Source: Candidatus Woesearchaeota archaeon (lineage in GTDB: Archaea > Nanobdellota > Nanobdellia > Woesearchaeales > 0-14-0-80-44-23). From it: a stretch of 64,000 nt of DNA. The notes beneath the pieces were generated by a model. The model did not search any database. It had not been told where the DNA came from and saw only the letters and a list, made by a program, of their open reading frames with translations. The translations under genes and the position numbers were made by a program. The stretch spans positions 13,028-77,027 of the forward strand of contig JAPLZQ010000103.1 in NCBI GenBank assembly GCA_026394965.1, in the 5' to 3' direction. Of this stretch, positions 1 to 64,000 are shown piece by piece (position 1 is the stretch's first letter; every line of letters begins with the position of its first letter).

Positions 1-174
1 AAAATATCTTAAAAGCTCATCCAAGACTGCATCAGATATCACAATCTTGTTTCCTGAGGAGATGATTTGCTCCGCGAGCTTCAAGCCATATTCACCCAAG
101 GGCTCATTCTGAAAGCCAACCCTGTCATTAAGAATATCAATCCAGATTGCAGTATCAAAATAATAACGGGGCAT
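1..174 (-). CDS. PIN-domain (VapC-like) protein, N-terminal part; gene runs off the window edge
   Basis: Reverse-complement of 1-174 translates from ATG (172-174) as MPRYYFDTAIWIDILNDRVGFQNEPLGEYGLKLAEQIISSGNKIVISDAVLDELLRYF with no stop before the window edge. The YFDT...D...ISDAVLDEL pattern resembles a PIN domain N-terminus. Confidence 0.3.
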   Translation of the reverse strand, partial: MPRYYFDTAIWIDILNDRVGFQNEPLGEYGLKLAEQIISSGNKIVISDAVLDELLRYF

Positions 175-285
175 GCCATTATCTGTAAATTCTGTCTTTA
201 TATGCGTTGCCTGAGAAAAGCACAAAATTTTCGGCACGCTCACAAAATCAAATGCTTTTTATATCCCTGCTGAATTACTGATTTT

Positions 286-1500
286 ATGGCTGAGCTTAAG
301 TTCCAGGACATTTCCTTCTCAGAGGGAAAGGATTCTGTCAGGGCAAATTTTCTAAGAATATTCTGCTTTGAAATCCCAAAAGAAGAGCTTTCAGGAATAG
401 CTCCGTTTAAGATAGATTCCCACAGCATAAGCTTTGAATGCCCTGAAAAGAGAGCCAGCAGCAGGTTCTACAACCTGCTTGAAAGGGGCTTTCTAAAATT
501 AAAAAATTCCATAAACGGGAGAAAGGCAGTTTACATTCACAGGAACTCAGGAATTCCCCTTATCGGGAGCAATGCTTTTGGGATAGTGGACAGAAACACA
601 TCCTGCGTTGAAGTCAAGCCAATAACAGGATGCAACATTGACTGCGGCTTCTGCTCAGTTGATGAGGGGCTCACGGGAAAGAAGACAAATGACATTGTGG
701 TTGAGGAGGAATACCTCATCAGCGAATTCAGGAAGCTTGCTGAGAAGAAAAAGTGCGGGCTTGAGGCGCACATAAACGCAAACGGCGAGCCCCTTCTTTA
801 TTCACGGATTGTGGATTTAATCAGGGACCTTAAGGCAATTCCCAATGTAAATACAATATCCATAGACACAAACGCAACAATGCTCACAAAAGAGCTCGCA
901 GGGGAGATGGCAGAAGCAGGGCTGACAAGGTTCAACATATCCCTGAGCGCAATTGACGATGCTGAGAGCAGCAGGATAAACAGGTGCAGACTGGACACAC
1001 GCCATGTAATGGAAATAGTAGAGTATGCTGCAACAATCGCAGACGTTATAATTGCGCCTGTCTGGATTCCAGGGCTTAATGACTCTGAAATCCCGAAGAT
1101 AATAGATTTTTCAAAAAGAATCAGGAACAAAAGCCAGAAAACTCCATTTATCGGAATCCAGAACTTCCTGAACTATCCCCACGGCAGAAACCCCGTGAAG
1201 GGGATTGAAATGGAGGAATTCCGGAAAAGGCTGGCTCTGATTGAGAAGAAATCAGGCGAAAAGCTTATTCTTGGAAAAGAGGATTTCGGGATAAAAGAAA
1301 CAGAAAAGCTCCAAAAGCCGTTCAAAAAAGGGGACATTGTCTCAGCAGAGATAAAGTGCGAAGGCAGGTTTCCCAGAGAGAGGATAGCATGCGCAAAGGA
1401 CAGGAACATAACAATCCTCAGCTGCGACAAGGACTCAGGCATTGTTAAAGTGAAAATTCTAAGAAGCAAGCACAACATCTTCCTCGCAAAGAAGATATAG
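286..1500 (+). CDS. radical SAM domain protein
   Basis: 404 aa ORF. CNIDCGFCSVDEG is a CxxxCxxC radical SAM cluster motif. The C-terminal about 60 aa (GDIVSAEIKCEGRF...) could be a TRAM-like beta domain. Confidence 0.6.
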   Translation: MAELKFQDISFSEGKDSVRANFLRIFCFEIPKEELSGIAPFKIDSHSISFECPEKRASSRFYNLLERGFLKLKNSINGRKAVYIHRNSGIPLIGSNAFGIVDRNTSCVEVKPITGCNIDCGFCSVDEGLTGKKTNDIVVEEEYLISEFRKLAEKKKCGLEAHINANGEPLLYSRIVDLIRDLKAIPNVNTISIDTNATMLTKELAGEMAEAGLTRFNISLSAIDDAESSRINRCRLDTRHVMEIVEYAATIADVIIAPVWIPGLNDSEIPKIIDFSKRIRNKSQKTPFIGIQNFLNYPHGRNPVKGIEMEEFRKRLALIEKKSGEKLILGKEDFGIKETEKLQKPFKKGDIVSAEIKCEGRFPRERIACAKDRNITILSCDKDSGIVKVKILRSKHNIFLAKKI

Positions 1501-1566
1501 ATTATCCGTGTGCATTTTTAAGCAATTTCAAAAAACTTAAATAATCAGACATTTCCCAAGAGTTTT

Positions 1567-2265
1567 ATGGGAAATGCGGGGGATGGCGACAAAAGCGTTG
1601 TGATAACATATGAAACCCTCTTTGAGATTCAAAGGAGGGAAAAAAACAGGGACGACCTCCAGAAGCTTGACCCGACCTTTTTCTCAGATGTGGTGAAATA
1701 CCTTCAGGACAAGAAGAACATACTTTCGCAGGCGCAGTCAACCCTTTTCTCATCAGAAGAAAAGGAAAAGACAGAGATTCAGGTTCAGAACATAAGAAAA
1801 ATCATAAAAGACCTCTATGACAGGAGGGAAAGGAAGATAATTGAGACTGCAATAATAAAATCAAAAACCAAATCCTCGGCAATAGCAATAGAAAACATGC
1901 TCCCTGAAGAAAAGCACATATTCAATGAAGTTGTAAAGGTTCTTGACCTTGCAAGGGAAGATGTGCTTTACAGCATAATAAATGCAAAAGAGCCCGAGCT
2001 TATGCAGGAAATCCGAAAAGAGAAAAATGAAGAGCATGAAATTAAGCATGAAGACGAGAATGCGCCTGAAAAGAAGGCAGAGGGAAAAGACGATAAGAAG
2101 GAAACAAAGATGGTGAGGTTCCTGCAGGCAGTCCCGAGATTCTACGGATTTGACTCTGAGATATACGGCCCCTTTGAGCAGGAGGACATAGCGTGCCTGC
2201 AGAAGGAGCTCGCAGACGTATTAATTCTGAAAGGGCGCGCAGAGCAGATAAGCGACGGAAAATAA
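1567..2265 (+). CDS. hypothetical charged protein, possibly GINS (Gins51-like) subunit
   Basis: 232 aa. The N-terminal helical segment YETLFEIQRREKNRDDLQKLDPTFFSDVVKYL resembles the A-domain of archaeal GINS. The middle is highly charged and the C-terminus is a small hydrophobic domain. The family assignment is tentative. Confidence 0.3.
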   Translation: MGNAGDGDKSVVITYETLFEIQRREKNRDDLQKLDPTFFSDVVKYLQDKKNILSQAQSTLFSSEEKEKTEIQVQNIRKIIKDLYDRRERKIIETAIIKSKTKSSAIAIENMLPEEKHIFNEVVKVLDLAREDVLYSIINAKEPELMQEIRKEKNEEHEIKHEDENAPEKKAEGKDDKKETKMVRFLQAVPRFYGFDSEIYGPFEQEDIACLQKELADVLILKGRAEQISDGK

Positions 2266-2315
2266 GAAAAAAAGAAAAAAGGGAAAATTGTCCCTCAACA
2301 TCATTAAAATATGAA

Positions 2316-2413
2316 TAGCCCCGCCCGGATTCGAACCGGGGTCCCCAGCTTTCCTCAAGCAATTTTATATTGCCTCCAAAGGCTGGGATGATTGGCCACT
2401 ACACTACGGGGCT
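2316..2413 (-). tRNA. tRNA-Gln (anticodon UUG) with an intron of about 25 nt at the canonical 37/38 position
   Basis: Reverse-complement reads AGCCCCGUAGUGUAGUGGCCAAUCAUCCCAGC-CUUUGG[intron GAGGCAAUAUAAAAUUGCUUGAGGAA]A-GCUGGGGACCCCGGUUCGAAUCCGGGCGGGGCU. The GUAGUGGCCAAUCAU D-arm is typical of archaeal tRNA-Gln. T-arm GGUUCGAAUCC. CCA is not encoded. Confidence 0.7.
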
Positions 2414-2440
2414 TTGCGAGGTAAGTCAAATTAAATGCCG

Positions 2441-2450
2441 GTTTTAAATA
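2441..2450 (-). promoter_or_regulatory. TATA-like box about 28-37 bp upstream of tRNA-Gln
   Basis: The + strand gttttaaata reads ATATTTAAAAC on the minus strand, at the expected distance for an archaeal promoter. Confidence 0.25.
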
Positions 2451-2469
2451 TCTTTGCAAAAATAAAAAA

Positions 2470-2841
2470 TTACTCCTCAGGAATCATCGTCCAGCCGAGC
2501 GATTTCATCTTTCTGGATAAAGAGCCTTTCACAAGCACCTCAATATGGTATCCCTGCGGGCATGTCTTGCACGCATCGCAAACTGCAGTTCCATCAGGAA
2601 CAGCAATTCTCCTGTAGCCGAGAACCTCAATATCAAAGGAGTTTGAAAAGTATGCTGTAATCAGCTGCTCCTCAGTCGGCGCCTTTACAAACTGCACATG
2701 CCCCTCAGAATACCACTCCTCCCATGGAGTTTTCTCGCACTGCATTGGCTGGAATCTGAACCAGAGCTCCTTGGAATATGCGCAGGAAGAAAGGACAAGT
2801 GAAGCTATGCAAAGCGCAATTATAATGTATTTTCCATTCAT
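2470..2841 (-). CDS. small secreted protein (N-terminal signal peptide), hypothetical
   Basis: 123 aa with N-terminal MNGKYIIIALCIASLVLSSCAYS hydrophobic leader and several Cys. No recognisable family. Confidence 0.4.
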   Translation of the reverse strand: MNGKYIIIALCIASLVLSSCAYSKELWFRFQPMQCEKTPWEEWYSEGHVQFVKAPTEEQLITAYFSNSFDIEVLGYRRIAVPDGTAVCDACKTCPQGYHIEVLVKGSLSRKMKSLGWTMIPEE

Positions 2842-3085
2842 GAAAATTCACCCCTTTTTTATTACAGATAATCAGAAATTGTTTTTTATTTAATAAACTT
2901 ATTCAATTGCTGTCCTTCAGCGGATTAATCTGATAATCTGAGTTCCGAGCAATTGCACTTTATTCCGAAAAATTTATAAATGCACCCCTGTTCTTAAAAA
3001 TAAGCCTTTCTAATGATTCTATCCAAATTAGAGGGGACTAGAAAGATTGAAACGCTCACAAAAACGGAAAAAATGAGGGATTGTA

Positions 3086-3775
3086 ATGGCAATAAAGAAA
3101 GGGGATTTTATTGAGATTGCATTCACAGGAATGCTTGACGACGGAATGGTTTTTGACACAACAGATGAAAAAACAGCAAAGGAAAGCGGAATCCACAATG
3201 CAAATTCAGAATATGGTAATTTAATCATGTGCGTTGGCGAGGGGCATGTGCTTTCCGGGCTTGACACAAAACTCATCGGGAAGGAAACAGGAAAGGAATA
3301 CGATTTCAGGCTTACTGCCGAGGAAGGATTTGGAAAAAAGGACACAAAGCTTCTGAGGCTCATTGCAACAAGCAAATTCACAAAGCAGAACATAATGCCC
3401 CAGCCAGGGCTTCAGGTCAGCATTGACGAAATAATGGGGACCATTAAATCAGTAACAAGCGGAAGGGTGATAGTTGACCTCAACCATCCCCTCTCCGGAA
3501 GAGCCCTTGAATACAAGGTGAAGATTGGAAGGCTTGTTACAGATTCCAAGGAAAAGGCAAATGCAATCCTCAAGATGAGGCTTGGAATAAGGGATGCTGA
3601 AATCACAATTAATGAAAGCGCGTGCGCAATAAAACTGAAGAGCAAGGTTCCAAAGACAGTTTTAGACACAGTCACAGAAGAGATAAAAAGATTATGCGGA
3701 TTTTCAAGCGTTGAATACACAGAGCCGGAAGAAAAGAAGGCAGAAAGCGCAAAAGAGCCGGAAAAATCCAAATAG
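3086..3775 (+). CDS. FKBP-type peptidyl-prolyl cis-trans isomerase (SlyD-like, with insert-in-flap domain and charged C-terminal tail)
   Basis: MAIKKGDFIEIAFTGMLDDGMVFDTTDEK... is a typical archaeal short FKBP N-terminus. 229 aa. Confidence 0.7.
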   Translation: MAIKKGDFIEIAFTGMLDDGMVFDTTDEKTAKESGIHNANSEYGNLIMCVGEGHVLSGLDTKLIGKETGKEYDFRLTAEEGFGKKDTKLLRLIATSKFTKQNIMPQPGLQVSIDEIMGTIKSVTSGRVIVDLNHPLSGRALEYKVKIGRLVTDSKEKANAILKMRLGIRDAEITINESACAIKLKSKVPKTVLDTVTEEIKRLCGFSSVEYTEPEEKKAESAKEPEKSK

Positions 3776-3890
3776 AACTTTTTGAAAGGTTATTTGCAAC
3801 AATTCATGTTCAAGGGATTTGCGGAAAAATTTAAATACCTGAAAAACCAAAGGTAAAACACAGGACAATTACGCTTAAAGAGGTGCACAA

Positions 3891-4976
3891 ATGGCTTATA
3901 TCCCGGGAAATGCAGTACACAGAAAGACTCTGCCGATAGACGCTGAGCTGGAAGAGATTGTCGGAAGGCAAAAGGCAACAATAAAAGTCGTCGGATGCGG
4001 AGGAGCAGGCAACAACACCATAAACAGGATTACTGAAGTGGGGGTTACCGGAGCAGAGACAATAGCAATAAACACAGACGCCCAGGATTTGCTTTACACA
4101 AACGCTGACAAGAAGATAATCATAGGGAGGGAGCTCACCAAGGGATGGGGAGCTGGTTCAGACCCGAAAATCGGCGAGCAGGCTGCAAGGGAAAACGAGC
4201 ACGAAATCAAGGAAGCCCTTATCGGCGCTGACATGGTTTTTGTAACATGCGGGCTTGGCGGAGGGACAGGAACCGGTTCATCGCCGATTGTAGCAGACCT
4301 GGCAAAAAAATCAGGCGCGCTGACAGTCGGGATTGTTACGCTTCCATTCTCAATGGAAGGGAAGAGAAGGTTTGAAAACGCAATAACCGGGCTTGAAAGA
4401 CTGGAAGCTGTCGTGGACACTCTCATTGTGATACCAAATGACAAGCTTCTCGAGCTTGCGCCTGACCTTCCGGTCCAGACTGCATTTAAGATTGCTGACG
4501 AGGTATTGACAAACGCAGTCAAGGGAATTGCCGAGCTTGTGACAAAAGCTGGGCTGATAAACCTTGACTTTGCTGACATAAAATCAGTAATGTCAAACTC
4601 GGGCGTTGCATTGATAGGAATGGGAGAGTCAGACACAAACGACAGGGCTACAGAGTCAGTTGAAAAGGCGCTGGAGAGCCCGCTCCTCGATGTGGATGTA
4701 AGCGGCGCAAACGGAGCATTAATCAACATATGCGGAGGGCCTGACATGACTCTTGAAGAGGCAAGGAAGGTTGTTGAGACAATCTCAGACAAGCTTGACC
4801 CCAATGCAAAAATCATATGGGGCGCCCAGATAAGCGAGGACCTTGCAAAAACAGTGAGGACAATGCTGATTGTAACAGGGGTTAAGTCCCTGCAGATTTT
4901 AGGCCCTGTCAATAAGACAGTTGACCGAAAAAGAAAGGACATAGAAAACGAGCTTGGAATAGAATTCATAAACTAA
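3891..4976 (+). CDS. ftsZ: cell division GTPase FtsZ (paralog 1)
   Basis: [16 protein letters not shown] tubulin signature GGGTG(S/T)G region, then [13 protein letters not shown], through to the C-terminal domain. 361 aa. Confidence 0.9.
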
Positions 4977-5003
4977 AAAAATAACAGGCAAAGGTGGAAT
5001 GAG

Positions 5004-5204
5004 ATGAGCTTTGGTTCAAAGGTAAAGGATTCAATGAAAAGGATTAAGACATTTGTGATTGAGTGCAGGAGGGTGTTACAGATTACAAAGAAGCCCTCAA
5101 GGCAGGAATTCAGCGCAATAGTCAAGGTGGCAGGGCTCGGAATGATAGCAATCGGGGCAATTGGCTTTGTGATACAGCTCGCAAGGACTCTTCTAACCCA
5201 GTAA
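5004..5204 (+). CDS. secE: preprotein translocase subunit SecE / Sec61-gamma
   Basis: 66 aa with a single C-terminal TM helix (VAGLGMIAIGAIGFVIQLA) and basic N-terminus. Sits immediately upstream of spt5 and L11, the conserved archaeal order. Confidence 0.7.
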   Translation: MSFGSKVKDSMKRIKTFVIECRRVLQITKKPSRQEFSAIVKVAGLGMIAIGAIGFVIQLARTLLTQ

Positions 5205-5266
5205 TTATCTGACAGCACATAGTCTAAATAATCTAAAAAAAAGAGATTTCAGGAAGGTATTTTAAA

Positions 5267-5779
5267 ATGGCAGAAGAAAAATCAGGCGAATCAAAGATAT
5301 TCGCATTAAGGGTTACAGCAAACAGGGAAGACCAGATAATGGACTTCGTTTCAAGCAATGTTGAAAGGAAAAAGATAAACGTTTTCTCAGTCATAAGGCC
5401 GCACGGCATGAGAGGCTACATTTTCCTCGAAGCGCCGACTGCCCAGGATGCAGATGAGGCAGCGAAGAATGTGCCATACGCAAGGGGGCTTCTACCCGAC
5501 ACAGTGGCTTACGAGGAAATAGAGCACATGCTTGAGCCCAAGAAAAAGTCTGAAAGCGGCGTTAAGAAGAATGACATAGTTGAGATAATAGGCGGACCTT
5601 TCAAGAGGGAGCAGGCAAAAGTCATGAGGATAGACAAGACCAAGGAAGAGGTTGTTGTTGAGCTCCTTGAGGCAGCTGTCCCAGTCCCGATAACCCTGAA
5701 GCTTGACTCTGTCAAGACAATAAGAAGAGAATCTGAAGAGGAGGAAGAAGACAAGGATGATTCTAGAGATGATTACTAA
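5267..5779 (+). CDS. spt5: transcription elongation factor Spt5 (NusG homolog) with KOW motif and acidic C-terminal tail
   Basis: An NGN domain (IFALRVTANREDQIMDFV...) followed by the KOW segment KKNDIVEIIGGPFKREQAKVMRID. Conserved position between secE and rpl11. Confidence 0.8.
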   Translation: MAEEKSGESKIFALRVTANREDQIMDFVSSNVERKKINVFSVIRPHGMRGYIFLEAPTAQDADEAAKNVPYARGLLPDTVAYEEIEHMLEPKKKSESGVKKNDIVEIIGGPFKREQAKVMRIDKTKEEVVVELLEAAVPVPITLKLDSVKTIRRESEEEEEDKDDSRDDY

Positions 5780-5831
5780 AAGCCCAAATTTAGAAATCTT
5801 TATAAATTAATCCTTAATCCCAAAACTCAAA

Positions 5832-6611
5832 ATGACAAAAGACACAATTGAAGTTTTAGTAGAAGGCGGAAAGGCAACAGCAGCGCCTCCGCTTGGACCG
5901 GCATTAGGACCTGCAGGAGTGAACATCGGGCTTGTTGTGGCTGAAATCAACAAAAAGACAGCAAGCTTCAAGGGCATGCAGGTGCCTGTAAAGGTAATAA
6001 TTGAAACAGACACAAAGACCTTTGAGATAAGGGTGGGAACACCCCCGGCATCACAGCTGATATTCAAGGAAGCGGGAATTGAGCACGGCTCAAAGAACCC
6101 GAAAGACGAAAAGATTGCTGACATCAAGATTGAGCAGGTAATCAAGATTGCAAAGATGAAGGAGGATTCCCTGCTCGGGAAAAACCTCAAATCAAGGGTA
6201 AAGGAGATAATGGGAACATGCAACGGCATAGGAATCCTTGTTGAGGGAAAGCCTGCAAGGGAAAGCATAGCAGATGTTAATTCCGGCAAGTTTGATGAGG
6301 AAATCAGGCTTGAAAAGACAGAAATCTCAGCAGAAGAAGTAAAGCAGCTCCAGGAAGAAAAGACTCACCTCGCAGAAGAACTCGAAAAGAGAAGAGAGGA
6401 GTTCATGGCAAAAGCGAAGGAGATAATGAGCGCAATGCAGGGCAAGGAGAAAAAGGCAATAAAGATGAAGATGAGGGAAGCAAAGATTCCAGACGAAATC
6501 ATCACAGAACTCCTGCCGGCAGAGGAAGTGCCGGGAGCAGCAGGCGCTCCAGCTCCAGGAGCAAAAGCCGAGGCAAAGCCGGAGCAGAAGCCGGCAGCAG
6601 GGAAGAAATAA
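5832..6611 (+). CDS. rpl11: 50S ribosomal protein L11 carrying an unusual C-terminal extension of about 110 aa
   Basis: The N-terminal about 145 aa is canonical L11 (GGKATAAPPLGPALGPAGVNIGLVVAEINKKT...). The in-frame continuation is a charged coiled-coil-like segment and an Ala/Pro-rich basic tail (EEVPGAAGAPAPGAKAEAKPEQKPAAGKK). Confidence 0.8.
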   Translation: MTKDTIEVLVEGGKATAAPPLGPALGPAGVNIGLVVAEINKKTASFKGMQVPVKVIIETDTKTFEIRVGTPPASQLIFKEAGIEHGSKNPKDEKIADIKIEQVIKIAKMKEDSLLGKNLKSRVKEIMGTCNGIGILVEGKPARESIADVNSGKFDEEIRLEKTEISAEEVKQLQEEKTHLAEELEKRREEFMAKAKEIMSAMQGKEKKAIKMKMREAKIPDEIITELLPAEEVPGAAGAPAPGAKAEAKPEQKPAAGKK

Positions 6612-6709
6612 AACACTTCCCGCTTTTTTATTTTTTTAAAACTTCTTATTTTTTAACCTGATTATTTGAACACTCACCATAATTACTGAAAAGAATTTGT
6701 TTTTCTGGT

Positions 6710-6772
6710 GTTGACGATTACAATTTTTTAATAATTATGATGAGACGTTTGTTTTACGTTGTTGACGAATAC
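6710..6772. repeat. two 12 bp direct repeats GTTGACGA(T/A)TAC spaced 51 bp apart in the promoter region of the downstream transporter
   Basis: gttgacgattac at 6710-6721 and gttgacgaatac at 6761-6772. An AT-rich intergenic region lies downstream of a T-run after rpl11. Confidence 0.35.
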
Positions 6773-6863
6773 GAAAACAACTATTTTTTTATAATTATAA
6801 TTTTAATATTTTCTCTGAAAGTATTTTCGCATAATCCGATAATGTTAAATATCACCTCAAATT

Positions 6864-8543
6864 TTGGCATTGAGAGAAAAAGAGAGTGAAAATAGGATGA
6901 ATGGGCTGGGAATAAAAGATTCAGGAAAAGCTTCTTCAAAAGAAACTGCCAAATTGAAAGAGGATGAGAAAAAGGCAGAAATCGCATCCAAGCTCAAGCC
7001 AGTCATTGAAGAGGAGAATCCAGAAAACAGGATTCTGATAACAATCCCGAAAGATGCAATAAAGGAGCATAAGAAGGGGATTTTGGACCGGATTATACCT
7101 GATGACGGCAAAAACAATGAGACCAGCAAAAAAAGCCTCAAATACTCAATAATTGAGGGCTCTGCAAACTCAGTGATGACTGGATTCGGAGAGAACTACA
7201 TAAGCTCATTTGCAGTAAAGCTCAATGCAACTGATGTCCAGCTCAGCTTTATTGAGACATTCCCTGTTCTCATAGCATCATTCTTCCAGCTCTTCAGCGT
7301 GGGCGCAATTGACAGGATAAAAAACAGGAAGAAGATAATACTCTCGGGAATATTCGCACAGGCGTGCACATGGCTTCTTATAACCTCAATTGCGCTGTAT
7401 TTCAAAAACCCAATTCTTCTTTTGATATTCTTCACAATGGAAGTGAGCTTCAGGATATTTGTCAATCCCGCATGGAGCAGCATGATGGGAGAAATTGCCG
7501 AAGAAAAAATAAGAGGCAAGTACTTCGGGATAAGAAACAAGATTGCCGGCGCAATAAACTTTTTTGCAATGCTCATAGCAGGAAGAGTGATATACCTGTT
7601 CTCAATAAATGAAAAAAAGGACTTTGTGCTATACGGCTTTGCAATTCTCTTCGCGCTTTCATTTGTCGCAAGGATGATATCCTGGCATTTCATGAGAAAA
7701 ATACATGAAAAGCAGTATATCATTGAGGAAAAAAACAAGTTCACCCTCTGGCAGTTCATAAAGAACATGCGGATGAACAACTTCGGGATATTCATAATTT
7801 TCCTTTGCATCTTCAATTTTGCAGTTTATGTGTCATCCCCTTTTTTTACAGCATACATGCTGAAAGGGCTCGGTATGAATTTCTGGCTTTACACAATAGT
7901 CAACAGCGCAACAACAGTTGTGACATTCCTTGTCATGAGCTACTGGGGGAAATACTCAGACATATTCGGGAACAGGCACATATTTGAGATAACCGGATAT
8001 CTAACACCTTTAGTTCCAATACTTTTCATACTCTCCCCAAACCCTTATTACCTTTTCATAATCAATGCATTCTCGGGATTTGTGTGGGCTGGATTCAACC
8101 TGAGCTCATCAAACTACATTTATGACGCAGTAAGCCCCCAGAAGAGAGTTAGGTGCCTCTCATATTACATCTTCCTTGACGGAATTGCAATATTTTCAGG
8201 AGCACTTGCCGGCGGCTTAATAATGTCTGCGATAAAAGCGCCGATAGCGCTTCCGATAATCTCCCTTTCAAAATACCATGTCATATTCATTGTATCAGGG
8301 CTTCTAAGGCTTGCCGCAGTCGCCTATTTCATGCCGAAAATCAGGGAAGTGAGGCTCGGGATAAAGGAGGTTGCGAGCGAGGAGCTTTTCGTGAAGCTTA
8401 TTGCAATAGAGCCAGTGAAGAGCTTCTTTTACATGACGACAAGAAACATAAACTACGGGGTCGGAAAGATAGAAGAAATGGGGAAGAACTTCATAGAGCT
8501 CACTGAACTGGACAAGATTGTGAAAAAGAAAAAGAAAGAGTAA
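6864..8543 (+). CDS. multi-pass membrane transporter, MFS-like
   Basis: 559 aa. A hydrophilic Lys/Glu-rich N-terminus of about 90 aa is followed by about 12 predicted TM helices. The true start may be the internal ATG at about 6897 (MNGLG). Confidence 0.45.
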   Translation: MALREKESENRMNGLGIKDSGKASSKETAKLKEDEKKAEIASKLKPVIEEENPENRILITIPKDAIKEHKKGILDRIIPDDGKNNETSKKSLKYSIIEGSANSVMTGFGENYISSFAVKLNATDVQLSFIETFPVLIASFFQLFSVGAIDRIKNRKKIILSGIFAQACTWLLITSIALYFKNPILLLIFFTMEVSFRIFVNPAWSSMMGEIAEEKIRGKYFGIRNKIAGAINFFAMLIAGRVIYLFSINEKKDFVLYGFAILFALSFVARMISWHFMRKIHEKQYIIEEKNKFTLWQFIKNMRMNNFGIFIIFLCIFNFAVYVSSPFFTAYMLKGLGMNFWLYTIVNSATTVVTFLVMSYWGKYSDIFGNRHIFEITGYLTPLVPILFILSPNPYYLFIINAFSGFVWAGFNLSSSNYIYDAVSPQKRVRCLSYYIFLDGIAIFSGALAGGLIMSAIKAPIALPIISLSKYHVIFIVSGLLRLAAVAYFMPKIREVRLGIKEVASEELFVKLIAIEPVKSFFYMTTRNINYGVGKIEEMGKNFIELTELDKIVKKKKKE

Positions 8544-8596
8544 GCCATTAATAGCAGAGATAAATCAGATTGCAAAAAAAATGGTTCCTTAAATGC

Positions 8597-8875
8597 CTAA
8601 AGGTTGTTTTTTACCTTGTCAATATTCTCGGCAACATCCTGCCCCTTTTTTGTAAGGGTAAGAAGCTTTAGTCTGCCCTGCTTCTCGAAATTGATAAGCC
8701 CTGCCTTCTGCATCTCCTGCAGAATCTTCACAACATGTGAATAGGTGCAGTCAATCACTTTTGCAAGTGATGAGGCGTATATCTCAGACTTGGCATTCCT
8801 GAGCTCCACGAGCATCATTGCCGGCTTCTCTCTAAAAATCACATTAAAAATTTTCTTATTTTCCATAAAGTCCAC
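8597..8875 (-). CDS. winged helix-turn-helix transcriptional regulator (ArsR/TrmB-like)
   Basis: 92 aa. SSLAKVIDCTYSHVVKILQEMQKAGLINFEKQGRLKLLTLTKKG is a classic wHTH recognition helix plus wing. Confidence 0.5.
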   Translation of the reverse strand: MDFMENKKIFNVIFREKPAMMLVELRNAKSEIYASSLAKVIDCTYSHVVKILQEMQKAGLINFEKQGRLKLLTLTKKGQDVAENIDKVKNNL

Positions 8876-9022
8876 CCCGCACCCATCACCTCGGGTTAAA
8901 CCAGCGTGAAATCAAAAAAAACTCTTTATTTCCCCAAAAAAAATAATTATTAACTAATATTTAAATCTTTGTTTTTCCAATAGTTATTTAGAAATGGTTA
9001 TATTAAAGAGTTATTTCGGGCA

Positions 9023-9793
9023 GTGATAAAACAGGGCAAAAGGTTTATTAATAGAGGGGGAGTATTTTTCAGCATGCGCAAAGCCAATGAGAAATTCAAG
9101 GTGTGGGGGGATGTATTTGACAATTTCGCGCTTGTTACCATAGAGAAGCTTATAGACAAGAACTGCTTTGATGAGCTGGAAAGCCCGATATCAGTTGGAA
9201 AAGAGGCGAATGTGTTCTCAGCGAAGCGGGGCAGTGACAGGGTTGCAGTAAAGATATACCGCCTTGAGACCTGCGACTTCAACAGGATGTATGACTACAT
9301 AAGGGCAGACCCGAGATACATCGGGATGAAGAAAAAAAGAAGGCAGGTGATACTTGCCTGGTGCCAGAGAGAATACCGAAACCTGATGAAGGCAAGAGAA
9401 GCTGGCTTAAGCGCACCCTACCCGATAGCGTTCCTGAACAATATTCTCGTTTCTGAATACATCGGGGATGAAAACCCTGCGCCAAAACTCAAGGATGAAA
9501 TCCCAAAAGAGCTTTCCGCATTTGCCATTGAGGTATTCACGCAGGTTAGAAAATTTTACAAGGCAGGGTATGTCCATTCAGACCTTTCGGAATTCAACAT
9601 CCTCATTTTTAATGAAAAGCCGGTGTTCATAGACTTCAGCCAGGCAACAACAGATAGGAATCCAAATTTTTCAGAATACCTGAAAAGGGACATAAAAAAC
9701 ATGTGCCACTTCTTCAGGAAAAAAGGACTATCTCTCGATGAGGATAAAATTGCCGCTTACATAAAGGGCGACAAGGAAAAGCTTATAATATAA
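9023..9793 (+). CDS. RIO-type serine/threonine protein kinase
   Basis: SVGKEANVF resembles the Rio STGKEANVY ATP-binding loop. VHSDLSEFNIL is the catalytic loop and FIDFSQA the metal-binding DFG-equivalent. Confidence 0.7.
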   Translation: MIKQGKRFINRGGVFFSMRKANEKFKVWGDVFDNFALVTIEKLIDKNCFDELESPISVGKEANVFSAKRGSDRVAVKIYRLETCDFNRMYDYIRADPRYIGMKKKRRQVILAWCQREYRNLMKAREAGLSAPYPIAFLNNILVSEYIGDENPAPKLKDEIPKELSAFAIEVFTQVRKFYKAGYVHSDLSEFNILIFNEKPVFIDFSQATTDRNPNFSEYLKRDIKNMCHFFRKKGLSLDEDKIAAYIKGDKEKLII

Positions 9794-9820
9794 ATTGAAT
9801 AAAGCCGCAGAAAATAAAAG

Positions 9821-10570
9821 GTGAAAATGATGAATACATTTTTATGGATACTTCTTGCAACCGTGATTGACGGGCTTCTTGCATTTGTAGGGATATTCAC
9901 ATTCTTCATGAAAAAGAAAACTCTTAAGAGCACAATCTTCTCCCTTGTCGCATTCTCAGCAGGCGCCCTTATGGCAGGAGGGCTTTTTCACATGCTTCTC
10001 GAGGGGCTTGAAAAGATGAAGGCAGAGCTTGCCCTTTCACTTTTCCTTCTTGGCTTCCTTATCTTCTTTGCAATAGAGAGAGTCCTCAAATGGAGGCACT
10101 GCCACGAGGAACACTGCGATGTGCATCCGATGACATCCCTTGTTGTTATTGGCGACAGCGTCCATAATATTGTTGACGGGCTTGTAGTTGCAGCTGCTTT
10201 CATAGTAAGCGTAAGGTTCGGGATAATCACAAGCCTGATGCTTTATCTGCACGAAATACCCCAGGAGCTCGGGAATTTCAGCATAATGGTGTACGGGGGC
10301 GAAAAGAGGAAAAAGGCGCTCCTGTACAATTTCCTCGCCCAGCTCACCTGCATAATCGGAGGAATCATCGGATATTTCTTCTCGGCAGGCTCATCATTCA
10401 GCACATACATGCTCCCGATTGCGGCAGGAGGATTCATTTACATCTCTGCTTCTGATTTAATACCTGAACTTCACAAAGAGGCAGACCTGAAAAAGTCAAT
10501 GCTGGCATTCGGGATGTTTGTTATCGGAATGGCGTTCATGCTTGCAACAAAGTTCCTGCTTGGGGCATAA
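9821..10570 (+). CDS. ZIP family metal (zinc) transporter
   Basis: 8 TM helices, a His-rich loop (HCHEEHCDVHP) and the HEIPQELGNF signature of ZIP/ZupT transporters. Confidence 0.7.
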   Translation: MKMMNTFLWILLATVIDGLLAFVGIFTFFMKKKTLKSTIFSLVAFSAGALMAGGLFHMLLEGLEKMKAELALSLFLLGFLIFFAIERVLKWRHCHEEHCDVHPMTSLVVIGDSVHNIVDGLVVAAAFIVSVRFGIITSLMLYLHEIPQELGNFSIMVYGGEKRKKALLYNFLAQLTCIIGGIIGYFFSAGSSFSTYMLPIAAGGFIYISASDLIPELHKEADLKKSMLAFGMFVIGMAFMLATKFLLGA

Positions 10571-10625
10571 AAGCAATAATCAAAATGTTTAAATAGGCGC
10601 CCTTCCCTCTAAAAAAAAAGAAAAA

Positions 10626-11462
10626 GTGTGTGACAGAATGCATAATAAAAAGGCTCAGCTTGCGGTTTTCGTTCTTATTGGAATTGTGATATGCGTGGCA
10701 TTCGGAATATTTTACTTTGCGAGCCAGAACATCAAAAGCTCAAAGGAAATCCCGTCAGAAGCAATAATGAGCCAGTCAATAGAGTCATATGTCAAGAGCT
10801 GCTTTGACTTCACATCCAAAAACGCAGTATTCCTTATCGGAAGATACGGCGGATACCTTTACCCTGACATTAATGTAAATGAAATAAGCACTGACTTCGG
10901 CAAGGCAACCTATCTGTATGATGAGAACAATCCAAACGGGAAGAAATGGCTTCTCTCAATTGAAGAGATGCAGCAGGAGATTTCATACTATGTCCAGGGT
11001 GAAATCAGGAACTGCGTGGATTTTGAGATTTTCAGAAAGCAGGGCTACGAGATAGAAGAGGGAATTCCTGAAGTAACCTCAGTGATAAGGGACAGCTCAG
11101 TCCTGCTGAAGATGGACTACCCAATAACTGCAATAAGGGGAAGCACCTCAATAAGCCTGAACAGCTTTCAGAATGTGGTTGATATACAGCTCGGAAGGAT
11201 AGTCAAGACAGCAGAGAACATAATTGAAAGCGTTGAATACTCAGAAAATGAGGCAGATATTGCCCTAATCGCAGAAACAGGCGGCAGCCTTCAGAACAAC
11301 CCCTTATTTTCCTACAATTTCCTGTTCAGAATAGTGACTAAGATGGAAACAGAATGGGCATTCCTTAATGACAGGATAAGCACGCTCTGGGTGATTTACG
11401 ACAGGAAGGCAAATCCTGAATACATGTTTATATTCGCAACACGGCACAAAAAGATAATATGA
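10626..11462 (+). CDS. hypothetical membrane-anchored protein
   Basis: 278 aa with a single N-terminal TM helix (LAVFVLIGIVICVAFGIFYF), then a soluble domain. The likely ATG start is at about 10638. Confidence 0.4.
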   Translation: MCDRMHNKKAQLAVFVLIGIVICVAFGIFYFASQNIKSSKEIPSEAIMSQSIESYVKSCFDFTSKNAVFLIGRYGGYLYPDINVNEISTDFGKATYLYDENNPNGKKWLLSIEEMQQEISYYVQGEIRNCVDFEIFRKQGYEIEEGIPEVTSVIRDSSVLLKMDYPITAIRGSTSISLNSFQNVVDIQLGRIVKTAENIIESVEYSENEADIALIAETGGSLQNNPLFSYNFLFRIVTKMETEWAFLNDRISTLWVIYDRKANPEYMFIFATRHKKII

Positions 11463-11569
11463 GAATTATGAAATGGATATATACGAGAGGAAAATAAAAA
11501 AGAGATAAGAATTATAATATCATAATGAGATAAAAGGCATCAAAAGCGGTAAAATATTATGATTATATT

Positions 11570-14098
11570 ATGATTAAAAAAATTGAGATGCATAAGATGA
11601 GAAAAAGGGATTTATGGATGGCTGCTCCGTTAATCATATTGCTTCTCTTCATAGAACTTTCAATTGCAGAGTGCTCAAAAAGCGAGGGAACAGACCCAAA
11701 TTCAGAATATCCGCTGAGATTTTTTGCAGGAGTATGCACAGATAATATTGGGGCGCATCCTGACGAGATAATTGAAAAAGAAGGGAAGTATTACCTTGCA
11801 GAGCAGGTATGCAACATATCATCGGGCTTGTGCACTGACTATTTTGATATTAACGGAGCATATGGAGGAAGTGTAATAAGCGGGAGAAATGCCCTTTCCT
11901 GCAGCTATGATCTTCCTGAAAAAGGGCTCAGCGAAGAGGAGAAAAAGGGCTCTGCTGAAAACTTTACAGTAAAAATCGGAGAAATTGAGTATCAATCAGC
12001 AAGATGCTGCAGAAATGAAAATTCAGTATGCACTGATTCTTCTGAAAATCGCACTGATTTGAGGGCATGCTGCGCAGGATTTTCATGCATAAGCGGAAAA
12101 TGCGCAAAAATTCCTGAATGCATCCCTTCTTCTGAACTCTGCTCAGACGGGATTGACAATGACTGCGACGGAAAGGTTGACTGCGATGACACAGACTGCT
12201 TCAGCCAGGATGAAAAGCCCCTTTTCTGGGATGCGATAAAAGATACTGACTGCAAGAGCTCATTTGCAGAGGGCTTTCCAGGATGCAGGCTTGCGCAGTG
12301 CGGGGAATGCATGCCTGACGGAACAGGAACAAGATGCGAATGCAGCATATTAACTGCTGAAAAAAGGGAAGAAGGAAAAGAATATGTTCCTGCTGTAAAG
12401 AGCTGCATCCAGAAAAATGATAATTCATGCATAAAAAGCGAGTGCGCAAAACTTGGAGGGATGTGCCTGAACAAGTCAATACTCACAAACTGGAACTGTG
12501 GGGAAACAGAGGGGCTCTCTGAAGCAATTGGCGTTCCAGAGAGCGCATGCGGAAACTGCGAATTTGACTGCTGCATTCCAAAGCAGGAGCCATCATGCGG
12601 AGCTGAAAACCAGCCCTGCTGCATATACGGCTGCGGATTTTTCAATGAGGGATTAAGCTGCTGCGCAGACAATGTCTGCAGGAAATCCTGCACTGCGCCT
12701 TCAAGCGCTATTGAAAGAATAACAAAAAATGAAGAGGGCATAATAACTGTATATGCAACCTTGCTGGATGGAACATATGTCAGGGTAACAATAGCAAATG
12801 ACGGAAAGATAATATCTGCGGAAAGCGACGGAAACATTGAAGACACAGCAAAAGACGAGAGAGAAGGAAAATTCAAGGCAGATGAAAACTTGAAGAACAA
12901 CATTAAACTTCCTGAATCAGTAAAGGCATATGCAGAAAGGAATAATGTAACAAGAACTGATGAAAAGCCGAAAAGCGCAGAAAAGCGCTCATACCAGGAA
13001 CAGTGCTCAATTGACAATGAACCCAAATGCGATGATTCCGCAGGGCTTGTCTGCGTGAAAAAGGCGCTTTATGAGTGCGACTGCATGGCTGATTTCAAAT
13101 GGGATGATTCTGCAAAAAAATGCATTGAATCAGAGCCAGAAGAGGTATTTGACACATGCAGGTTCAGGAACCCGACTGGAATTGCAGTAAGGTCGAGAGA
13201 TGAGATATTTGTAACAGACACAGGAAACAACAGGATTATAGTTTTCAAAAGGCCTGTTGAAACTCTTGATGATGAAAAGCCATCTTTTGTCAAAAAATAC
13301 ATTTTTGGAAATCCTGACGGAAGCGCAGGGACAATTCCGGGAAAAGAGTTCAATGCTCCTACAGGAATATCAGTTGACCAGGGCGACTACAACAGGGTTT
13401 ATGTTTCTGACTCAAACAACAACAGGGTGCAGGTGCTTAACTACTGCGAGCCCTCAAAATTATACACTTTCATAAAGCAGGAAAGCTCTGCCGGAGGAAC
13501 ACAGTTCAGCTTCCCTGCAGGGATAGAGGTTTATGATGAGAATCTCTTCATAGCTGACCTTAAGAACAACAGGATTGTAGTATTAGGAAGCAGCAGGGAC
13601 AGGACTCTGGAATTTATCAGGCAATTCGGCTCGCACACTGAATCAGAGTTTGAAGAGGGAAAATTCAGGGAGCTTTCAGACATTACAGTTTATTCAAACG
13701 GGATATTTGCAGTGGACAGCCAGAGCAGAAGAATCCAGGTTTTTGACAGCCAGGAATATTTCTCAAGCGGCAATTTCAAGCTTAAAGGAACAATTGAATT
13801 TGAGGAAAGCGCAAGGATTTACGCAATTGCCACAAAGGGAAAATACATTTATGTAAGCGATTCAGTCAACGGAAAGGTATACCAGATAGACAGCGACGAT
13901 TACAGCAAAAGAAAGTCAATTGACGGCTTGGACACTCCAACAGGGCTTGATGTGATTGATGAGCCAAGAGACAAGGGCTTTTCCTACCTTTACATATCTG
14001 AATCAGGAAAGAACAGGATACTTGTCTACAACACAAAGTCCTATTTTGAGGAAGGGATAACAGAGCCGGCTGCGATAATCGGCCCTGTAATCTGCTGA
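11570..14098 (+). CDS. large secreted cysteine-rich protein with NHL-type beta-propeller repeats
   Basis: 842 aa. It has a signal/TM leader (LWMAAPLIILLLFIELSIA), an N-terminal half very rich in paired Cys including a CSDGIDNDCDGKVDCDDTDC calcium-binding-like module, and a C-terminal half with repeated NHL-like blades (DTGNNRIIVF, DSNNNRVQVL, DLKNNRIVVL, DSVNGKVYQI, ESGKNRILVY). Confidence 0.6.
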   Translation: MIKKIEMHKMRKRDLWMAAPLIILLLFIELSIAECSKSEGTDPNSEYPLRFFAGVCTDNIGAHPDEIIEKEGKYYLAEQVCNISSGLCTDYFDINGAYGGSVISGRNALSCSYDLPEKGLSEEEKKGSAENFTVKIGEIEYQSARCCRNENSVCTDSSENRTDLRACCAGFSCISGKCAKIPECIPSSELCSDGIDNDCDGKVDCDDTDCFSQDEKPLFWDAIKDTDCKSSFAEGFPGCRLAQCGECMPDGTGTRCECSILTAEKREEGKEYVPAVKSCIQKNDNSCIKSECAKLGGMCLNKSILTNWNCGETEGLSEAIGVPESACGNCEFDCCIPKQEPSCGAENQPCCIYGCGFFNEGLSCCADNVCRKSCTAPSSAIERITKNEEGIITVYATLLDGTYVRVTIANDGKIISAESDGNIEDTAKDEREGKFKADENLKNNIKLPESVKAYAERNNVTRTDEKPKSAEKRSYQEQCSIDNEPKCDDSAGLVCVKKALYECDCMADFKWDDSAKKCIESEPEEVFDTCRFRNPTGIAVRSRDEIFVTDTGNNRIIVFKRPVETLDDEKPSFVKKYIFGNPDGSAGTIPGKEFNAPTGISVDQGDYNRVYVSDSNNNRVQVLNYCEPSKLYTFIKQESSAGGTQFSFPAGIEVYDENLFIADLKNNRIVVLGSSRDRTLEFIRQFGSHTESEFEEGKFRELSDITVYSNGIFAVDSQSRRIQVFDSQEYFSSGNFKLKGTIEFEESARIYAIATKGKYIYVSDSVNGKVYQIDSDDYSKRKSIDGLDTPTGLDVIDEPRDKGFSYLYISESGKNRILVYNTKSYFEEGITEPAAIIGPVIC

Positions 14099-14117
14099 GA
14101 AAAAGCGAAGGGAAAAA

Positions 14118-14579
14118 ATGAAAAGCAAAAAGACAGAGTTTATAATCATAACATTTTCAATTCTGATAATCCTATTTGCTTCATCAGGATGCATGAAGAA
14201 AACACAATGCTCCCCTGACGACCCAAAATGCGCAAACACATTAAAGGACAGCGATGCAAGGCGGGAATGCGCCTCAGACTTCTGCTACTGCCAGGTTTGC
14301 GAGAAGGGAGAATGGCTTAAAGTTAACAAGGCAGAAAATAACATAAATAGCTGGGGCGACTGCGCAGACTACTGCGAAAGAACAGGCAGCTCGCCTGACT
14401 CTGACAAGGGCTACTCATTTGTGTGCAGCGATATTGTATCCCATGTTGCCCCAAAATGCAACTGCCCAAATGGATATAGGTGCTGCAGAGTAAAGGCATA
14501 CAAGGCAGAGAACCAGTGCATTGACATAACTGACTTCTGCCCTTACACCTGGCAGCCTGACGAACTGTGCAGCAGCTGA
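14118..14579 (+). CDS. small cysteine-rich secreted lipoprotein-like protein
   Basis: 153 aa with a signal peptide ending in a lipobox-like SSGC and 18 Cys in the mature part. Adjacent to and co-oriented with the NHL protein. Confidence 0.45.
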   Translation: MKSKKTEFIIITFSILIILFASSGCMKKTQCSPDDPKCANTLKDSDARRECASDFCYCQVCEKGEWLKVNKAENNINSWGDCADYCERTGSSPDSDKGYSFVCSDIVSHVAPKCNCPNGYRCCRVKAYKAENQCIDITDFCPYTWQPDELCSS

Positions 14580-14646
14580 AGACATTAAGAAAGAGAATTA
14601 AGAAAGAACGCCTTTACTAAATTTTGTTTTATTCTTTATTGGGTTT

Positions 14647-15675
14647 TTAATTTTTCTTCCTGAAGGAATAATTTTTTTCTGCTGTGTGCCAGAATGCATC
14701 AATGTCATCTGTTCTTTCATAGGGGCGAACAGCAGTTTCAGAAAGACTCTGCCTTGCCCCTTTCTGGTGCTCAAGAAGCCCGAGCCATGAAATCATAGCC
14801 CCGTTGTCCACAAGAAGCTCAGGAAGAGGCGAAAAGCATTTTGCACCACGCTCATCGCACATTTTTTTTGCCATCTCAAAAAGGCGCTTGTTGCAGGCAA
14901 CCCCTCCGCCCATGAGAAGCTCGCTCTTTCCGCAGTGGGCAATAGCCCTCTCAGAAACCTCAACAAGCATTGCAAAAACAGTCTCCTGAAGGGAATAGCA
15001 CAAGTCAGGAACAGAATATTCCCTGCTTTCATACTTTTTCCCGATGTTGGTGAGTATCCCGCTGAAAGACACATCCATCCCTTTAACCACATAGGGCAGT
15101 TCAATGTAATTCTTTCCTTCAAGGGAAAGCTGATAAACTTTAGGCCCTCCTGGAAATCCCATCCCAATCTTCCTTGCAAAGGTGTCAATCATGTTTCCAA
15201 TTCCCATGTCAAGGGTTTCCCCGAAAATCCTGTATCTCCCGCCTTCAAATGCGATTATCTGGGTGTTTGCGCCTGATGCATACATAAGAACCGGGTCCTT
15301 TGAGTCAGTAACAAGCCGCCCAATTTCAAGATGCGCTATGCAGTGATTAACACCTATAAGCGGCTTATCCAAAAGCACTGAAAGTGTTCTTGCAACAAAT
15401 GCTCCAACCCTTAGGCAAGGCCCTAATCCGGGCCCTTGAGAGAAGGATATCAGGTCAATGTCGGAAAATGAGACATTTGCATCAGAAAGCGCCTGCCTTA
15501 TAACAGAGTCAAAGCATTCAGAATGGTGCTCTGCCGCCTCCCAGGGGATAATTCCCTCCTTTTCAGAAGTGTATGCGGACTTCACATTTGCAAGAATTGA
15601 GACTTCGCGATTTTCCTCTTTCACGATTCCCACTCCAAATGTGTGGGCTGTGCTTTCAATCCCAAGGCATATCAT
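14647..15675 (-). CDS. kae1: KEOPS subunit Kae1 / tRNA N6-threonylcarbamoyladenosine synthase (TsaD family)
   Basis: MICLGIESTAHTFGVGIV at the N-terminus, HCIAHLEIG metal-binding His motif, and GGGVACN. 342 aa. Confidence 0.85.
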   Translation of the reverse strand: MICLGIESTAHTFGVGIVKEENREVSILANVKSAYTSEKEGIIPWEAAEHHSECFDSVIRQALSDANVSFSDIDLISFSQGPGLGPCLRVGAFVARTLSVLLDKPLIGVNHCIAHLEIGRLVTDSKDPVLMYASGANTQIIAFEGGRYRIFGETLDMGIGNMIDTFARKIGMGFPGGPKVYQLSLEGKNYIELPYVVKGMDVSFSGILTNIGKKYESREYSVPDLCYSLQETVFAMLVEVSERAIAHCGKSELLMGGGVACNKRLFEMAKKMCDERGAKCFSPLPELLVDNGAMISWLGLLEHQKGARQSLSETAVRPYERTDDIDAFWHTAEKNYSFRKKN

Positions 15676-15765
15676 TTTATGGAATTAAAAAGAGGTTGGT
15701 TAAATAACTTTTTATTGCATAAGAAGAAAATGATAAAAAGAATAAAAGGAGAAAAATAATGGGAG

Positions 15766-15960
15766 TTTACTCCTCATTAATCTTTATTGCAGAGTGCGGG
15801 CACTGAACCTCGCATGCCCTGCATCCTATGCACTCATTTGGCTTCTTGACGACTGTCTTCCCCTTTTCCTCGGCATACACGCTCATGGGGCAGACGCTTA
15901 TGCATGTCTTTGTATTCTTGCATTTCTTATAGTCAATAACAGGTTTGAAAGAAATTTTAA
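15766..15960 (-). CDS. tiny 4Fe-4S ferredoxin-like ORF (start codon uncertain)
   Basis: Minus-strand translation gives ...KPVIDYKKCKNTKTCISVCPMSVYAEEKGKTVVKKPNECIGCRACEVQCPHSAIKINEE*. It has one canonical CxxCxxCxxxCP cluster motif plus a second Cys group. There is no in-frame ATG before the first Cys cluster, so it is absent from the ORF track. Confidence 0.3.
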
Positions 15961-15976
15961 TCCGCCTCCAAAAAAC

Positions 15977-16750
15977 TTATTCCGAAGATTCCTTCTCTTC
16001 TTCAATATCTATTGGCAGGTCTTCCGGATGCTTTTCAGAATCAGACTCCTTCTTCTTGATGTTCTCAATTATCCTCTGATCCTCTGACTCGCCTTCCATC
16101 TCCTCATCCTCTTCAGGATTGGAGAGAATCTCATCCTGCTTCCTGAGCTTCTCAATCCTGACTGCCCTTGTCGGCTGCAGAACAGAGAATGCCCTTATGT
16201 CACACACCTTCAGGGGATATTCCTTCCTGATGAACGAGTTCATTTCGCTCTGGAACTTTCCCGAGATTATTTCAGAAACAATGTCATCATAATTCTTCTC
16301 AGTTGCGCTCTTTATTATGAAATACCTTTCAGCCCTCCTGAGACTTGCAATTACGTTCCTGCTTGTGTTTCCCGATGTTATGAAAACCGGCTTGAACTGG
16401 ACAATCTTGCCGTCCAATGTCTTGACTATGAACGAGTCGCTTATCTTGTCCCTTCCGCGCCTTACAATCCTCTTTATCATGGCAGGCATCATTTCATACC
16501 CGATAAGTTCGGTAAGGGCGTGCTTGTTGTCCTTTATTTCAGTAATCCTGAACTTGACATTTATGTTCTGCTTCTTGATGTTCCCTGTGATATTCATCAG
16601 GTTGACGCTTATTGTCCTTCCGATAAGCGAATTTGGGGAAGCTGTAACAGTCTCTCCCATAGAGACCTCATTGAAGTTCTTTGAAGCGAGAATCTCATAC
16701 CATTTCTTTTTCTCTTTCTGTGTCTTGTCTAATTTTTGTGCTTTAGCCAT
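15977..16750 (-). CDS. rps3ae: 30S ribosomal protein S3Ae with acidic C-terminal tail
   Basis: MAKAQKLDKTQKEKKKWYEILASKNFNEV... is a canonical S3Ae N-terminus. The true ATG is at 16748-16750, as the ORF track start at 16792 is an upstream in-frame alternative. The last roughly 45 aa are Glu/Asp-rich. Confidence 0.8.
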   Translation of the reverse strand: MAKAQKLDKTQKEKKKWYEILASKNFNEVSMGETVTASPNSLIGRTISVNLMNITGNIKKQNINVKFRITEIKDNKHALTELIGYEMMPAMIKRIVRRGRDKISDSFIVKTLDGKIVQFKPVFITSGNTSRNVIASLRRAERYFIIKSATEKNYDDIVSEIISGKFQSEMNSFIRKEYPLKVCDIRAFSVLQPTRAVRIEKLRKQDEILSNPEEDEEMEGESEDQRIIENIKKKESDSEKHPEDLPIDIEEEKESSE

Positions 16751-16915
16751 CTTAATGAAAGGGAAAAAACACCTGTTTATAAAGATTTTCATTTTTGAGG
16801 AAAAGTTTGGAGAAAAAGCATATTCCGGTTTTTAGAATGCGGCTCTCAGGAATTGAGCTGAAAATAACCCCGGCTCACCAAAAGGTATTTATATAAAACT
16901 GATTTTCAAAAAAGC

Positions 16916-17614
16916 ATGCTATACCTAACAAAAAAACCAAAAAACGCAGTTGTGATAGAGGCTTTCCCGGGATTCGGGCTTGTCGGAACAATAGCAGTTG
17001 AATTTCTCATAGAGCACCTCAAGACAGAGCATATCGGAAGGATAAGCCTGAAAGAGGAAATACCGCTTGTGGCAATCCACGAGGGAAAGCTTGTTGAATC
17101 CATGGGAGTCTTCTACAGCAAGGAATACAACATAATTCTCATTAGAAGCGTGAACAAGATTACCGGGCAGAACTTCCGCGAGCTTTCAGAGGACTTCATG
17201 AAGCTGGAAGAAGAGCTTGAGGTGAAGGAGTTCGTAAGCCTTGAAGGCGTTAATTCCCCTGCAGCAGGAGGGGATGTTTTCTTCTTCTGCAAGGAAAAGG
17301 AAAAAGAGAAGGACTATGAATCTCTCGGGATAAAGCCCCTGAAAGAGGGGATAATCCTTGGGACAACAGCGGCGCTCCTCACATGCCTGAAAAGCATAAG
17401 CGGGCTTTTTGCAGAAACAAATTCAGAGCTGCCTGACAGCAAGGCATCTGCCGAGCTGATAAAGATTCTTGACAAGCGCTTCAGCCTCAAGGTTGACTAC
17501 CAGCCGCTCCTGGACAATGCAAAGAAATTTGAGAACAAGCTCAAGCAGGTAATAGAGAAGAGCAGGGCTGCAACAGACGAGCAGGAAAAAAAGAAGCTTA
17601 ACTACGTCGGATAA
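16916..17614 (+). CDS. PAC2-family (proteasome assembly chaperone 2-like, COG1938) protein
   Basis: AVVIEAFPGFGLVGTIAVEFLIEHL matches the GFPGxGxVG N-terminal motif of archaeal PAC2 proteins. 232 aa. Confidence 0.5.
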   Translation: MLYLTKKPKNAVVIEAFPGFGLVGTIAVEFLIEHLKTEHIGRISLKEEIPLVAIHEGKLVESMGVFYSKEYNIILIRSVNKITGQNFRELSEDFMKLEEELEVKEFVSLEGVNSPAAGGDVFFFCKEKEKEKDYESLGIKPLKEGIILGTTAALLTCLKSISGLFAETNSELPDSKASAELIKILDKRFSLKVDYQPLLDNAKKFENKLKQVIEKSRAATDEQEKKKLNYVG

Positions 17615-17742
17615 AAATCCGGCATTTGATTCTGCTGCTGTTTTCTATGCTTTTTTTTTCAATTCTTTTAATTTCAATCCTGCAATATCCCGGCAATTCT
17701 TTTTAGAAAAGTTTTTAAATACCCCCTTAATCCTCATCATTC

Positions 17743-18051
17743 ATGAAGATTCCAAAGATAATAAAAAGGTATTGCGCGCACTGCAAGAAGCATACGCCTC
17801 ACAAGGTATTCCAATCCAAAAAGAAAAAGCCAAGCTCCCTGAGCTACGGCTCAAAGTACCGGGCCAGGAAGAGGGGGCGTGCCAGAGGGCAGGGCGGGCA
17901 TGGAAGGTATTCCAAGCCAGCAGTAACCGCCTGGAAGATGGCTGGAAAAAAGCAGTCAAAGAAGACTGACTTCCGCTATGAATGCAGCGTGTGCAAGAAG
18001 AGCAGCGTGCAGAAGGAAGGAAAAAGGGCAAAAAAGGTTGAATTCGTATAA
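17743..18051 (+). CDS. rpl44e: 50S ribosomal protein L44e
   Basis: MKIPKIIKRYCAHCKKHTPHKV... with a C4 zinc ribbon (CAHC...CSVC), very basic, 102 aa. Confidence 0.8.
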   Translation: MKIPKIIKRYCAHCKKHTPHKVFQSKKKKPSSLSYGSKYRARKRGRARGQGGHGRYSKPAVTAWKMAGKKQSKKTDFRYECSVCKKSSVQKEGKRAKKVEFV

Positions 18052-18176
18052 ACCCTGATTTTATGCTTTTATTTTTTTAATAAAACAAAATTGATAACGT
18101 CGAGAGGCAGACCGGTGAAAGCTTGTCTGCGCTGGAGAAACAGTTTTTGATTTCTCCTATATTAAAAAGGCAGGAT

Positions 18177-18296
18177 ATCATAAAAATCCGCTGAGAGCGT
18201 TTGATCGGACGCTCTCTTAATCGCGGATTTTTAGGATACAAAAAGGCGCTGTATCTCGCAACTAAAGTAATGAGTTTTAGCGCCTTTTTTGTATAA
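18177..18296. repeat. intergenic nested-palindrome element, copy A (full)
   Basis: ATCATAAAAATCCGCTGAGAGCG...CGCTCTC...GCGGATTTTTAGGATACAAAAAGGCGCT...AGCGCCTTTTTTGT. Outer IR AAAAATCCGC/GCGGATTTTT (18183-18192 / 18223-18232), inner IR GAGAGCG/CGCTCTC, and a second hairpin CAAAAAGGCGCT/AGCGCCTTTTTTG. The element recurs at 26307, 35110 and 50165. Confidence 0.5.
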
Positions 18297-18327
18297 TCTC
18301 TGCTGAAAAATGCGAGGAAGGACAAGA

Positions 18328-18783
18328 ATGGCAAGAATGCATTCAAGAAGGAAAGGAAAAGCCGGAAGCAACAAGCCGAAGGAAGCAACCAAAAAAAGCT
18401 GGATAAGATACGCTCCCAAGGAAGTTGAAATGCTTGTTGCAAAGCTCGGAAAAGAAGGCAAGAGCGGCTCAGAGATAGGAATGATTTTAAGGGACACATA
18501 CGGAATCCCTGATGTAAAGGCTCTCACAGGAGAGACAATCTCAAAGATACTCGGAGACAAGAAGCTCCTCCCAAAGCTCCCTGAAGACCTTATTGCGCTC
18601 CTCAGAAGGATAGTCCTGATAAGGAAGCACATTGAGAAAAATGCAAAAGACCAGAGCGCAAAGAGAGGGCTGATACTCACTGAGTCAAAAATCAGAAGGC
18701 TTGTCAAATACTACAAGATAACAGGAAAGGTTCCTGTTGAATGGAAGTATGAGCCTGAAAAGATAAGGCTTTACATAGAGTAA
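18328..18783 (+). CDS. rps15: 30S ribosomal protein S15 (S13e)
   Basis: MARMHSRRKGKAGSNKP is the canonical archaeal S15 N-terminus. The ORF track begins 6 codons upstream at 18310. The C-terminal S15 fold follows (LIALLRRIVLIRKHIEKNAKD). Confidence 0.85.
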   Translation: MARMHSRRKGKAGSNKPKEATKKSWIRYAPKEVEMLVAKLGKEGKSGSEIGMILRDTYGIPDVKALTGETISKILGDKKLLPKLPEDLIALLRRIVLIRKHIEKNAKDQSAKRGLILTESKIRRLVKYYKITGKVPVEWKYEPEKIRLYIE

Positions 18784-18961
18784 GCGCCTTAAATTATTTT
18801 ATTATTTTTTATAATATTTTTCATTATTTTATTATTTTTAATCTGATTATCTGAATTATATTCTTTTTAACTTATTTTGCAGATACAATATATTTAATAA
18901 GCGGCTTCCTTAATTTCAGATTCTGCTTTACTGCGAATCTGTGCGGTTTTAATTTTAAGAG

Positions 18962-20434
18962 GTGGATAGGAAATTGGGCGATGTTGAAGAGTGCAGGGCA
19001 AAGGACTCTCTTGAAGCATTCATGAAGAATGTAAAGATTGCTGCTGATGAATTTCTGGCGCTTGACAAGGGGGAAACAATAAGGCTTGTGTCCCACCTTG
19101 ACTGCGACGGAATAAGCGCTGCATCAATAATGATAAGGATGCTGAACCGGCTCAACCGCAGATACGCCCTTTCCATAATTCCCCAGCTGGATGAAAAGGC
19201 AATATCCGAGCTTTCCAGGGAAAACTACAAAACCTTCTTCTTTACAGACATAGGCTCGGGGCAGATTTTCAGGATAAGAAAGTTCATGAAAGAGAAAAAA
19301 GTATTCATACTTGACCACCACGACATTGAAAGAAATTCTGAAGAATCTGAAAAATCAGACGGAATAGTTCATTTAAACCCCCACCTTTCGGGAATAGACG
19401 GCGATTCGGAAATATCAGGAGCAGGCGTTGTATTCCTTTTCGCAACTGAGATTGACAAGAAAAATGAGGACATGGCGCACATTGCGCTTATAGGCGCTAT
19501 CGGGGACATACAGGACAGGAACGGATTCTCAGGCATAAACTTATCCATCATAAAAACCGCTGAAAAAAACGGCAGGATTAAAGTGGAAAAGGGATTAAGG
19601 CTCTTCGGAGCCCAGACAAAGCCCATCCACAAGCTCCTTGAGCAGAGCACAGACTTCTTCATTCCCGGAATTACAGGCTCTGAAAGCAGCTCAATACAAT
19701 TCCTGAAAAGCCTTGGGATAAATCCCAGGAACAGCGAAGGGAGCTGGAAAAAACTCCCAAATCTTTCAAGTGAAGAAATGAAAAAGCTTGTTACAGGAAT
19801 AATCCTTATGCGCCTTGAAGAGAAAAATCCAGAGGACATCCTTGGACAGGTCTACACAATCCTGGGAGAGGAAGAGGAATCGCCCCTGAGAGATGCAAAG
19901 GAATTCTCAACCCTTCTCAATGCCTGCGGAAGGATGGGAAAGGCATCATTTGGTATAGGCGCATGCCTTGGGGATTCGCGCGCAAAACAGCAGGCGCTCT
20001 CAACGCTTGTTGACTACAAAAAGGAGATAATGAAATCCCTAAAGTGGTATGAGGAGAACAGAGAATCAAAGGCAGTTGTGTCAGGCGACGGCTTCATGAT
20101 AATAAATGCCTCGGACAAAGTGATTCCAACAGTTATTGGAACAATGGCTTCAATCATCTCAAAGTCAGGAATGATACCTGAGGGAACAATAATTGTGTCA
20201 ATGGCTCAGGCAGAAAGCGGAAAGACAAAGGTGTCTGGAAGGGTTGCAGGGAGAAAGCAGTCAGAGCATGACATGAGCGCTGTTATGAGAAAGATAACAT
20301 CCATTGCAGGCGGTGAAGCAGGCGGGCACCGGAATGCTTCAGGCGCAGTGATACAAACAGAAAATGAGGAAAAATTCATAGCAGCAGCCCAGAGCGTCCT
20401 CTCAAACATCTGCAAGGAAGAAAAGGTATTCTAA
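18962..20434 (+). CDS. DHH-family phosphoesterase, archaeal RecJ/GAN (Cdc45-like) type
   Basis: DHH motifs I-III: HLDCDGISAAS, ILDHHD, and a GGH-like GGHRNASG in the DHHA1 region. 490 aa. Confidence 0.65.
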   Translation: MDRKLGDVEECRAKDSLEAFMKNVKIAADEFLALDKGETIRLVSHLDCDGISAASIMIRMLNRLNRRYALSIIPQLDEKAISELSRENYKTFFFTDIGSGQIFRIRKFMKEKKVFILDHHDIERNSEESEKSDGIVHLNPHLSGIDGDSEISGAGVVFLFATEIDKKNEDMAHIALIGAIGDIQDRNGFSGINLSIIKTAEKNGRIKVEKGLRLFGAQTKPIHKLLEQSTDFFIPGITGSESSSIQFLKSLGINPRNSEGSWKKLPNLSSEEMKKLVTGIILMRLEEKNPEDILGQVYTILGEEEESPLRDAKEFSTLLNACGRMGKASFGIGACLGDSRAKQQALSTLVDYKKEIMKSLKWYEENRESKAVVSGDGFMIINASDKVIPTVIGTMASIISKSGMIPEGTIIVSMAQAESGKTKVSGRVAGRKQSEHDMSAVMRKITSIAGGEAGGHRNASGAVIQTENEEKFIAAAQSVLSNICKEEKVF

Positions 20435-20777
20435 AAAAAGGCATTCTGAATTATTGGAAAAATCAGCCCGAAAATATTTCATGCTTTTAATTTTTAGAAA
20501 TTGATTCTGTAGTCCTGCCGCTGCTGCTATTTTTTAAAAAAAAGAAAAAAAAGAAAAAATAAAAAAAAAGTTCTCCATTGCCTCACGGCAAGGAGACAAA
20601 CGTTTTTGCCTTCATTTAGGTTTGTGGGGGTGGGAAAATGAAGGCAGAAAGTCAACACCCGAAGGTGAGCGTGAATAAGTGACTTTTTGCGATCCCTCTC
20701 AATCATGAATTTGTGAGCGTGAAAATGCTATAAGGCTCCGGAAAAGCCCGGAGCAAAAAACATTTTACTGATTTGCC

Positions 20778-21914
20778 TTACTGAAGGATTTCAATCCCCA
20801 GCTCGTCGCTGACATGGTTTGCAACAGCCCTGTTCGCAGCTGTCATGCTTCTCTTGTACTCGTCTTTTCCGAGGAGCCATGGAGATTTTACGCCTGTTAT
20901 TATTGTCATCACAACAAGCTTGCCCTTCATGTCCTCCTGAATCCTTGCTCCCCAGATGACATTTGCATCTGTGTCCATGGATTCTGTCACAAGTTCGCCT
21001 ACCCTGCTGACTTCTTCAAGAGTCATGTCTGGGCCTCCTGTCACATGGATTAAGGCTCCTGTTGCTCCCTTGTAGTTGATGTCAAGAAGCGGATTTGAGA
21101 GCGCTCCGTTAACTGCCTCTTCAACCCTGTTGTTGGTATCAGATGAGCCGACTCCGATTGCTGCGACTCCGCCGTTGCTCATGATTGCCTTTACATCTGC
21201 GTAATCCAGGTTTACAAGGCTTGGAACCGCAATTGTCTCGACAATTCCCTTAATCATTGTTGCAATGAGCTCGTTTGCTACGGCAAATGCCTGCTGGATT
21301 GGAAGCCCGCCTGCAATCTGGACAAGCCTGTTGTTGTCTATAACGACAACTGTGTCAGAAACCTGCCTTAACTGCTGGAGCCCGAATTCTGCCTTGTCAA
21401 CTCTCACTCTTTCAATCTTGAAGGGCATTGTTACTGTTCCTATGACAATTGAGTTTATGTCCTTTGCAATCTTTGCAATGACTGGAGCTGCTCCTGTTCC
21501 TATTCCTCCTCCCATTCCTGCGCACACAAAAACCATGTCCGCATCCTTGAGAGCCTCTTTCAGCTCCTGCATGTTCTCCTTGGCTGCCTCAGCTCCCTTT
21601 TCCGGGAATCCTCCGCATCCGAGCCCTCTTGTCACATCCCTACCGATGATGAATTTGCGATCAGCTTCAGTTATGTCAAGGTGCTGCTTGTCTGTGTTAC
21701 AGGCTAGAATCTCAGCTCCGCGTATTCCCTTCTGGTAGAGCCATGAAACCATATTGTTTCCTGCGCCACCAACGCCTATAACCTTAATGTTGGCCTGCCC
21801 TTCAAGTCCCTCAACTTTCCTGTCCGAATGTTCCAATGCGTTCTGTATTATATAGTCCATTTTTTCAACCCCCTTTTGTCTGTTTTTGCTATTTGTTTGT
21901 AAAAGCCCACACAT
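20778..21914 (-). CDS. ftsZ: cell division GTPase FtsZ (paralog 2)
   Basis: IKVIGVGGAGNNMVSWL, CAGMGGGIGTGAAPV and NLDYADVKAIM. 378 aa, diverged from paralog 1 (3891-4976). Confidence 0.9.
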   Translation of the reverse strand: MCGLLQTNSKNRQKGVEKMDYIIQNALEHSDRKVEGLEGQANIKVIGVGGAGNNMVSWLYQKGIRGAEILACNTDKQHLDITEADRKFIIGRDVTRGLGCGGFPEKGAEAAKENMQELKEALKDADMVFVCAGMGGGIGTGAAPVIAKIAKDINSIVIGTVTMPFKIERVRVDKAEFGLQQLRQVSDTVVVIDNNRLVQIAGGLPIQQAFAVANELIATMIKGIVETIAVPSLVNLDYADVKAIMSNGGVAAIGVGSSDTNNRVEEAVNGALSNPLLDINYKGATGALIHVTGGPDMTLEEVSRVGELVTESMDTDANVIWGARIQEDMKGKLVVMTIITGVKSPWLLGKDEYKRSMTAANRAVANHVSDELGIEILQ

Positions 21915-22340
21915 CGTTCCAATCTATATTCTGGAAAAAACATAATACAAAACCATAATATTTATATTCTAGTATGGTTTTTACTACTTTTAGAAAAAGA
22001 TACTTGCGCCAACAGGTAACCTTTTCGGTAATTCAACTATTTTACGCCAAAATTCAAGAAACGATTGCTTCAAACGAGGTTTCGCCAAAAACTTTGTTTG
22101 AAAATTTTATATTTTCTTCATAGTTAATAAGTATATAAATATTTCTGGAATCTGAAATATATTTTCAAAAATCTATATCCATATAGCGCATTTATATATT
22201 AATACTCAAAATGGGCTCTTTAGTATTTCAGTATACCTTTAATTATATTCAAAAAACGGGGTTTTCCGACGGGAAAAAAGCGCAGCAGATTATCATAAAG
22301 ATTTAAATATTGAATCAAAATAATTCCAAACTGGATAAAA

Positions 22341-23102
22341 ATGGCGCTTTACCTCATAGGACTAGGGCTGGGTGACGAAAGGGACATAACCCTGAAGGGG
22401 CTGGAATTTGCTAAAAAATCAGATTATGTCTATCTTGAGAGATACACTGCCATCCTTCCTGCTGGAAAGGAGAAGCTGGAAAAGCTCATCGGAAAAAAGA
22501 TTTTAGACGCTGAAAGGATTGATATGGAGCAGGGCTCGTCTGAACTGATTGAAAAGGCAAAGAATTCTGATGTTTCAGTCCTTGTCGTAGGAGACCCCCT
22601 CAGCGCAACAACCCACGCCGAGATAATGCGTGAAGCAGAGGAAAAGGGGGTAAAGGCATTTGTGGTTAACAATGCCTCAATCCTGAATGCAATAGGGAGT
22701 GTTGGGCTTCAGCTCTACAAGTTTGGAAAAACAACAAGCATTCCCTTTCCTGAGGAGGGCTTCACTCCTGAAACTCCCTATGATGTTCTTGCAGAAAACC
22801 TCTCAATAGGGGCTCACACCCTCATTTTGCTGGACCTGCGCCCGAAAGAAGGCAAATTTATGACTGCAAACGACGGCATAAAATACATGCTTGATATTGA
22901 GGGCAGGAGAAAAAAAGGGATATTCACAGAAAAAACCCTCTGCATCGGATGCGCAAGGATGGGCTCAGATGATTCAACGATAAAATCAGGAACAGCAAAA
23001 CAACTTCTTGCCGAGGACTTTGGAAAGCCGCTTCACTGCATAATAATCCCGGGAAAGCTTCATTTTGTCGAGGAAGACTGCATAAAGAGATGGAGAGTTT
23101 AG
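22341..23102 (+). CDS. dph5: diphthine synthase (diphthamide biosynthesis methyltransferase)
   Basis: MALYLIGLGLGDERDITLKGLEFAKKSDYVYLERYT is the canonical DphB/Dph5 tetrapyrrole-methylase-fold N-terminus. 253 aa. Confidence 0.8.
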   Translation: MALYLIGLGLGDERDITLKGLEFAKKSDYVYLERYTAILPAGKEKLEKLIGKKILDAERIDMEQGSSELIEKAKNSDVSVLVVGDPLSATTHAEIMREAEEKGVKAFVVNNASILNAIGSVGLQLYKFGKTTSIPFPEEGFTPETPYDVLAENLSIGAHTLILLDLRPKEGKFMTANDGIKYMLDIEGRRKKGIFTEKTLCIGCARMGSDDSTIKSGTAKQLLAEDFGKPLHCIIIPGKLHFVEEDCIKRWRV

Positions 23103-23103
23103 A

Positions 23104-23478
23104 ATGCGGAAGGTTTTTAATAAAAAAAAGCAGGAAAAGAAAAAGCCATGCGCGATAGATAAAGATGATTCAGGAATGGCAAGCGCTGAGGAGCTTTTTG
23201 AGCTTGCAAAGAGCGGGGTTGAAACAGTAGAATCCCTTAAGAAGAGAATAGAGAACATGGAGAAGTGGTTTGAAGAGGAGATAAAGAGAAGGGATGCAAT
23301 ATTAGACAATGTGCACAGGGAGAAGCAGATGCTCTTCAACTCAGCTGTGAGCGAGGCGAACAAAAGCGGGGAGATGAAAATTATAATTGAGCGCTACAAG
23401 AAAAAGGTAATTGCGCTTGAAGAGGCACTCTCTGAAAAAGAAAGCCCGAAGAAGAGGGCAATAAGAAAAGAGATATGA
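23104..23478 (+). CDS. hypothetical coiled-coil protein
   Basis: 124 aa, Lys/Glu-rich with heptad-like pattern. The start overlaps the dph5 stop. Confidence 0.35.
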   Translation: MRKVFNKKKQEKKKPCAIDKDDSGMASAEELFELAKSGVETVESLKKRIENMEKWFEEEIKRRDAILDNVHREKQMLFNSAVSEANKSGEMKIIIERYKKKVIALEEALSEKESPKKRAIRKEI

Positions 23479-23579
23479 TTAACATATTGTGCATAAATGA
23501 ATGAGCATCAATGAATTTTCAAAATCAAACAGCAAAACAGGATAATTATAAATAAACTAAAAAAAACAATCCAGATAAA

Positions 23580-25355
23580 ATGAAAGAAGAGATTAATGAA
23601 AAAAAGAAAATCGCTTCCCTCCTTGCAGAAGCAACAGGGAATAAGGAAGAGGATATTGAAAGCCTGATTGAAGTTCCTCCGAAGATGGAGATGGGCGACT
23701 ATGCATTTCCATGCTTCTCATTTGCAAAGTCAATGAAAAAGAGCCCGGCGCAGATTGCCATGGATATAAGCAAAAAGGCAAATTCGGCGCTTTCTGAAAA
23801 AAATTATCTGTTCATTGAAAGGGTGGAAAGCACAGGGCCCTATCTTAATTTTTTCCTGAAAAAAGGGATTTTTGCAGAAAAGGTCCTTAAAGAAATAATA
23901 GCAAAAGGCGATTCATACGGCTCAGGAGAAAAGAAAAAAGACAAGGTGATGGTGGAGTTTTCTGACCCCAACACCCACAAGGCATTTCACATCGGGCATC
24001 TCAGGAATGCATCAATCGGGGACTCCCTTGTGAGGGTTATGAGATTCTCAGGATACAATGTTACAGCAGCCAACTACATCGGGGATGTCGGGGCTCATGT
24101 CGGAAAATGCCTCTGGGCTCTTGAAAAATTCCACAGCGGAGAGCTTGGAAAGATTCCAAAAAATGAAAGGGGGGAATTTTTGGGGCAGGTTTACACTGAT
24201 GCAACAAAAAGAATAGCAGAGGCAGAGGAGAAAAAGGATTCCTCGCTAAAAGAAGAGGCTGCCCTCATTGCAAAAAAGCTTGAGGAGGGCGACAGCTCAC
24301 TAACAAAACTATGGAAAGAGACAAGAGAATGGAGCATTGAGGAATTCAAGAGGATATACAGGGAGCTCGGGATAAATTTTGATATTTATTTCTTTGAAAG
24401 CGAGGTTGAAAAGAAGGGAAAGGAAATAGTCAGCGAGCTCCTGAAAAAGAAAATAGCAGAAGAAAGCCGGGGCGCAATAATAGTTGACCTGAAAAAATAC
24501 AATCTTGATGTTTTTCTCATACTCAGGACAGACAAGACAGCCCTTTATGCCACAAAGGACCTCGGGCTTGCAGAGGACAAGTTCAGAAAATATGAGATAG
24601 ACAGAAGCATATATGTTGTCGGCTCAGAGCAGAAAATGTATTTCCAGCAGCTCTTCAAAACCCTTGAACTCATGGGATTTCCCAATGCAAAAAAATGCTA
24701 CCACCTTGCGCACGAGCTTGTGATGCTTGAAGAGGGAAAGATGTCCTCAAGAGAGGGGAATGTTGTAACATACGGAACTCTTGCATCAGAGATGATGAAA
24801 AAGGCAGAAAGCGAGATTGAGAAGAGGCATCCTGAATGGGCAAAGAAGGAAAAAGAGGATACAGCAAAAAAGATAGCCATTGCTGCAATGAAATTCTCAA
24901 TGCTCAACCAGGACAACAACAAGCCGATAATATTCAGCATAGTAAAAGCCCTTGACTTTGAGGGCGAGACAGCATCCTATGTGCAGTATGCCTGCACAAG
25001 GGCTTCATCAATCCTGCGAAAGGAAAAGGAGGAAAACAAAAAGTTCATCCCTGCTGAAGAGATTAAATCAGCTGATTTATCAGTCCTGAATTCAGCTGAG
25101 GAAAGCGCGCTCATCAGAAAGCTTTCAGAATTCCCTTCAGTAATCTCAAAGGCAACTGAGGAATACAAGCCGTTCATAATCCCGAAATACCTGCTTGAGC
25201 TTTCAAAGCAGTTCTCAATATTCTACCGCGAATGCCAGATTATGAAAGCAGAAGAGAAAGTCAAGAAGGCAAGGCTGATTCTCACTGAAAGCGCAAGAAC
25301 AGTCATAGCAAACGGGCTTTCCCTGATTGGTATTCCGGCGCTTGAGAGAATGTAA
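23580..25355 (+). CDS. argS: arginine--tRNA ligase
   Basis: FSDPNTHKAFHIGHLRNASIGD is the class I HIGH motif in the ArgRS context. KMSSREGN is the KMSKS variant. The C-terminal DALR anticodon-binding region ends ...LSLIGIPALERM. 591 aa. Confidence 0.85.
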   Translation: MKEEINEKKKIASLLAEATGNKEEDIESLIEVPPKMEMGDYAFPCFSFAKSMKKSPAQIAMDISKKANSALSEKNYLFIERVESTGPYLNFFLKKGIFAEKVLKEIIAKGDSYGSGEKKKDKVMVEFSDPNTHKAFHIGHLRNASIGDSLVRVMRFSGYNVTAANYIGDVGAHVGKCLWALEKFHSGELGKIPKNERGEFLGQVYTDATKRIAEAEEKKDSSLKEEAALIAKKLEEGDSSLTKLWKETREWSIEEFKRIYRELGINFDIYFFESEVEKKGKEIVSELLKKKIAEESRGAIIVDLKKYNLDVFLILRTDKTALYATKDLGLAEDKFRKYEIDRSIYVVGSEQKMYFQQLFKTLELMGFPNAKKCYHLAHELVMLEEGKMSSREGNVVTYGTLASEMMKKAESEIEKRHPEWAKKEKEDTAKKIAIAAMKFSMLNQDNNKPIIFSIVKALDFEGETASYVQYACTRASSILRKEKEENKKFIPAEEIKSADLSVLNSAEESALIRKLSEFPSVISKATEEYKPFIIPKYLLELSKQFSIFYRECQIMKAEEKVKKARLILTESARTVIANGLSLIGIPALERM

Positions 25356-25420
25356 ACAGAAATCTTTATTCTTTTTATTCCCTTATTTCAACATTGTCAA
25401 TAATCCCGTCTGAATCCAAA

Positions 25421-26224
25421 TCAACCCCTTCCACAACCTTTGCGCCTTGTCCCAGAATACCTTCTCCCTGCAAGGATAAGAATGCTTTTTCCGGGGTTAA
25501 ACGGGTTCTTCGCCTTGACAATTATCCCGATCTCGTCATTTGAGTATGATTTGCCTGAAAGGGTTGAATAAACGCTCCACACATCCTTTTTCTCAAATCT
25601 CACAGGAAGCTTTGGATTTACCTCCTTCACAATCCTGTTTGTCACAGGACCTCCTATCAGTATAAGATTCTCCTTAAGGTCCTCATCCTTTACTTCAGTA
25701 TCGAGCTTTACAGTAAATGAGGGCACATAATTGAGAAAGGTTCCAAGGAAAAGCGCAAAGTCAACTGCATAATATCCGTCCCTTGAGCGCGCCTTGTCAG
25801 GGCCGTGGGGGTCAGGGCTTCCCACAATGAAGAAAGCATCCAGCTGCCCATCCTTTATGAAGGGCTCAAAAAAAGGGCTTTCTCCCCCAAGGTGAAGCAT
25901 GTTCGGGCTGTTCTCAAAATCCCGGAACTTGACTACAAAAGAAGGCTCCTCAAGAGCATAGTATTTTGCAAGAGCGCCCTGCTTGCTTTCGCTTTTCACA
26001 ACTTTCACAATGCCTGCCTTTTCAAGCTTTCTGACGTGGTAATACACCTTCTGCTCATTCACCTTCAGCGCTTTGGAAATCTCAATGACATACATCTCTT
26101 TTGCTGAGAGAAGATTCAGGATTTTTACAGCAAGCTCAGATGAAAGATGCCTGGAATCCCTTGCGCTTATCTCCTTTGCAGGGAGGGAAAGAATCTCATT
26201 CTTGTTTTTCTCAACTATGAACAT
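25421..26224 (-). CDS. winged-helix DNA-binding domain protein fused to an uncharacterised C-terminal domain
   Basis: N-terminal wHTH (EMYVIEISKALKVNEQKVYYHVRKLEKAGIVKVV). The C-terminal about 170 aa has no match recognisable to me. The likely true ATG is at 26222-26224. The ORF track start at 26311 lies inside repeat element copy B. Confidence 0.45.
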   Translation of the reverse strand: MFIVEKNKNEILSLPAKEISARDSRHLSSELAVKILNLLSAKEMYVIEISKALKVNEQKVYYHVRKLEKAGIVKVVKSESKQGALAKYYALEEPSFVVKFRDFENSPNMLHLGGESPFFEPFIKDGQLDAFFIVGSPDPHGPDKARSRDGYYAVDFALFLGTFLNYVPSFTVKLDTEVKDEDLKENLILIGGPVTNRIVKEVNPKLPVRFEKKDVWSVYSTLSGKSYSNDEIGIIVKAKNPFNPGKSILILAGRRYSGTRRKGCGRG

Positions 26225-26306
26225 TAATGCGCCTCTCTTTGCTCTTATTAAACAAACACTATTGATAAGAAGAGCTATTATAAAAAATTTTTTATTTCTG
26301 CTAAAA

Positions 26307-26570
26307 ATCATAAAAATCCGCTGAGAGCGTTCGGACGCTCTCTGATTCGCGGATTTTTAGGATGCCAAAAACGGCGCTTTATCTCTAAACTAAAGTACCA
26401 AAAATTCGCTAAGCGAATTTTGGAATCATAAAAATCTGCAATGGCAAATTTTTAGGATGCAAAAAGTGGCTTTGCCGCTTTTTTGCACATGAAAATCAAA
26501 GATTTTCAGTTCAAGAAATCATTTGATTTCTTTGTATTGAGTTTTAGCGCCGTTTTTTAGCATAAATTGC
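26307..26570. repeat. intergenic nested-palindrome element, copy B (expanded, carrying a nested degenerate second copy)
   Basis: Same ATCATAAAAATCCGCTGAGAGCG...CGCTCTC...GCGGATTTTTAGGATGC as copy A at 26307-26365. The second hairpin arms (CCAAAAACGGCGCT at about 26365 and AGCGCCGTTTTTTAG at about 26545) are split by about 160 bp. That insert contains AATCATAAAAATCTGCAATGGCAAATTTTTAGGATGCAAAAAGTGGC...GCCGCTTTTTTGC, a degenerate inner copy, plus a small AAAATTCGCT/AGCGAATTTT hairpin. Confidence 0.45.
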
Positions 26571-26611
26571 AAGTAAGATAGAAGATAAGATTTTTAATTA
26601 ATTCTTTCTGT

Positions 26612-27460
26612 TCAGAAATCCTTTGTCCGCATCACTTTTATCCCGCGCGCTTTTGAGATTCCCTCTGCAATCGCATCAACCTTTTCCTTGTACTGCCCCA
26701 TGCCCTTCCAGTCCAGGATTATTGACTCGGGCTTTGGAACAGTCCTTTCAATTGCCTGAAGAACTATTTCCTCATCAATATTATCAAGCATGTATTTTGG
26801 GCATACATGCCCGACTGCAATCCCGGATTCTATTATGATTTTCTTGAAATTTGAAAGGGTGTGAAGCCCGCCTATCCCGACAGCAGAAGGGCACTCCGGA
26901 ACCTCATTTGAAAGAAGCTCAAAAAGGGCTTCCCCTATGATTTTGCCTGCTTTCCTGTCTTTCCAGCGCTCAAGCTCAGAGCCGATTTCAATGAACATGC
27001 ACGGCTTTTCAAGGAAAGGGCCGTGGTGGGTGCACTCCTGGACAACATCATACCCCGAGCCATTTCCCCTTATTTCAAGAATCTGCATCGCCCTCTTAAG
27101 AAAGGATGCCGGGCAGACGCAAAGCTCCCTATCCCTGCCGCCAAGCCCTGCTGAACCCCAGTTTCCTGGAGAGTGCACGCTTAAACTGGGAATTCCAGAT
27201 TCGCTTCGATGCTTGCTCATGAAGATGAAAAAATCCGCTGAGATAAGCCGGTCAAGGTTCTCGTAATGCACAAGCTCTGAGTCAGTTGTATAAATCCTTG
27301 CCTTGACTTCATTAGAGCCCGCATGAAAAGTTCTCTCAAAAACAGGGTATGAATCAAAAACCCCGCATTTCATAAATTCAGCTGTTTCAAGGAAAGAATC
27401 CTTTATGTTCATTCCTGCATGGTCCTCTGTTGAGCAGACTAATGCGATATTGTGAAACAT
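26612..27460 (-). CDS. dtdA: D-aminoacyl-tRNA deacylase, archaeal DtdA type
   Basis: Motifs HSPGNWG, ECTHHGP, GIGGLHT and DWKGMG match my recollection of the archaeal Dtd (DUF516) family, for example the Pyrococcus HVTGNWG/ATHHGP/GIGGGHY/DWKG. 282 aa. Confidence 0.6.
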   Translation of the reverse strand: MFHNIALVCSTEDHAGMNIKDSFLETAEFMKCGVFDSYPVFERTFHAGSNEVKARIYTTDSELVHYENLDRLISADFFIFMSKHRSESGIPSLSVHSPGNWGSAGLGGRDRELCVCPASFLKRAMQILEIRGNGSGYDVVQECTHHGPFLEKPCMFIEIGSELERWKDRKAGKIIGEALFELLSNEVPECPSAVGIGGLHTLSNFKKIIIESGIAVGHVCPKYMLDNIDEEIVLQAIERTVPKPESIILDWKGMGQYKEKVDAIAEGISKARGIKVMRTKDF

Positions 27461-27587
27461 GGCAGTTAATTAAGGGGGTTTAAGTTAAAAATATATCTAA
27501 AAAGAGGGGGATGGATCAACAAGAATGTTTCATTGGTGAAAAAACAAAAAAATTTATAAATTTGGAGGTAGTTAAATCAAAAATCCG

Positions 27588-28145
27588 ATGAATCTGCAAC
27601 AGATAATTCAAAAAAAACACTTAAGGCTTTCTGTATTATTGGCTCTTCTTTCAATAATTGTAATTTTTATGGGGGTATTTATAATAAGGCCGTCAATAAC
27701 AGGATACGCGGTTTACCAAGAGATGGTCAAAATAAATTCTTCTTTTGAAGAATATATACAAAATCTGGATGAACTTCACGAAGAAATACTTTCAAAAAAT
27801 ACAAACTTATCTGTATGCTATAACTTCAATGAACAACTATTTTCTGAATTTGAAAAGTGCAACAATATTAGTCGGGAATACAAAGCAAAACTGGATGTTC
27901 TAAGTTTGAACTGCAGCAAGTTAATGGAGAATAAAAACGCAAAAATAGAGGAGCTGCAATCGCAAATTGATTCAAAAACAAAGCAATATGAGGAATTAAA
28001 AACTGATTATGACCTTTTTGTAAAAAGCGTTGCTGACAACATCTGCTGCAAGACAAAGGTTGACAACCCTAATATAAAATATTACAGAATAGAAAATCAC
28101 AAAGTTCTATGCCTTGAAGAAGGAACCCAGCAGATAAACTGTTAA
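27588..28145 (+). CDS. hypothetical membrane-anchored coiled-coil protein
   Basis: 185 aa with an N-terminal TM helix (LSVLLALLSIIVIFMGVFII), then a coiled-coil and a Cys pair at the C-terminus. Confidence 0.35.
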   Translation: MNLQQIIQKKHLRLSVLLALLSIIVIFMGVFIIRPSITGYAVYQEMVKINSSFEEYIQNLDELHEEILSKNTNLSVCYNFNEQLFSEFEKCNNISREYKAKLDVLSLNCSKLMENKNAKIEELQSQIDSKTKQYEELKTDYDLFVKSVADNICCKTKVDNPNIKYYRIENHKVLCLEEGTQQINC

Positions 28146-28251
28146 AAAAACTAAACCATCTCATTCTGATAGATATCTAAGTAATTTCACTCATAAGATT
28201 ATTTAACAATTAAAAAAGAGAATAGAACATAGAATTAAGAATATTCAAATC

Positions 28252-28392
28252 TTACTCTATGACTGCGCCGCACTTCTTGCAGTACACTTCATTGTCCTTC
28301 CTGACAACTTCTGTGCTTCCGCATTCCGGGCACTTCAGGATTCCCTCGCCGCTCACGCTCTGAAGCGACTTCTCACTCGGGGATAATGCCAT
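28252..28392 (-). CDS. small zinc-ribbon protein (TFB N-terminal ribbon-like)
   Basis: Minus-strand 46 aa MALSPSEKSLQSVSGEGILKCPECGSTEVVRKDNEVYCKKCGAVIE, a CPxCG...CxxCG zinc ribbon. Below the ORF-track size cutoff. Confidence 0.4.
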   Translation of the reverse strand: MALSPSEKSLQSVSGEGILKCPECGSTEVVRKDNEVYCKKCGAVIE

Positions 28393-28581
28393 GCCTAACT
28401 TTAGAATTTTATGATATTTAAATCTTTTGAATTACTCGCAAAAGAAGAAATCTGAATGCCAAAAAGGGCTTTTCAGCCATAAAAGAAAAGCGCGACAAAT
28501 GAATTAAAAAAGACAACGCAACAGGATAGTATAACAGAATAATAAAATAATAAAATAATAAATTAATAAAATAAAAAAAGC

Positions 28582-29322
28582 TTATTTCCTCTTCTTTGCC
28601 TTTTTTACCACATGCTTAACAGTGCTTTTTTCAGTTTTCTTATCCTCGCAGAAAACCATTGCAAATGCAGTAATCGATGTTATCCCCGCAGTCATTGAAT
28701 AAATTGAAGAGGACAGCATTTCAAGGAAACCTGTTGCGCTGTAAAAAATCATGGAAAGAAGCACTGAAATAATGGCGCTGTAAATCCCTGTGAAAACTGA
28801 TGTCAGAAAATACTTTGCTGAAAAAGCCCTCCTGAAAACCTCTTTTATCCTGAATGCTTCCCTTATCTTCCAGTCCTTTGCATATTTCAGCCATGCTGAA
28901 GGCATGACATACACTGCAAGAATGAAGAGCACTGCAAAAGCAGCAGAGAGGGGGACTGGAATTAACTTAACCACTTCCCTTATGATTTCAGGAGTCAATC
29001 CTGATGCGTCAACTACTCCTGCAATGTCAAACAGGTATGAAACCTTTGCAATGAATATCGCTGCTGCAGCTGAAAAAACAGCAAGAGCAGGAATCAGGTA
29101 AATTATGGATATAAAAATGGAGCAAAGCCCCCTTATGAAGAGATTTCCCCAGTCAACCCATTCTGGAAGCCCAAGCTTTTTCTTGAGCGAAAGGTTTCCT
29201 GCGGTAAGAACGTAGCCCGAGACAAAAAGGTTCACAATGGGAATGATTCCGAGAAGAATCCCGATTATCAGATTCCTGAAATCTGAAAAAGGGCGCTTAA
29301 TTGCGCTGATATAATCAACCAT
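28582..29322 (-). CDS. hypothetical multi-pass membrane protein with basic C-terminal tail
   Basis: 246 aa with about 6 TM helices and a C-terminal KHVVKKAKKRK. Confidence 0.45.
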   Translation of the reverse strand: MVDYISAIKRPFSDFRNLIIGILLGIIPIVNLFVSGYVLTAGNLSLKKKLGLPEWVDWGNLFIRGLCSIFISIIYLIPALAVFSAAAAIFIAKVSYLFDIAGVVDASGLTPEIIREVVKLIPVPLSAAFAVLFILAVYVMPSAWLKYAKDWKIREAFRIKEVFRRAFSAKYFLTSVFTGIYSAIISVLLSMIFYSATGFLEMLSSSIYSMTAGITSITAFAMVFCEDKKTEKSTVKHVVKKAKKRK

Positions 29323-29533
29323 TCAAAACCACCTCTTTAATTTTATGACATCCCGAAAACGGACATTCTGATTTCAATCATTTATTGATTAAAAATCTTT
29401 TGATTCTGCGCATCCCAAAGTTTCATCAAACGGGAATATAAGTATTTTTTTAAGTATAAAAATAATAAAATAGAAAAGTATTTAAATAAGCATTAATATA
29501 AGTATATTTGGCCGAATAAAACCGAATCAGAAA

Positions 29534-29707
29534 ATGAGAGAACTCACAAGAAAACTTTACAGGAGGGGAAGCAGCTACGAGACAACTATTCCAATGCCTC
29601 TCCTATTTTCACTTGAGCAGAACAGGAAGTATGAGGTTGTGTTCTCATTGGAAAAAAACAGGTGGTTCATAGATTTCCGCGAAAGGAGGGAAAAGGGACG
29701 GAAATAA
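29534..29707 (+). CDS. small AbrB/SpoVT-like (swapped-hairpin) DNA-binding protein
   Basis: 57 aa MRELTRKLYRRGSSYETTIPMPLLFSLEQNRKYEVVFSLEKNRWFIDFRERREKGRK. The RRGSSYETTIP segment resembles the AbrB/MazE GSSxxVxIP motif. Below the ORF-track cutoff. Confidence 0.35.
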   Translation: MRELTRKLYRRGSSYETTIPMPLLFSLEQNRKYEVVFSLEKNRWFIDFRERREKGRK

Positions 29708-29771
29708 CCGGAAAAAATTCACGATTAAAAAAAGAGGTGGTGGAGATAACAGAAGGAGAAGAGGTGAATAA

Positions 29772-30089
29772 ATGGAAAGGAAGCTTACAAGGATAATGGA
29801 GGATATTTCCTACGAAGACCTCTACAAGATGAAAAATGACCTCGAGAGCGGGGGAGACCACCTTAAAAGGCTTGTAGAAAAGAAGATAAAAGAGGTTGAA
29901 AGCCAGGAAGTGAAAACATGCGCGACATGCGGGAATCCTGTGAACCTTATAACAAATAAGTATTACAGCATAATCTTTGGACCCCCTGACTTAAGGAAAA
30001 AGGCGTATTTCTGCGCTCTGGACTGCCTGGACTATTTCATTCAGAGGCTGAAAGAAGTGGAATCAAAGAAGATAAAACTGATGCAATGA
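29772..30089 (+). CDS. hypothetical protein with putative C4 zinc-binding site
   Basis: 105 aa. CATCG...CALDC pairs. Confidence 0.35.
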   Translation: MERKLTRIMEDISYEDLYKMKNDLESGGDHLKRLVEKKIKEVESQEVKTCATCGNPVNLITNKYYSIIFGPPDLRKKAYFCALDCLDYFIQRLKEVESKKIKLMQ

Positions 30090-30215
30090 ACAATGCAATT
30101 ATTAAAAAAATCCTGCGCCCAAGCAGTGCGCAGGTGAAATACGCTTTTATTTTAATCAAAAAAAACATTTTGAAAAAAACAAAGGTTTAAAAGAAGCCTG
30201 ATTTTCGCAAGAAAG

Positions 30216-31013
30216 ATGAGAGAAAAAAATGATGAAAAGGGAAAAGTGAAGATTTCTGAAGAGGAAAATAAAAAACATTCCCCTTTGGATGAGCCAAGTG
30301 CAGAATCATCTGATGAGATTGATGAGGATGAATTTTCTGCAGAGATAGACTCAGTCAGCCCTATGAAGCACTCAAAAAGGGCGGATGAGGAGCTTTTTTC
30401 ATACACAATAAAAGTGCCTGGCGACAGGATAGCCGCAGTAATCGGGAAGGGCGGAGAAACCAAAAGAGAGATTGAGGCTGAAACCGGCTGCATCCTGGAC
30501 ATTGACAGCCATGAAAATGAGATTGAAATCTTCAGCAAGGACTCAATAAAACTATACACTGCCAAGGAAGTGATAAGGGCAATAAGCCGCGGCTTCAACC
30601 CGAAGATTGCAGTCCAGATGCTCAAGTCAGACTACACTTTTGAAGTGATAGAGCTGAGGCATGTGATAAGCTCTGTTTCCCAGATGAAAAGGCTGAAAGG
30701 CAGGGTTATTGGAGAAGGCGGAAAGGCAAGGAAGACAATAGAAGACCTGACTGACACAAACATAAGCGTCTACGGAAAGACAATAGGCGTAATAGGCGAG
30801 GCATCAAGGGTTGCGATAGCAAGAAAGGCAATAGAGTTGCTCCTCAAGGGAAGCGCCCACCACTCAGTATACACATGGCTTGAAAGGAAGAGGAGAGAAC
30901 TAAGGGATGATGAGTTCAAAAGTGAATTCGGCGCAACAGACGAGAAGGAAATAGCCGAGAAAAAAACAGGCGCGAAAAAGGATGAGGCTTCTAAAGAGGA
31001 TTTTCCAAAATAA
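30216..31013 (+). CDS. KH-domain RNA-binding protein (archaeal Dim2/Pno1-like, two KH domains) with acidic N-terminus
   Basis: Two KH signatures, IGKGGETKREIEAETG and IGEGGKARKTIEDLTD, with the second KH followed by a VIGEASRVAIARKAIELLL helix. 265 aa. Confidence 0.65.
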   Translation: MREKNDEKGKVKISEEENKKHSPLDEPSAESSDEIDEDEFSAEIDSVSPMKHSKRADEELFSYTIKVPGDRIAAVIGKGGETKREIEAETGCILDIDSHENEIEIFSKDSIKLYTAKEVIRAISRGFNPKIAVQMLKSDYTFEVIELRHVISSVSQMKRLKGRVIGEGGKARKTIEDLTDTNISVYGKTIGVIGEASRVAIARKAIELLLKGSAHHSVYTWLERKRRELRDDEFKSEFGATDEKEIAEKKTGAKKDEASKEDFPK

Positions 31014-31102
31014 AGCAATTGCTTTAATCTCATAAAAACCATTCAATTTTTTAAAAAAGCATATGCTGAAGAAAAGATAAGCTTATAAGAAAGACATTAA
31101 AA

Positions 31103-32920
31103 TTGCAGGAAGGCAAAATGGCAGAGAAAGAAAAAGCGGAGAAAAAGCCCGAAGGCAAAATCACCGACTACATTGAGAAAAAGCAGGAAAAGAAAACAGA
31201 GGAGAAAGAGCATAAAAAAGAGATTGAAGAGAGTAAGAATAATGGTTCAGATAATGTAATCGCGTTTGAGCTTGCAAAAAAGCAGCAGGAAATCTCAGTT
31301 GCGGAATTCTTTGAGAAAAACAGGCACCTTCTCGGCTTTGACAACAAGAGGAAGGCACTCCTCACTGCAATAAAAGAGGCAGTGGACAACTCGCTTGACG
31401 CCTGCGAGGAGGCAAGAATACTTCCCGAGCTCCTTGTTGAGATTGTGGAAATGGGGGAGGAAAAATTCAGGGTGTCAGTTGCAGACAACGGACCTGGAAT
31501 AGTTAGAGAGCAGATTCCAAACATATTCGCAAAGCTTCTCTATGGAAGCAAGTTCCACACGCTGAAGCAGGCGAGGGGGCAGCAGGGGATAGGGATATCT
31601 GCTGCAGCGCTCTACGGACAGCTGACAACAGGGAAGCCGATAAGGATAATCTCAAAAATTTCCCCAAAGCATCCTGCATACTACTACGAGCTTCACATTG
31701 ACACGAAAAACAACAAGCCGGAAATCCTGAAGCAGGAAGAGCGGGAATGGGATATTGAGCATGGCACAAGAATAGAAATAGACCTTGAGGCAATTTACCA
31801 GAAGGGCGACCAGTCAGTTGACGAGTATCTCAAGCAGACAGCAATCATAAATCCGCACGCGACAATAACCTACACAAACCCCAAGGCAGAACAGTTCATA
31901 TTCGCAAGGGTGTCAAAAGAGCTTCCTGCTGAAGCAAAGGAGATAAAGCCCCACCCATACGGAGTGGAGCTCGGGCTTCTCCTGAAAATGCTGAAGAGCG
32001 CAGAGGAAAGGACGCTGCAAAGCTTCCTGACAAGCCAATTCTCAAGAGTAGGCGCTGGAACTGCAAAAGAGATATGCGAAAAGGCAGCAATGCTTCCAAA
32101 TTCAAAGCCCCATGAGATAGACCGGAACCAGGGAGAAAAGCTGATTGATGCGATAAGGAACACAAGGATAATAGCACCCTCTCCGGACTGCCTTTCACCT
32201 ATAGGCGCACAGAATCTTGAGAACGGGCTCCGAAAGGAGATTAATGCTGAATTCTACACTTCAACTGCAAGACCGCCATCTGTCTACAGGGGAAACCCGT
32301 TTGTGATAGAATGCGCAATCGCATACGGCGGGCAGATTCCGGGAGACAAGCAGGCGACAATTCTCAGGTTTGCAAACAGGGTTCCCCTGCTTTACCAGCA
32401 GGGAGCCTGCGCAGCAACAAAATCAATAACAGCCACAAACTGGAAATCATACGGGCTATCCCAGAGCAACGGGGCAGTGCCTGTAGGACCATGCGTGATA
32501 GCAATACACCTTGCATCTGTATGGGCTCCGTTTACAAGCGAGGCAAAAGAGGCAATAGCCCACTACCCTGAAATAATCAGGGAGATGAAGCTTGCCCTCC
32601 AGGAATGCGGGAGAGAACTTACAAAATACATACACAAGAAATACAGGGTAAATGATGCGATAAAGAAAAAGTCCTACATTGAGAAATACCTTCCTCACAT
32701 AGCACTAGCGTTAAAAGAGCTTCTCGGGCTCACTGAAACCGAGGAGAAAAAACTCCAGGCGGCAATAAAGGAGCTCCTTGAAAAGACAAGGCAGATTGAA
32801 AGCATTTCAGATGAAGGCTCTGAGGAAGAGGACAACGGAAGGGAGAAATTCGGGATAAAAGGGAATGTTGAGGAAGAGCTTGAGAATGCCGAGGACAGCG
32901 ATGATGAGGGCAGTGAGTAA
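31103..32920 (+). CDS. top6B: DNA topoisomerase VI subunit B (GHKL ATPase)
   Basis: Bergerat-fold motifs ELVDNSLDA-like (EAVDNSLDACEE), VADNGPGI, and GQQGIGISAA. A transducer domain and acidic tail follow. 605 aa. Confidence 0.9.
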   Translation: MQEGKMAEKEKAEKKPEGKITDYIEKKQEKKTEEKEHKKEIEESKNNGSDNVIAFELAKKQQEISVAEFFEKNRHLLGFDNKRKALLTAIKEAVDNSLDACEEARILPELLVEIVEMGEEKFRVSVADNGPGIVREQIPNIFAKLLYGSKFHTLKQARGQQGIGISAAALYGQLTTGKPIRIISKISPKHPAYYYELHIDTKNNKPEILKQEEREWDIEHGTRIEIDLEAIYQKGDQSVDEYLKQTAIINPHATITYTNPKAEQFIFARVSKELPAEAKEIKPHPYGVELGLLLKMLKSAEERTLQSFLTSQFSRVGAGTAKEICEKAAMLPNSKPHEIDRNQGEKLIDAIRNTRIIAPSPDCLSPIGAQNLENGLRKEINAEFYTSTARPPSVYRGNPFVIECAIAYGGQIPGDKQATILRFANRVPLLYQQGACAATKSITATNWKSYGLSQSNGAVPVGPCVIAIHLASVWAPFTSEAKEAIAHYPEIIREMKLALQECGRELTKYIHKKYRVNDAIKKKSYIEKYLPHIALALKELLGLTETEEKKLQAAIKELLEKTRQIESISDEGSEEEDNGREKFGIKGNVEEELENAEDSDDEGSE

Positions 32921-32931
32921 GGAGCGGAAAA

Positions 32932-34017
32932 ATGAAAGATGAAATGATAAAAAGAATAAAGGAGCTCTCAAGGAATCTGTATGAGAGCATAATTCAGCAG
33001 AAGAAGCCCCAGCTTTCAATGCCTGTTCGCTCGCTATCAAACGTGGATTTTGACAAGGCAAAGGGATATTTTGAGATAGGAAATGAGAAGAAGACAAGGA
33101 CTCTTACTGTAAACACATCAAAGACATTCGCTCAGACATTAAGAATGTTGTCGCTCTCAAAAAGCCTTATTGAAACAGATGACATTGCAACAAAGAGAGA
33201 GGCATACTATGTGTCAAAGAACTGGGGCGAGGCAAGGTTCCTTGAGCAGCCGGAATCAGACATGGTAATGGATGACATTGAAGCAATGTTCATGGTTAAT
33301 AGGGAGCAGATAGGGTTCATTCCTGAGGAAAAGGGGGGCGATGTCTCAGGAGAACTTATTGTAGTGGATAAAGACCCCGAAACAGGAAAGGAGATAAAAA
33401 TTGACTGCACCAAGATGGGAACAGGCGCATACTCAATCCCGAGCAGCGTCGAGCACCTGCAGTTCGAGACAACGGCAAATTTCATACTTGCAATAGAGAC
33501 AGCTGGAATGTACCAGAGGCTTGTAAAGCATGCCTATTTCAGGAAATCAAAATCAATACTGATATCGCTTGGGGGAGTCCCGACAAGGGCATGCAGGCGG
33601 TTCATAAGAAGGCTTTCTGATGAAAAAGACATTCCAGTCTATGTGTTCACAGACGGAGACCCATACGGATACCTGAACATCTACAGGACTCTTAAGGTGG
33701 GAAGCGGAAATGCAGCCCACATCAACAAGTTCTTCTGCGTCCCAAAGGCAAAATACATGGGAATCACCCCGGGAGACATAAACGATTACAAGCTTCCAAC
33801 CCATCCCCTCAAGGAAGTGGACATAAAAAGGGTTAAGGACGGATTCAAGAACGACCCGTTTGTCAAGGCATACCCTGAATGGCAGAAGGCCCTAAACCAA
33901 ATGGTTGAGATGAAAAAGAGGGCTGAGCAGCAGGCGCTTGCACAGCACGGGCTCAACTTTGTGATTACTGACTACCTTCCGCAAAAGCTGGAAAACCAGA
34001 AAACATGGCTTCCTTAA
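32932..34017 (+). CDS. top6A: DNA topoisomerase VI subunit A (Spo11-like)
   Basis: Winged-helix with catalytic Tyr region (EAYYVSKNW), toprim acidic motif YVFTDGDPYGY. Immediately downstream of top6B. 361 aa. Confidence 0.9.
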   Translation: MKDEMIKRIKELSRNLYESIIQQKKPQLSMPVRSLSNVDFDKAKGYFEIGNEKKTRTLTVNTSKTFAQTLRMLSLSKSLIETDDIATKREAYYVSKNWGEARFLEQPESDMVMDDIEAMFMVNREQIGFIPEEKGGDVSGELIVVDKDPETGKEIKIDCTKMGTGAYSIPSSVEHLQFETTANFILAIETAGMYQRLVKHAYFRKSKSILISLGGVPTRACRRFIRRLSDEKDIPVYVFTDGDPYGYLNIYRTLKVGSGNAAHINKFFCVPKAKYMGITPGDINDYKLPTHPLKEVDIKRVKDGFKNDPFVKAYPEWQKALNQMVEMKKRAEQQALAQHGLNFVITDYLPQKLENQKTWLP

Positions 34018-34084
34018 AATTTCCTAATAATAATAAAAAAAATTTATAAAGCAGCAAGAAAATAAATTTATAAAGTTTAACGAA

Positions 34085-34531
34085 TTGTACAAAGATATGA
34101 GAAGTTTCAACAACTTGTTTAAGAAAAAAGTTATTGAAGAAAATAAAAACAACAGAGTTATTCCTTCTGGTATCACTTTTAAAATTATAGTAAATCCGTC
34201 GTTAAGTGAGGATCATCAAAAAGCGTTAAGATATGTTATCATCAAAAATTCTGGGTTAGATCAATATTTTAAAAATATTGATGTGACTTTTTATGATAGC
34301 TATAATGGGAATAATGTGAGCAATGATAAACTTAAGGGAAAACAAATGCTGGTTAAAGTTTTTTGCCCAGAACCCATTGTGAGTATAGAAAAAGATAAAG
34401 AAGACGAGTTCTATAAACAGCTAAAATCTAAAGTTACAGAATATATAATAAAAGCTATTCAAAAAAACACTGAAAAAAAATATAAAGCTAATTTAGAAGA
34501 ATTTCTATTTACATACAGATTAGAATTTTAA
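34085..34531 (+). CDS. hypothetical protein encoded in an AT-rich, compositionally atypical segment
   Basis: 148 aa. Strong AAT/TTA/AAA codon bias unlike the flanking genes, and no recognisable motif. Confidence 0.35.
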   Translation: MYKDMRSFNNLFKKKVIEENKNNRVIPSGITFKIIVNPSLSEDHQKALRYVIIKNSGLDQYFKNIDVTFYDSYNGNNVSNDKLKGKQMLVKVFCPEPIVSIEKDKEDEFYKQLKSKVTEYIIKAIQKNTEKKYKANLEEFLFTYRLEF

Positions 34532-34753
34532 ATACTTTATTTCTTAAAAAGTAATCTATAAAATAAAGAGGAGATAAACTAAATTTATTTTTCTGCGAGC
34601 TTGACCAATTCTGCGTAGAATCCCATTGAAGAGAAATACACTGCTGAAATAACAAAGCTGAGCGCGAAGTAAACAAATGAAAGATCAGAGCCTTCATCTG
34701 TTTTTAAAACAGAGGGGTTTTTGAAACACTTTACTCCGCAATTGGCGCATGCA

Positions 34754-34840
34754 GTGATTGAATCAATGTTGGGGCATGCAGCAATTGAATCAATGCTTTT
34801 TGGCATCTGGCCCTTCACTTCAGAAATTGAATCAATGCTT
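34754..34840. repeat. tandem array of three about 27 bp degenerate repeats, each centred on the palindrome ATTGAATCAAT
   Basis: Palindrome cores at 34757-34767, 34784-34794 and 34826-34836. The longer units GCATGCAG(T/C)(G/A)ATTGAATCAATG(C)TT(TTT)GG are repeated. They overlap weak ORFs on both strands (34585-34977 minus, 34721-34924 plus). Confidence 0.5.
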
Positions 34841-35325
34841 TTTGACGCACTGCCTTCCTGCCAAGAAATTCCAAGAGTCATAATTGAAGCAGCAGTGCGT
34901 GGAGAGATTTCATACTGCGGGTAAGTGTTCAGCCAGTCATGCTCTCTGTTTTCATTTCCCCATCTCATTTTTATCACTCGAAAAATTCTTTTAGATTTTT
35001 TCAGATACCCTAACTCCCTCGCTCTGATTTTGCAGGCATAGCCAGATTAAATAGAGAAGGATATTTTAATTTATCGGGAAAAAATAAAAAACGGCTTGGA
35101 AAAGAGAGAATTATCATAAAAATCCGCATAAACTTCAAAGTCCAAAGAATTACTGCATGGACTCGTTTTGAAAATATCCTGCCAATTTAAAAGCTATGAG
35201 GGATTAGTTACCATTATTTGATAGTGAAAAAACCGAAATATTTATAAACCCTTTCTGAATTGTTATCACTGCCAGTCAATAATAAACCGGCAATAATCTC
35301 ATTTAAAAGGATTGGGGGTAATAAC

Positions 35326-36837
35326 ATGTTAGGCATCGGACAGAAGGCGCAGGCAAGTAATTACCAGCAGCAGATAAGGGATATGGTTTCTTACATAAAT
35401 CAGCATTTCATAGCAGAGGCTCCAAAAGACATATACCTCAATGAATCGCAGGAGGGTATAGGCGGGCACACAAAAGGAGCCCTTCTTAAAGAGGCAATAG
35501 AGAGCGCAAAAAGCAAAAAGCCGATTTCAGAAAATATCCTTCCCATCACAACCACAATGCTTGCATTAAACTCTTGCATCGGAAACAACACCCTCATTTC
35601 AGGAGATGTTGGGACAGGAAAGACAAGGCTCGCAAGCGTAATAGGCTCAATGGTTTACCAAATCCCAGTTGAGATTTTTGACTGGAGAAAAATTGTCGGA
35701 AGCCCGGGAGCAACAGTCAATGACATTTATGCAACTCACGACATCGCTGAACTAAACAAGGGAATAGACATGGCATTTCTTTATCTCCCATTCCATATGC
35801 CTTACCTTATCATAGATGAACTCAACAGGTTCTCTGAACTTGAGCAGAACAGGATAAGAGAGGGCGTTGCAAATGATGTGTGGAACTATGCAAACCACTC
35901 ATGGAAGATAGACAAACAGGTTGTTGTATCAGCAATGAACCCCGATGTTTACGGAGGCACATTCTCCCTCAATGAAAATCTTGTGGACAACTACTCAATT
36001 CTCCTTTGGCCGCCAACATACAATCCAATAGCGCACCAGCATCTTGTAGAGCACGCCGATGAGAAGATAAAAGAGGGGCTGGGGCTTGAAGACAAGGTGG
36101 GCGAGTTTTTTGAATTCTACAAATCCCACAAGAACGATGCAAAAGCAATCAAAGATAAGATATCAGATCTTCAGCAGGCAACTGTCCAGGAATATGAAAG
36201 AAGGAAAATCCCGATAATCAAGAACGGATTTGTGTCAGAGATAAAAAAAGAGATTTCGGAAATAAGGTTTGCAGACGAGCCTCTTCTCTTCTTCTATTCA
36301 ACGCTTTCTGAGATATCCCAAAGCACAAAGTTCGGGGAAAACCGGTTTGAGGATCCAAGGTCAGATGACGAGCATGACAAGAGATACCTCTCAACAAAAG
36401 TGCTTAGGGGGCTTGCAGGAAGGTTCATGAAGGACTGGGAAATGATGTCAAAGGGGCTTGCATGGTACCTTGGAAGGGACAGAGTTACAGTTGAGGATGT
36501 GAAAACAGCATTTGTATTCACATCAGCAGCAAGGATAAACCCTGAAGAAAGATTCAAGCAGAAGGTATGGAACAGCCAAAGAAGCCTCCCCATAAGGCAC
36601 GCTATTGCAAAGCAGGTTATTGATGACTCATTCAAAAACTACACTGATTACACAAGCGCAGACAAGTCATTTGAGCATGTCAGAAAGGCAATACTCATGA
36701 TAACTGAGAATGAGCTTAATGCAGAAACAATCTCTGAAGCAAGAAAAGACCTGGAAATGAGCGACCATCCTGTTGCAAGGACAATTGAAGAAGCTCTCCT
36801 TTGCATGCAATATGAAAGCATGCAGAACAGAAAGTAA
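35326..36837 (+). CDS. MoxR-family AAA+ ATPase with a C-terminal extension of about 250 aa
   Basis: Walker A GDVGTGKT, Walker B LIIDELNRF (the MoxR-type DE(I/L)NR), sensor-1 VVSAMNP, and an ENLVDNYS segment in the position of the MoxR LDRF box. The likely start is the ATG at 35326, preceded by GGGGG. The ORF track starts at 35260. Confidence 0.7.
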   Translation: MLGIGQKAQASNYQQQIRDMVSYINQHFIAEAPKDIYLNESQEGIGGHTKGALLKEAIESAKSKKPISENILPITTTMLALNSCIGNNTLISGDVGTGKTRLASVIGSMVYQIPVEIFDWRKIVGSPGATVNDIYATHDIAELNKGIDMAFLYLPFHMPYLIIDELNRFSELEQNRIREGVANDVWNYANHSWKIDKQVVVSAMNPDVYGGTFSLNENLVDNYSILLWPPTYNPIAHQHLVEHADEKIKEGLGLEDKVGEFFEFYKSHKNDAKAIKDKISDLQQATVQEYERRKIPIIKNGFVSEIKKEISEIRFADEPLLFFYSTLSEISQSTKFGENRFEDPRSDDEHDKRYLSTKVLRGLAGRFMKDWEMMSKGLAWYLGRDRVTVEDVKTAFVFTSAARINPEERFKQKVWNSQRSLPIRHAIAKQVIDDSFKNYTDYTSADKSFEHVRKAILMITENELNAETISEARKDLEMSDHPVARTIEEALLCMQYESMQNRK

Positions 36838-36866
36838 GCGAATCACTTGGCTTGAGAATAAAAAAA

Positions 36867-38171
36867 ATGACTCTTTTTGACATGTCTGGAATAGAGAAAA
36901 GGGAAACAAAGGAAAACTCTCACGGATTAGAGGCGCTCCTCAATGCAGGAGACGCATTCTTCAATGAATTCGGGAGGTTATCCTGGAAAGAAATGATTGA
37001 CTTAATGAAAAAAAACAGAAATTATGCCAAAGAGTTCATAAAAGAAAAACTTAATGGGACAGAGTATTCTACAGAAGACATAGAGGACTATGTTATCATA
37101 AAAAGCGCAGAAGGAACAAGGAATTCAAGCTCCCTAAATTCAAATGTTCTTGGTGAATACTCGGGAAAAATTCTCAGCCTTCTCACAGAGGAAAATTCAA
37201 GTAAAGGAAAAAAAACAGTGATAAAAATTGACGGAAAAGGCGGGACTTTTGACCGTCTTTTTTACGGCGCAGAATTCTTTGATGAAGTATACATCTCAAA
37301 CATGAATGGAGAGGGAATATGCTCATCAATGGCGAACGGCAACATCCTTGCCCTAAACAACTGCAACGGGGGTAATACTGCAACATTCATCGGCGCAGGA
37401 AGCAACGGAGGCGTTAAGGCAGCAATACTGAACAATGCAAATAGCACGCACAATCTATTTTACGATGCTGCGTTTATAAACGGGCACATAGGGCTTGCCA
37501 TGCTCAACAACTCAACAGACAGTTACCATATAGAAATGGCCCTTTCTCTGATATACCCGGGAATAGAGCGGCTTGTAATACGAAACAAATTCAATCCCGA
37601 AAAATTCCAATTTGAAGATTTGCCTGTTGAGGATGGAAATGAAAATAAAGATTTCAAATTTTATGCTGATGAATATGCATTTGGAATAGAAAACGATTCA
37701 GAGATAATGGTTGCAAACAACGTCAGAAATAAAAGAGAATATGGCGGGCATCTATTCGGAAGGATGATTGAGCCAAACACTGAACTGCAGGAATTCCTGA
37801 AAAAAAACGGGATTGACAGAATGGCTGAGCTTTCAGACAAAATGGTGGATGCGGACTTAGACACTATTCAGGAAAATGCCAGAATGATTTACCATATTCA
37901 CAACGAAACTGCAACAAAAGAAATGCTCGAAGGAAGAGACAGATATTATCATACAATAAGACTTTTTGAAGAAATTGTTCCTGATGTTCTTGAAGAAATC
38001 CCCAGAAAACCAAAAGATGATTCAAATAATTATCCAAATCAGGAAAAAATCTATGAAAACGCCGGAGAAAAGATACAGAAGAAGGCAAGCAGGTGGATTA
38101 AAAACACATGGTATGACATAAGAGAAATATTTTTCATAAATCAGATAATGGACAAGATAAGGGGCAGATGA
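36867..38171 (+). CDS. paralog 1 of tandem GIEKREKKE-motif / Gly-Asn periodic-repeat family
   Basis: N-terminal MTLFDMSGIEKRETKE. Core KKTVIKIDGKGGTFDRLFYGAEFFDEVYISNMNGEGICSSMANGNILALNNCNGGNTATFIGAGSNGGVKAAILNNANS, then the C-terminal helix ELQEFLKKNGIDRMAELSDKMVDADLDTIQENARMIYHIHNE. The ORF track starts at a TTG at 36852. Confidence 0.6.
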   Translation: MTLFDMSGIEKRETKENSHGLEALLNAGDAFFNEFGRLSWKEMIDLMKKNRNYAKEFIKEKLNGTEYSTEDIEDYVIIKSAEGTRNSSSLNSNVLGEYSGKILSLLTEENSSKGKKTVIKIDGKGGTFDRLFYGAEFFDEVYISNMNGEGICSSMANGNILALNNCNGGNTATFIGAGSNGGVKAAILNNANSTHNLFYDAAFINGHIGLAMLNNSTDSYHIEMALSLIYPGIERLVIRNKFNPEKFQFEDLPVEDGNENKDFKFYADEYAFGIENDSEIMVANNVRNKREYGGHLFGRMIEPNTELQEFLKKNGIDRMAELSDKMVDADLDTIQENARMIYHIHNETATKEMLEGRDRYYHTIRLFEEIVPDVLEEIPRKPKDDSNNYPNQEKIYENAGEKIQKKASRWIKNTWYDIREIFFINQIMDKIRGR

Positions 38172-38186
38172 AATTCGGTGAAAAAA

Positions 38187-39566
38187 ATGGCATTCAGCGA
38201 TCTTACTGGAATAGAGAAAAGGGAGAAAAAGGAAATAATTTCTTCTGGATTAGAGATGCTTCTTCAGGCAGGAGACGCATTTCTAAACAAATTTTCCAGA
38301 CTATCAATTGAGGAACATGTGGATTTGGAAATGAACAACCACAGTTATGCTGAAGATTTTATAAAAGAAAAACTGAGAGGAGTTGAGTATTGCGCTGCAG
38401 ACATAGTGGACTATGTTATCATAAAAAGCAGGGAAAACGCACAGGAGCGCGGATATCTCGAGGAAGAAGATCTTGCCAGATATTCAGGGATAATTCTAAG
38501 CAGGCTTACAGAGAAAAATTCGAGGAAAGGAAAAAAAACAGTAATAAAAATTGACGGAAAAAATGGTACCTTTAACAATCTTTTTCGTGGAGCAGAATTC
38601 TTTGATGAGATATACATCTCCAACATGAACGGGGGATGGCTGTGCTCAGCAATGGCAAACGGCAATATTCTCGTGCTAAACAACTGCAGCAGCAACGGCG
38701 CTGCAGCATTCATAGGAATGGGAATGAACGGCGGAGTCAAGACAGCAATATTGAACAATGTAACCGAACCTTCATATAAATTAAGACAGGCATTTGGATC
38801 AGTCGATAAATCCGATAAATTTTTTAATATTGCAAATTTAGAGGGGCATGTCGGGCTTGCTATGATCAACAATTCGGCAAACGATGAGGTCATGCAGTCT
38901 TATGATATTGAAACGTTGCATTATCATTCAATCACACATTATTCAATAGCAGAACAGCTGGTAATACGCAACTTCCCTTATCAAAAAAACCCATTTAAAG
39001 AATGGCATCTTAAGAGAATAGGCGACTCTGCAAACTGCGGATTGTATTCTGAAAGCGGGGCGGTATTATTTTCTTACAACATATCCCCCTTACCAGTAAT
39101 CGACTGCTCGCAGGTAATTATTGAAAATAATTTCTATAATTTAGGATTATATACTAACCATCAATTCGGAGAAACAACAGACCCAACTGCTGAAATCCAG
39201 GAATTCCTGAGAAAAAACGGGATGGACAGAATCATTGCGCTTGCAGATGAAATGACTGAAGCAGACTTAGACACAATACAGAAAAACGCCAGACAGATTT
39301 ACCGGATTCACGAAGAAACCGCAACACCAAAAATGCTCAAAGGAAGAGAAAACTACTGTTTCTCAATGAGACGCTCCAAAGAAAATATTCCCGATGTTCT
39401 CGAAGAATTCAGTTCAAACATTCAGAATGGTTCAGATTCAGGAAAAATCTACGAAAGCGCTGAAGAAAAAATACAAAAGAAAAGAGACAGATGGATTAAA
39501 AACGCTCAGTATGACATAAAAAAGATGTCTTTCATAAAATGGGCAATAGACAAAATAAGAAGATAA
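38187..39566 (+). CDS. paralog 2 of tandem GIEKREKKE-motif family
   Basis: MAFSDLTGIEKREKKE..., the same core (KKTVIKIDGKNGTFNNLFRGAEFFDEIYISNMNGGWLCSAMANGNILVLNNCSSNGAAAFIGMGMNGGVKTAILNN), and C-terminal EIQEFLRKNGMDRIIALADEMTEADLDTIQKNARQIYRIHEE. About 45% identical to paralog 1. Confidence 0.6.
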   Translation: MAFSDLTGIEKREKKEIISSGLEMLLQAGDAFLNKFSRLSIEEHVDLEMNNHSYAEDFIKEKLRGVEYCAADIVDYVIIKSRENAQERGYLEEEDLARYSGIILSRLTEKNSRKGKKTVIKIDGKNGTFNNLFRGAEFFDEIYISNMNGGWLCSAMANGNILVLNNCSSNGAAAFIGMGMNGGVKTAILNNVTEPSYKLRQAFGSVDKSDKFFNIANLEGHVGLAMINNSANDEVMQSYDIETLHYHSITHYSIAEQLVIRNFPYQKNPFKEWHLKRIGDSANCGLYSESGAVLFSYNISPLPVIDCSQVIIENNFYNLGLYTNHQFGETTDPTAEIQEFLRKNGMDRIIALADEMTEADLDTIQKNARQIYRIHEETATPKMLKGRENYCFSMRRSKENIPDVLEEFSSNIQNGSDSGKIYESAEEKIQKKRDRWIKNAQYDIKKMSFIKWAIDKIRR

Positions 39567-39581
39567 AATTCGGTGAAAAAA

Positions 39582-41453
39582 ATGGCAGAAGACAAAAAGC
39601 AGGGCGCGGAAGACAAAAAGCTTGAGGAAATCATAAAGAAATGCTTTGAGGAGACAAAGGACCGGTATCTCAGACCTCCGATAAGCGGACCTCTGATAGT
39701 TGACTCTGAAATTGAAATGAACGGCTTGGGAACAGCATTTCTGAACTTCCTTGACTTATCCATTGGAATAAATGCCCCTTTTCTTAAAAAAATGGCAGGA
39801 TATGCCAATGGTGATATTGAAAAGATGGCAAAGGGAATTTTCACCCACGAAATCGGGCATTATATGTTTTTTCCCCAGAATGTAAGCCTTTCACTTTACC
39901 TCTCATATGAGGCAGAGGAGAATTTCAAGGAAAACAGCGCAATAATATACGCCCTTTTCGCTGACTATGTCAACAATTCTCTCATCTATTACCAGCAGGT
40001 TGAGGCAGAGAGTTTGAAAGGGCTACTTGCAAGCTCATATCTCGACAAAAAAAACAGGGCAACAAACAGCGCAATGGCCTTAAGCTACGGAAAAAGGATG
40101 AAAGAGGAATTCTCCGTTGACCTAAGCGGCTTTGAAGAGGAAACCATGAAAAAAATAATCAAGGCAGCAGACGAGATTGATTCAGTAACAGTTAGCATGA
40201 GCAGGAACTACAACCTGCAGTATTCCCAACTCCGAAGATTCGGAGAGGCAATACTTCCCCTTCTTAATATTGACAGGCAAAAAATGAAGGAGAATCAGAA
40301 GAATAACTGCGACAAAAATTGCCAAAACAACGGGGGGCAGGGTGAAAACCCTTGCAATTGCCCTTCTGGCGGGGGCTCAAGAATAATAACCAAGGAAGAT
40401 TTTGACAAGCTTCCCGCTGAAGATAAGCAGAAGATAAAGCAGGCAATAAGGGAAATGATAAAGCACATGGACAAGAAGAAATATGAAAAAATAAAGGAGC
40501 ATTTCCTTGGAAAAGAGAGCGCTAAGAAAGACAGGGCTCCTGGAATCGGAACAGGCATAGAAAATGTGGAATCTGCTGAAGATAAAACAACTGAGTACTA
40601 CAAGGAGCTTGCAGCAGAATACGGGATATTCATAAGGCCCAAGAAAACAAGAACCTTATCCTCAACAAAGCAGGTTTTCGGAAAAGAGGACTTCAAGATG
40701 GACAGCCCGCCGATAGGGATAGACACAAGATACTCCGGCGGAAAAATACTTCCGGGGCTTACAAAGAAAATCAGGATAGAGTCAATACCTTACCTAAAAA
40801 ACTCACAGTCGCTCCCTTCTCTCATAATATACAAGGACGCATCAGGAAGCATGCCTAATCCCCAGCAAGAGACATGCTATGCAACCCTTGCCGGAACAAT
40901 ATTCATAATGAGCTATTTTCGGAGCGGATGCAATGTGGGAGTTTCCCTGTTTGACTCGGAAATGACAGACATATTCAGAAGCGAGGATGAGGATGAGCTG
41001 ATAAAGATGATTTGCAGCTACAAGGGCGGCGGAACATCAATTGATTTGGACAGGTTAAAAAAAGACATAGCAGAATCAAAATCAGAGATTCCAATAGACC
41101 TGAAGAAAATAAATGAGGAAGAAATCAGGAAAAACCCGCTTTTCAGGAAATACCTGAACAAAAACGGAAGGATAAGCCTTCAGGAGCTCACAAGCCAGAG
41201 CTATGTTGACCTGATGATAATAACAGACGGCGGAATCATGAATGTTGATGAGCTGATTGACTTCATGAAAAACAACGAGAAATACCGCCCTACAATAATA
41301 CACACCGGCACATTCCAGCTAGATATACCGGGATATGACCAGCAGCACACCTGCTCTTATGGGGGAATAACCGTGTTCAAGGCGGACTCAAAAGAGGACC
41401 TTGTGAGAATATCGCAGGACATAATTGAAAAGAACCTTATTTCAGGCAACTAA
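39582..41453 (+). CDS. von Willebrand factor A (vWA) domain protein with complete MIDAS, fused to an N-terminal HExxH zincin-like region and a Cys-rich linker
   Basis: C-terminal vWA with MIDAS residues all present: DASGS in IIYKDASGSM, the Thr in KGGGTS, and the Asp in LMIITDGG. The N-terminal region contains FTHEIGHYMFF (HExxH). The linker is CDKNCQNNGGQGENPCNCPSGGG. The start ATG at 39582 shares the upstream 22 bp AAATTCGGTGAAAAAAATGGCA with paralog 2. Confidence 0.65.
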   Translation: MAEDKKQGAEDKKLEEIIKKCFEETKDRYLRPPISGPLIVDSEIEMNGLGTAFLNFLDLSIGINAPFLKKMAGYANGDIEKMAKGIFTHEIGHYMFFPQNVSLSLYLSYEAEENFKENSAIIYALFADYVNNSLIYYQQVEAESLKGLLASSYLDKKNRATNSAMALSYGKRMKEEFSVDLSGFEEETMKKIIKAADEIDSVTVSMSRNYNLQYSQLRRFGEAILPLLNIDRQKMKENQKNNCDKNCQNNGGQGENPCNCPSGGGSRIITKEDFDKLPAEDKQKIKQAIREMIKHMDKKKYEKIKEHFLGKESAKKDRAPGIGTGIENVESAEDKTTEYYKELAAEYGIFIRPKKTRTLSSTKQVFGKEDFKMDSPPIGIDTRYSGGKILPGLTKKIRIESIPYLKNSQSLPSLIIYKDASGSMPNPQQETCYATLAGTIFIMSYFRSGCNVGVSLFDSEMTDIFRSEDEDELIKMICSYKGGGTSIDLDRLKKDIAESKSEIPIDLKKINEEEIRKNPLFRKYLNKNGRISLQELTSQSYVDLMIITDGGIMNVDELIDFMKNNEKYRPTIIHTGTFQLDIPGYDQQHTCSYGGITVFKADSKEDLVRISQDIIEKNLISGN

Positions 41454-41482
41454 AAGCAATAGGGGTGATGGGGAAGTGAAAA

Positions 41483-42394
41483 ATGCCAATAGAAGAACTA
41501 TCAAAAGTGGAGAAGAGGGAAACAATAGAGCACAAAAGCACCGCAGAGGAATTCATAAAAAAATGCGGGGAAGCAACAGAAGAGATAAGCGCATTATGCG
41601 CCCAGAAGAAAAACCGCGGTTTTCAAATTGACACAATACGCGACGTATACACCCCGATGGACCGGCTTCTTGAAAAAAGCCTTTCAGAGCTCGACTATTC
41701 GGCAGCGGACATTGAAACATTCATAAGTTCAGAGTACCATCGAGAAATTGCAGACGCAAAAAGATTGCCGCTGGGAGTCTGCACCAGAATAACACTGGAA
41801 ACCCTCACAAAAAAAAACAGGGCAAAAGGAGAAAAAACAGTAATAAAAATTGACGGCAGCTGGAATGAATTTAACTACTTATTTTTCGGCATACAAAACT
41901 TTGACGAGATATACCTCTCAAACATGAAAGGAGAGAGAATACTCTCAGTATCTGATGGAGGCAAGTGCGGAACAGCTGTCCTAAACAATATTGAAGGAAG
42001 CGGTTTGTGCTCATACCTTGATTACAACATTGGTTCACTTGATAATCTAATCTGCAATATGTCTAAGACGTTTTATTTTAAGGATATGCACCGGTCTAAA
42101 CCAAGAAATATTGGCTTTGCCCTGTTAAGCGATTGCATGGTAAATTCTGATGATCAATTCAACTGCTGCTATTTCAGAGAAATTTTGGGAGAAAAAGAAC
42201 CAATTAAGGAAGACAAGGAAAAATATGAGATTATCCTTGAGCTTGCAGCAAAGATGACTGACTCACCAATAGATGAAATAGAAAACCTTAGCCGGCAGAT
42301 AATACAAATCTATCGCTCAGATAAAGAGGATGAGAATATCATAGAGAAAACCAGCAAAACAGGATATGCCCATTTCAAATGGCTTAAGAGATGA
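41483..42394 (+). CDS. paralog 3 of tandem GIEKREKKE-motif family (short, divergent)
   Basis: MPIEELSKVEKRETIEHKS..., core KTVIKIDGSWNEFNYLFFGIQNFDEIYLSNMKGERILSVSDGGKCGTAVLNNIEGSG. The repeat region is truncated. 303 aa. Confidence 0.55.
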   Translation: MPIEELSKVEKRETIEHKSTAEEFIKKCGEATEEISALCAQKKNRGFQIDTIRDVYTPMDRLLEKSLSELDYSAADIETFISSEYHREIADAKRLPLGVCTRITLETLTKKNRAKGEKTVIKIDGSWNEFNYLFFGIQNFDEIYLSNMKGERILSVSDGGKCGTAVLNNIEGSGLCSYLDYNIGSLDNLICNMSKTFYFKDMHRSKPRNIGFALLSDCMVNSDDQFNCCYFREILGEKEPIKEDKEKYEIILELAAKMTDSPIDEIENLSRQIIQIYRSDKEDENIIEKTSKTGYAHFKWLKR

Positions 42395-42429
42395 AAAAAA
42401 TCAAAAAGAAGTGATAAGGAAAACAAAAA

Positions 42430-43323
42430 ATGCCGCTAAACGAGCTTACCGGAATAGAGAAAAGGAATAAAAAGGAAAAGGGAGAGGACAGGACTGAATA
42501 TTTCACAAGAATCAGCAACGGAATAGTCAAAAGCATGCTCAAAGAGTTCGTGAGAATGAGAAAAAGAATCCTTGTCAAGTTCATTGAGGAAACAGATGAG
42601 GAAAGAAAGGAATTTGTCAAAAACGCTATTGGAAGCTTTGAATACAATGAGAGGGATTTGGAAGGGTTGATACAGGCAAAAATTGAAGATGAGAACAAAT
42701 CGCCAATGCTCGGTTACTATACAGGAATTCTTCTGGAAATGCTTACTGAAAGGAACAGAAAAAAGGGAATTGAGACAACTGTCAGGATTGACGGATGCGG
42801 AAGGGACTTTCCCTACCTTTTCATGGGAGCAAGAAACTTTGACAATGTCTACATCTCCAACATAACCGGAGATAAAATACTTTCAAATTCGCTTGATGGA
42901 GGAAGGGGAAAGACAGCGGTTATAAGCGGGCTTAAGGGAGATTCTGCAGCATACTGGATGGCGCGCAAGGGAATGCTTGACCTGCTTGTGATAAATGATT
43001 CTATCGGCGAATTCACTGCAGCAGGAATCGCTGAAGGAGGCTGCATAAAAAGGGTGGTTCTAAGGAACATTACAAGCGACACTGGTTTAACACTTGAATT
43101 CGCGAAAATGAACAACGGCAAAATCCCAGAACTGATTTATGATGCAAAACCGGGAATGTTATCCGGCATAGGCGATTATATCACTATGAAATTCGGGCGC
43201 GTTCCAAGAAGGAGGGGCTCCCTTGAATGCGCAGCCAAGATGAGCGGCGCATCAGTTTATGACATAGAGAAATACGCAAATGAGATAAACAGCCTGTTCA
43301 GAGAAAAAAATGCCACTAAATGA
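42430..43323 (+). CDS. paralog 4 of tandem GIEKREKKE-motif family
   Basis: MPLNELTGIEKRNKKEKGE..., core ETTVRIDGCGRDFPYLFMGARNFDNVYISNITGDKILSNSLDGGRGKTAVISGLKGDSAAYW... 297 aa. Confidence 0.55.
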   Translation: MPLNELTGIEKRNKKEKGEDRTEYFTRISNGIVKSMLKEFVRMRKRILVKFIEETDEERKEFVKNAIGSFEYNERDLEGLIQAKIEDENKSPMLGYYTGILLEMLTERNRKKGIETTVRIDGCGRDFPYLFMGARNFDNVYISNITGDKILSNSLDGGRGKTAVISGLKGDSAAYWMARKGMLDLLVINDSIGEFTAAGIAEGGCIKRVVLRNITSDTGLTLEFAKMNNGKIPELIYDAKPGMLSGIGDYITMKFGRVPRRRGSLECAAKMSGASVYDIEKYANEINSLFREKNATK

Positions 43324-44428
43324 GCTTATTGGAATAGAGAAACGGGAGAAAAATGATAACCCAGAGAGCCAACTTGAAAAGCTGCTTGAAATCGGGGAGG
43401 ATGTTGTAAAAAAATTCGGGAAAAGCGAGCTTGCGGACAGAATTACATATGACAACCGGTTTGAGCCGATTTCAAAATTAAGGGAGAAGATAGAAATCTA
43501 CTGCATGAGAAGCATTGAAAACATTGAATACACAGAAAAGGACATAGAGTCATTTGTGAACGGCAGATTGGGCGTCTCACGGGATACTGGTGAGCAGGTA
43601 ACCATAGGAACTTATTCTGGAATCATTTTGGACATATTAACCATGAAAAACCGGGAAAAGGCAAAAGGAACAAGAATAGCGATTGATGGGAAAGGCGAAG
43701 AGTTTGACTATCTGTTTTCCTGTGCGAAAAACTTTGATGAGGTTTATGTCTCAAACATAAAAGGAGACTACATCTGCACATATGCGGGGGCAGAAGGATA
43801 TGGAAAGATGATAGTCCTGAATGATATTAAAGGCGACTACATTGGAAAATCAATTGCTGCATTGCGCGGAAATGTTGAGATTGCAGTTATAAATCGCGCA
43901 GAAGGATTAGGAACCGGGCATGAAATCGCCTCATACCACGGGAATGCTGGATTAATTATTGTAAACAATGCGATTGGAAGGGAAACATTGATGGACGTGG
44001 CTGTTGAAGGCGGAAGCATAGGGCTCGCTTTGATAAACAAGGCAATTGGCGATTATACTGCCTGGTGCGCAGCTTATGATTCAGGGAGCATTGGGGACCT
44101 CGTAATAACAAACTCAAAAACCAAATCAGAAAAAGGATTTGATATTGATGTAACCAGGATAAAAAACATCCTCCTGAAAATGAATAAATTCAACTTCTCA
44201 AACAAAACTGGCAAAGGAATGCTTATTGGAAACAATGAAGATATGGAAAAGAGTTTCAATGAAGATTACCGAATAAATGAATTATCAGATGCTGTTAAAA
44301 AAATCGTAAAGAAAAAAGAAATTGAAGGGATTATAAAACAGGCAGGAAAGATACAGTCAATATATGAAACCATAAAAGAGAGAGTTGAAGGAGACCTGGC
44401 ATGGATAAAGGAGCATTCGGAGATTTAG
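43310..44428 (+). CDS. paralog 5 of tandem GIEKREKKE-motif family
   Basis: MPLNELIGIEKREKNDNPE. Its first 36 nt are nearly identical to the paralog 4 start. Core TRIAIDGKGEEFDYLFSCAKNFDEVYVSNIKGDYICTYAGAEGYGKMIVLNDIKGDYIGKSIAALRGNVEIAVINRAEGLGTGHEIASYHGNAGLIIVNNAIGRETLMDVAVEGGSIGLALINKAIGDYTAW. 372 aa. Overlaps the paralog 4 stop. Confidence 0.6.
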   Translation: MPLNELIGIEKREKNDNPESQLEKLLEIGEDVVKKFGKSELADRITYDNRFEPISKLREKIEIYCMRSIENIEYTEKDIESFVNGRLGVSRDTGEQVTIGTYSGIILDILTMKNREKAKGTRIAIDGKGEEFDYLFSCAKNFDEVYVSNIKGDYICTYAGAEGYGKMIVLNDIKGDYIGKSIAALRGNVEIAVINRAEGLGTGHEIASYHGNAGLIIVNNAIGRETLMDVAVEGGSIGLALINKAIGDYTAWCAAYDSGSIGDLVITNSKTKSEKGFDIDVTRIKNILLKMNKFNFSNKTGKGMLIGNNEDMEKSFNEDYRINELSDAVKKIVKKKEIEGIIKQAGKIQSIYETIKERVEGDLAWIKEHSEI

Positions 44429-45321
44429 ACGCAATAGAGAAGCGGGAGAAGAAGGAATACCCGCACACACTTGAAGCGCTGATAGAGGCAGAAGAGAAAA
44501 TAAAACCAAAAATCCTGGGGAGATACCCGTCCTATCCAAGAGAGACAGACAAGTATCTTGATGTGCTTTCCCTTGCTGGAGAAGCCCTCAAAAAAACTGA
44601 TTACACGGAAAAAGACATAGAAAACTTTGTGCTTTCCCAATCAGGAAGCGGGGAAAATGAAAGCGAGGAAATGTTTATTGGGATTTACGCGGGAGCAATT
44701 GTGGAAAACCTTGGAAGGAGAAAAGGCAGGAAAAAAACAATAATTGCAATTGACGGAAAGGGAAGGAAATTCAACTACCTCTTCCACTGCATAAGGAATT
44801 TCGGGGAGATATACCTCTCAAACTTCAACGGCACATACATATGCCACAATGCAGCAAGCTACGGAAAGGGCGAAATCCTTGTGCTCAACAGAGTTAAAGG
44901 AAATGGAAACGGCGGATATGCCGGCTCAAAGGGAAAAATAGGGCTTGCAATACTTAATGAAACAGGCGCTGTAAATGAATTCACAATTCTCAGGCAGATG
45001 ATAAATTTCGGGTACAATGAAAAATTCAACATAGAACGCTTTGTGATAAAGGAAAAAAATGTCAAGCTTAGCAAAATGGCGCAGGTTTTCAAAAGGGAAA
45101 TTGAAGTTCCTGAACTGCTTGAGGTTTACAAACTGTCAGAAGAAACAATAAACGGAAACAAACCAGGCAGTTTATACGAAACTACAAGAGTCCAGAAAAT
45201 CAAAATCAAGAGTAAGGAAAAAAAAGAGATAAACAGTTTAACAGAAGAGATGGAAAGCGCAGAAATCGGAGAAATGGCAGATATTGCAAAACGCATAAGG
45301 GAGCTGTGCTATGAACAATAG
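44401..45321 (+). CDS. paralog 6 of tandem GIEKREKKE-motif family
   Basis: MDKGAFGDLDAIEKREKKEYPHTLEALIEAEE..., core KKTIIAIDGKGRKFNYLFHCIRNFGEIYLSNFNGTYICHNAASYGKGEILVLNRVKGNGNGGYAGSKGKIGLAILNETG. 306 aa. Confidence 0.55.
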   Translation: MDKGAFGDLDAIEKREKKEYPHTLEALIEAEEKIKPKILGRYPSYPRETDKYLDVLSLAGEALKKTDYTEKDIENFVLSQSGSGENESEEMFIGIYAGAIVENLGRRKGRKKTIIAIDGKGRKFNYLFHCIRNFGEIYLSNFNGTYICHNAASYGKGEILVLNRVKGNGNGGYAGSKGKIGLAILNETGAVNEFTILRQMINFGYNEKFNIERFVIKEKNVKLSKMAQVFKREIEVPELLEVYKLSEETINGNKPGSLYETTRVQKIKIKSKEKKEINSLTEEMESAEIGEMADIAKRIRELCYEQ

Positions 45322-46417
45322 AAAAACGCCTTTTGATGAAATGTCAGGAATAGAGAAAAGGGAGAAGAAGGAATATTCGCACACACTTGAAGCCCTAATT
45401 GAAGAATCTGGACATTCTGTAAAGAGGATGCTTTCAATGATGATAAAAGCAATGGCTTGGAATGACCTTAGCGGAATGTACATTCACGCATTTCATGAAG
45501 CATCAGAAGAACTTGAAGGGGTTGAATACAACGAAAGAGACCTGTCTGACTTCATAACAGCAAACAGTGGAATTCCAATGGAAAGCGATGAAGAATGCGC
45601 TCTTGGAGTATACTCTGGGATACTGCTTGACCTGCTTACAAGAAGGAGAAGAAAAGAGGGGAAGAAGTCAGTTGTAAAGATTGAAGGCGCAGGAAAGGAA
45701 TTCCATTATCTCTTTTATTATGCAAAAAACTTTGATGAGGTTTACATATCAAACATTGAAGGCGACAAAATCTGCTCAAGGATGGGAAGCCACAGCGGAA
45801 GCGGAAATTTCATAGTGCTTAACAATGTGAATGGAAATTTCATCGCAGACACAGTAGGATACAGCAGCGGAAAAGTGAATATGGTTGTGATAAACAATTC
45901 TCGCGGAATAATGGCTGGAAACAGCATTGCTGAACGCGGAAGCGCTGGATTAATAGTCCTGAACAGCATAAATGCTGCAGGAGATATAGGATGCGCAATT
46001 GCAAAAGAGGGGGAAGCCGGAACAGTCATATTAAACAATCTTAACGGAGACAGGATAGGAGATTACTGCGGAAGCGCTAAAGGAAAAATCGGGAATATTG
46101 CATACCTGTCAATAAAAGCAAAAGAATCAGTCGGCGAATTTGTGCCTGATTATGAGAGCGAAATCGGGAAGATGATAATACTGGACAGCCATGTTAAAAA
46201 TCGCAATGTTGGGGCGGAATTCAGCGGATTCGGCAGATCTGAAATAATAACTGAACAGGAAAATGAAAAAGCAGAAAGGGCGCTGGAAGAAACAGGGATT
46301 AAAGAAATAATCCTGCTTGCAGATGAAATGGGAAAATTTGGCGCTGAAAGATATGAGGAATACGCTCATAAGATTTATTGCTCATACAAAATGGCAGGTG
46401 GAAAATATGCCTTTTGA
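45311..46417 (+). CDS. paralog 7 of tandem GIEKREKKE-motif family
   Basis: ...FDEMSGIEKREKKEYSHTLEALIEESG, where the N-terminus is near-identical to paralog 6 at the nucleotide level. Core KKSVVKIEGAGKEFHYLFYYAKNFDEVYISNIEGDKICSRMGSHSGSGNFIVLNNVNGNFIADTVGYSSGKVNMVVINNSRGIMAGNSIAERGSAGLIVLNSINAAGDIGCAIAKEGEAGTVILNNLNGDRIGDYCGSAKGKIGNIAYL. 368 aa. Confidence 0.6.
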   Translation: MNNRKTPFDEMSGIEKREKKEYSHTLEALIEESGHSVKRMLSMMIKAMAWNDLSGMYIHAFHEASEELEGVEYNERDLSDFITANSGIPMESDEECALGVYSGILLDLLTRRRRKEGKKSVVKIEGAGKEFHYLFYYAKNFDEVYISNIEGDKICSRMGSHSGSGNFIVLNNVNGNFIADTVGYSSGKVNMVVINNSRGIMAGNSIAERGSAGLIVLNSINAAGDIGCAIAKEGEAGTVILNNLNGDRIGDYCGSAKGKIGNIAYLSIKAKESVGEFVPDYESEIGKMIILDSHVKNRNVGAEFSGFGRSEIITEQENEKAERALEETGIKEIILLADEMGKFGAERYEEYAHKIYCSYKMAGGKYAF

Positions 46418-47480
46418 TGAGCTTTCGGGAATAGAGCTGAGAGAAAAAGCAGGGCAGGATAAAAATGCTCTTGAAAAAATCCTTGAAATCTGCGATTATC
46501 TTTGCAGAAACACTTCAGAGGTATACCGCTACCTTTTCGACACCATGAACTCTGATTCAGAATTCTATTCACATGTGCGCTCCTTCGCTCTCTCAAAAAC
46601 CAGGAATATTGATTTCAATGAAAAAGACATTTGTGACTTCATTATTGCAAAATCCTATGAAAAGCAGGAAAAGGAAGGGGTAATAGGGCTTTTTTCAGGA
46701 GTTCTCCTTGACATACTTACAGAAAGAAACAGGAAGCAAAAAAAGAAGACGATAATCAAGATTGACGGCAAAGGCGCAAAATTCAGCTACCTGTTCTACG
46801 GCGCAAGAAACTTTGACGAGATATACCTTTCAAACTTCAACGGCAGATACATCTGCGCAAAGATAGGGAGCGAAGGGAGAGGCGGGATAGCTGCGCTTTC
46901 CAGAATTGACGGAAGCTACACAGGAGAATCGGCAGGGGCATTCTCTGGAGGAATAGATGCGCTGATTGTAAACTCGGCAACTGACAATGAGCTCTGCTCA
47001 AAAATTGGTTTTTCCGGGGGAAAAGCAGGATTAGTGCTGATAAGCAATTCAAAAGCATTTCTTGCAGGAAGCTCAATTGCAAGAGATGGCTCTGCAGGCA
47101 TGATTGTCCTTAACCAGATAATTTCAGAGCACATTGGCGATTACATAGGAGAAGGAGGGCATGTTAAAAAGCTTGCAATGAACAGCCTGTCGGGCTCCTA
47201 TGTTGGCAGAAACATCGGGACAAATAATGGAGAGGTAAGCGAGATAGCGCTCAGGGATATAAAAGCGAGCTATGTTTTTTCATCAGCAAATTTTGAAAGG
47301 ACAAGGAGCCTCATCAGGTACAATGATAATGAAGCTGAAATCTATTTCAGGAAAAACCGCATTGACAGAATCATCTCGCTTTCAGAGGATATTGATTTGG
47401 CAGATGATATTGATGAACTGGAAAGGATATCAAAAAAGATTTATCGGGAATACAGAAAAGGGATGAAAAATGGGGCTTGA
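46407..47480 (+). CDS. paralog 8 of tandem GIEKREKKE-motif family
   Basis: MPFDELSGIELREKAGQDK..., core KKTIIKIDGKGAKFSYLFYGARNFDEIYLSNFNGRYICAKIGSEGRGGIAALSRIDGSYTGESAGAFSGGIDALIVNSATDNELCSKIGFSGGKAGLVLISNSKAFLAGSSIARDGSAGMIVLNQIISEHIGDYIGEGGHVKKLAMNSLSGSYVGRNIG. The ORF track begins upstream at 46317. Confidence 0.6.
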   Translation: MPFDELSGIELREKAGQDKNALEKILEICDYLCRNTSEVYRYLFDTMNSDSEFYSHVRSFALSKTRNIDFNEKDICDFIIAKSYEKQEKEGVIGLFSGVLLDILTERNRKQKKKTIIKIDGKGAKFSYLFYGARNFDEIYLSNFNGRYICAKIGSEGRGGIAALSRIDGSYTGESAGAFSGGIDALIVNSATDNELCSKIGFSGGKAGLVLISNSKAFLAGSSIARDGSAGMIVLNQIISEHIGDYIGEGGHVKKLAMNSLSGSYVGRNIGTNNGEVSEIALRDIKASYVFSSANFERTRSLIRYNDNEAEIYFRKNRIDRIISLSEDIDLADDIDELERISKKIYREYRKGMKNGA

Positions 47481-48549
47481 AGAGCTTTCGGAAATAGAAA
47501 AGAGAAAACCCAGCATCGCAAATAAAAGCGGGCTTGATGCGGTAATATCTGGAATGGAAGAATGCGTGAGCAGGGTAAAGACAATGATGATTCTTCCTTT
47601 TCCACTCTATTCCATACAAAAGGTCTATGAGATAGCAGAGAAAAGGCTGGAATCAGCAGATTATTCTGAAGATGAGATAATTGACTGCATAATTGCAGGC
47701 AGGAAATATGAAGATTATGGGAACAAGGCAATAGCAGGCGCATACACAGGAGCTCTCCTCAGCATCCTTACTGAAAGAAACAGTAAAAAAGGCAGGAAAA
47801 CAATAATGTATGTTGATGAAAAATGCAGCGGGTTTGACTATCTGTTCTACAATGCAAGAAGCTTTGATGAGGTTTACCTGAATAATTTCAACGGCGATTA
47901 TGCATGCTATGGAATGGAAAACGGAAGAAGGGCAGTTGTTAACAATTCGCATGGAGACACAATGTTCTGGGACATTGCATCTGGAAAAATTGAAAAAAGA
48001 GACAATGCGCATCCAAATGCGGAAATGATACTTATTAACAATTACCAGCCAAATGTTTATTTCAATACTGAGATAGGCTCTTTTGCAGGAGCATACGGGG
48101 GCTCAATAGGGCTTTTCCTTGCAAACAGCTGCTGCAGCTGGCAGACAGGAAGGGACATTGCCTACAGCGAGGGCTTTGCAGACACGGTAATACTCAACAA
48201 GACAAAAGGGGATGAAATCGGGAATGGAATTGCATGCAACAGAGGAAGGGTGAATAATCTTCTCATAATCGGAGGAAGCCAGAATTTTGTAGGAAATGAC
48301 ATTGCTCAGGTAGGCGGCTCTGTCGGAAACCTTCTTGTGCAGGGAAAGAAAGGAAAGGTGATGTGCGGGGCTAACTTTTACCGGGTTGAAAGGCAGATAA
48401 GCAGGAGCAGGAACAAGAGAAGGTTCATGGAAAAAAGGGGAATACCAAAGATTCTTGCATTAGCCGAGCAGATGAAAACAGCTGGAAAAGATGAGATTAT
48501 CATGCTCTCTGAGCAAATCTGGCAGGAATACACAGAAAACAGAAAATGA
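47470..48549 (+). CDS. paralog 9 of tandem GIEKREKKE-motif family (most divergent)
   Basis: MGLEELSEIEKRKPSIANKS..., core RKTIMYVDEKCSGFDYLFYNARSFDEVYLNNFNGDYACYGMENGRRAVVNNSHGDT..., then Gly-rich repeats and C-terminal GIPKILALAEQMKTAGKDEIIMLSEQIWQEY. 359 aa. Confidence 0.55.
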   Translation: MGLEELSEIEKRKPSIANKSGLDAVISGMEECVSRVKTMMILPFPLYSIQKVYEIAEKRLESADYSEDEIIDCIIAGRKYEDYGNKAIAGAYTGALLSILTERNSKKGRKTIMYVDEKCSGFDYLFYNARSFDEVYLNNFNGDYACYGMENGRRAVVNNSHGDTMFWDIASGKIEKRDNAHPNAEMILINNYQPNVYFNTEIGSFAGAYGGSIGLFLANSCCSWQTGRDIAYSEGFADTVILNKTKGDEIGNGIACNRGRVNNLLIIGGSQNFVGNDIAQVGGSVGNLLVQGKKGKVMCGANFYRVERQISRSRNKRRFMEKRGIPKILALAEQMKTAGKDEIIMLSEQIWQEYTENRK

Positions 48550-48611
48550 ATTTTTATTAAAATCAATTATTTAAAAACATATTTATATTGCAACACTCAT
48601 TTCCTGTGATT

Positions 48612-49226
48612 ATGATTAAAGCAGTTGCTTTTGACCTGGGAGGAGTGTTGTTCTCATGCGGAACACCTATTGCAGTTGAAAGAATCTCTAAAAAGCACGG
48701 CTATGAAAAGAATCTCATAAGCGACCTGCTATCCTCTGAAAAGAGCATAAAGTTAAGAAAGGGGAAGATGAGCGATAATGCATTTTGGAAATGGGCTGAA
48801 AAAACCCTGCCTGCGGGATACAATGTTGCGACAATCAAGAGGGAATGGTATGACTGCTACATCATAGACGGAGAGGTATTTCAGCTGATAAAAGAGCTCT
48901 TCATGAACAAAAGAATAAATCTTCTTGTTTTCTCTGGAAACATACGCTCAAGGGTGCTTTATCTTAACAAGAAATACGGCTTCCGGAAGTACTTTGACCA
49001 TGAGGTATACTCATTTGACCACGGCTGCATGAAGGGCAGCAAAGAGTTTGTGAAGAAACTCATATCCGAGGCAGGATGCAAACCGCCTGAAATCCTTTAC
49101 ATTGATGATAATCCAATCCAGGCGAAGCCTGCTTCTATGATGGGAATAAACCTTCTCATATACAAAAAGGGAAAAATTGAAGAACTTAAGGAAGGGATAA
49201 AAAGATTCGGGATAGCGCTGAGATAA
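48612..49226 (+). CDS. HAD-superfamily hydrolase
   Basis: MIKAVAFDLGGVLF is HAD motif I (DxG/D). FSGN is motif II-like, and IDDNP with a downstream Lys gives motifs III/IV. The ORF track starts at 48588. Confidence 0.55.
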   Translation: MIKAVAFDLGGVLFSCGTPIAVERISKKHGYEKNLISDLLSSEKSIKLRKGKMSDNAFWKWAEKTLPAGYNVATIKREWYDCYIIDGEVFQLIKELFMNKRINLLVFSGNIRSRVLYLNKKYGFRKYFDHEVYSFDHGCMKGSKEFVKKLISEAGCKPPEILYIDDNPIQAKPASMMGINLLIYKKGKIEELKEGIKRFGIALR

Positions 49227-49247
49227 GAACAGGAAAGAATAGCAAGC

Positions 49248-49255
49248 TTTAAAAA
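49248..49255 (+). promoter_or_regulatory. TATA-like box (TTTAAAAA) about 26-33 bp upstream of tRNA-Arg
   Basis: Position and A/T composition are consistent with an archaeal tRNA promoter. Confidence 0.25.
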
Positions 49256-49280
49256 CAGCTTTTTAATTCTCTCCTGCATC

Positions 49281-49355
49281 GGGTCCATTGCCTAGCCTGG
49301 ATAAGGCGACAGCCTTCTAAGCTGTAGATCGGGGGTTCAAATCCCCCTGGACTCA
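49281..49355 (+). tRNA. tRNA-Arg (anticodon UCU)
   Basis: GGGUCCAUUGCCUAGCCUGGAUAAGGCGACAGCCUUCUAAGCUGUAGAUCGGGGGUUCAAAUCCCCCUGGACUCA. The acceptor GGGUCCA/UGGACUC pairs, the anticodon stem ACAGC/GCUGU with loop CUUCUAA gives anticodon UCU, and the T-arm is GGGGGUUCAAAUCCCCC. Confidence 0.8.
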
Positions 49356-49451
49356 CTTATTATTTATAATTTATTTTTAATTTCTAAATTATTCAGTCGT
49401 TTCTTTTTCCATCCATGCTTTTTCTTATTAAAGAAAAAGGATGGGTGCGCT

Positions 49452-49467
49452 AATCCCCCTGGACTCA
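49452..49467 (+). repeat. 16 bp direct repeat of the tRNA-Arg 3' end (AATCCCCCTGGACTCA), att-site-like scar
   Basis: An exact copy of tRNA positions 49340-49355 lies 97 bp downstream. It is preceded by a hairpin CTTTTTC-CATCCATG...TTATTAAAGAAAAAGGATGG. Confidence 0.6.
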
Positions 49468-49544
49468 TTTTTCTTAATTTATCATATTAACTTTTAGAAA
49501 TAATAAGATTTAATAATTAAGAAAAAAAAATCAGAGAGAATTTC

Positions 49545-49916
49545 TTATTCTTTCTCCCCGAGGAAAGAGTATTCCCCCTTTCGGTTCACGATGAGCCTTA
49601 TGCAGGGAAGGAAAATGAGCTCGTCAAAGATGTCCTTTTCTGCAGCCCCTTTTATGGCATAGTAAGAGGCATTGTACTGGACAACACCGATTGCAGTCTG
49701 GTTGTTCTTGTGAAGCCGCTCAAGCTCTATAATCTGCTCAGTCTCCCCTATCTCAGCATATCCTGGCTGGGATTTCTGCTCAGGGAAAGACACATCCTCT
49801 ACTTCCAAATATTCAGAGCTCCTGTCTCCAACAAGATATGCAACGCCTATGTTGCTATCGAATCTTCTTGAGAGCTTTCGCACAATCATGTCTATTGCAG
49901 ACTTGTCAATTTCCAT
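49545..49916 (-). CDS. hypothetical protein
   Basis: 123 aa, no recognisable motif. The N-terminal half (DMIVRKLSRRFDSNIGVAYLVGD) is vaguely MPN/Mov34-like but has no JAMM His motif. Confidence 0.3.
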   Translation of the reverse strand: MEIDKSAIDMIVRKLSRRFDSNIGVAYLVGDRSSEYLEVEDVSFPEQKSQPGYAEIGETEQIIELERLHKNNQTAIGVVQYNASYYAIKGAAEKDIFDELIFLPCIRLIVNRKGEYSFLGEKE

Positions 49917-50035
49917 AAAAAAACACCCCAGAATATAGAAAATATACGAGGTTCATATATAAACTTTTATCTTTTTAAGCATATACAATCCCCTGTGAAA
50001 TATGGGAATTTCAGGGGGAAATCAATTCAGAAATG

Positions 50036-50043
50036 TTTATAAA
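50036..50043 (+). promoter_or_regulatory. TATA-like box (TTTATAAA) about 28-35 bp upstream of tRNA-Cys
   Basis: Position and sequence. Confidence 0.25.
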
Positions 50044-50070
50044 CCACCTAGGTTTTATGATTTTTAAGGC

Positions 50071-50143
50071 GCGGGGGTAGCCAAGTGGCTAAGGCAATCG
50101 CCTGCAGAGCGATCATTCGGGGGTTCGAGTCCCTCCCCTCGCT
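50071..50143 (+). tRNA. tRNA-Cys (anticodon GCA)
   Basis: GCGGGGGUAGCCAAGUGGCUAAGGCAAUCGCCUGCAGAGCGAUCAUUCGGGGGUUCGAGUCCCUCCCCUCGCU. Acceptor GCGGGGG/CCCUCGC, anticodon stem AUCGC/GCGAU with loop CUGCAGA giving GCA, and T-arm GGGGGUUCGAGUCCCUC. Confidence 0.8.
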
Positions 50144-50164
50144 TTTTATTGTTTATGAATTAAA

Positions 50165-50203
50165 TTATCATAAAAATCCGCGGAGAGTTTCCTGCTCCGC
50201 AAT
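50165..50203. repeat. partial copy of the nested-palindrome intergenic element (5' half with variant inner hairpin)
   Basis: TTATCATAAAAATCCGCGGAGAG...GCTCCGC immediately downstream of tRNA-Cys. It shares the ATCATAAAAATCCGC head with copies at 18177, 26307 and 35110. Confidence 0.35.
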
Positions 50204-50269
50204 AAAGCACAAAGACATCTTTAAATCTCACCAAAAGTTTAATAAACTTAAGAACATATTTTATATTGC

Positions 50270-50914
50270 ATGGATACGCCTGCAACTGCTGAGCTCATTA
50301 AGTGGGTATTCAATGGAATCACATTAGTTCTTGTAACCATCGCGTCTTCATTGGCAGCAAAGAAAAAGCAGCATATAGCCATCCTTATCGTGTTTGTAGC
50401 AAATGCAGTTGCTCTTTTTGTTCTTCTCTCTCCTCTACTGGCTTGGATAGCTTCAATTGTATGCATTATCCGGATATCATCACTGAAAGAAGCAGGGCAG
50501 AATGAACAATCTTTAAAAAATCCAAAGCCTTCTACAGGCAATAATAAGAAGGCGGGAAACATAATTGGGCTTCTTTTGGGCATAGGATTTGTAGCTGCAC
50601 CTCTGATAGGATATATCAGGAAAGAAGCGTCATTTTATGATCCCAACAGCCAGGGCTGGATTATTTTATTTGCATTGATTGGCGCTTTTATGATAATAAA
50701 TAATATCTTTGCCCTTCTAAAAAAAGAAGAAAACACTCAACCAGCTGTCACACCCATTGTACAAGAAACCAAAGACACTGCAGAGCCGCCTTCTAAAGAA
50801 AATCCTGTTGCCAAAAAAGAATCTGAAAAATCTGCGGACAAAGTCAGATGCCGTTACTGCGACAAATTGTATAATGCCAACTATAACGGTTGTCCATATT
50901 GCAAGAAGAAATGA
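50270..50914 (+). CDS. hypothetical membrane protein with C-terminal zinc-ribbon
   Basis: 214 aa, about 4 TM helices, and a C-terminal CRYCDKLYNANYNGCPYCKKK. Confidence 0.4.
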   Translation: MDTPATAELIKWVFNGITLVLVTIASSLAAKKKQHIAILIVFVANAVALFVLLSPLLAWIASIVCIIRISSLKEAGQNEQSLKNPKPSTGNNKKAGNIIGLLLGIGFVAAPLIGYIRKEASFYDPNSQGWIILFALIGAFMIINNIFALLKKEENTQPAVTPIVQETKDTAEPPSKENPVAKKESEKSADKVRCRYCDKLYNANYNGCPYCKKK

Positions 50915-50952
50915 ATATTCTTTAATGGCGATATTGCCCGCCCCTAACTTTT

Positions 50953-51327
50953 TTATTCTTTCTTGAAAAGAAGCCAGTTCTTCTCGCCGGTTTTTGCAAA
51001 CTTTAGAAGCACATACTTTCCAATCATTTTTTTTCCTTTGAGAACAAAAACAATCTTTTCATCCTTCCTTGACTCAAGTTCAAATGTTCCAGAGTCCCAG
51101 ATTTTAACTGTTCCAGCACCGTATGAGCCTTCAGGAATTACCCCCTCAAAGTTGATGTAGGAAACATCATGGTCTTCAACCTGAACAGCAAGGCGCTTGA
51201 TTCCAGGCTCAAGCGGTGGCTCTTTTGGAACAGCCCAGCTCTTGAGAACAGAATCAAGCTCAAGCCTGAAATCCCAGTGGAGATGGGATGCATTATGCTC
51301 CTGGACTACAAACCTTTGCGTTATCAT
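50953..51327 (-). CDS. stand-alone LigD 3'-phosphoesterase-like domain protein (LigD_N family)
   Basis: FVVQEHNASHLHWDFRLE closely matches the LigD PE domain signature as I recall it (FVIQKHDASRLHYDFRLE). 124 aa. Confidence 0.55.
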   Translation of the reverse strand: MITQRFVVQEHNASHLHWDFRLELDSVLKSWAVPKEPPLEPGIKRLAVQVEDHDVSYINFEGVIPEGSYGAGTVKIWDSGTFELESRKDEKIVFVLKGKKMIGKYVLLKFAKTGEKNWLLFKKE

Positions 51328-51366
51328 AGGATAAAAGAATATTATGAGATTAATAAATTTGACTCC

Positions 51367-52287
51367 TTATTTGAGAAAATCAAAGTTTCCGTGGATTGCA
51401 TTCTTGTATATCCCAATTCCGTGCGTAAGCTCCTTAATTAAAAAAAATGCATTTCCCGTTGCGTGGTTTGATGGTGTTCCAAGGTCCATCATCAGCGAGA
51501 ACTCTTCCCGTTCATTTGATGTGGGCATAAGATAAGAAAATTTCGTCCGGTTTTCGTTAAGCTCCCTGCACATCCAGAAATAAACTGATTTTAGTTCACC
51601 CAAAGTGCAGTCTGAATTCCGCCGCACATACTCCTTGTTTCCTGTCTTTTCAGAATACTGCTTTCCAATCTCCCTTTGAACGCCTAATGCGTGCCCTTCT
51701 TCAAAGAAATAAAGGCCTCCGCTGAATTTTCCCATTATTCCGCTTTTCTGCTGGAGGTAGTGAGTATATTCATGCGCAAAATAAAGGGCTGTGTCAACTT
51801 CATTCGCCCTGTGGAGAGTGATTTTTGAATTTCTTGCGTTAAATGTGTTATCAGAAGAAAGTTGATTGCGGTATCCTGATGCAAAACTTATCATCCCCGC
51901 AGATAAAAACAGCGCAGGTATTGAAATTGCACCTATGTTTCCTGAAAGGATTTCAAAAAGCGATGCTCCAGCTCCAAAAGAGCCGGCAGAGTAAAGTCCG
52001 AGAATTGATAGCTTATACCGGTCAACATCTCTGAAAATGCTGTAAAATGAAGTATCAGGCATTTTCTCATCGGTTTTAAGAAAAGAGTCAACTGCGCTCT
52101 TTGAATCAGAAAGTATTGATTCAAGCGCTTTTTTGCCATCAATCTTTTTTGAATCATGATTGATTTTTCCAATTTTCTCAATCTCATAGGAATATTGCAC
52201 GAGCAGGTGCTCAAGAACAGGAATATTCTCCTTTCTCTTAATGAAATCCAAGATATTCTCTCCTGTTAATTTAAATTCATCAGACAT
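51367..52287 (-). CDS. hypothetical protein with HExxH motif (possible zinc-dependent peptidase)
   Basis: 306 aa. FAHEYTHYLQQ contains HExxH. No other motif recognisable. Confidence 0.35.
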   Translation of the reverse strand: MSDEFKLTGENILDFIKRKENIPVLEHLLVQYSYEIEKIGKINHDSKKIDGKKALESILSDSKSAVDSFLKTDEKMPDTSFYSIFRDVDRYKLSILGLYSAGSFGAGASLFEILSGNIGAISIPALFLSAGMISFASGYRNQLSSDNTFNARNSKITLHRANEVDTALYFAHEYTHYLQQKSGIMGKFSGGLYFFEEGHALGVQREIGKQYSEKTGNKEYVRRNSDCTLGELKSVYFWMCRELNENRTKFSYLMPTSNEREEFSLMMDLGTPSNHATGNAFFLIKELTHGIGIYKNAIHGNFDFLK

Positions 52288-52377
52288 TACAGCAAGAATG
52301 CATTTCCCATTTATAAATGTTACTCATAAGTAGTTACATAATTCAAGTAAACCTTTTAATACTGAGCAATTTTCCAT

Positions 52378-53124
52378 TTGAGAATGGAAAGCGTAAAAAA
52401 GATTCTTGTGTCAGAAGAGGGAAGGACATTTTACATAAGGGACATAAGCCAGGACTTTCACACCCAGTTCGGTTTCATAAAATCAAAGGACTTAAAGAAG
52501 AAGGACGGCTCAGTTGTTGTCTCAAACACAAGCCAGAAATTCCACATATACTCACCAAGCTTCATAGATTCTTACAGAAGGATAAAGCGGGGCCCCCAGA
52601 TAATACCTGCGAAGGATGTTGCAGCAATAATCGCTGAAACAGGGCTTGGAAATAAAAGCGTGATTGTGGATGCTGGAACAGGTTCAGGAGCCCTCGCCTG
52701 CTTTCTTGCAAACTACGCAAAGAAGGTAGTCAGTTATGAACTGCGCGAGGATTTCTTCAAGATTGCATCAGAAAATGTCAAGATGCTCGGGCTTAAGAAT
52801 GTTGAGCTGAAAAACAAGGATGTGTATCTGGGAATTGACGAAAAGAATGCTGACATTATTGTCTTTGACCTACCTGAGCCGTGGCTTGGGATTAAAAACG
52901 CAGAAAAGGCGCTTAAGATAGGAGGATATCTTGTCTCATACAGTCCGACAGTCCCCCAGATAATGGACTTCGCATCTGAGATTTCAAAGCACAAATGCTT
53001 CAGCCACATTAAGACAATTGAAATAATGGAAAGAAGATGGGATGTGCTTGAAAGGAAGGTAAGGCCTAAGAGCCAGGAAATAGGGCACTCAGGATTCCTT
53101 AGTTTCTACAGAAAAATCTGCTGA
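52378..53124 (+). CDS. trmI: tRNA (adenine-N1)-methyltransferase TrmI/Gcd14 family
   Basis: N-terminal beta-domain followed by the Rossmann SAM-binding VIVDAGTGSGALACFLA and the DLPEPW motif typical of the TrmI family. 248 aa. Confidence 0.7.
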   Translation: MRMESVKKILVSEEGRTFYIRDISQDFHTQFGFIKSKDLKKKDGSVVVSNTSQKFHIYSPSFIDSYRRIKRGPQIIPAKDVAAIIAETGLGNKSVIVDAGTGSGALACFLANYAKKVVSYELREDFFKIASENVKMLGLKNVELKNKDVYLGIDEKNADIIVFDLPEPWLGIKNAEKALKIGGYLVSYSPTVPQIMDFASEISKHKCFSHIKTIEIMERRWDVLERKVRPKSQEIGHSGFLSFYRKIC

Positions 53125-53146
53125 AAAAAGCAGTTAAATATCTGAT

Positions 53147-54367
53147 TCATACAATATCCTCTTTTACGATTTCTCCTGGGCGTGTTGATTTTCCAGCCCA
53201 GATTTTCCTTCCCGGATAAATTGAAGTATTAATTCCTGTATGGACATTGTCCCCGATAATTGCCCCAAGCTTTCTCCTTCCGGTGTCAACAAGAGTTCCA
53301 TTTACCATTGACTTTATGCTTGAGTTGTCATGCCGAAGGTTTGCGACAATTGTTCCAGCCCCAAGGTTTGAATCATATCCAATCACTGAATCGCCGACAT
53401 AAGAGAGATGCGCAACATTTGTCCTGTCGTAGATTATTGAGTTCTTGATTTCAACAGCGTTTCCCACATGGCAGTTGTTCCCAATTGTTGTTGAAGCGCG
53501 GATGAAGCAGTTTGGGCCTATCCTGCAGTTCTCACCTATGAAAACAGGGCCCTCAATGTATGCGCCGCTTTTCACAACGCTCCCTTTCCCCACATAAACC
53601 TCGCCATTAAGGGTTGCGCCCTTTTCAACAACCCCCTCAATTTTTCCCTTCATCTGCTTCAGGAAGAACTCATTTATGTCCAGAAGGGACCATGCATATG
53701 TTACAGGAAGCCAGTAATCCCGCACTTTCTCAACAAAAATCTCCTCGCGCCGGCAAAGGTTCCTAAGAAGGTCTGTCAGTTCATACTCTCCGCGCTCTGA
53801 TTTCTCAATTTCAGAATTAAAAATCTTCTCATCAAGAACATAGCATGCTGTGTTTGCAAGATTGGAAAAAAACTTCTTCGGCTTCTCAACAACATCCTTT
53901 AAAATCCCGTTTTCCGCAATGAAGATTCCGAAATTCTCTGGATTCTCAACCTCTTTTGCAAGGACGCAGTATTTGTGAGCAAGGCATGATTCAATGTCTT
54001 TCCTGCTGAAAAGGTCGTCTCCCATAAGCACAATGAACCTGCCCTTCAAAAAATCTTTTGCCTGCATAAGGGCATGCCCTGTTCCCAGCTGCTCTTTCTG
54101 CTCAACATACCTTATTTTCATGCCATTGTAGCTCTCTCCAATGTATTCCTCAATCATCTCATGCCGAAATCCAGTGATTATGATTACATCTTCAACAAGC
54201 CCGGAAAGCTCTCCAAGATTGTGCTCAAGAAGGGTTTTTCCTGCAACTTTCAGGAGAGGCTTTGGCCTTTCAAGAGTCAGCGGGTAAGTTCTTGTGGATT
54301 TGCCTGCAGCAAGTATAACTGCAGTCCTCACTTTTTCAGTTTTTTCCGAAGAATAATTTTTTGGCAT
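53147..54367 (-). CDS. glmU: bifunctional sugar-1-phosphate nucleotidyltransferase/acetyltransferase (GlmU-like; N-terminal nucleotidyltransferase plus C-terminal left-handed beta-helix)
   Basis: AVILAAGKSTRTYPLTLERPKPLLKVAGKTLLEHNL is a G-x-G-x-R nucleotidyltransferase loop. The C-terminal third has hexapeptide repeats (IGENCRIGPNCFI, IGNNCHVGNAVEI, IGDNVHTGINTSI). In an operon with glmS and glmM. Confidence 0.7.
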   Translation of the reverse strand: MPKNYSSEKTEKVRTAVILAAGKSTRTYPLTLERPKPLLKVAGKTLLEHNLGELSGLVEDVIIITGFRHEMIEEYIGESYNGMKIRYVEQKEQLGTGHALMQAKDFLKGRFIVLMGDDLFSRKDIESCLAHKYCVLAKEVENPENFGIFIAENGILKDVVEKPKKFFSNLANTACYVLDEKIFNSEIEKSERGEYELTDLLRNLCRREEIFVEKVRDYWLPVTYAWSLLDINEFFLKQMKGKIEGVVEKGATLNGEVYVGKGSVVKSGAYIEGPVFIGENCRIGPNCFIRASTTIGNNCHVGNAVEIKNSIIYDRTNVAHLSYVGDSVIGYDSNLGAGTIVANLRHDNSSIKSMVNGTLVDTGRRKLGAIIGDNVHTGINTSIYPGRKIWAGKSTRPGEIVKEDIV

Positions 54368-54376
54368 TTTACCCTC

Positions 54377-55729
54377 CTAAAGAAGCTCCTTTTTTGCTGT
54401 CTCTGCAAGAGATTTTGCAATTGAATCTGTCTTTCTCTTATCTTTTCCTTCCACAAGTATGCGCAGAAGGTTTTCAGTTCCTGAATACCTTACAAATATC
54501 CTTCCGCTTCCTTTTAATTCCTTCTCAAATTTTTTCATCTGCATTGAGAATTTCGGCATTTCAGAAAATTGCTTCTTCTGGCTTACGGGAATATTCAGGA
54601 GTGTTTGGGGAAATTTCTTCATGCACTTCTTAAGTTCAGAAAGGTGCTTCTCATTTTTCTTCATAATTTTAAGAATCTGAAGCGCAGCTATTGTTCCATC
54701 ACCTGTTGTTGAGCTCTCAGTGTAGATTATGTGCCCTGACTGCTCTCCGCCAAGATTAAAGCCGCCTTTTTTCATCTCGTCAACAACATACCTGTCCCCA
54801 ACATCAGCCCTTATCATTTTTATGGCATTCTTTTTCATGAGAATCTCCAAGCCCATATTGCTCATATGGGTTGCAACAAGGGTGTTTTTTTTAAGCATGC
54901 CTTCCTTTTTAAGATAAAGGGCAGATATTGCCATAATCTCATCGCCGTCAACAAGAACGCCGTTCTCATCGCACAGAATAACCCTGTCAGCATCCCCGTC
55001 AAGCGCAACTCCCAAATCAGCATGGTATTTCTTCACAGCTGAAACCATAACTTCAGGATGAAGGGCTCCGCAGTCCTTGTTTATGTTGACTCCGGAAGGA
55101 TTGTTATTCAGGACAATGACATCGGCGCCAAGCTCTGAAAAGGTTTTTGGCGCTGTTTTGTATGCTGCGCCGTTTGCGCAGTCAAGCACAATCCTAAGCC
55201 CTGCAAAGGAAATGTTTTTAACAGAGGACTTTGCAAACTCAATGTATCTATCAGAGGCATCGTTAATACGATAAACCCTTCCAAGCTCAGATGGAGGAAC
55301 CTTAAAATTGATGTTTTCCGAGAAAACAAGATTTTCTATTTCTTCCTCAGCAGAATCAGGGAGCTTGAAGCCGTCCCCTGAGAAGAATTTTATCCCATTG
55401 TATTCTGAGGGGTTGTGCGATGCCGAGATTACAATGCCTGCATCAGCTGAAAAGCTCTTTGTGAGATGCGAAACAGCAGGTGTCGGCATTGGGCCAACTG
55501 CAATTACATCAGCTCCGGCAGAGCATAATCCTGCAATAATTGCGTTTTCAAAGATGTAGCATGAAAGCCTTGTGTCCTTTCCGACAACAATCCTGCTTTT
55601 CCTGTTTTTGCCCTCAAAATATTTTCCTGCAGCAAGCCCAAGCCTCAATGCAAGCTCTGCATTCATTGGATACTCATTTGCAATTCCCCTTATTCCATCT
55701 GTTCCAAAAAGCTTTCTCATTTCATGCAC
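54377..55729 (-). CDS. glmM: phosphoglucosamine mutase / phosphohexomutase
   Basis: FGTDGIRG at the N-terminus, the active-site SASHNP phosphoserine loop, and GDGDADR metal-binding. 450 aa. Confidence 0.8.
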   Translation of the reverse strand: MHEMRKLFGTDGIRGIANEYPMNAELALRLGLAAGKYFEGKNRKSRIVVGKDTRLSCYIFENAIIAGLCSAGADVIAVGPMPTPAVSHLTKSFSADAGIVISASHNPSEYNGIKFFSGDGFKLPDSAEEEIENLVFSENINFKVPPSELGRVYRINDASDRYIEFAKSSVKNISFAGLRIVLDCANGAAYKTAPKTFSELGADVIVLNNNPSGVNINKDCGALHPEVMVSAVKKYHADLGVALDGDADRVILCDENGVLVDGDEIMAISALYLKKEGMLKKNTLVATHMSNMGLEILMKKNAIKMIRADVGDRYVVDEMKKGGFNLGGEQSGHIIYTESSTTGDGTIAALQILKIMKKNEKHLSELKKCMKKFPQTLLNIPVSQKKQFSEMPKFSMQMKKFEKELKGSGRIFVRYSGTENLLRILVEGKDKRKTDSIAKSLAETAKKELL

Positions 55730-56373
55730 CTTTCAAGGAATTTCTTATTAATCTTTTTTCTGTCTCTGACAATAAAATCTGCCTCTGAAAAATCCTGGCA
55801 CTCGCTGTATGAATGGGGGACAGCAACGCACTTCATCCCGGCACGCTTTGCAGAAGAAACGCCGGAATGCGAATCCTCAAAAGCAATGCAGTCCTCAGGC
55901 TTAACCCCGAGCTTCTTTGCAGCAAGGAGATATATTTCAGGGTCCGGCTTCTTGCTCGCGACTTCATTTGAGGTAACCATTATTTCAAAGAATTCTGAAA
56001 TGCCTGTCTTTTCAAGCACCTTTTCAACAATCTCCGTTCTCGTGCTTGTGGCAAGAGCGAGCTTCAGCCCTTTATTCCTAAAAAACTTTATTGCATTAAC
56101 AAGGAAGGGGTTTGCCTTAATCTTTGAGCTTTTCAGGAGGGAGAGAAAAAACTTCCTTCTTTCAAGCACAACATTTTCAGAATCAGATTCCTTTCCAAGA
56201 GGGGAAAGCGCAATCCTGAATTTTTCAAGCTCATCCTTTCCTGTCCAGTTGCAGTACTGGGCCTTTGAAATCCTTATCCCGTATTTCTTCAGGGCAAAGT
56301 TGCTGGATTTGAGCCAGAGCGGCTCTGTCTTAACTAAAGTCCCGTCCATGTCAAAAATAACTGCCTTAATCAT
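55717..56373 (-). CDS. HAD-superfamily hydrolase (beta-phosphoglucomutase-like subfamily IA)
   Basis: MIKAVIFDMDGTLV (motif I DxDGT), then ATSTRT and FEDSHSGVSSAKRAGM motifs. 218 aa. Embedded in the glmS-glmM operon. Confidence 0.65.
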   Translation of the reverse strand: MIKAVIFDMDGTLVKTEPLWLKSSNFALKKYGIRISKAQYCNWTGKDELEKFRIALSPLGKESDSENVVLERRKFFLSLLKSSKIKANPFLVNAIKFFRNKGLKLALATSTRTEIVEKVLEKTGISEFFEIMVTSNEVASKKPDPEIYLLAAKKLGVKPEDCIAFEDSHSGVSSAKRAGMKCVAVPHSYSECQDFSEADFIVRDRKKINKKFLERCMK

Positions 56374-58134
56374 TCATTTCACCGTAACTGATTTTGCAAG
56401 GTTTCTCGGCTTGTCAGGGTCGCAGTTCCTAAGAAGCGCAAGGTAATATGAGAGAATCTGGATTGGGATTATTGAAAGGATTGGGCTGACAAAACCTGCA
56501 TCTGGAATTTTTATGAAATAGTCAAAAACCTTGCTTTCAACAGAGTCAATCCCGATTATAAATCCGCCCCTTGCAGAGATTTCCATAGCATTGCTGATTA
56601 TCTGCTTTCTCGTTCCCTTGTCTGAGAAGATTATCGCAGGAGTGCCTTTCTCAATTAAGGCGATTGTCCCGTGCTTTAATTCTCCACCTGCAAAACCCTC
56701 TGCGTGAATGTAGGAAACCTCCTTTATCTTAAGCGCGCCCTCAAGCGCAGTTGGATAGAAGGAATTCCTTCCAATTAAAAAGATATCCCTTTTTTCCTTA
56801 AGCTTTTCAGAAAGTTTGTGCAGGCTTTCCCTGTTTTCCCTTATAATTTCAGGAACAAGGGCTGCTGCCTTTGAAATAAGATTCTTTCCCTCCTCTGCCT
56901 TTCCTGCTGCTGAATATGAAAGAAGCGCAATTATTGCAAGCTCAGAAGTGTAGCTTTTTGTGGAAAGCACGCATATTTCAGGCCCGGCATTCATCATTAT
57001 TGTGTAATCAGAGAGCCGAGTAAGTGTTGAACCCATAACATTGACTATTCCTATCACTTTTGCCTTCCTTTTCCTCGCTGACTTGACAGCCTCAAGAACA
57101 TCTATTGTTTCCCCTGACTGCGAGACAGCTATAACAAGGGTTTTCTCATTGATAAATTCCTCAAAATTCGGAAATTCAGATGCCAGCACATAGTTAACAT
57201 GCTTTTTTGCAACATGAGAGAAGACATAAGAGGCAAAGATGCACGCGTGGTAGCTTGTCCCTGCGCCGATGAAGAATATGCCTGACGCTGAGTTAATCTC
57301 TTTTGAGACATTTTCAATAAGCCCTTTTTCCTGCGCAATTGCGTTCCTTATTGTGAATTTCTGCTCATCAATCTCCTTCATCATGAAGTGCTCATACTCG
57401 CCCTTGCTTGCCTGCTCAGGACTCCAGTCTATAACAGAAATTTCTTTCTTGATTTCTTTTCCGTCTGAATATCTCAGGAATCTCGGCTTTTTTTCAAGGA
57501 CAACCATATCGCCGTCATCAAGGAAAACCGCTTTGTTGGTGAATTCCAGAAAAGCTGTAACATCTGAACCGATGAAGTAATTTTCTTTTTTCTCATCAAT
57601 CCCGAAAACCATTGGGGAACCGTTCCTTGCACCCACAAGAGTGTCATTGCATTCAGCAACTATTGCAAAACAGCCCTCAATTGAATTGAAAGCAAGCCTG
57701 CAGGCTTCTGTAAAATCATTGCCTTCCTTCATGAATTCCTGAATTAGGTTTGGAACTGTCTCTGTGTCTGTCTCGCTCCTGAAGAAATAGCCCTTTTCAA
57801 TTAGAGTGTCTTTTAATTCCTGGTAATTCTCAATTATTCCGTTATGAAGGACTGCAATCTTGTTGTTGTTTGAAAGATGAGGATGGGCATTTTCAACAGT
57901 AACTCCGCCGTGAGTTGCCCACCTTGTGTGCCCCATGGCAATTTTGGAAACTGTTTTCTCAATTGAGAAATCCCCTATCCGCCCAACCTTCCTTATAAGA
58001 TTAAACCCGTCTTTACCCGGGTATGCAATCCCGAATGAGTCATAGCCGCGGTATTCAAGGCGCTTCAGCCCGTCAACAATAACTGAATTCACGTCCAATC
58101 CTTCCTGCGACTTAAAAGCGATTATCCCGCACAT
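56374..58134 (-). CDS. glmS: glutamine--fructose-6-phosphate aminotransferase (isomerising)
   Basis: MCGIIAF is the N-terminal nucleophile Cys2 of class II amidotransferases. It has two SIS domains and the C-terminal ...KPRNLAKSVTVK. 586 aa. Confidence 0.9.
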   Translation of the reverse strand: MCGIIAFKSQEGLDVNSVIVDGLKRLEYRGYDSFGIAYPGKDGFNLIRKVGRIGDFSIEKTVSKIAMGHTRWATHGGVTVENAHPHLSNNNKIAVLHNGIIENYQELKDTLIEKGYFFRSETDTETVPNLIQEFMKEGNDFTEACRLAFNSIEGCFAIVAECNDTLVGARNGSPMVFGIDEKKENYFIGSDVTAFLEFTNKAVFLDDGDMVVLEKKPRFLRYSDGKEIKKEISVIDWSPEQASKGEYEHFMMKEIDEQKFTIRNAIAQEKGLIENVSKEINSASGIFFIGAGTSYHACIFASYVFSHVAKKHVNYVLASEFPNFEEFINEKTLVIAVSQSGETIDVLEAVKSARKRKAKVIGIVNVMGSTLTRLSDYTIMMNAGPEICVLSTKSYTSELAIIALLSYSAAGKAEEGKNLISKAAALVPEIIRENRESLHKLSEKLKEKRDIFLIGRNSFYPTALEGALKIKEVSYIHAEGFAGGELKHGTIALIEKGTPAIIFSDKGTRKQIISNAMEISARGGFIIGIDSVESKVFDYFIKIPDAGFVSPILSIIPIQILSYYLALLRNCDPDKPRNLAKSVTVK

Positions 58135-58284
58135 TATTGCACCTCTCTATCTGAAAAACAAGAAAAAGGGGGAGGAGAAGGCAGTATTTAAATATTATTA
58201 AAAAATTTATAATACCATTATAAAAATATTTATAATACTCTTTTCAGCAAAAAGAATAAATCCTGGAACGCATTTAACCTTCCT

Positions 58285-58875
58285 ATGAAGCCGGAATCAA
58301 GGATTCTTGGGGTTGATGACAGCCCTTTTGACAAGTTCGGGAAAAAAAGAAATGTCCTCATAGTTGGAACCCTCTACCGCGGAGGGAATTTCCTGGACGG
58401 AGTTGTCTCAACTCAGGCAGAGATAGACGGAGCAGATGGAACTAAAAAAATAGGGAATATGATTACGGGGACAAAATTCTTCCCTCAGATAAGAGCGGTA
58501 TTCCTGAAAGGGATTGCAGTTGCTGGATTCAATGTGATTGACATAAATGAGCTCTCCAAAAAAACAGGAATTCCAGTGATTGTTGTGATGAGAAAATACC
58601 CTGACATTCCAGGAATAAAAAAGGCGCTTTCCAATCTTAAAGACAGAGGGAAAAGATTTGCGCTCATAAGAAAAGCAGGGAAGATAAGCAGGGCAAAGGT
58701 TTTTTACAGAGGAAAGGAAAACACCTTGTTCCTGCAAATCGCAGGGACAACCTTGAAAGATGCGCAATCCTTCCTGAAAATCAGCTGCACCCACTCAATA
58801 ATTCCCGAGCCATTAAGGACTGCGCACATAATCGCGTCTGGAATTGTGCTTGGGGAAAGCAGGGGAAGGGCGTAA
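58285..58875 (+). CDS. UPF0215/DUF99-family protein
   Basis: MKPESRILGVDDSPFDKF matches the conserved N-terminus of the archaeal UPF0215 family. 196 aa. C-terminal tail PEPLRTAHIIASGIVLGESRGRA. Confidence 0.45.
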   Translation: MKPESRILGVDDSPFDKFGKKRNVLIVGTLYRGGNFLDGVVSTQAEIDGADGTKKIGNMITGTKFFPQIRAVFLKGIAVAGFNVIDINELSKKTGIPVIVVMRKYPDIPGIKKALSNLKDRGKRFALIRKAGKISRAKVFYRGKENTLFLQIAGTTLKDAQSFLKISCTHSIIPEPLRTAHIIASGIVLGESRGRA

Positions 58876-58922
58876 ATTCCAAACAAGAAAAAATATTTAC
58901 AATTTAAATTAGAAAAATAAAA

Positions 58923-60842
58923 TTATACAATATCCACGTCTTTTATGCAGTTCTGGATTATGTTCTGGCAGTCATCCATCACAGTAATGAGATTCCTGTC
59001 ATTTGCCGCATTCCTTATCTGCCCAATCCTGTCTAAAATCTGCCTGAAAAACCTCATGACATCCCCTTCGAGCATTGTCGTGTTCTTTATCACTTCAAAA
59101 ATTGATTCCCCTTTGTATGCCGGATAAATCAGGGAAGTCATCTCGTTGAAATAATTAAAGCGCCTGTCCTTTTTCATGAATCCCTTATCAATAAGTATTC
59201 TTCTCAGTGCAGCCACATCCTTTGACTTAACCTCGTTTTCAAACTCTGTCTTTTCAGATGCCTCATTGCATATGCATGCAAGCACAATCAGGATTTGGTA
59301 TTCATTAAGGGACTTGTAAAAGTCAGTTGCGAAAATCTCCCCGAAAAGAATCTCGTCAGCGTAAATCCTTGATGAAAACTCGCCCTTCTCAGTTAATTCA
59401 TTTCCGTCTATGTAGCCGAGGCGCTCAAGCTTGCTTTTTATGTTTTCAAACGCCCTATGACTTCTCTTGTTCTTTATCTCAGCATAATCCATCCCGTATT
59501 TCTGGAATGAGTTGAAGCTCTTGCAGAGGATTTCCTGAATCTCATCAGGGGGATGGTTCTTTATGAGATTAAGAACTGTATTCACTGAAAGCCTGAACTG
59601 CGAGACAATAGGCTCCTTGTCCTCATCTGTGATTTGTCTTAATTTCCCATAGTCAAAATCGCGCCTGTCAATCATTGCAAATGCAAATCCTTCCTTATCA
59701 ATGCCTCTCCTTCCGGCTCTTCCTGAAATCTGGAAGTATTCCTTTGAATAGAGAAACCGAAAATTTATCCCGTCAAATTTTCTCATGGAGTCAAAGCAAA
59801 CTGACTTTGCAGGCATGTTGATTCCAACTGCAAAGGTTTCAGTCACATAGAGAACTTTTATCATTCCCTTTCCGAAAAGTTCCTCAATCATCTCCTTAAT
59901 CACGGGAAGTTCTCCTGCGTGGTGAAACCCAATTCCATATGGAAGGGTTTCTCTGAGAATCTTAGTTGACTCAAGCTGGCTTATCTCAGGAGGGGCTGAT
60001 GCTAATTTCTGCCTTATTATTGAAGTAATCTCAGCATTTGGAGGAAAAAGATGCTCTTTTGAAAGGGCAAGTGCGTTCTGCTGGCAGAGGTTTCTTGAGA
60101 ATGTGAAAAACAGGCAGGGAAGCTTGTCCTTGATTTCCCTGATTAATGCGATGTGATTCGGCTTTTTTACCTTTTCCCTTTGCCCTTTGTGGCGCATTGC
60201 ATGATGATATTCAGGAATGTCTGCTATGTCATTTATCTCATCAAGAGAGCATATTCCCAGTTGGGCATCGTAAAAATAGCGCTTAAGGGGAACTGGTCTT
60301 ACTGTGTGCTTTATCACAACAACCTTATGGTTGCTTATTGCCTGAATCCATGCTGCGAACTCCTCTGCATTTGGGATTGTTGCAGAAAGGCATAGGAATC
60401 TAACGTGAGATGCAGAGAAGATTATTGACTCCTCCCACACATAGCCGCGCTCAACATCATTTATGTAGTGAATCTCATCAAAAATCACATAGGAAACATC
60501 CTTTATCAAATCATCTCCTGAAAGCACCATGTTCCTGTAAATCTCAGTAGTCATTATCAGAATCTGCCCTTTTGGATTGATTACAATGTCCCCTGTCAAA
60601 AGCCCGACAGCATCTTCCCCGTAATCTGCTGAGAATTCGCGGTATTTCTGGTTGGAAAGCGCTTTTATCGGCGCTGTATAAATGACTTTTATTCCCTTTT
60701 TTATGTCCCTGTTGATTATGTAGTCAGCAATCAGGGTCTTTCCTGAGCCAGTTGGCGCAGAAACAACAACAGAATTATTGCTCTCAATTGCCTCAATTGC
60801 ATCTTCCTGGAATTTGTCTAAAGTGAGCCCCTTATACTGCAT
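58923..60842 (-). CDS. Ski2-like DExH-box ATP-dependent helicase
   Basis: Motif I APTGSGKT, motif II DEIHY, motif III SAT, motif VI QISGRAGRRG. A C-terminal helical/winged-helix region follows. 639 aa. Confidence 0.75.
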   Translation of the reverse strand: MQYKGLTLDKFQEDAIEAIESNNSVVVSAPTGSGKTLIADYIINRDIKKGIKVIYTAPIKALSNQKYREFSADYGEDAVGLLTGDIVINPKGQILIMTTEIYRNMVLSGDDLIKDVSYVIFDEIHYINDVERGYVWEESIIFSASHVRFLCLSATIPNAEEFAAWIQAISNHKVVVIKHTVRPVPLKRYFYDAQLGICSLDEINDIADIPEYHHAMRHKGQREKVKKPNHIALIREIKDKLPCLFFTFSRNLCQQNALALSKEHLFPPNAEITSIIRQKLASAPPEISQLESTKILRETLPYGIGFHHAGELPVIKEMIEELFGKGMIKVLYVTETFAVGINMPAKSVCFDSMRKFDGINFRFLYSKEYFQISGRAGRRGIDKEGFAFAMIDRRDFDYGKLRQITDEDKEPIVSQFRLSVNTVLNLIKNHPPDEIQEILCKSFNSFQKYGMDYAEIKNKRSHRAFENIKSKLERLGYIDGNELTEKGEFSSRIYADEILFGEIFATDFYKSLNEYQILIVLACICNEASEKTEFENEVKSKDVAALRRILIDKGFMKKDRRFNYFNEMTSLIYPAYKGESIFEVIKNTTMLEGDVMRFFRQILDRIGQIRNAANDRNLITVMDDCQNIIQNCIKDVDIV

Positions 60843-60945
60843 GGCAGGGGAAAAGAAGGCGCCTGTTTAAAATCTTTCGGAAAAAAAAGATTGCCAACAA
60901 TAAAGTTTATTAACAAGCGCATCAGATTCAACTGCTGGTGCATAG

Positions 60946-61686
60946 ATGGAGATTTCTGTAATAGCTTCAGGAAGCAACGGCAACTGCTGTATCGTGGAAG
61001 AGAAAGGGACAAGCATCATGATAGATGCCGGAAAGAGCATAAAAGAGATAGAAAAGAGGATGAACAAACTTGGGAAGAGCATTGAAAACCTGAATGCAAT
61101 CCTTTTAACGCACTCTCATATAGACCACTCTATGTCTGCTGGGGCAATTTCAAGAAGGTTCAAAATTCCCCTTTATCTCACAAGCGAGACATACAAGGAG
61201 ATTTCAGGAACCCTTCACAATGCAGAAATCAAGAGATTCTCAGCCAAAAGCCACTTTCACATAAACGGAGTTGCAATAAAGCCAGTTGAAACATCACACG
61301 ATGTCCCAACCTGCGGATTTGTAATCGGGAATTTCGGGATTTTCACAGACACCGGGATTGCAACAGATGGAATGAAAGAATCAATTCCCAATCTCAAGGG
61401 AGTTTTGCTTGAATCAAACCATGACATTGACATGCTCATAAACGGTCCATACCCTCCATACCTGAAATACAGGATTCTTTCCTCCCATGGGCACCTGAAC
61501 AACATAGTCGCAAGCCAGCTTTTGGAAGACAAGGGAAAGGGGCTTTCTTTTGCGCTTCTCGGGCACCTTTCAGAAATTAACAACTCTCCGAAAATTGCGC
61601 ATGAAACATTTGAGACAATTGTCAGGAAAAAGATTGAATGCGCTGTATGCTCAAGGGAAAAAGAAACAGGCGTTTGGGAATTATGA
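60946..61686 (+). CDS. metallo-beta-lactamase-fold hydrolase
   Basis: LLTHSHIDHSMSAG (HxHxDH), downstream His/Asp ligands (ESNHD, GHLS). 246 aa. Confidence 0.65.
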   Translation: MEISVIASGSNGNCCIVEEKGTSIMIDAGKSIKEIEKRMNKLGKSIENLNAILLTHSHIDHSMSAGAISRRFKIPLYLTSETYKEISGTLHNAEIKRFSAKSHFHINGVAIKPVETSHDVPTCGFVIGNFGIFTDTGIATDGMKESIPNLKGVLLESNHDIDMLINGPYPPYLKYRILSSHGHLNNIVASQLLEDKGKGLSFALLGHLSEINNSPKIAHETFETIVRKKIECAVCSREKETGVWEL

Positions 61687-61689
61687 GGA

Positions 61690-63315
61690 TTATGCTTTTC
61701 TCCTGCTTTCCCCTTTAATGAGCCCTGATGCGAGTATGTGCGCTGCCTGAAGCGGCTCTGATATTGCAGGATGCGCGCATTCTTTTTCTCCCATCTTCTC
61801 GTTTGCAGAATAAAGCAAATCCTCTGCGTCTCTTTGTATCAGGATTGGAAGGTTCTTTGTGTCAAGCCCTGCGATAACCGCATCTTTGGTTTTTAGCTCA
61901 GATATACCTCTGTTTGCGAGCTGCGTAGGGTCCAGGAAATAAATGTCCGTGCTCAAATCCATGTTTATGTGCACTGCCTGAATGTAGGAATGTCTATAGT
62001 CGCTTATGTTGTCTTCTTCAACCCCGAATTTCCAGTTTGCGAATTTCTCCGGCTGCATAGGAATTAAGTATTCCCTAAGATAATGCAGTGCAAGAGCAGT
62101 GTAGTCAGTGCATTTTCCAGTCACTTCTTCGCTTTTTTTCCCAGAGAATATGTCTTTGATTGTATCCTCTAATTTTTTGTATTTTGTTATGACATTTCTT
62201 GCAAAATATGCTGAAAGCACCAGCGCCTCTCCGACAGAGTATTCTGAAAGCGGCTTGTTTATTCCTGAGGTGAGCCCTTTTTTCTCTTCGTCGCTCGCAA
62301 GTATCTTTGCAGTTATCTCTGATGCGAGCCGCACAAATCTTTCCCTTGATTTTATCGGAAGAAGCCTATCAACATCATCATATGTTGTCCCCTTAATCTC
62401 TGAAAGCAATGACATTTTTATTTTTCTTTTCAGGCTCTCGTTTGGATTAAGAGTTTCTATTTCGCCTGTTGCCTCATTCGGCTTTTCATTTCCAGTGTAG
62501 TCAAGAAGGGTTGAAAGGTCTTTTATCCTGGCTTTTCCAACGGTTTCAAGAGCAGTCAAGTATGAGAATCTTACAAACTCAAGCCCACTTATTGCTTTCT
62601 TCTTCCCATCTTCGCTTATTTCAGGAAGCTCGGATATAAATCTCACAATTTCATTGTAATTTGAGAGAAAGTCAAGCGGTTCAAAGCTTATACCAGTATA
62701 AGTATACCAAGTCTTATTTATATGCGTAAGGGTGGTTGCCTCAACCATTATTTTATGAGCTTCAATCATTTTCTTATGTGCCTCAACATCTTTTTCTTTT
62801 GGGTCAAGAAGGTTATTCAGGTGAAAATTGAAAGCGCCGTTCTGTTGGTTTATCCAAGAATTGCCAACTGCATCGTTTAATACTTTATTGATGCCTGAAA
62901 AGTTAAGCCCCAGCGGGAAATTCAGAAATCCTTTGTCCAGCTTGTGCATGTATTCTGCAGGATGCGCCTGAAGCTCAGCCATTGTGATTATTGGAGAATC
63001 ATACCCTCTTTCAAGCGAGGGAGAAAATCTCTTAAAGTCATATCTCTCAACTACATCAGCTGCCTTTAGCGCAGATAATGCTGCCTCTTTTGAGTTTTCA
63101 GTAATCGTTATATTCATACTTGCAAGAAAATCATTTGCTTCAGAGCCCAATTCTGCCTGGGCAACACTTCTTTCAACAACGCTTTTTACTAGCGCCTTTT
63201 TGCTTTCAGCGTCTATAACTTTTGCTTCAAGATCTGCCTTTCCGCTTATCATGATAGACACTTTGTTTTCGAGTTCGTCTATTCCGAGCATTTTTTTTAT
63301 CCATTTTCCTATCAT
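61690..63315 (-). CDS. hypothetical 541 aa protein whose C-terminal 23 aa match the DUF99 protein tail
   Basis: No recognisable catalytic motif. The C-terminal tail is SEPLQAAHILASGLIKGESRRKA. Confidence 0.4.
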   Translation of the reverse strand: MIGKWIKKMLGIDELENKVSIMISGKADLEAKVIDAESKKALVKSVVERSVAQAELGSEANDFLASMNITITENSKEAALSALKAADVVERYDFKRFSPSLERGYDSPIITMAELQAHPAEYMHKLDKGFLNFPLGLNFSGINKVLNDAVGNSWINQQNGAFNFHLNNLLDPKEKDVEAHKKMIEAHKIMVEATTLTHINKTWYTYTGISFEPLDFLSNYNEIVRFISELPEISEDGKKKAISGLEFVRFSYLTALETVGKARIKDLSTLLDYTGNEKPNEATGEIETLNPNESLKRKIKMSLLSEIKGTTYDDVDRLLPIKSRERFVRLASEITAKILASDEEKKGLTSGINKPLSEYSVGEALVLSAYFARNVITKYKKLEDTIKDIFSGKKSEEVTGKCTDYTALALHYLREYLIPMQPEKFANWKFGVEEDNISDYRHSYIQAVHINMDLSTDIYFLDPTQLANRGISELKTKDAVIAGLDTKNLPILIQRDAEDLLYSANEKMGEKECAHPAISEPLQAAHILASGLIKGESRRKA

Positions 63316-63566
63316 GGAAGAACAAGAGAACTCTCATTCTTTATAAACTTTTCGTTACTAATCAGTAGTTATAATTACTTTTCAACCATTAAAACTGCCT
63401 TGCCTGATTCGCCAATTAAGCGCAAATCTCCGCCTTTTAACATGTTAATTACAGAATTCGTTTTTCTCCTTATCTTCTAAGAAATGGTTTACCCGTAATA
63501 CAGTTTTCCTTCTGCTTTCTGCTCCCTGTCTTTTCTGAACTCTTCCTTGTTTAAAATATGTCTAAT

Positions 63567-63854
63567 TTAGCACTCCCAATGATGAGGATAGGATAAAAGC
63601 CCATATTCTTCGCCTGCATTTCCTTTTAATACAAAAAAGGGCCATTCTTTCAATCTGCAATCAAAGAACCTTTTTCCATTTTTATCCATCAGAGTAGCGC
63701 TGAAGAAATATTTGCCGGTAAGAAGAGGTGACTTGTCTATTACAAACTTAATCTTGCCTTTGCCTTTTATTTCAGGAATAATCATTCCAGAAGAAATTGT
63801 GTTCTGTCCAAAGAGATAAGCACCGTCTTCAGAGTGTATTGCAATTCCAAACAT
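63567..63854 (-). CDS. hypothetical protein (may be part of a longer gene continuing beyond the window end)
   Basis: 95 aa ORF. Coding-like sequence continues on the minus strand to 64000. Confidence 0.2.
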   Translation of the reverse strand: MFGIAIHSEDGAYLFGQNTISSGMIIPEIKGKGKIKFVIDKSPLLTGKYFFSATLMDKNGKRFFDCRLKEWPFFVLKGNAGEEYGLLSYPHHWEC

Positions 63855-64000
63855 TGGATACTTTATTTTTTCTCTTGCATTATAATTGATTTCTGCGATG
63901 AACGGGGCGTTTGTCTTAAATTTTTGAGTGCCAGAAGAAGATAATTTTACTGATTCTATCCGCGCTTTATCTAAACCTGTTGCCTTTCTAAAACCGCATT

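Follow-up and report, generated by a model that had tools for sequence, protein, structure and literature searches.

The gene for tRNA-Arg(UCU) in the analysed DNA, a stretch of 64,000 nucleotides, which we call the window, from a metagenome-assembled Candidatus Woesearchaeota genome, is followed after a short interval by an exact copy of its own 3′ end. The locus is probably the pair of attachment sites, attL and attR, that remained after a mobile element had integrated site-specifically into this tRNA gene, in its 3′ part, and had then been almost wholly lost. An integration scar in a tRNA gene is an ordinary, well-known kind of event. Here the repeat is exact, the locus carries an insertion compared with empty sites in relatives, a homologous arm adjoins the core at an independent occupied site, and empty and occupied sites coexist within one population.

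An exact copy of the tRNA-Arg(UCU) 3′ end

ARAGORN called a tRNA-Arg(tct) gene at 49281-49356, and Rfam RF00005 (tRNA) matched 49281-49355 with 64.6 bits over the full model (1-71). From the sequence, the 5′ strand of the T-stem was assigned to 49331-49335, the T-loop TTCAAAT to 49336-49342, the 3′ strand of the T-stem to 49343-49347, the 3′ strand of the acceptor stem to 49348-49354 and the discriminator A to 49355. The repeat, AATCCCCCTGGACTCA, spans tRNA positions 58-73, that is from T-loop position 58 through the 3′ strands of T-stem and acceptor stem to the discriminator A73. Its two copies are identical at 16/16 positions and are the only ones in the 64-kb window even when up to 2 mismatches are allowed; the chance expectation is 0.06, and two matches were obtained in 0/100 shuffles. 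The sequence-only reading had recognized both the gene and the exact 16-bp copy and had described the repeat as the 3′ half of the T-arm plus the acceptor 3′ strand and discriminator, which is borne out by ARAGORN, Rfam, the exact matches at both sites and the assignment of positions. Its distance of 97 bp has to be corrected to 96 bp (49356-49451), the copies starting 112 bp apart. That reading had also considered that the 16-mer might be a generic repeat; a third copy is absent from the window, and IMG/VR contains chance matches only. An assembly error is an unlikely source of the repeat, because assembler k-mers are longer than 16 bp and because the same arm-core junction is found in an independent metagenome contig of a relative, L006. 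The features of the locus are the following, with L006, L007 and L008 denoting contigs of relatives:

49281..49355, plus strand: tRNA-Arg(UCU), intact (ARAGORN; Rfam RF00005; identical to the L008 tRNA, 2 differences from that of L007)
49340..49355, plus strand: core copy 1, the presumed attL core, AATCCCCCTGGACTCA (exact match; tRNA positions 58-73)
49356..49394, plus strand: AT-rich 39-bp segment adjoining attL, presumed left end of the element (from the sequence)
49395..49451, plus strand: 57-bp arm adjoining attR, presumed right end of the element (homologous to core-joined DNA in L006)
49410..49447, plus strand: imperfect hairpin in the arm (7 bp, G/G mismatch, 9 bp, loop ATTA)
49443..49459, plus strand: degenerate T-arm-like GGGTG-CGCTAAT-CCCCC (28-nt similarity to the real T-arm, 82%)
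49452..49467, plus strand: core copy 2, the presumed attR core and displaced original 3′ end of the tRNA gene (exact match)
49468..49544, plus strand: host flank from attR to the ORF123 stop (orthologous to the flank directly after the tRNA in empty-site relatives)
49545-49916, minus strand: ORF123, 123 aa (100% identical to MCX6710246.1, locus tag NTV63_04850, of an 84-kb contig)

The locus would accordingly be read in the order attL, left end of 39 bp, right arm of 57 bp, attR and native flank. Upstream of the core the two copies show a weak in-register likeness, 28 nt at 82% (GGGGGTTCAAAT... versus GGGTGCGCTAAT...), and copy 2 therefore sits in a degenerate T-arm, with GGGTG-CGCTAAT-CCCCC in place of the GGGGG-TTCAAAT-CCCCC of the real tRNA-Arg. 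This segment (49443-49459) is probably the core-binding symmetry that a recombinase would recognize in the attachment site of the element, for which it is our candidate.

Empty sites in related genomes

A search of 5.8 billion proteins yielded only four homologues of ORF123. Contigs L006-L009 were obtained through these homologues and L047-L056, ten contigs from ten JGI samples, through a cluster mate (P0086) of the L006 ORF123. The order tRNA-Cys/ORF123/tRNA-Arg is common to 13 contigs of three lineages, namely L007, L008/L009 (L009 being a duplicate of the L008 lineage) and L047-L056, and those among them that reach tRNA-Arg have a single copy of the core, i.e. an empty site, in 12/12 cases. 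The gene order is tRNA-Cys, ORF123, tRNA-Arg and PRPP synthase in L007 and ORF123, tRNA-Arg and HAD in L008, whose contig starts within the tRNA-Cys gene and whose HAD C-terminus is 88% identical to that of the window over 66 amino-acid residues. In both contigs tRNA-Arg, with its single core, is directly followed by 61-88 nt of AT-rich flank and then by the ORF123 stop, so that the window differs from them by a 112-bp insertion. In the third lineage, PRPP synthase is accompanied by an intact tRNA-Arg(tct), the flank, ORF123 and tRNA-Cys in all ten contigs (10/10); each has a single core and lacks the arm. Beyond copy 2, the window flank (49468-49544) is similar to the L008 flank (z 2.8, p 0.016) and shows 74% ungapped identity to that of L006. 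The uninterrupted site, with a single core and the matching distal flank, is thus seen in L007, L008 and L047-L056. Together with the occupied site in L006 and its homologous arm, these single-core sites in three lineages uphold the duplication of attL and attR by integration that had been proposed from the sequence alone.

Genes on the 3′ side of the scar are housekeeping genes, among them those for GlmM, GlmS, a GlmU-like protein, a GCD14 methyltransferase and a Ski2-type helicase. On the 5′ side, the HAD hydrolase adjoining the tRNA gene (48612-49226) has best full-length homologues of about 50% identity, and the few homologues with a source name are mostly bacterial, including the candidate-phyla-radiation groups CPR3 and Saccharimonadales, which suggests a possible inter-domain transfer. 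Compared with genome contigs, the HAD protein of the window found only distant bacterial homologues, and at about 50% identity these homologues were useless for synteny. Close relatives of the window organism were not found in the protein collection: the clusters of 10 window proteins that were checked were singletons with two exceptions, one leading to a 1.7-kb contig and the other to a 35-aa protein on a 990-bp contig.

Further upstream, about 14.5 kb of the window (34085-48549) consists of ORFs without a Pfam or PHROG match, all on the plus strand except 34585-34977 (minus). It contains at least five tandem paralogues of 306-387 aa with a common N-terminal GIEKREK-type motif (43310-48549), and its GC content falls to 0.31 at 34-35 kb. 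At the corresponding position, between the small ORF after TopoVI-A and tRNA-Arg, L048 and L050 have only PRPP synthase, which makes the block, 5′ of the tRNA gene, a variable region specific to the lineage. As a candidate for the missing island, the 13-kb block upstream of the tRNA gene that has no Pfam or PHROG match was rejected, since it lies on the tRNA 5′ side and since L008 has the HAD gene beside the tRNA without a scar.

The tRNA genes themselves showed some peculiarities. The tRNA-Arg(TCT) genes of L007 (1402-1476) and L047-L056 carry C at position 33, where U is nearly universal, with the anticodon loop CCTCTAA versus CTTCTAA in the window and L008. A third tRNA of the window (2316-2413, minus strand; Rfam 48.2 bits, 98 nt) was missed by ARAGORN and presumably contains an intron.

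An occupied site in the population of L006

L006 (IMG sample 3300069122) is 97.4-98% identical to L047-L056 over L006 1-2954. Its ORF123 is not accompanied by tRNA-Arg; instead, TAGTCGTTTCTTTTCCATCAACGCTTTTCTGAAAGAAAAGGGTTGTTCAACT-ATCCCCCTGGACTCA occupies the orthologous position, and the host flank comes next. The homology to L047-L056 ends inside the T-arm (GTTCAA[CT]ATCCCCCTGGACTCA in L006 versus GTTCAA-ATCCCCC... in the tRNA), and foreign DNA replaces the 5′ part of tRNA-Arg from the T-arm on. Beyond the unit of arm and core, the first 67 nt of the L006 flank match the DNA that follows the intact tRNA in L047-L056 (ATTATAATTCTTATC in this population), until a first substitution and a small indel interrupt the match. 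The junction falls exactly where attR is expected. To its left lie an arm of 51 nt, a structured module of about 145 nt and a radical-SAM ORF truncated after its N-terminal third, and all three are absent at the corresponding position in L047-L056. No close homologue of the truncated radical-SAM fragment was found, and the contig ends 430 bp past the junction, short of any full element or integrase. One population thus holds both the empty site (10 contigs) and the occupied site (1 contig).

Arm and core of the window (49395-49467) and of L006 (2932-2997) are identical at 58/65 ungapped positions (89%), the host DNA around the unit being 73-79% identical between the two. In L006, GGGTTG-TTCAACTAT-CCCCC stands at the place that corresponds to the degenerate T-arm. 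The DNA between the repeats of the window is foreign and recurs at independent integrations, its arm being homologous to that of L006 and missing from the ten close relatives of L006. Because these close relatives are without the arm, the copies in the window and in L006 can be regarded as independent insertions by related elements and not as the product of shared ancestry; insertions of this kind would leave a core that is perfect in both copies and a T-loop-like part that differs.

Considering these data, it is highly improbable that copy 2 marks the 3′ terminus of a pseudo-tRNA, a decayed tandem duplicate of tRNA-Arg, or that of a gene for a split-tRNA 3′ fragment. At this site the L006 population is polymorphic, with the unit standing in place of the 5′ portion of the tRNA, which makes it a junction, and the first 46-59 nt of the tRNA bear no similarity to the 5′ portion of the unit (p 0.31-0.47), even though the unit has nearly the length of the tRNA (73-74 versus 75 nt), contains a degenerate T-arm before the core and begins with AGTC, which could be a relic of the acceptor strand. 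Tandem duplication was excluded by alignment against shuffles, in which neither the 5′ parts (p 0.31-0.47) nor the downstream flanks (p 0.8) were alike. A split tRNA is contradicted by the complete tRNA-Arg next to it and by the lack of a leader complement in the window at up to 3 mismatches. Furthermore, no tRNA or credible Rfam family was detected in 49350-49560 at E values up to 10, and ARAGORN gave no call there. The possibility that the downstream copy belongs to another tRNA or tRNA-half gene, raised by the sequence-only reading, therefore found no support in ARAGORN, Rfam or the search of the window for a leader complement.

Split tRNA 3′-half genes occur in Nanoarchaeota. The likeness to our locus is that a tRNA 3′ fragment follows a structured leader in a DPANN archaeon. 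In contrast to the split genes, the fragment comprises only 16 nt (58-73), the leader is self-complementary and no 5′ partner was found in the window; moreover, a complete tRNA-Arg adjoins, and the unit is missing from close relatives.

The structured module beside the arm of L006 is a non-coding sequence with two hairpins that also occurs elsewhere. Copies of about 125 nt, AAAAATCCGC...GCGGATTTTT and then AAAAAGGCGC...GCGCCTTTTTTGTATAA, are located at 18176-18297 in the window, 3005-3143 in L006, 7776-8030 in L048 and 6443-6697 in L050, and these represent three loci: upstream of rpS15, upstream of TopoVI-B and beside the L006 att arm. In the window the module lies between rpL44e (17743-18051) and rpS15 (18310-18783), and the region containing it (18085-18310) folds with a z score of -6.2; in L006 it abuts the truncated radical-SAM ORF. 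Between genomes it is 94-97% identical, the adjoining DNA only 73-79%. Its ends are imperfect inverted repeats (ATCATAAAAA / TTTTTTGTATAAT), and it matched no Rfam family. It may be a MITE-like element or else a conserved promoter/terminator cassette. Nested within the module are near-perfect palindromic insertions of 19-30 nt, one in L006 (3095-3120), five in L048 (7810-7990) and also some in L050, with short TAC/GTA repeats on both sides in those read in detail. A palindrome common to L006 and L048 carries a compensatory change (CCGCAC...GTGCGG versus CCGGAC...GTCCGG). By analogy, these insertions are reminiscent of REP-like or IS200/IS605-associated palindromic elements.

The 96 bp between the cores

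The 39-bp segment next to attL contains a TATA-like TTTATAA (49363-49369) and a T5 run (49374-49378), which would end the tRNA transcript. It has no significant similarity to the flanks downstream of the tRNA in L006, L007 and L008 or to the flank after copy 2. The 57-bp arm begins with AGTCGTTTCTTTT, is followed by ATCCCCCTGGACTCA and has no second copy in the window. Its hairpin (inverted repeat I10) is 88% complementary, and the 73-nt unit of arm and core folds with -21.3 kcal/mol (z -3.4). The units of the window and L006 fold alike, with AGUC/GACU pairing in a closing helix of 4 bp and a G/G mismatch in the central hairpin, although the L006 unit, at z -1.3, folds no better than shuffles. 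In the lower stem of the hairpin, two pairs have undergone compensatory changes between window and L006, T-A to C-G and C-G to A-T.

The homology between window and L006 starts at AGTCG, where the 39-bp segment joins in the window and within 3-4 nt of which the module ends in L006. Two independent random truncations are not expected to agree so closely. The shared boundary and the maintained hairpin suggest that the arm may be a discrete functional part of the attachment site, for instance a putative binding region for the recombinase or an accessory protein. A stronger version, in which arm and core together form a discrete functional module, either the complete P arm of a 112-bp att-only element that could be mobilized in trans or a transcript of about 70 nt that mimics tRNA-Arg, is rather unlikely; we consider it because of the AGTCG boundary in two copies, the compensatory changes in a hairpin that keeps its G/G mismatch and the terminal complementarity AGTC/GACT.

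Taken by itself, the first variant, that the 112-bp unit (39 plus 57 bp and one core) is a complete, self-contained miniature element made up of nothing but an attachment site, a cis-mobilizable unit whose integration and excision would depend on the integrase of an autonomous relative acting in trans, appears unlikely. Both element ends are kept and the cores are still 16/16 identical; the 5′ boundary of the arm coincides in window and L006, as it should for a functional P arm, and the hairpin has been preserved by compensatory changes. Upstream of the L006 arm, however, at least 430 bp of other DNA take the place of tRNA-Arg and the 39-bp segment, and the unit was not found again in the window, in metagenome contigs or in IMG/VR. 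A circle of 112 bp is also sterically implausible as a recombination substrate.

We regard it as very unlikely that 49395-49467 encodes a small RNA (about 66-73 nt) that mimics tRNA-Arg at its 3′ end and is transcribed from the TATA-like box at 49363-49369. The unit is missing from 12/12 related contigs covering the site, including ten that are 97-98% identical to L006, and is therefore dispensable and recently acquired. The length is near that of a tRNA, TTTATAA lies about 28 nt upstream of AGTCG in the window, and the fold of closing helix and hairpin is common to both units, with a z score of -3.4 in the window and two compensatory pairs; in L006, on the other hand, the fold is not better than shuffles (z -1.3), AGTCG is separated from the TATA-like box by no more than about 10 nt, and there is no T-run after the unit. 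The window copy has two internal T5 runs (49404-49408 and 49419-49423), and T5 runs are efficient termination signals in archaea. Rfam (at E up to 10, tRNA included) and ARAGORN remained silent.

Search for an integrase, a full element and a free form

None of the 58 window ORFs of at least 90 aa contains an integrase domain according to Pfam profiles, in agreement with the sequence-only reading, and the unannotated block at 34-48.5 kb has no PHROG match. The 96 bp between the cores leave no room for an integrase gene. With neither an integrase in the window nor room for one between the cores, the window copy can be no more than a remnant and is not an autonomous element. The remnant left after loss of an element, which had been regarded as most likely from the sequence alone, agrees with the 96 bp that are left, and these would have arisen by internal deletion of a larger element.

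Searches of IMG/VR for a free or viral form with the 16-mer, a 15-mer or the arm gave only chance matches, mostly to one conserved high-GC phage gene, and by BLASTN the segment 49330-49480 matched nothing in phage and plasmid collections. The attP reconstructed from the locus reads GGATGGGTGCGCT-AATCCCCCTGGACTCA-CTTATTATTTATAATTT; an attP-like sequence of arm and core was absent from IMG/VR and from the phage and plasmid collections. The unit pattern AGTCGTTTC-N30-60-TCCCCCTGGACTCA had 0 matches in metagenome contigs. A 25-mer of T-arm and acceptor strand found one unrelated tRNA with an insertion in these contigs, in L010. This 95-nt tRNA gene (744-838) has the T-arm and acceptor 3′ strand of the window tRNA-Arg, its D region is enlarged by an insertion of about 20 nt, and its assignment as Val(tac) by ARAGORN looks doubtful.

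Two further candidates were rejected. An Int(N) fragment of the SSV type is not supported, since the only ORF running through copy 2 is a minus-strand frame of 34 aa that is not conserved in L006. Neither does the core represent the primer-binding site of a retroelement, as no TGG, the complement of CCA, precedes the core complement.

Comparison with known systems

In thaumarchaea, the att sites of integrated elements measure 17 bp in the median, and the elements are located mostly in the 3′-distal region of tRNA genes (PMC6563490). As in those elements, the repeat found here is the 3′-distal part of a tRNA gene and the tRNA is intact at one junction; the core of 16 bp compared with the median of 17 bp is within the normal range, and empty and occupied sites were likewise told apart through relatives (PMC6563490). 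In contrast to them, our locus has only 96 bp between the repeats, has neither integrase nor cargo and belongs to a DPANN host.

The target-site duplications of casposons measure 14-15 bp and sometimes lie at tRNA 3′ ends. In its length the 16-bp repeat resembles these (PMC6563490), but a target-site duplication by a transposon-like element such as a casposon or MITE is extremely improbable. Terminal inverted repeats are missing from the 96 bp (left end CTTATTATTTATAA versus AGCGCACCCATCC as the reverse complement of the right end), Pfam detected no Cas1 or transposase in the window, and the degenerate T-arm before copy 2 is expected of a junction derived from attP instead.

Integration of the SSV type into archaeal tRNA genes partitions the integrase gene (PMC7253208). 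It resembles the present case in the archaeal host, the tRNA gene as target and the tRNA-fragment repeats left behind, and it differs in that attP lies inside the int ORF and Int(N) and Int(C) flank the element, whereas copy 2 of the window is crossed only by the 34-aa minus-strand frame.

The CIMEs of Streptococcus thermophilus are att-flanked deletion derivatives of integrative and conjugative elements that lack an integrase. Our locus shares with them the flanking attL and attR, the missing recombination genes and a presumed origin by internal deletion. CIMEs differ in that they comprise kilobases and have been shown to be mobilized in trans; here the insertion is 96 bp and its mobility putative.

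In 2002, Williams reportedly found that integrases targeting tRNA genes exploit the symmetry of the stems and that the T-loop sublocation is used by many of them. The core of the window starts in the T-loop and the T-stem is degenerate on the element side, which matches the T-loop sublocation. This is one of the recognized sublocations of integrases in tRNA genes (bioRxiv 10.1101/2020.11.02.365908).

A full-text literature search on elements with integrases directed at tRNA genes in Woesearchaeota, judged by title and abstract, yielded nothing related. The locus would thus be the first trace of a tRNA-integrating element in Woesearchaeota that this search could find.

A model for the formation of the scar

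We infer that the window copy is a near-complete deletion derivative of a family of integrative elements targeting tRNA-Arg(UCU). In our model an integrase, most likely a tyrosine recombinase, would bring together two sites, attB, which is the T-arm of the tRNA gene, and attP, a T-arm-like sequence of the element (GGGTG-CGCTAAT-CCCCC and then TGGACTCA), with strand exchange within the T-loop or just 3′ of it; the crossover is predicted at T-loop positions 57-59. The element would supply the replacement for tRNA positions 58-73, leaving the tRNA whole at attL, so that positions 1-57 of the present gene would stem from the host and positions 58-73 from the element. The original 3′ end of the tRNA gene would have been pushed to the far junction (attR, 49452-49467) together with the native flank and ORF123. 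Of the element itself, 96 bp would be left, 39 bp by attL and the hairpin-bearing arm of 57 bp by attR. The window copy would be an inert scar without an integrase that could at most be excised by a related integrase in trans; alternatively, slippage between the 16-bp repeats might remove it and restore an empty site of the L008 type.

Implications

Woesearchaeota are a DPANN lineage with a very poorly known mobilome. With the core (tRNA-Arg(UCU) positions 58-73) and the conserved arm of 51-57 bp, it becomes possible to search these archaea for an otherwise unseen family of integrative elements. The pair of L006 and L047-L056 shows recent activity of this family in a natural population. Furthermore, tRNA-Arg stands out at this locus as a hotspot of recombination in these genomes, its upstream neighbour being HAD in some lineages but PRPP synthase in others.
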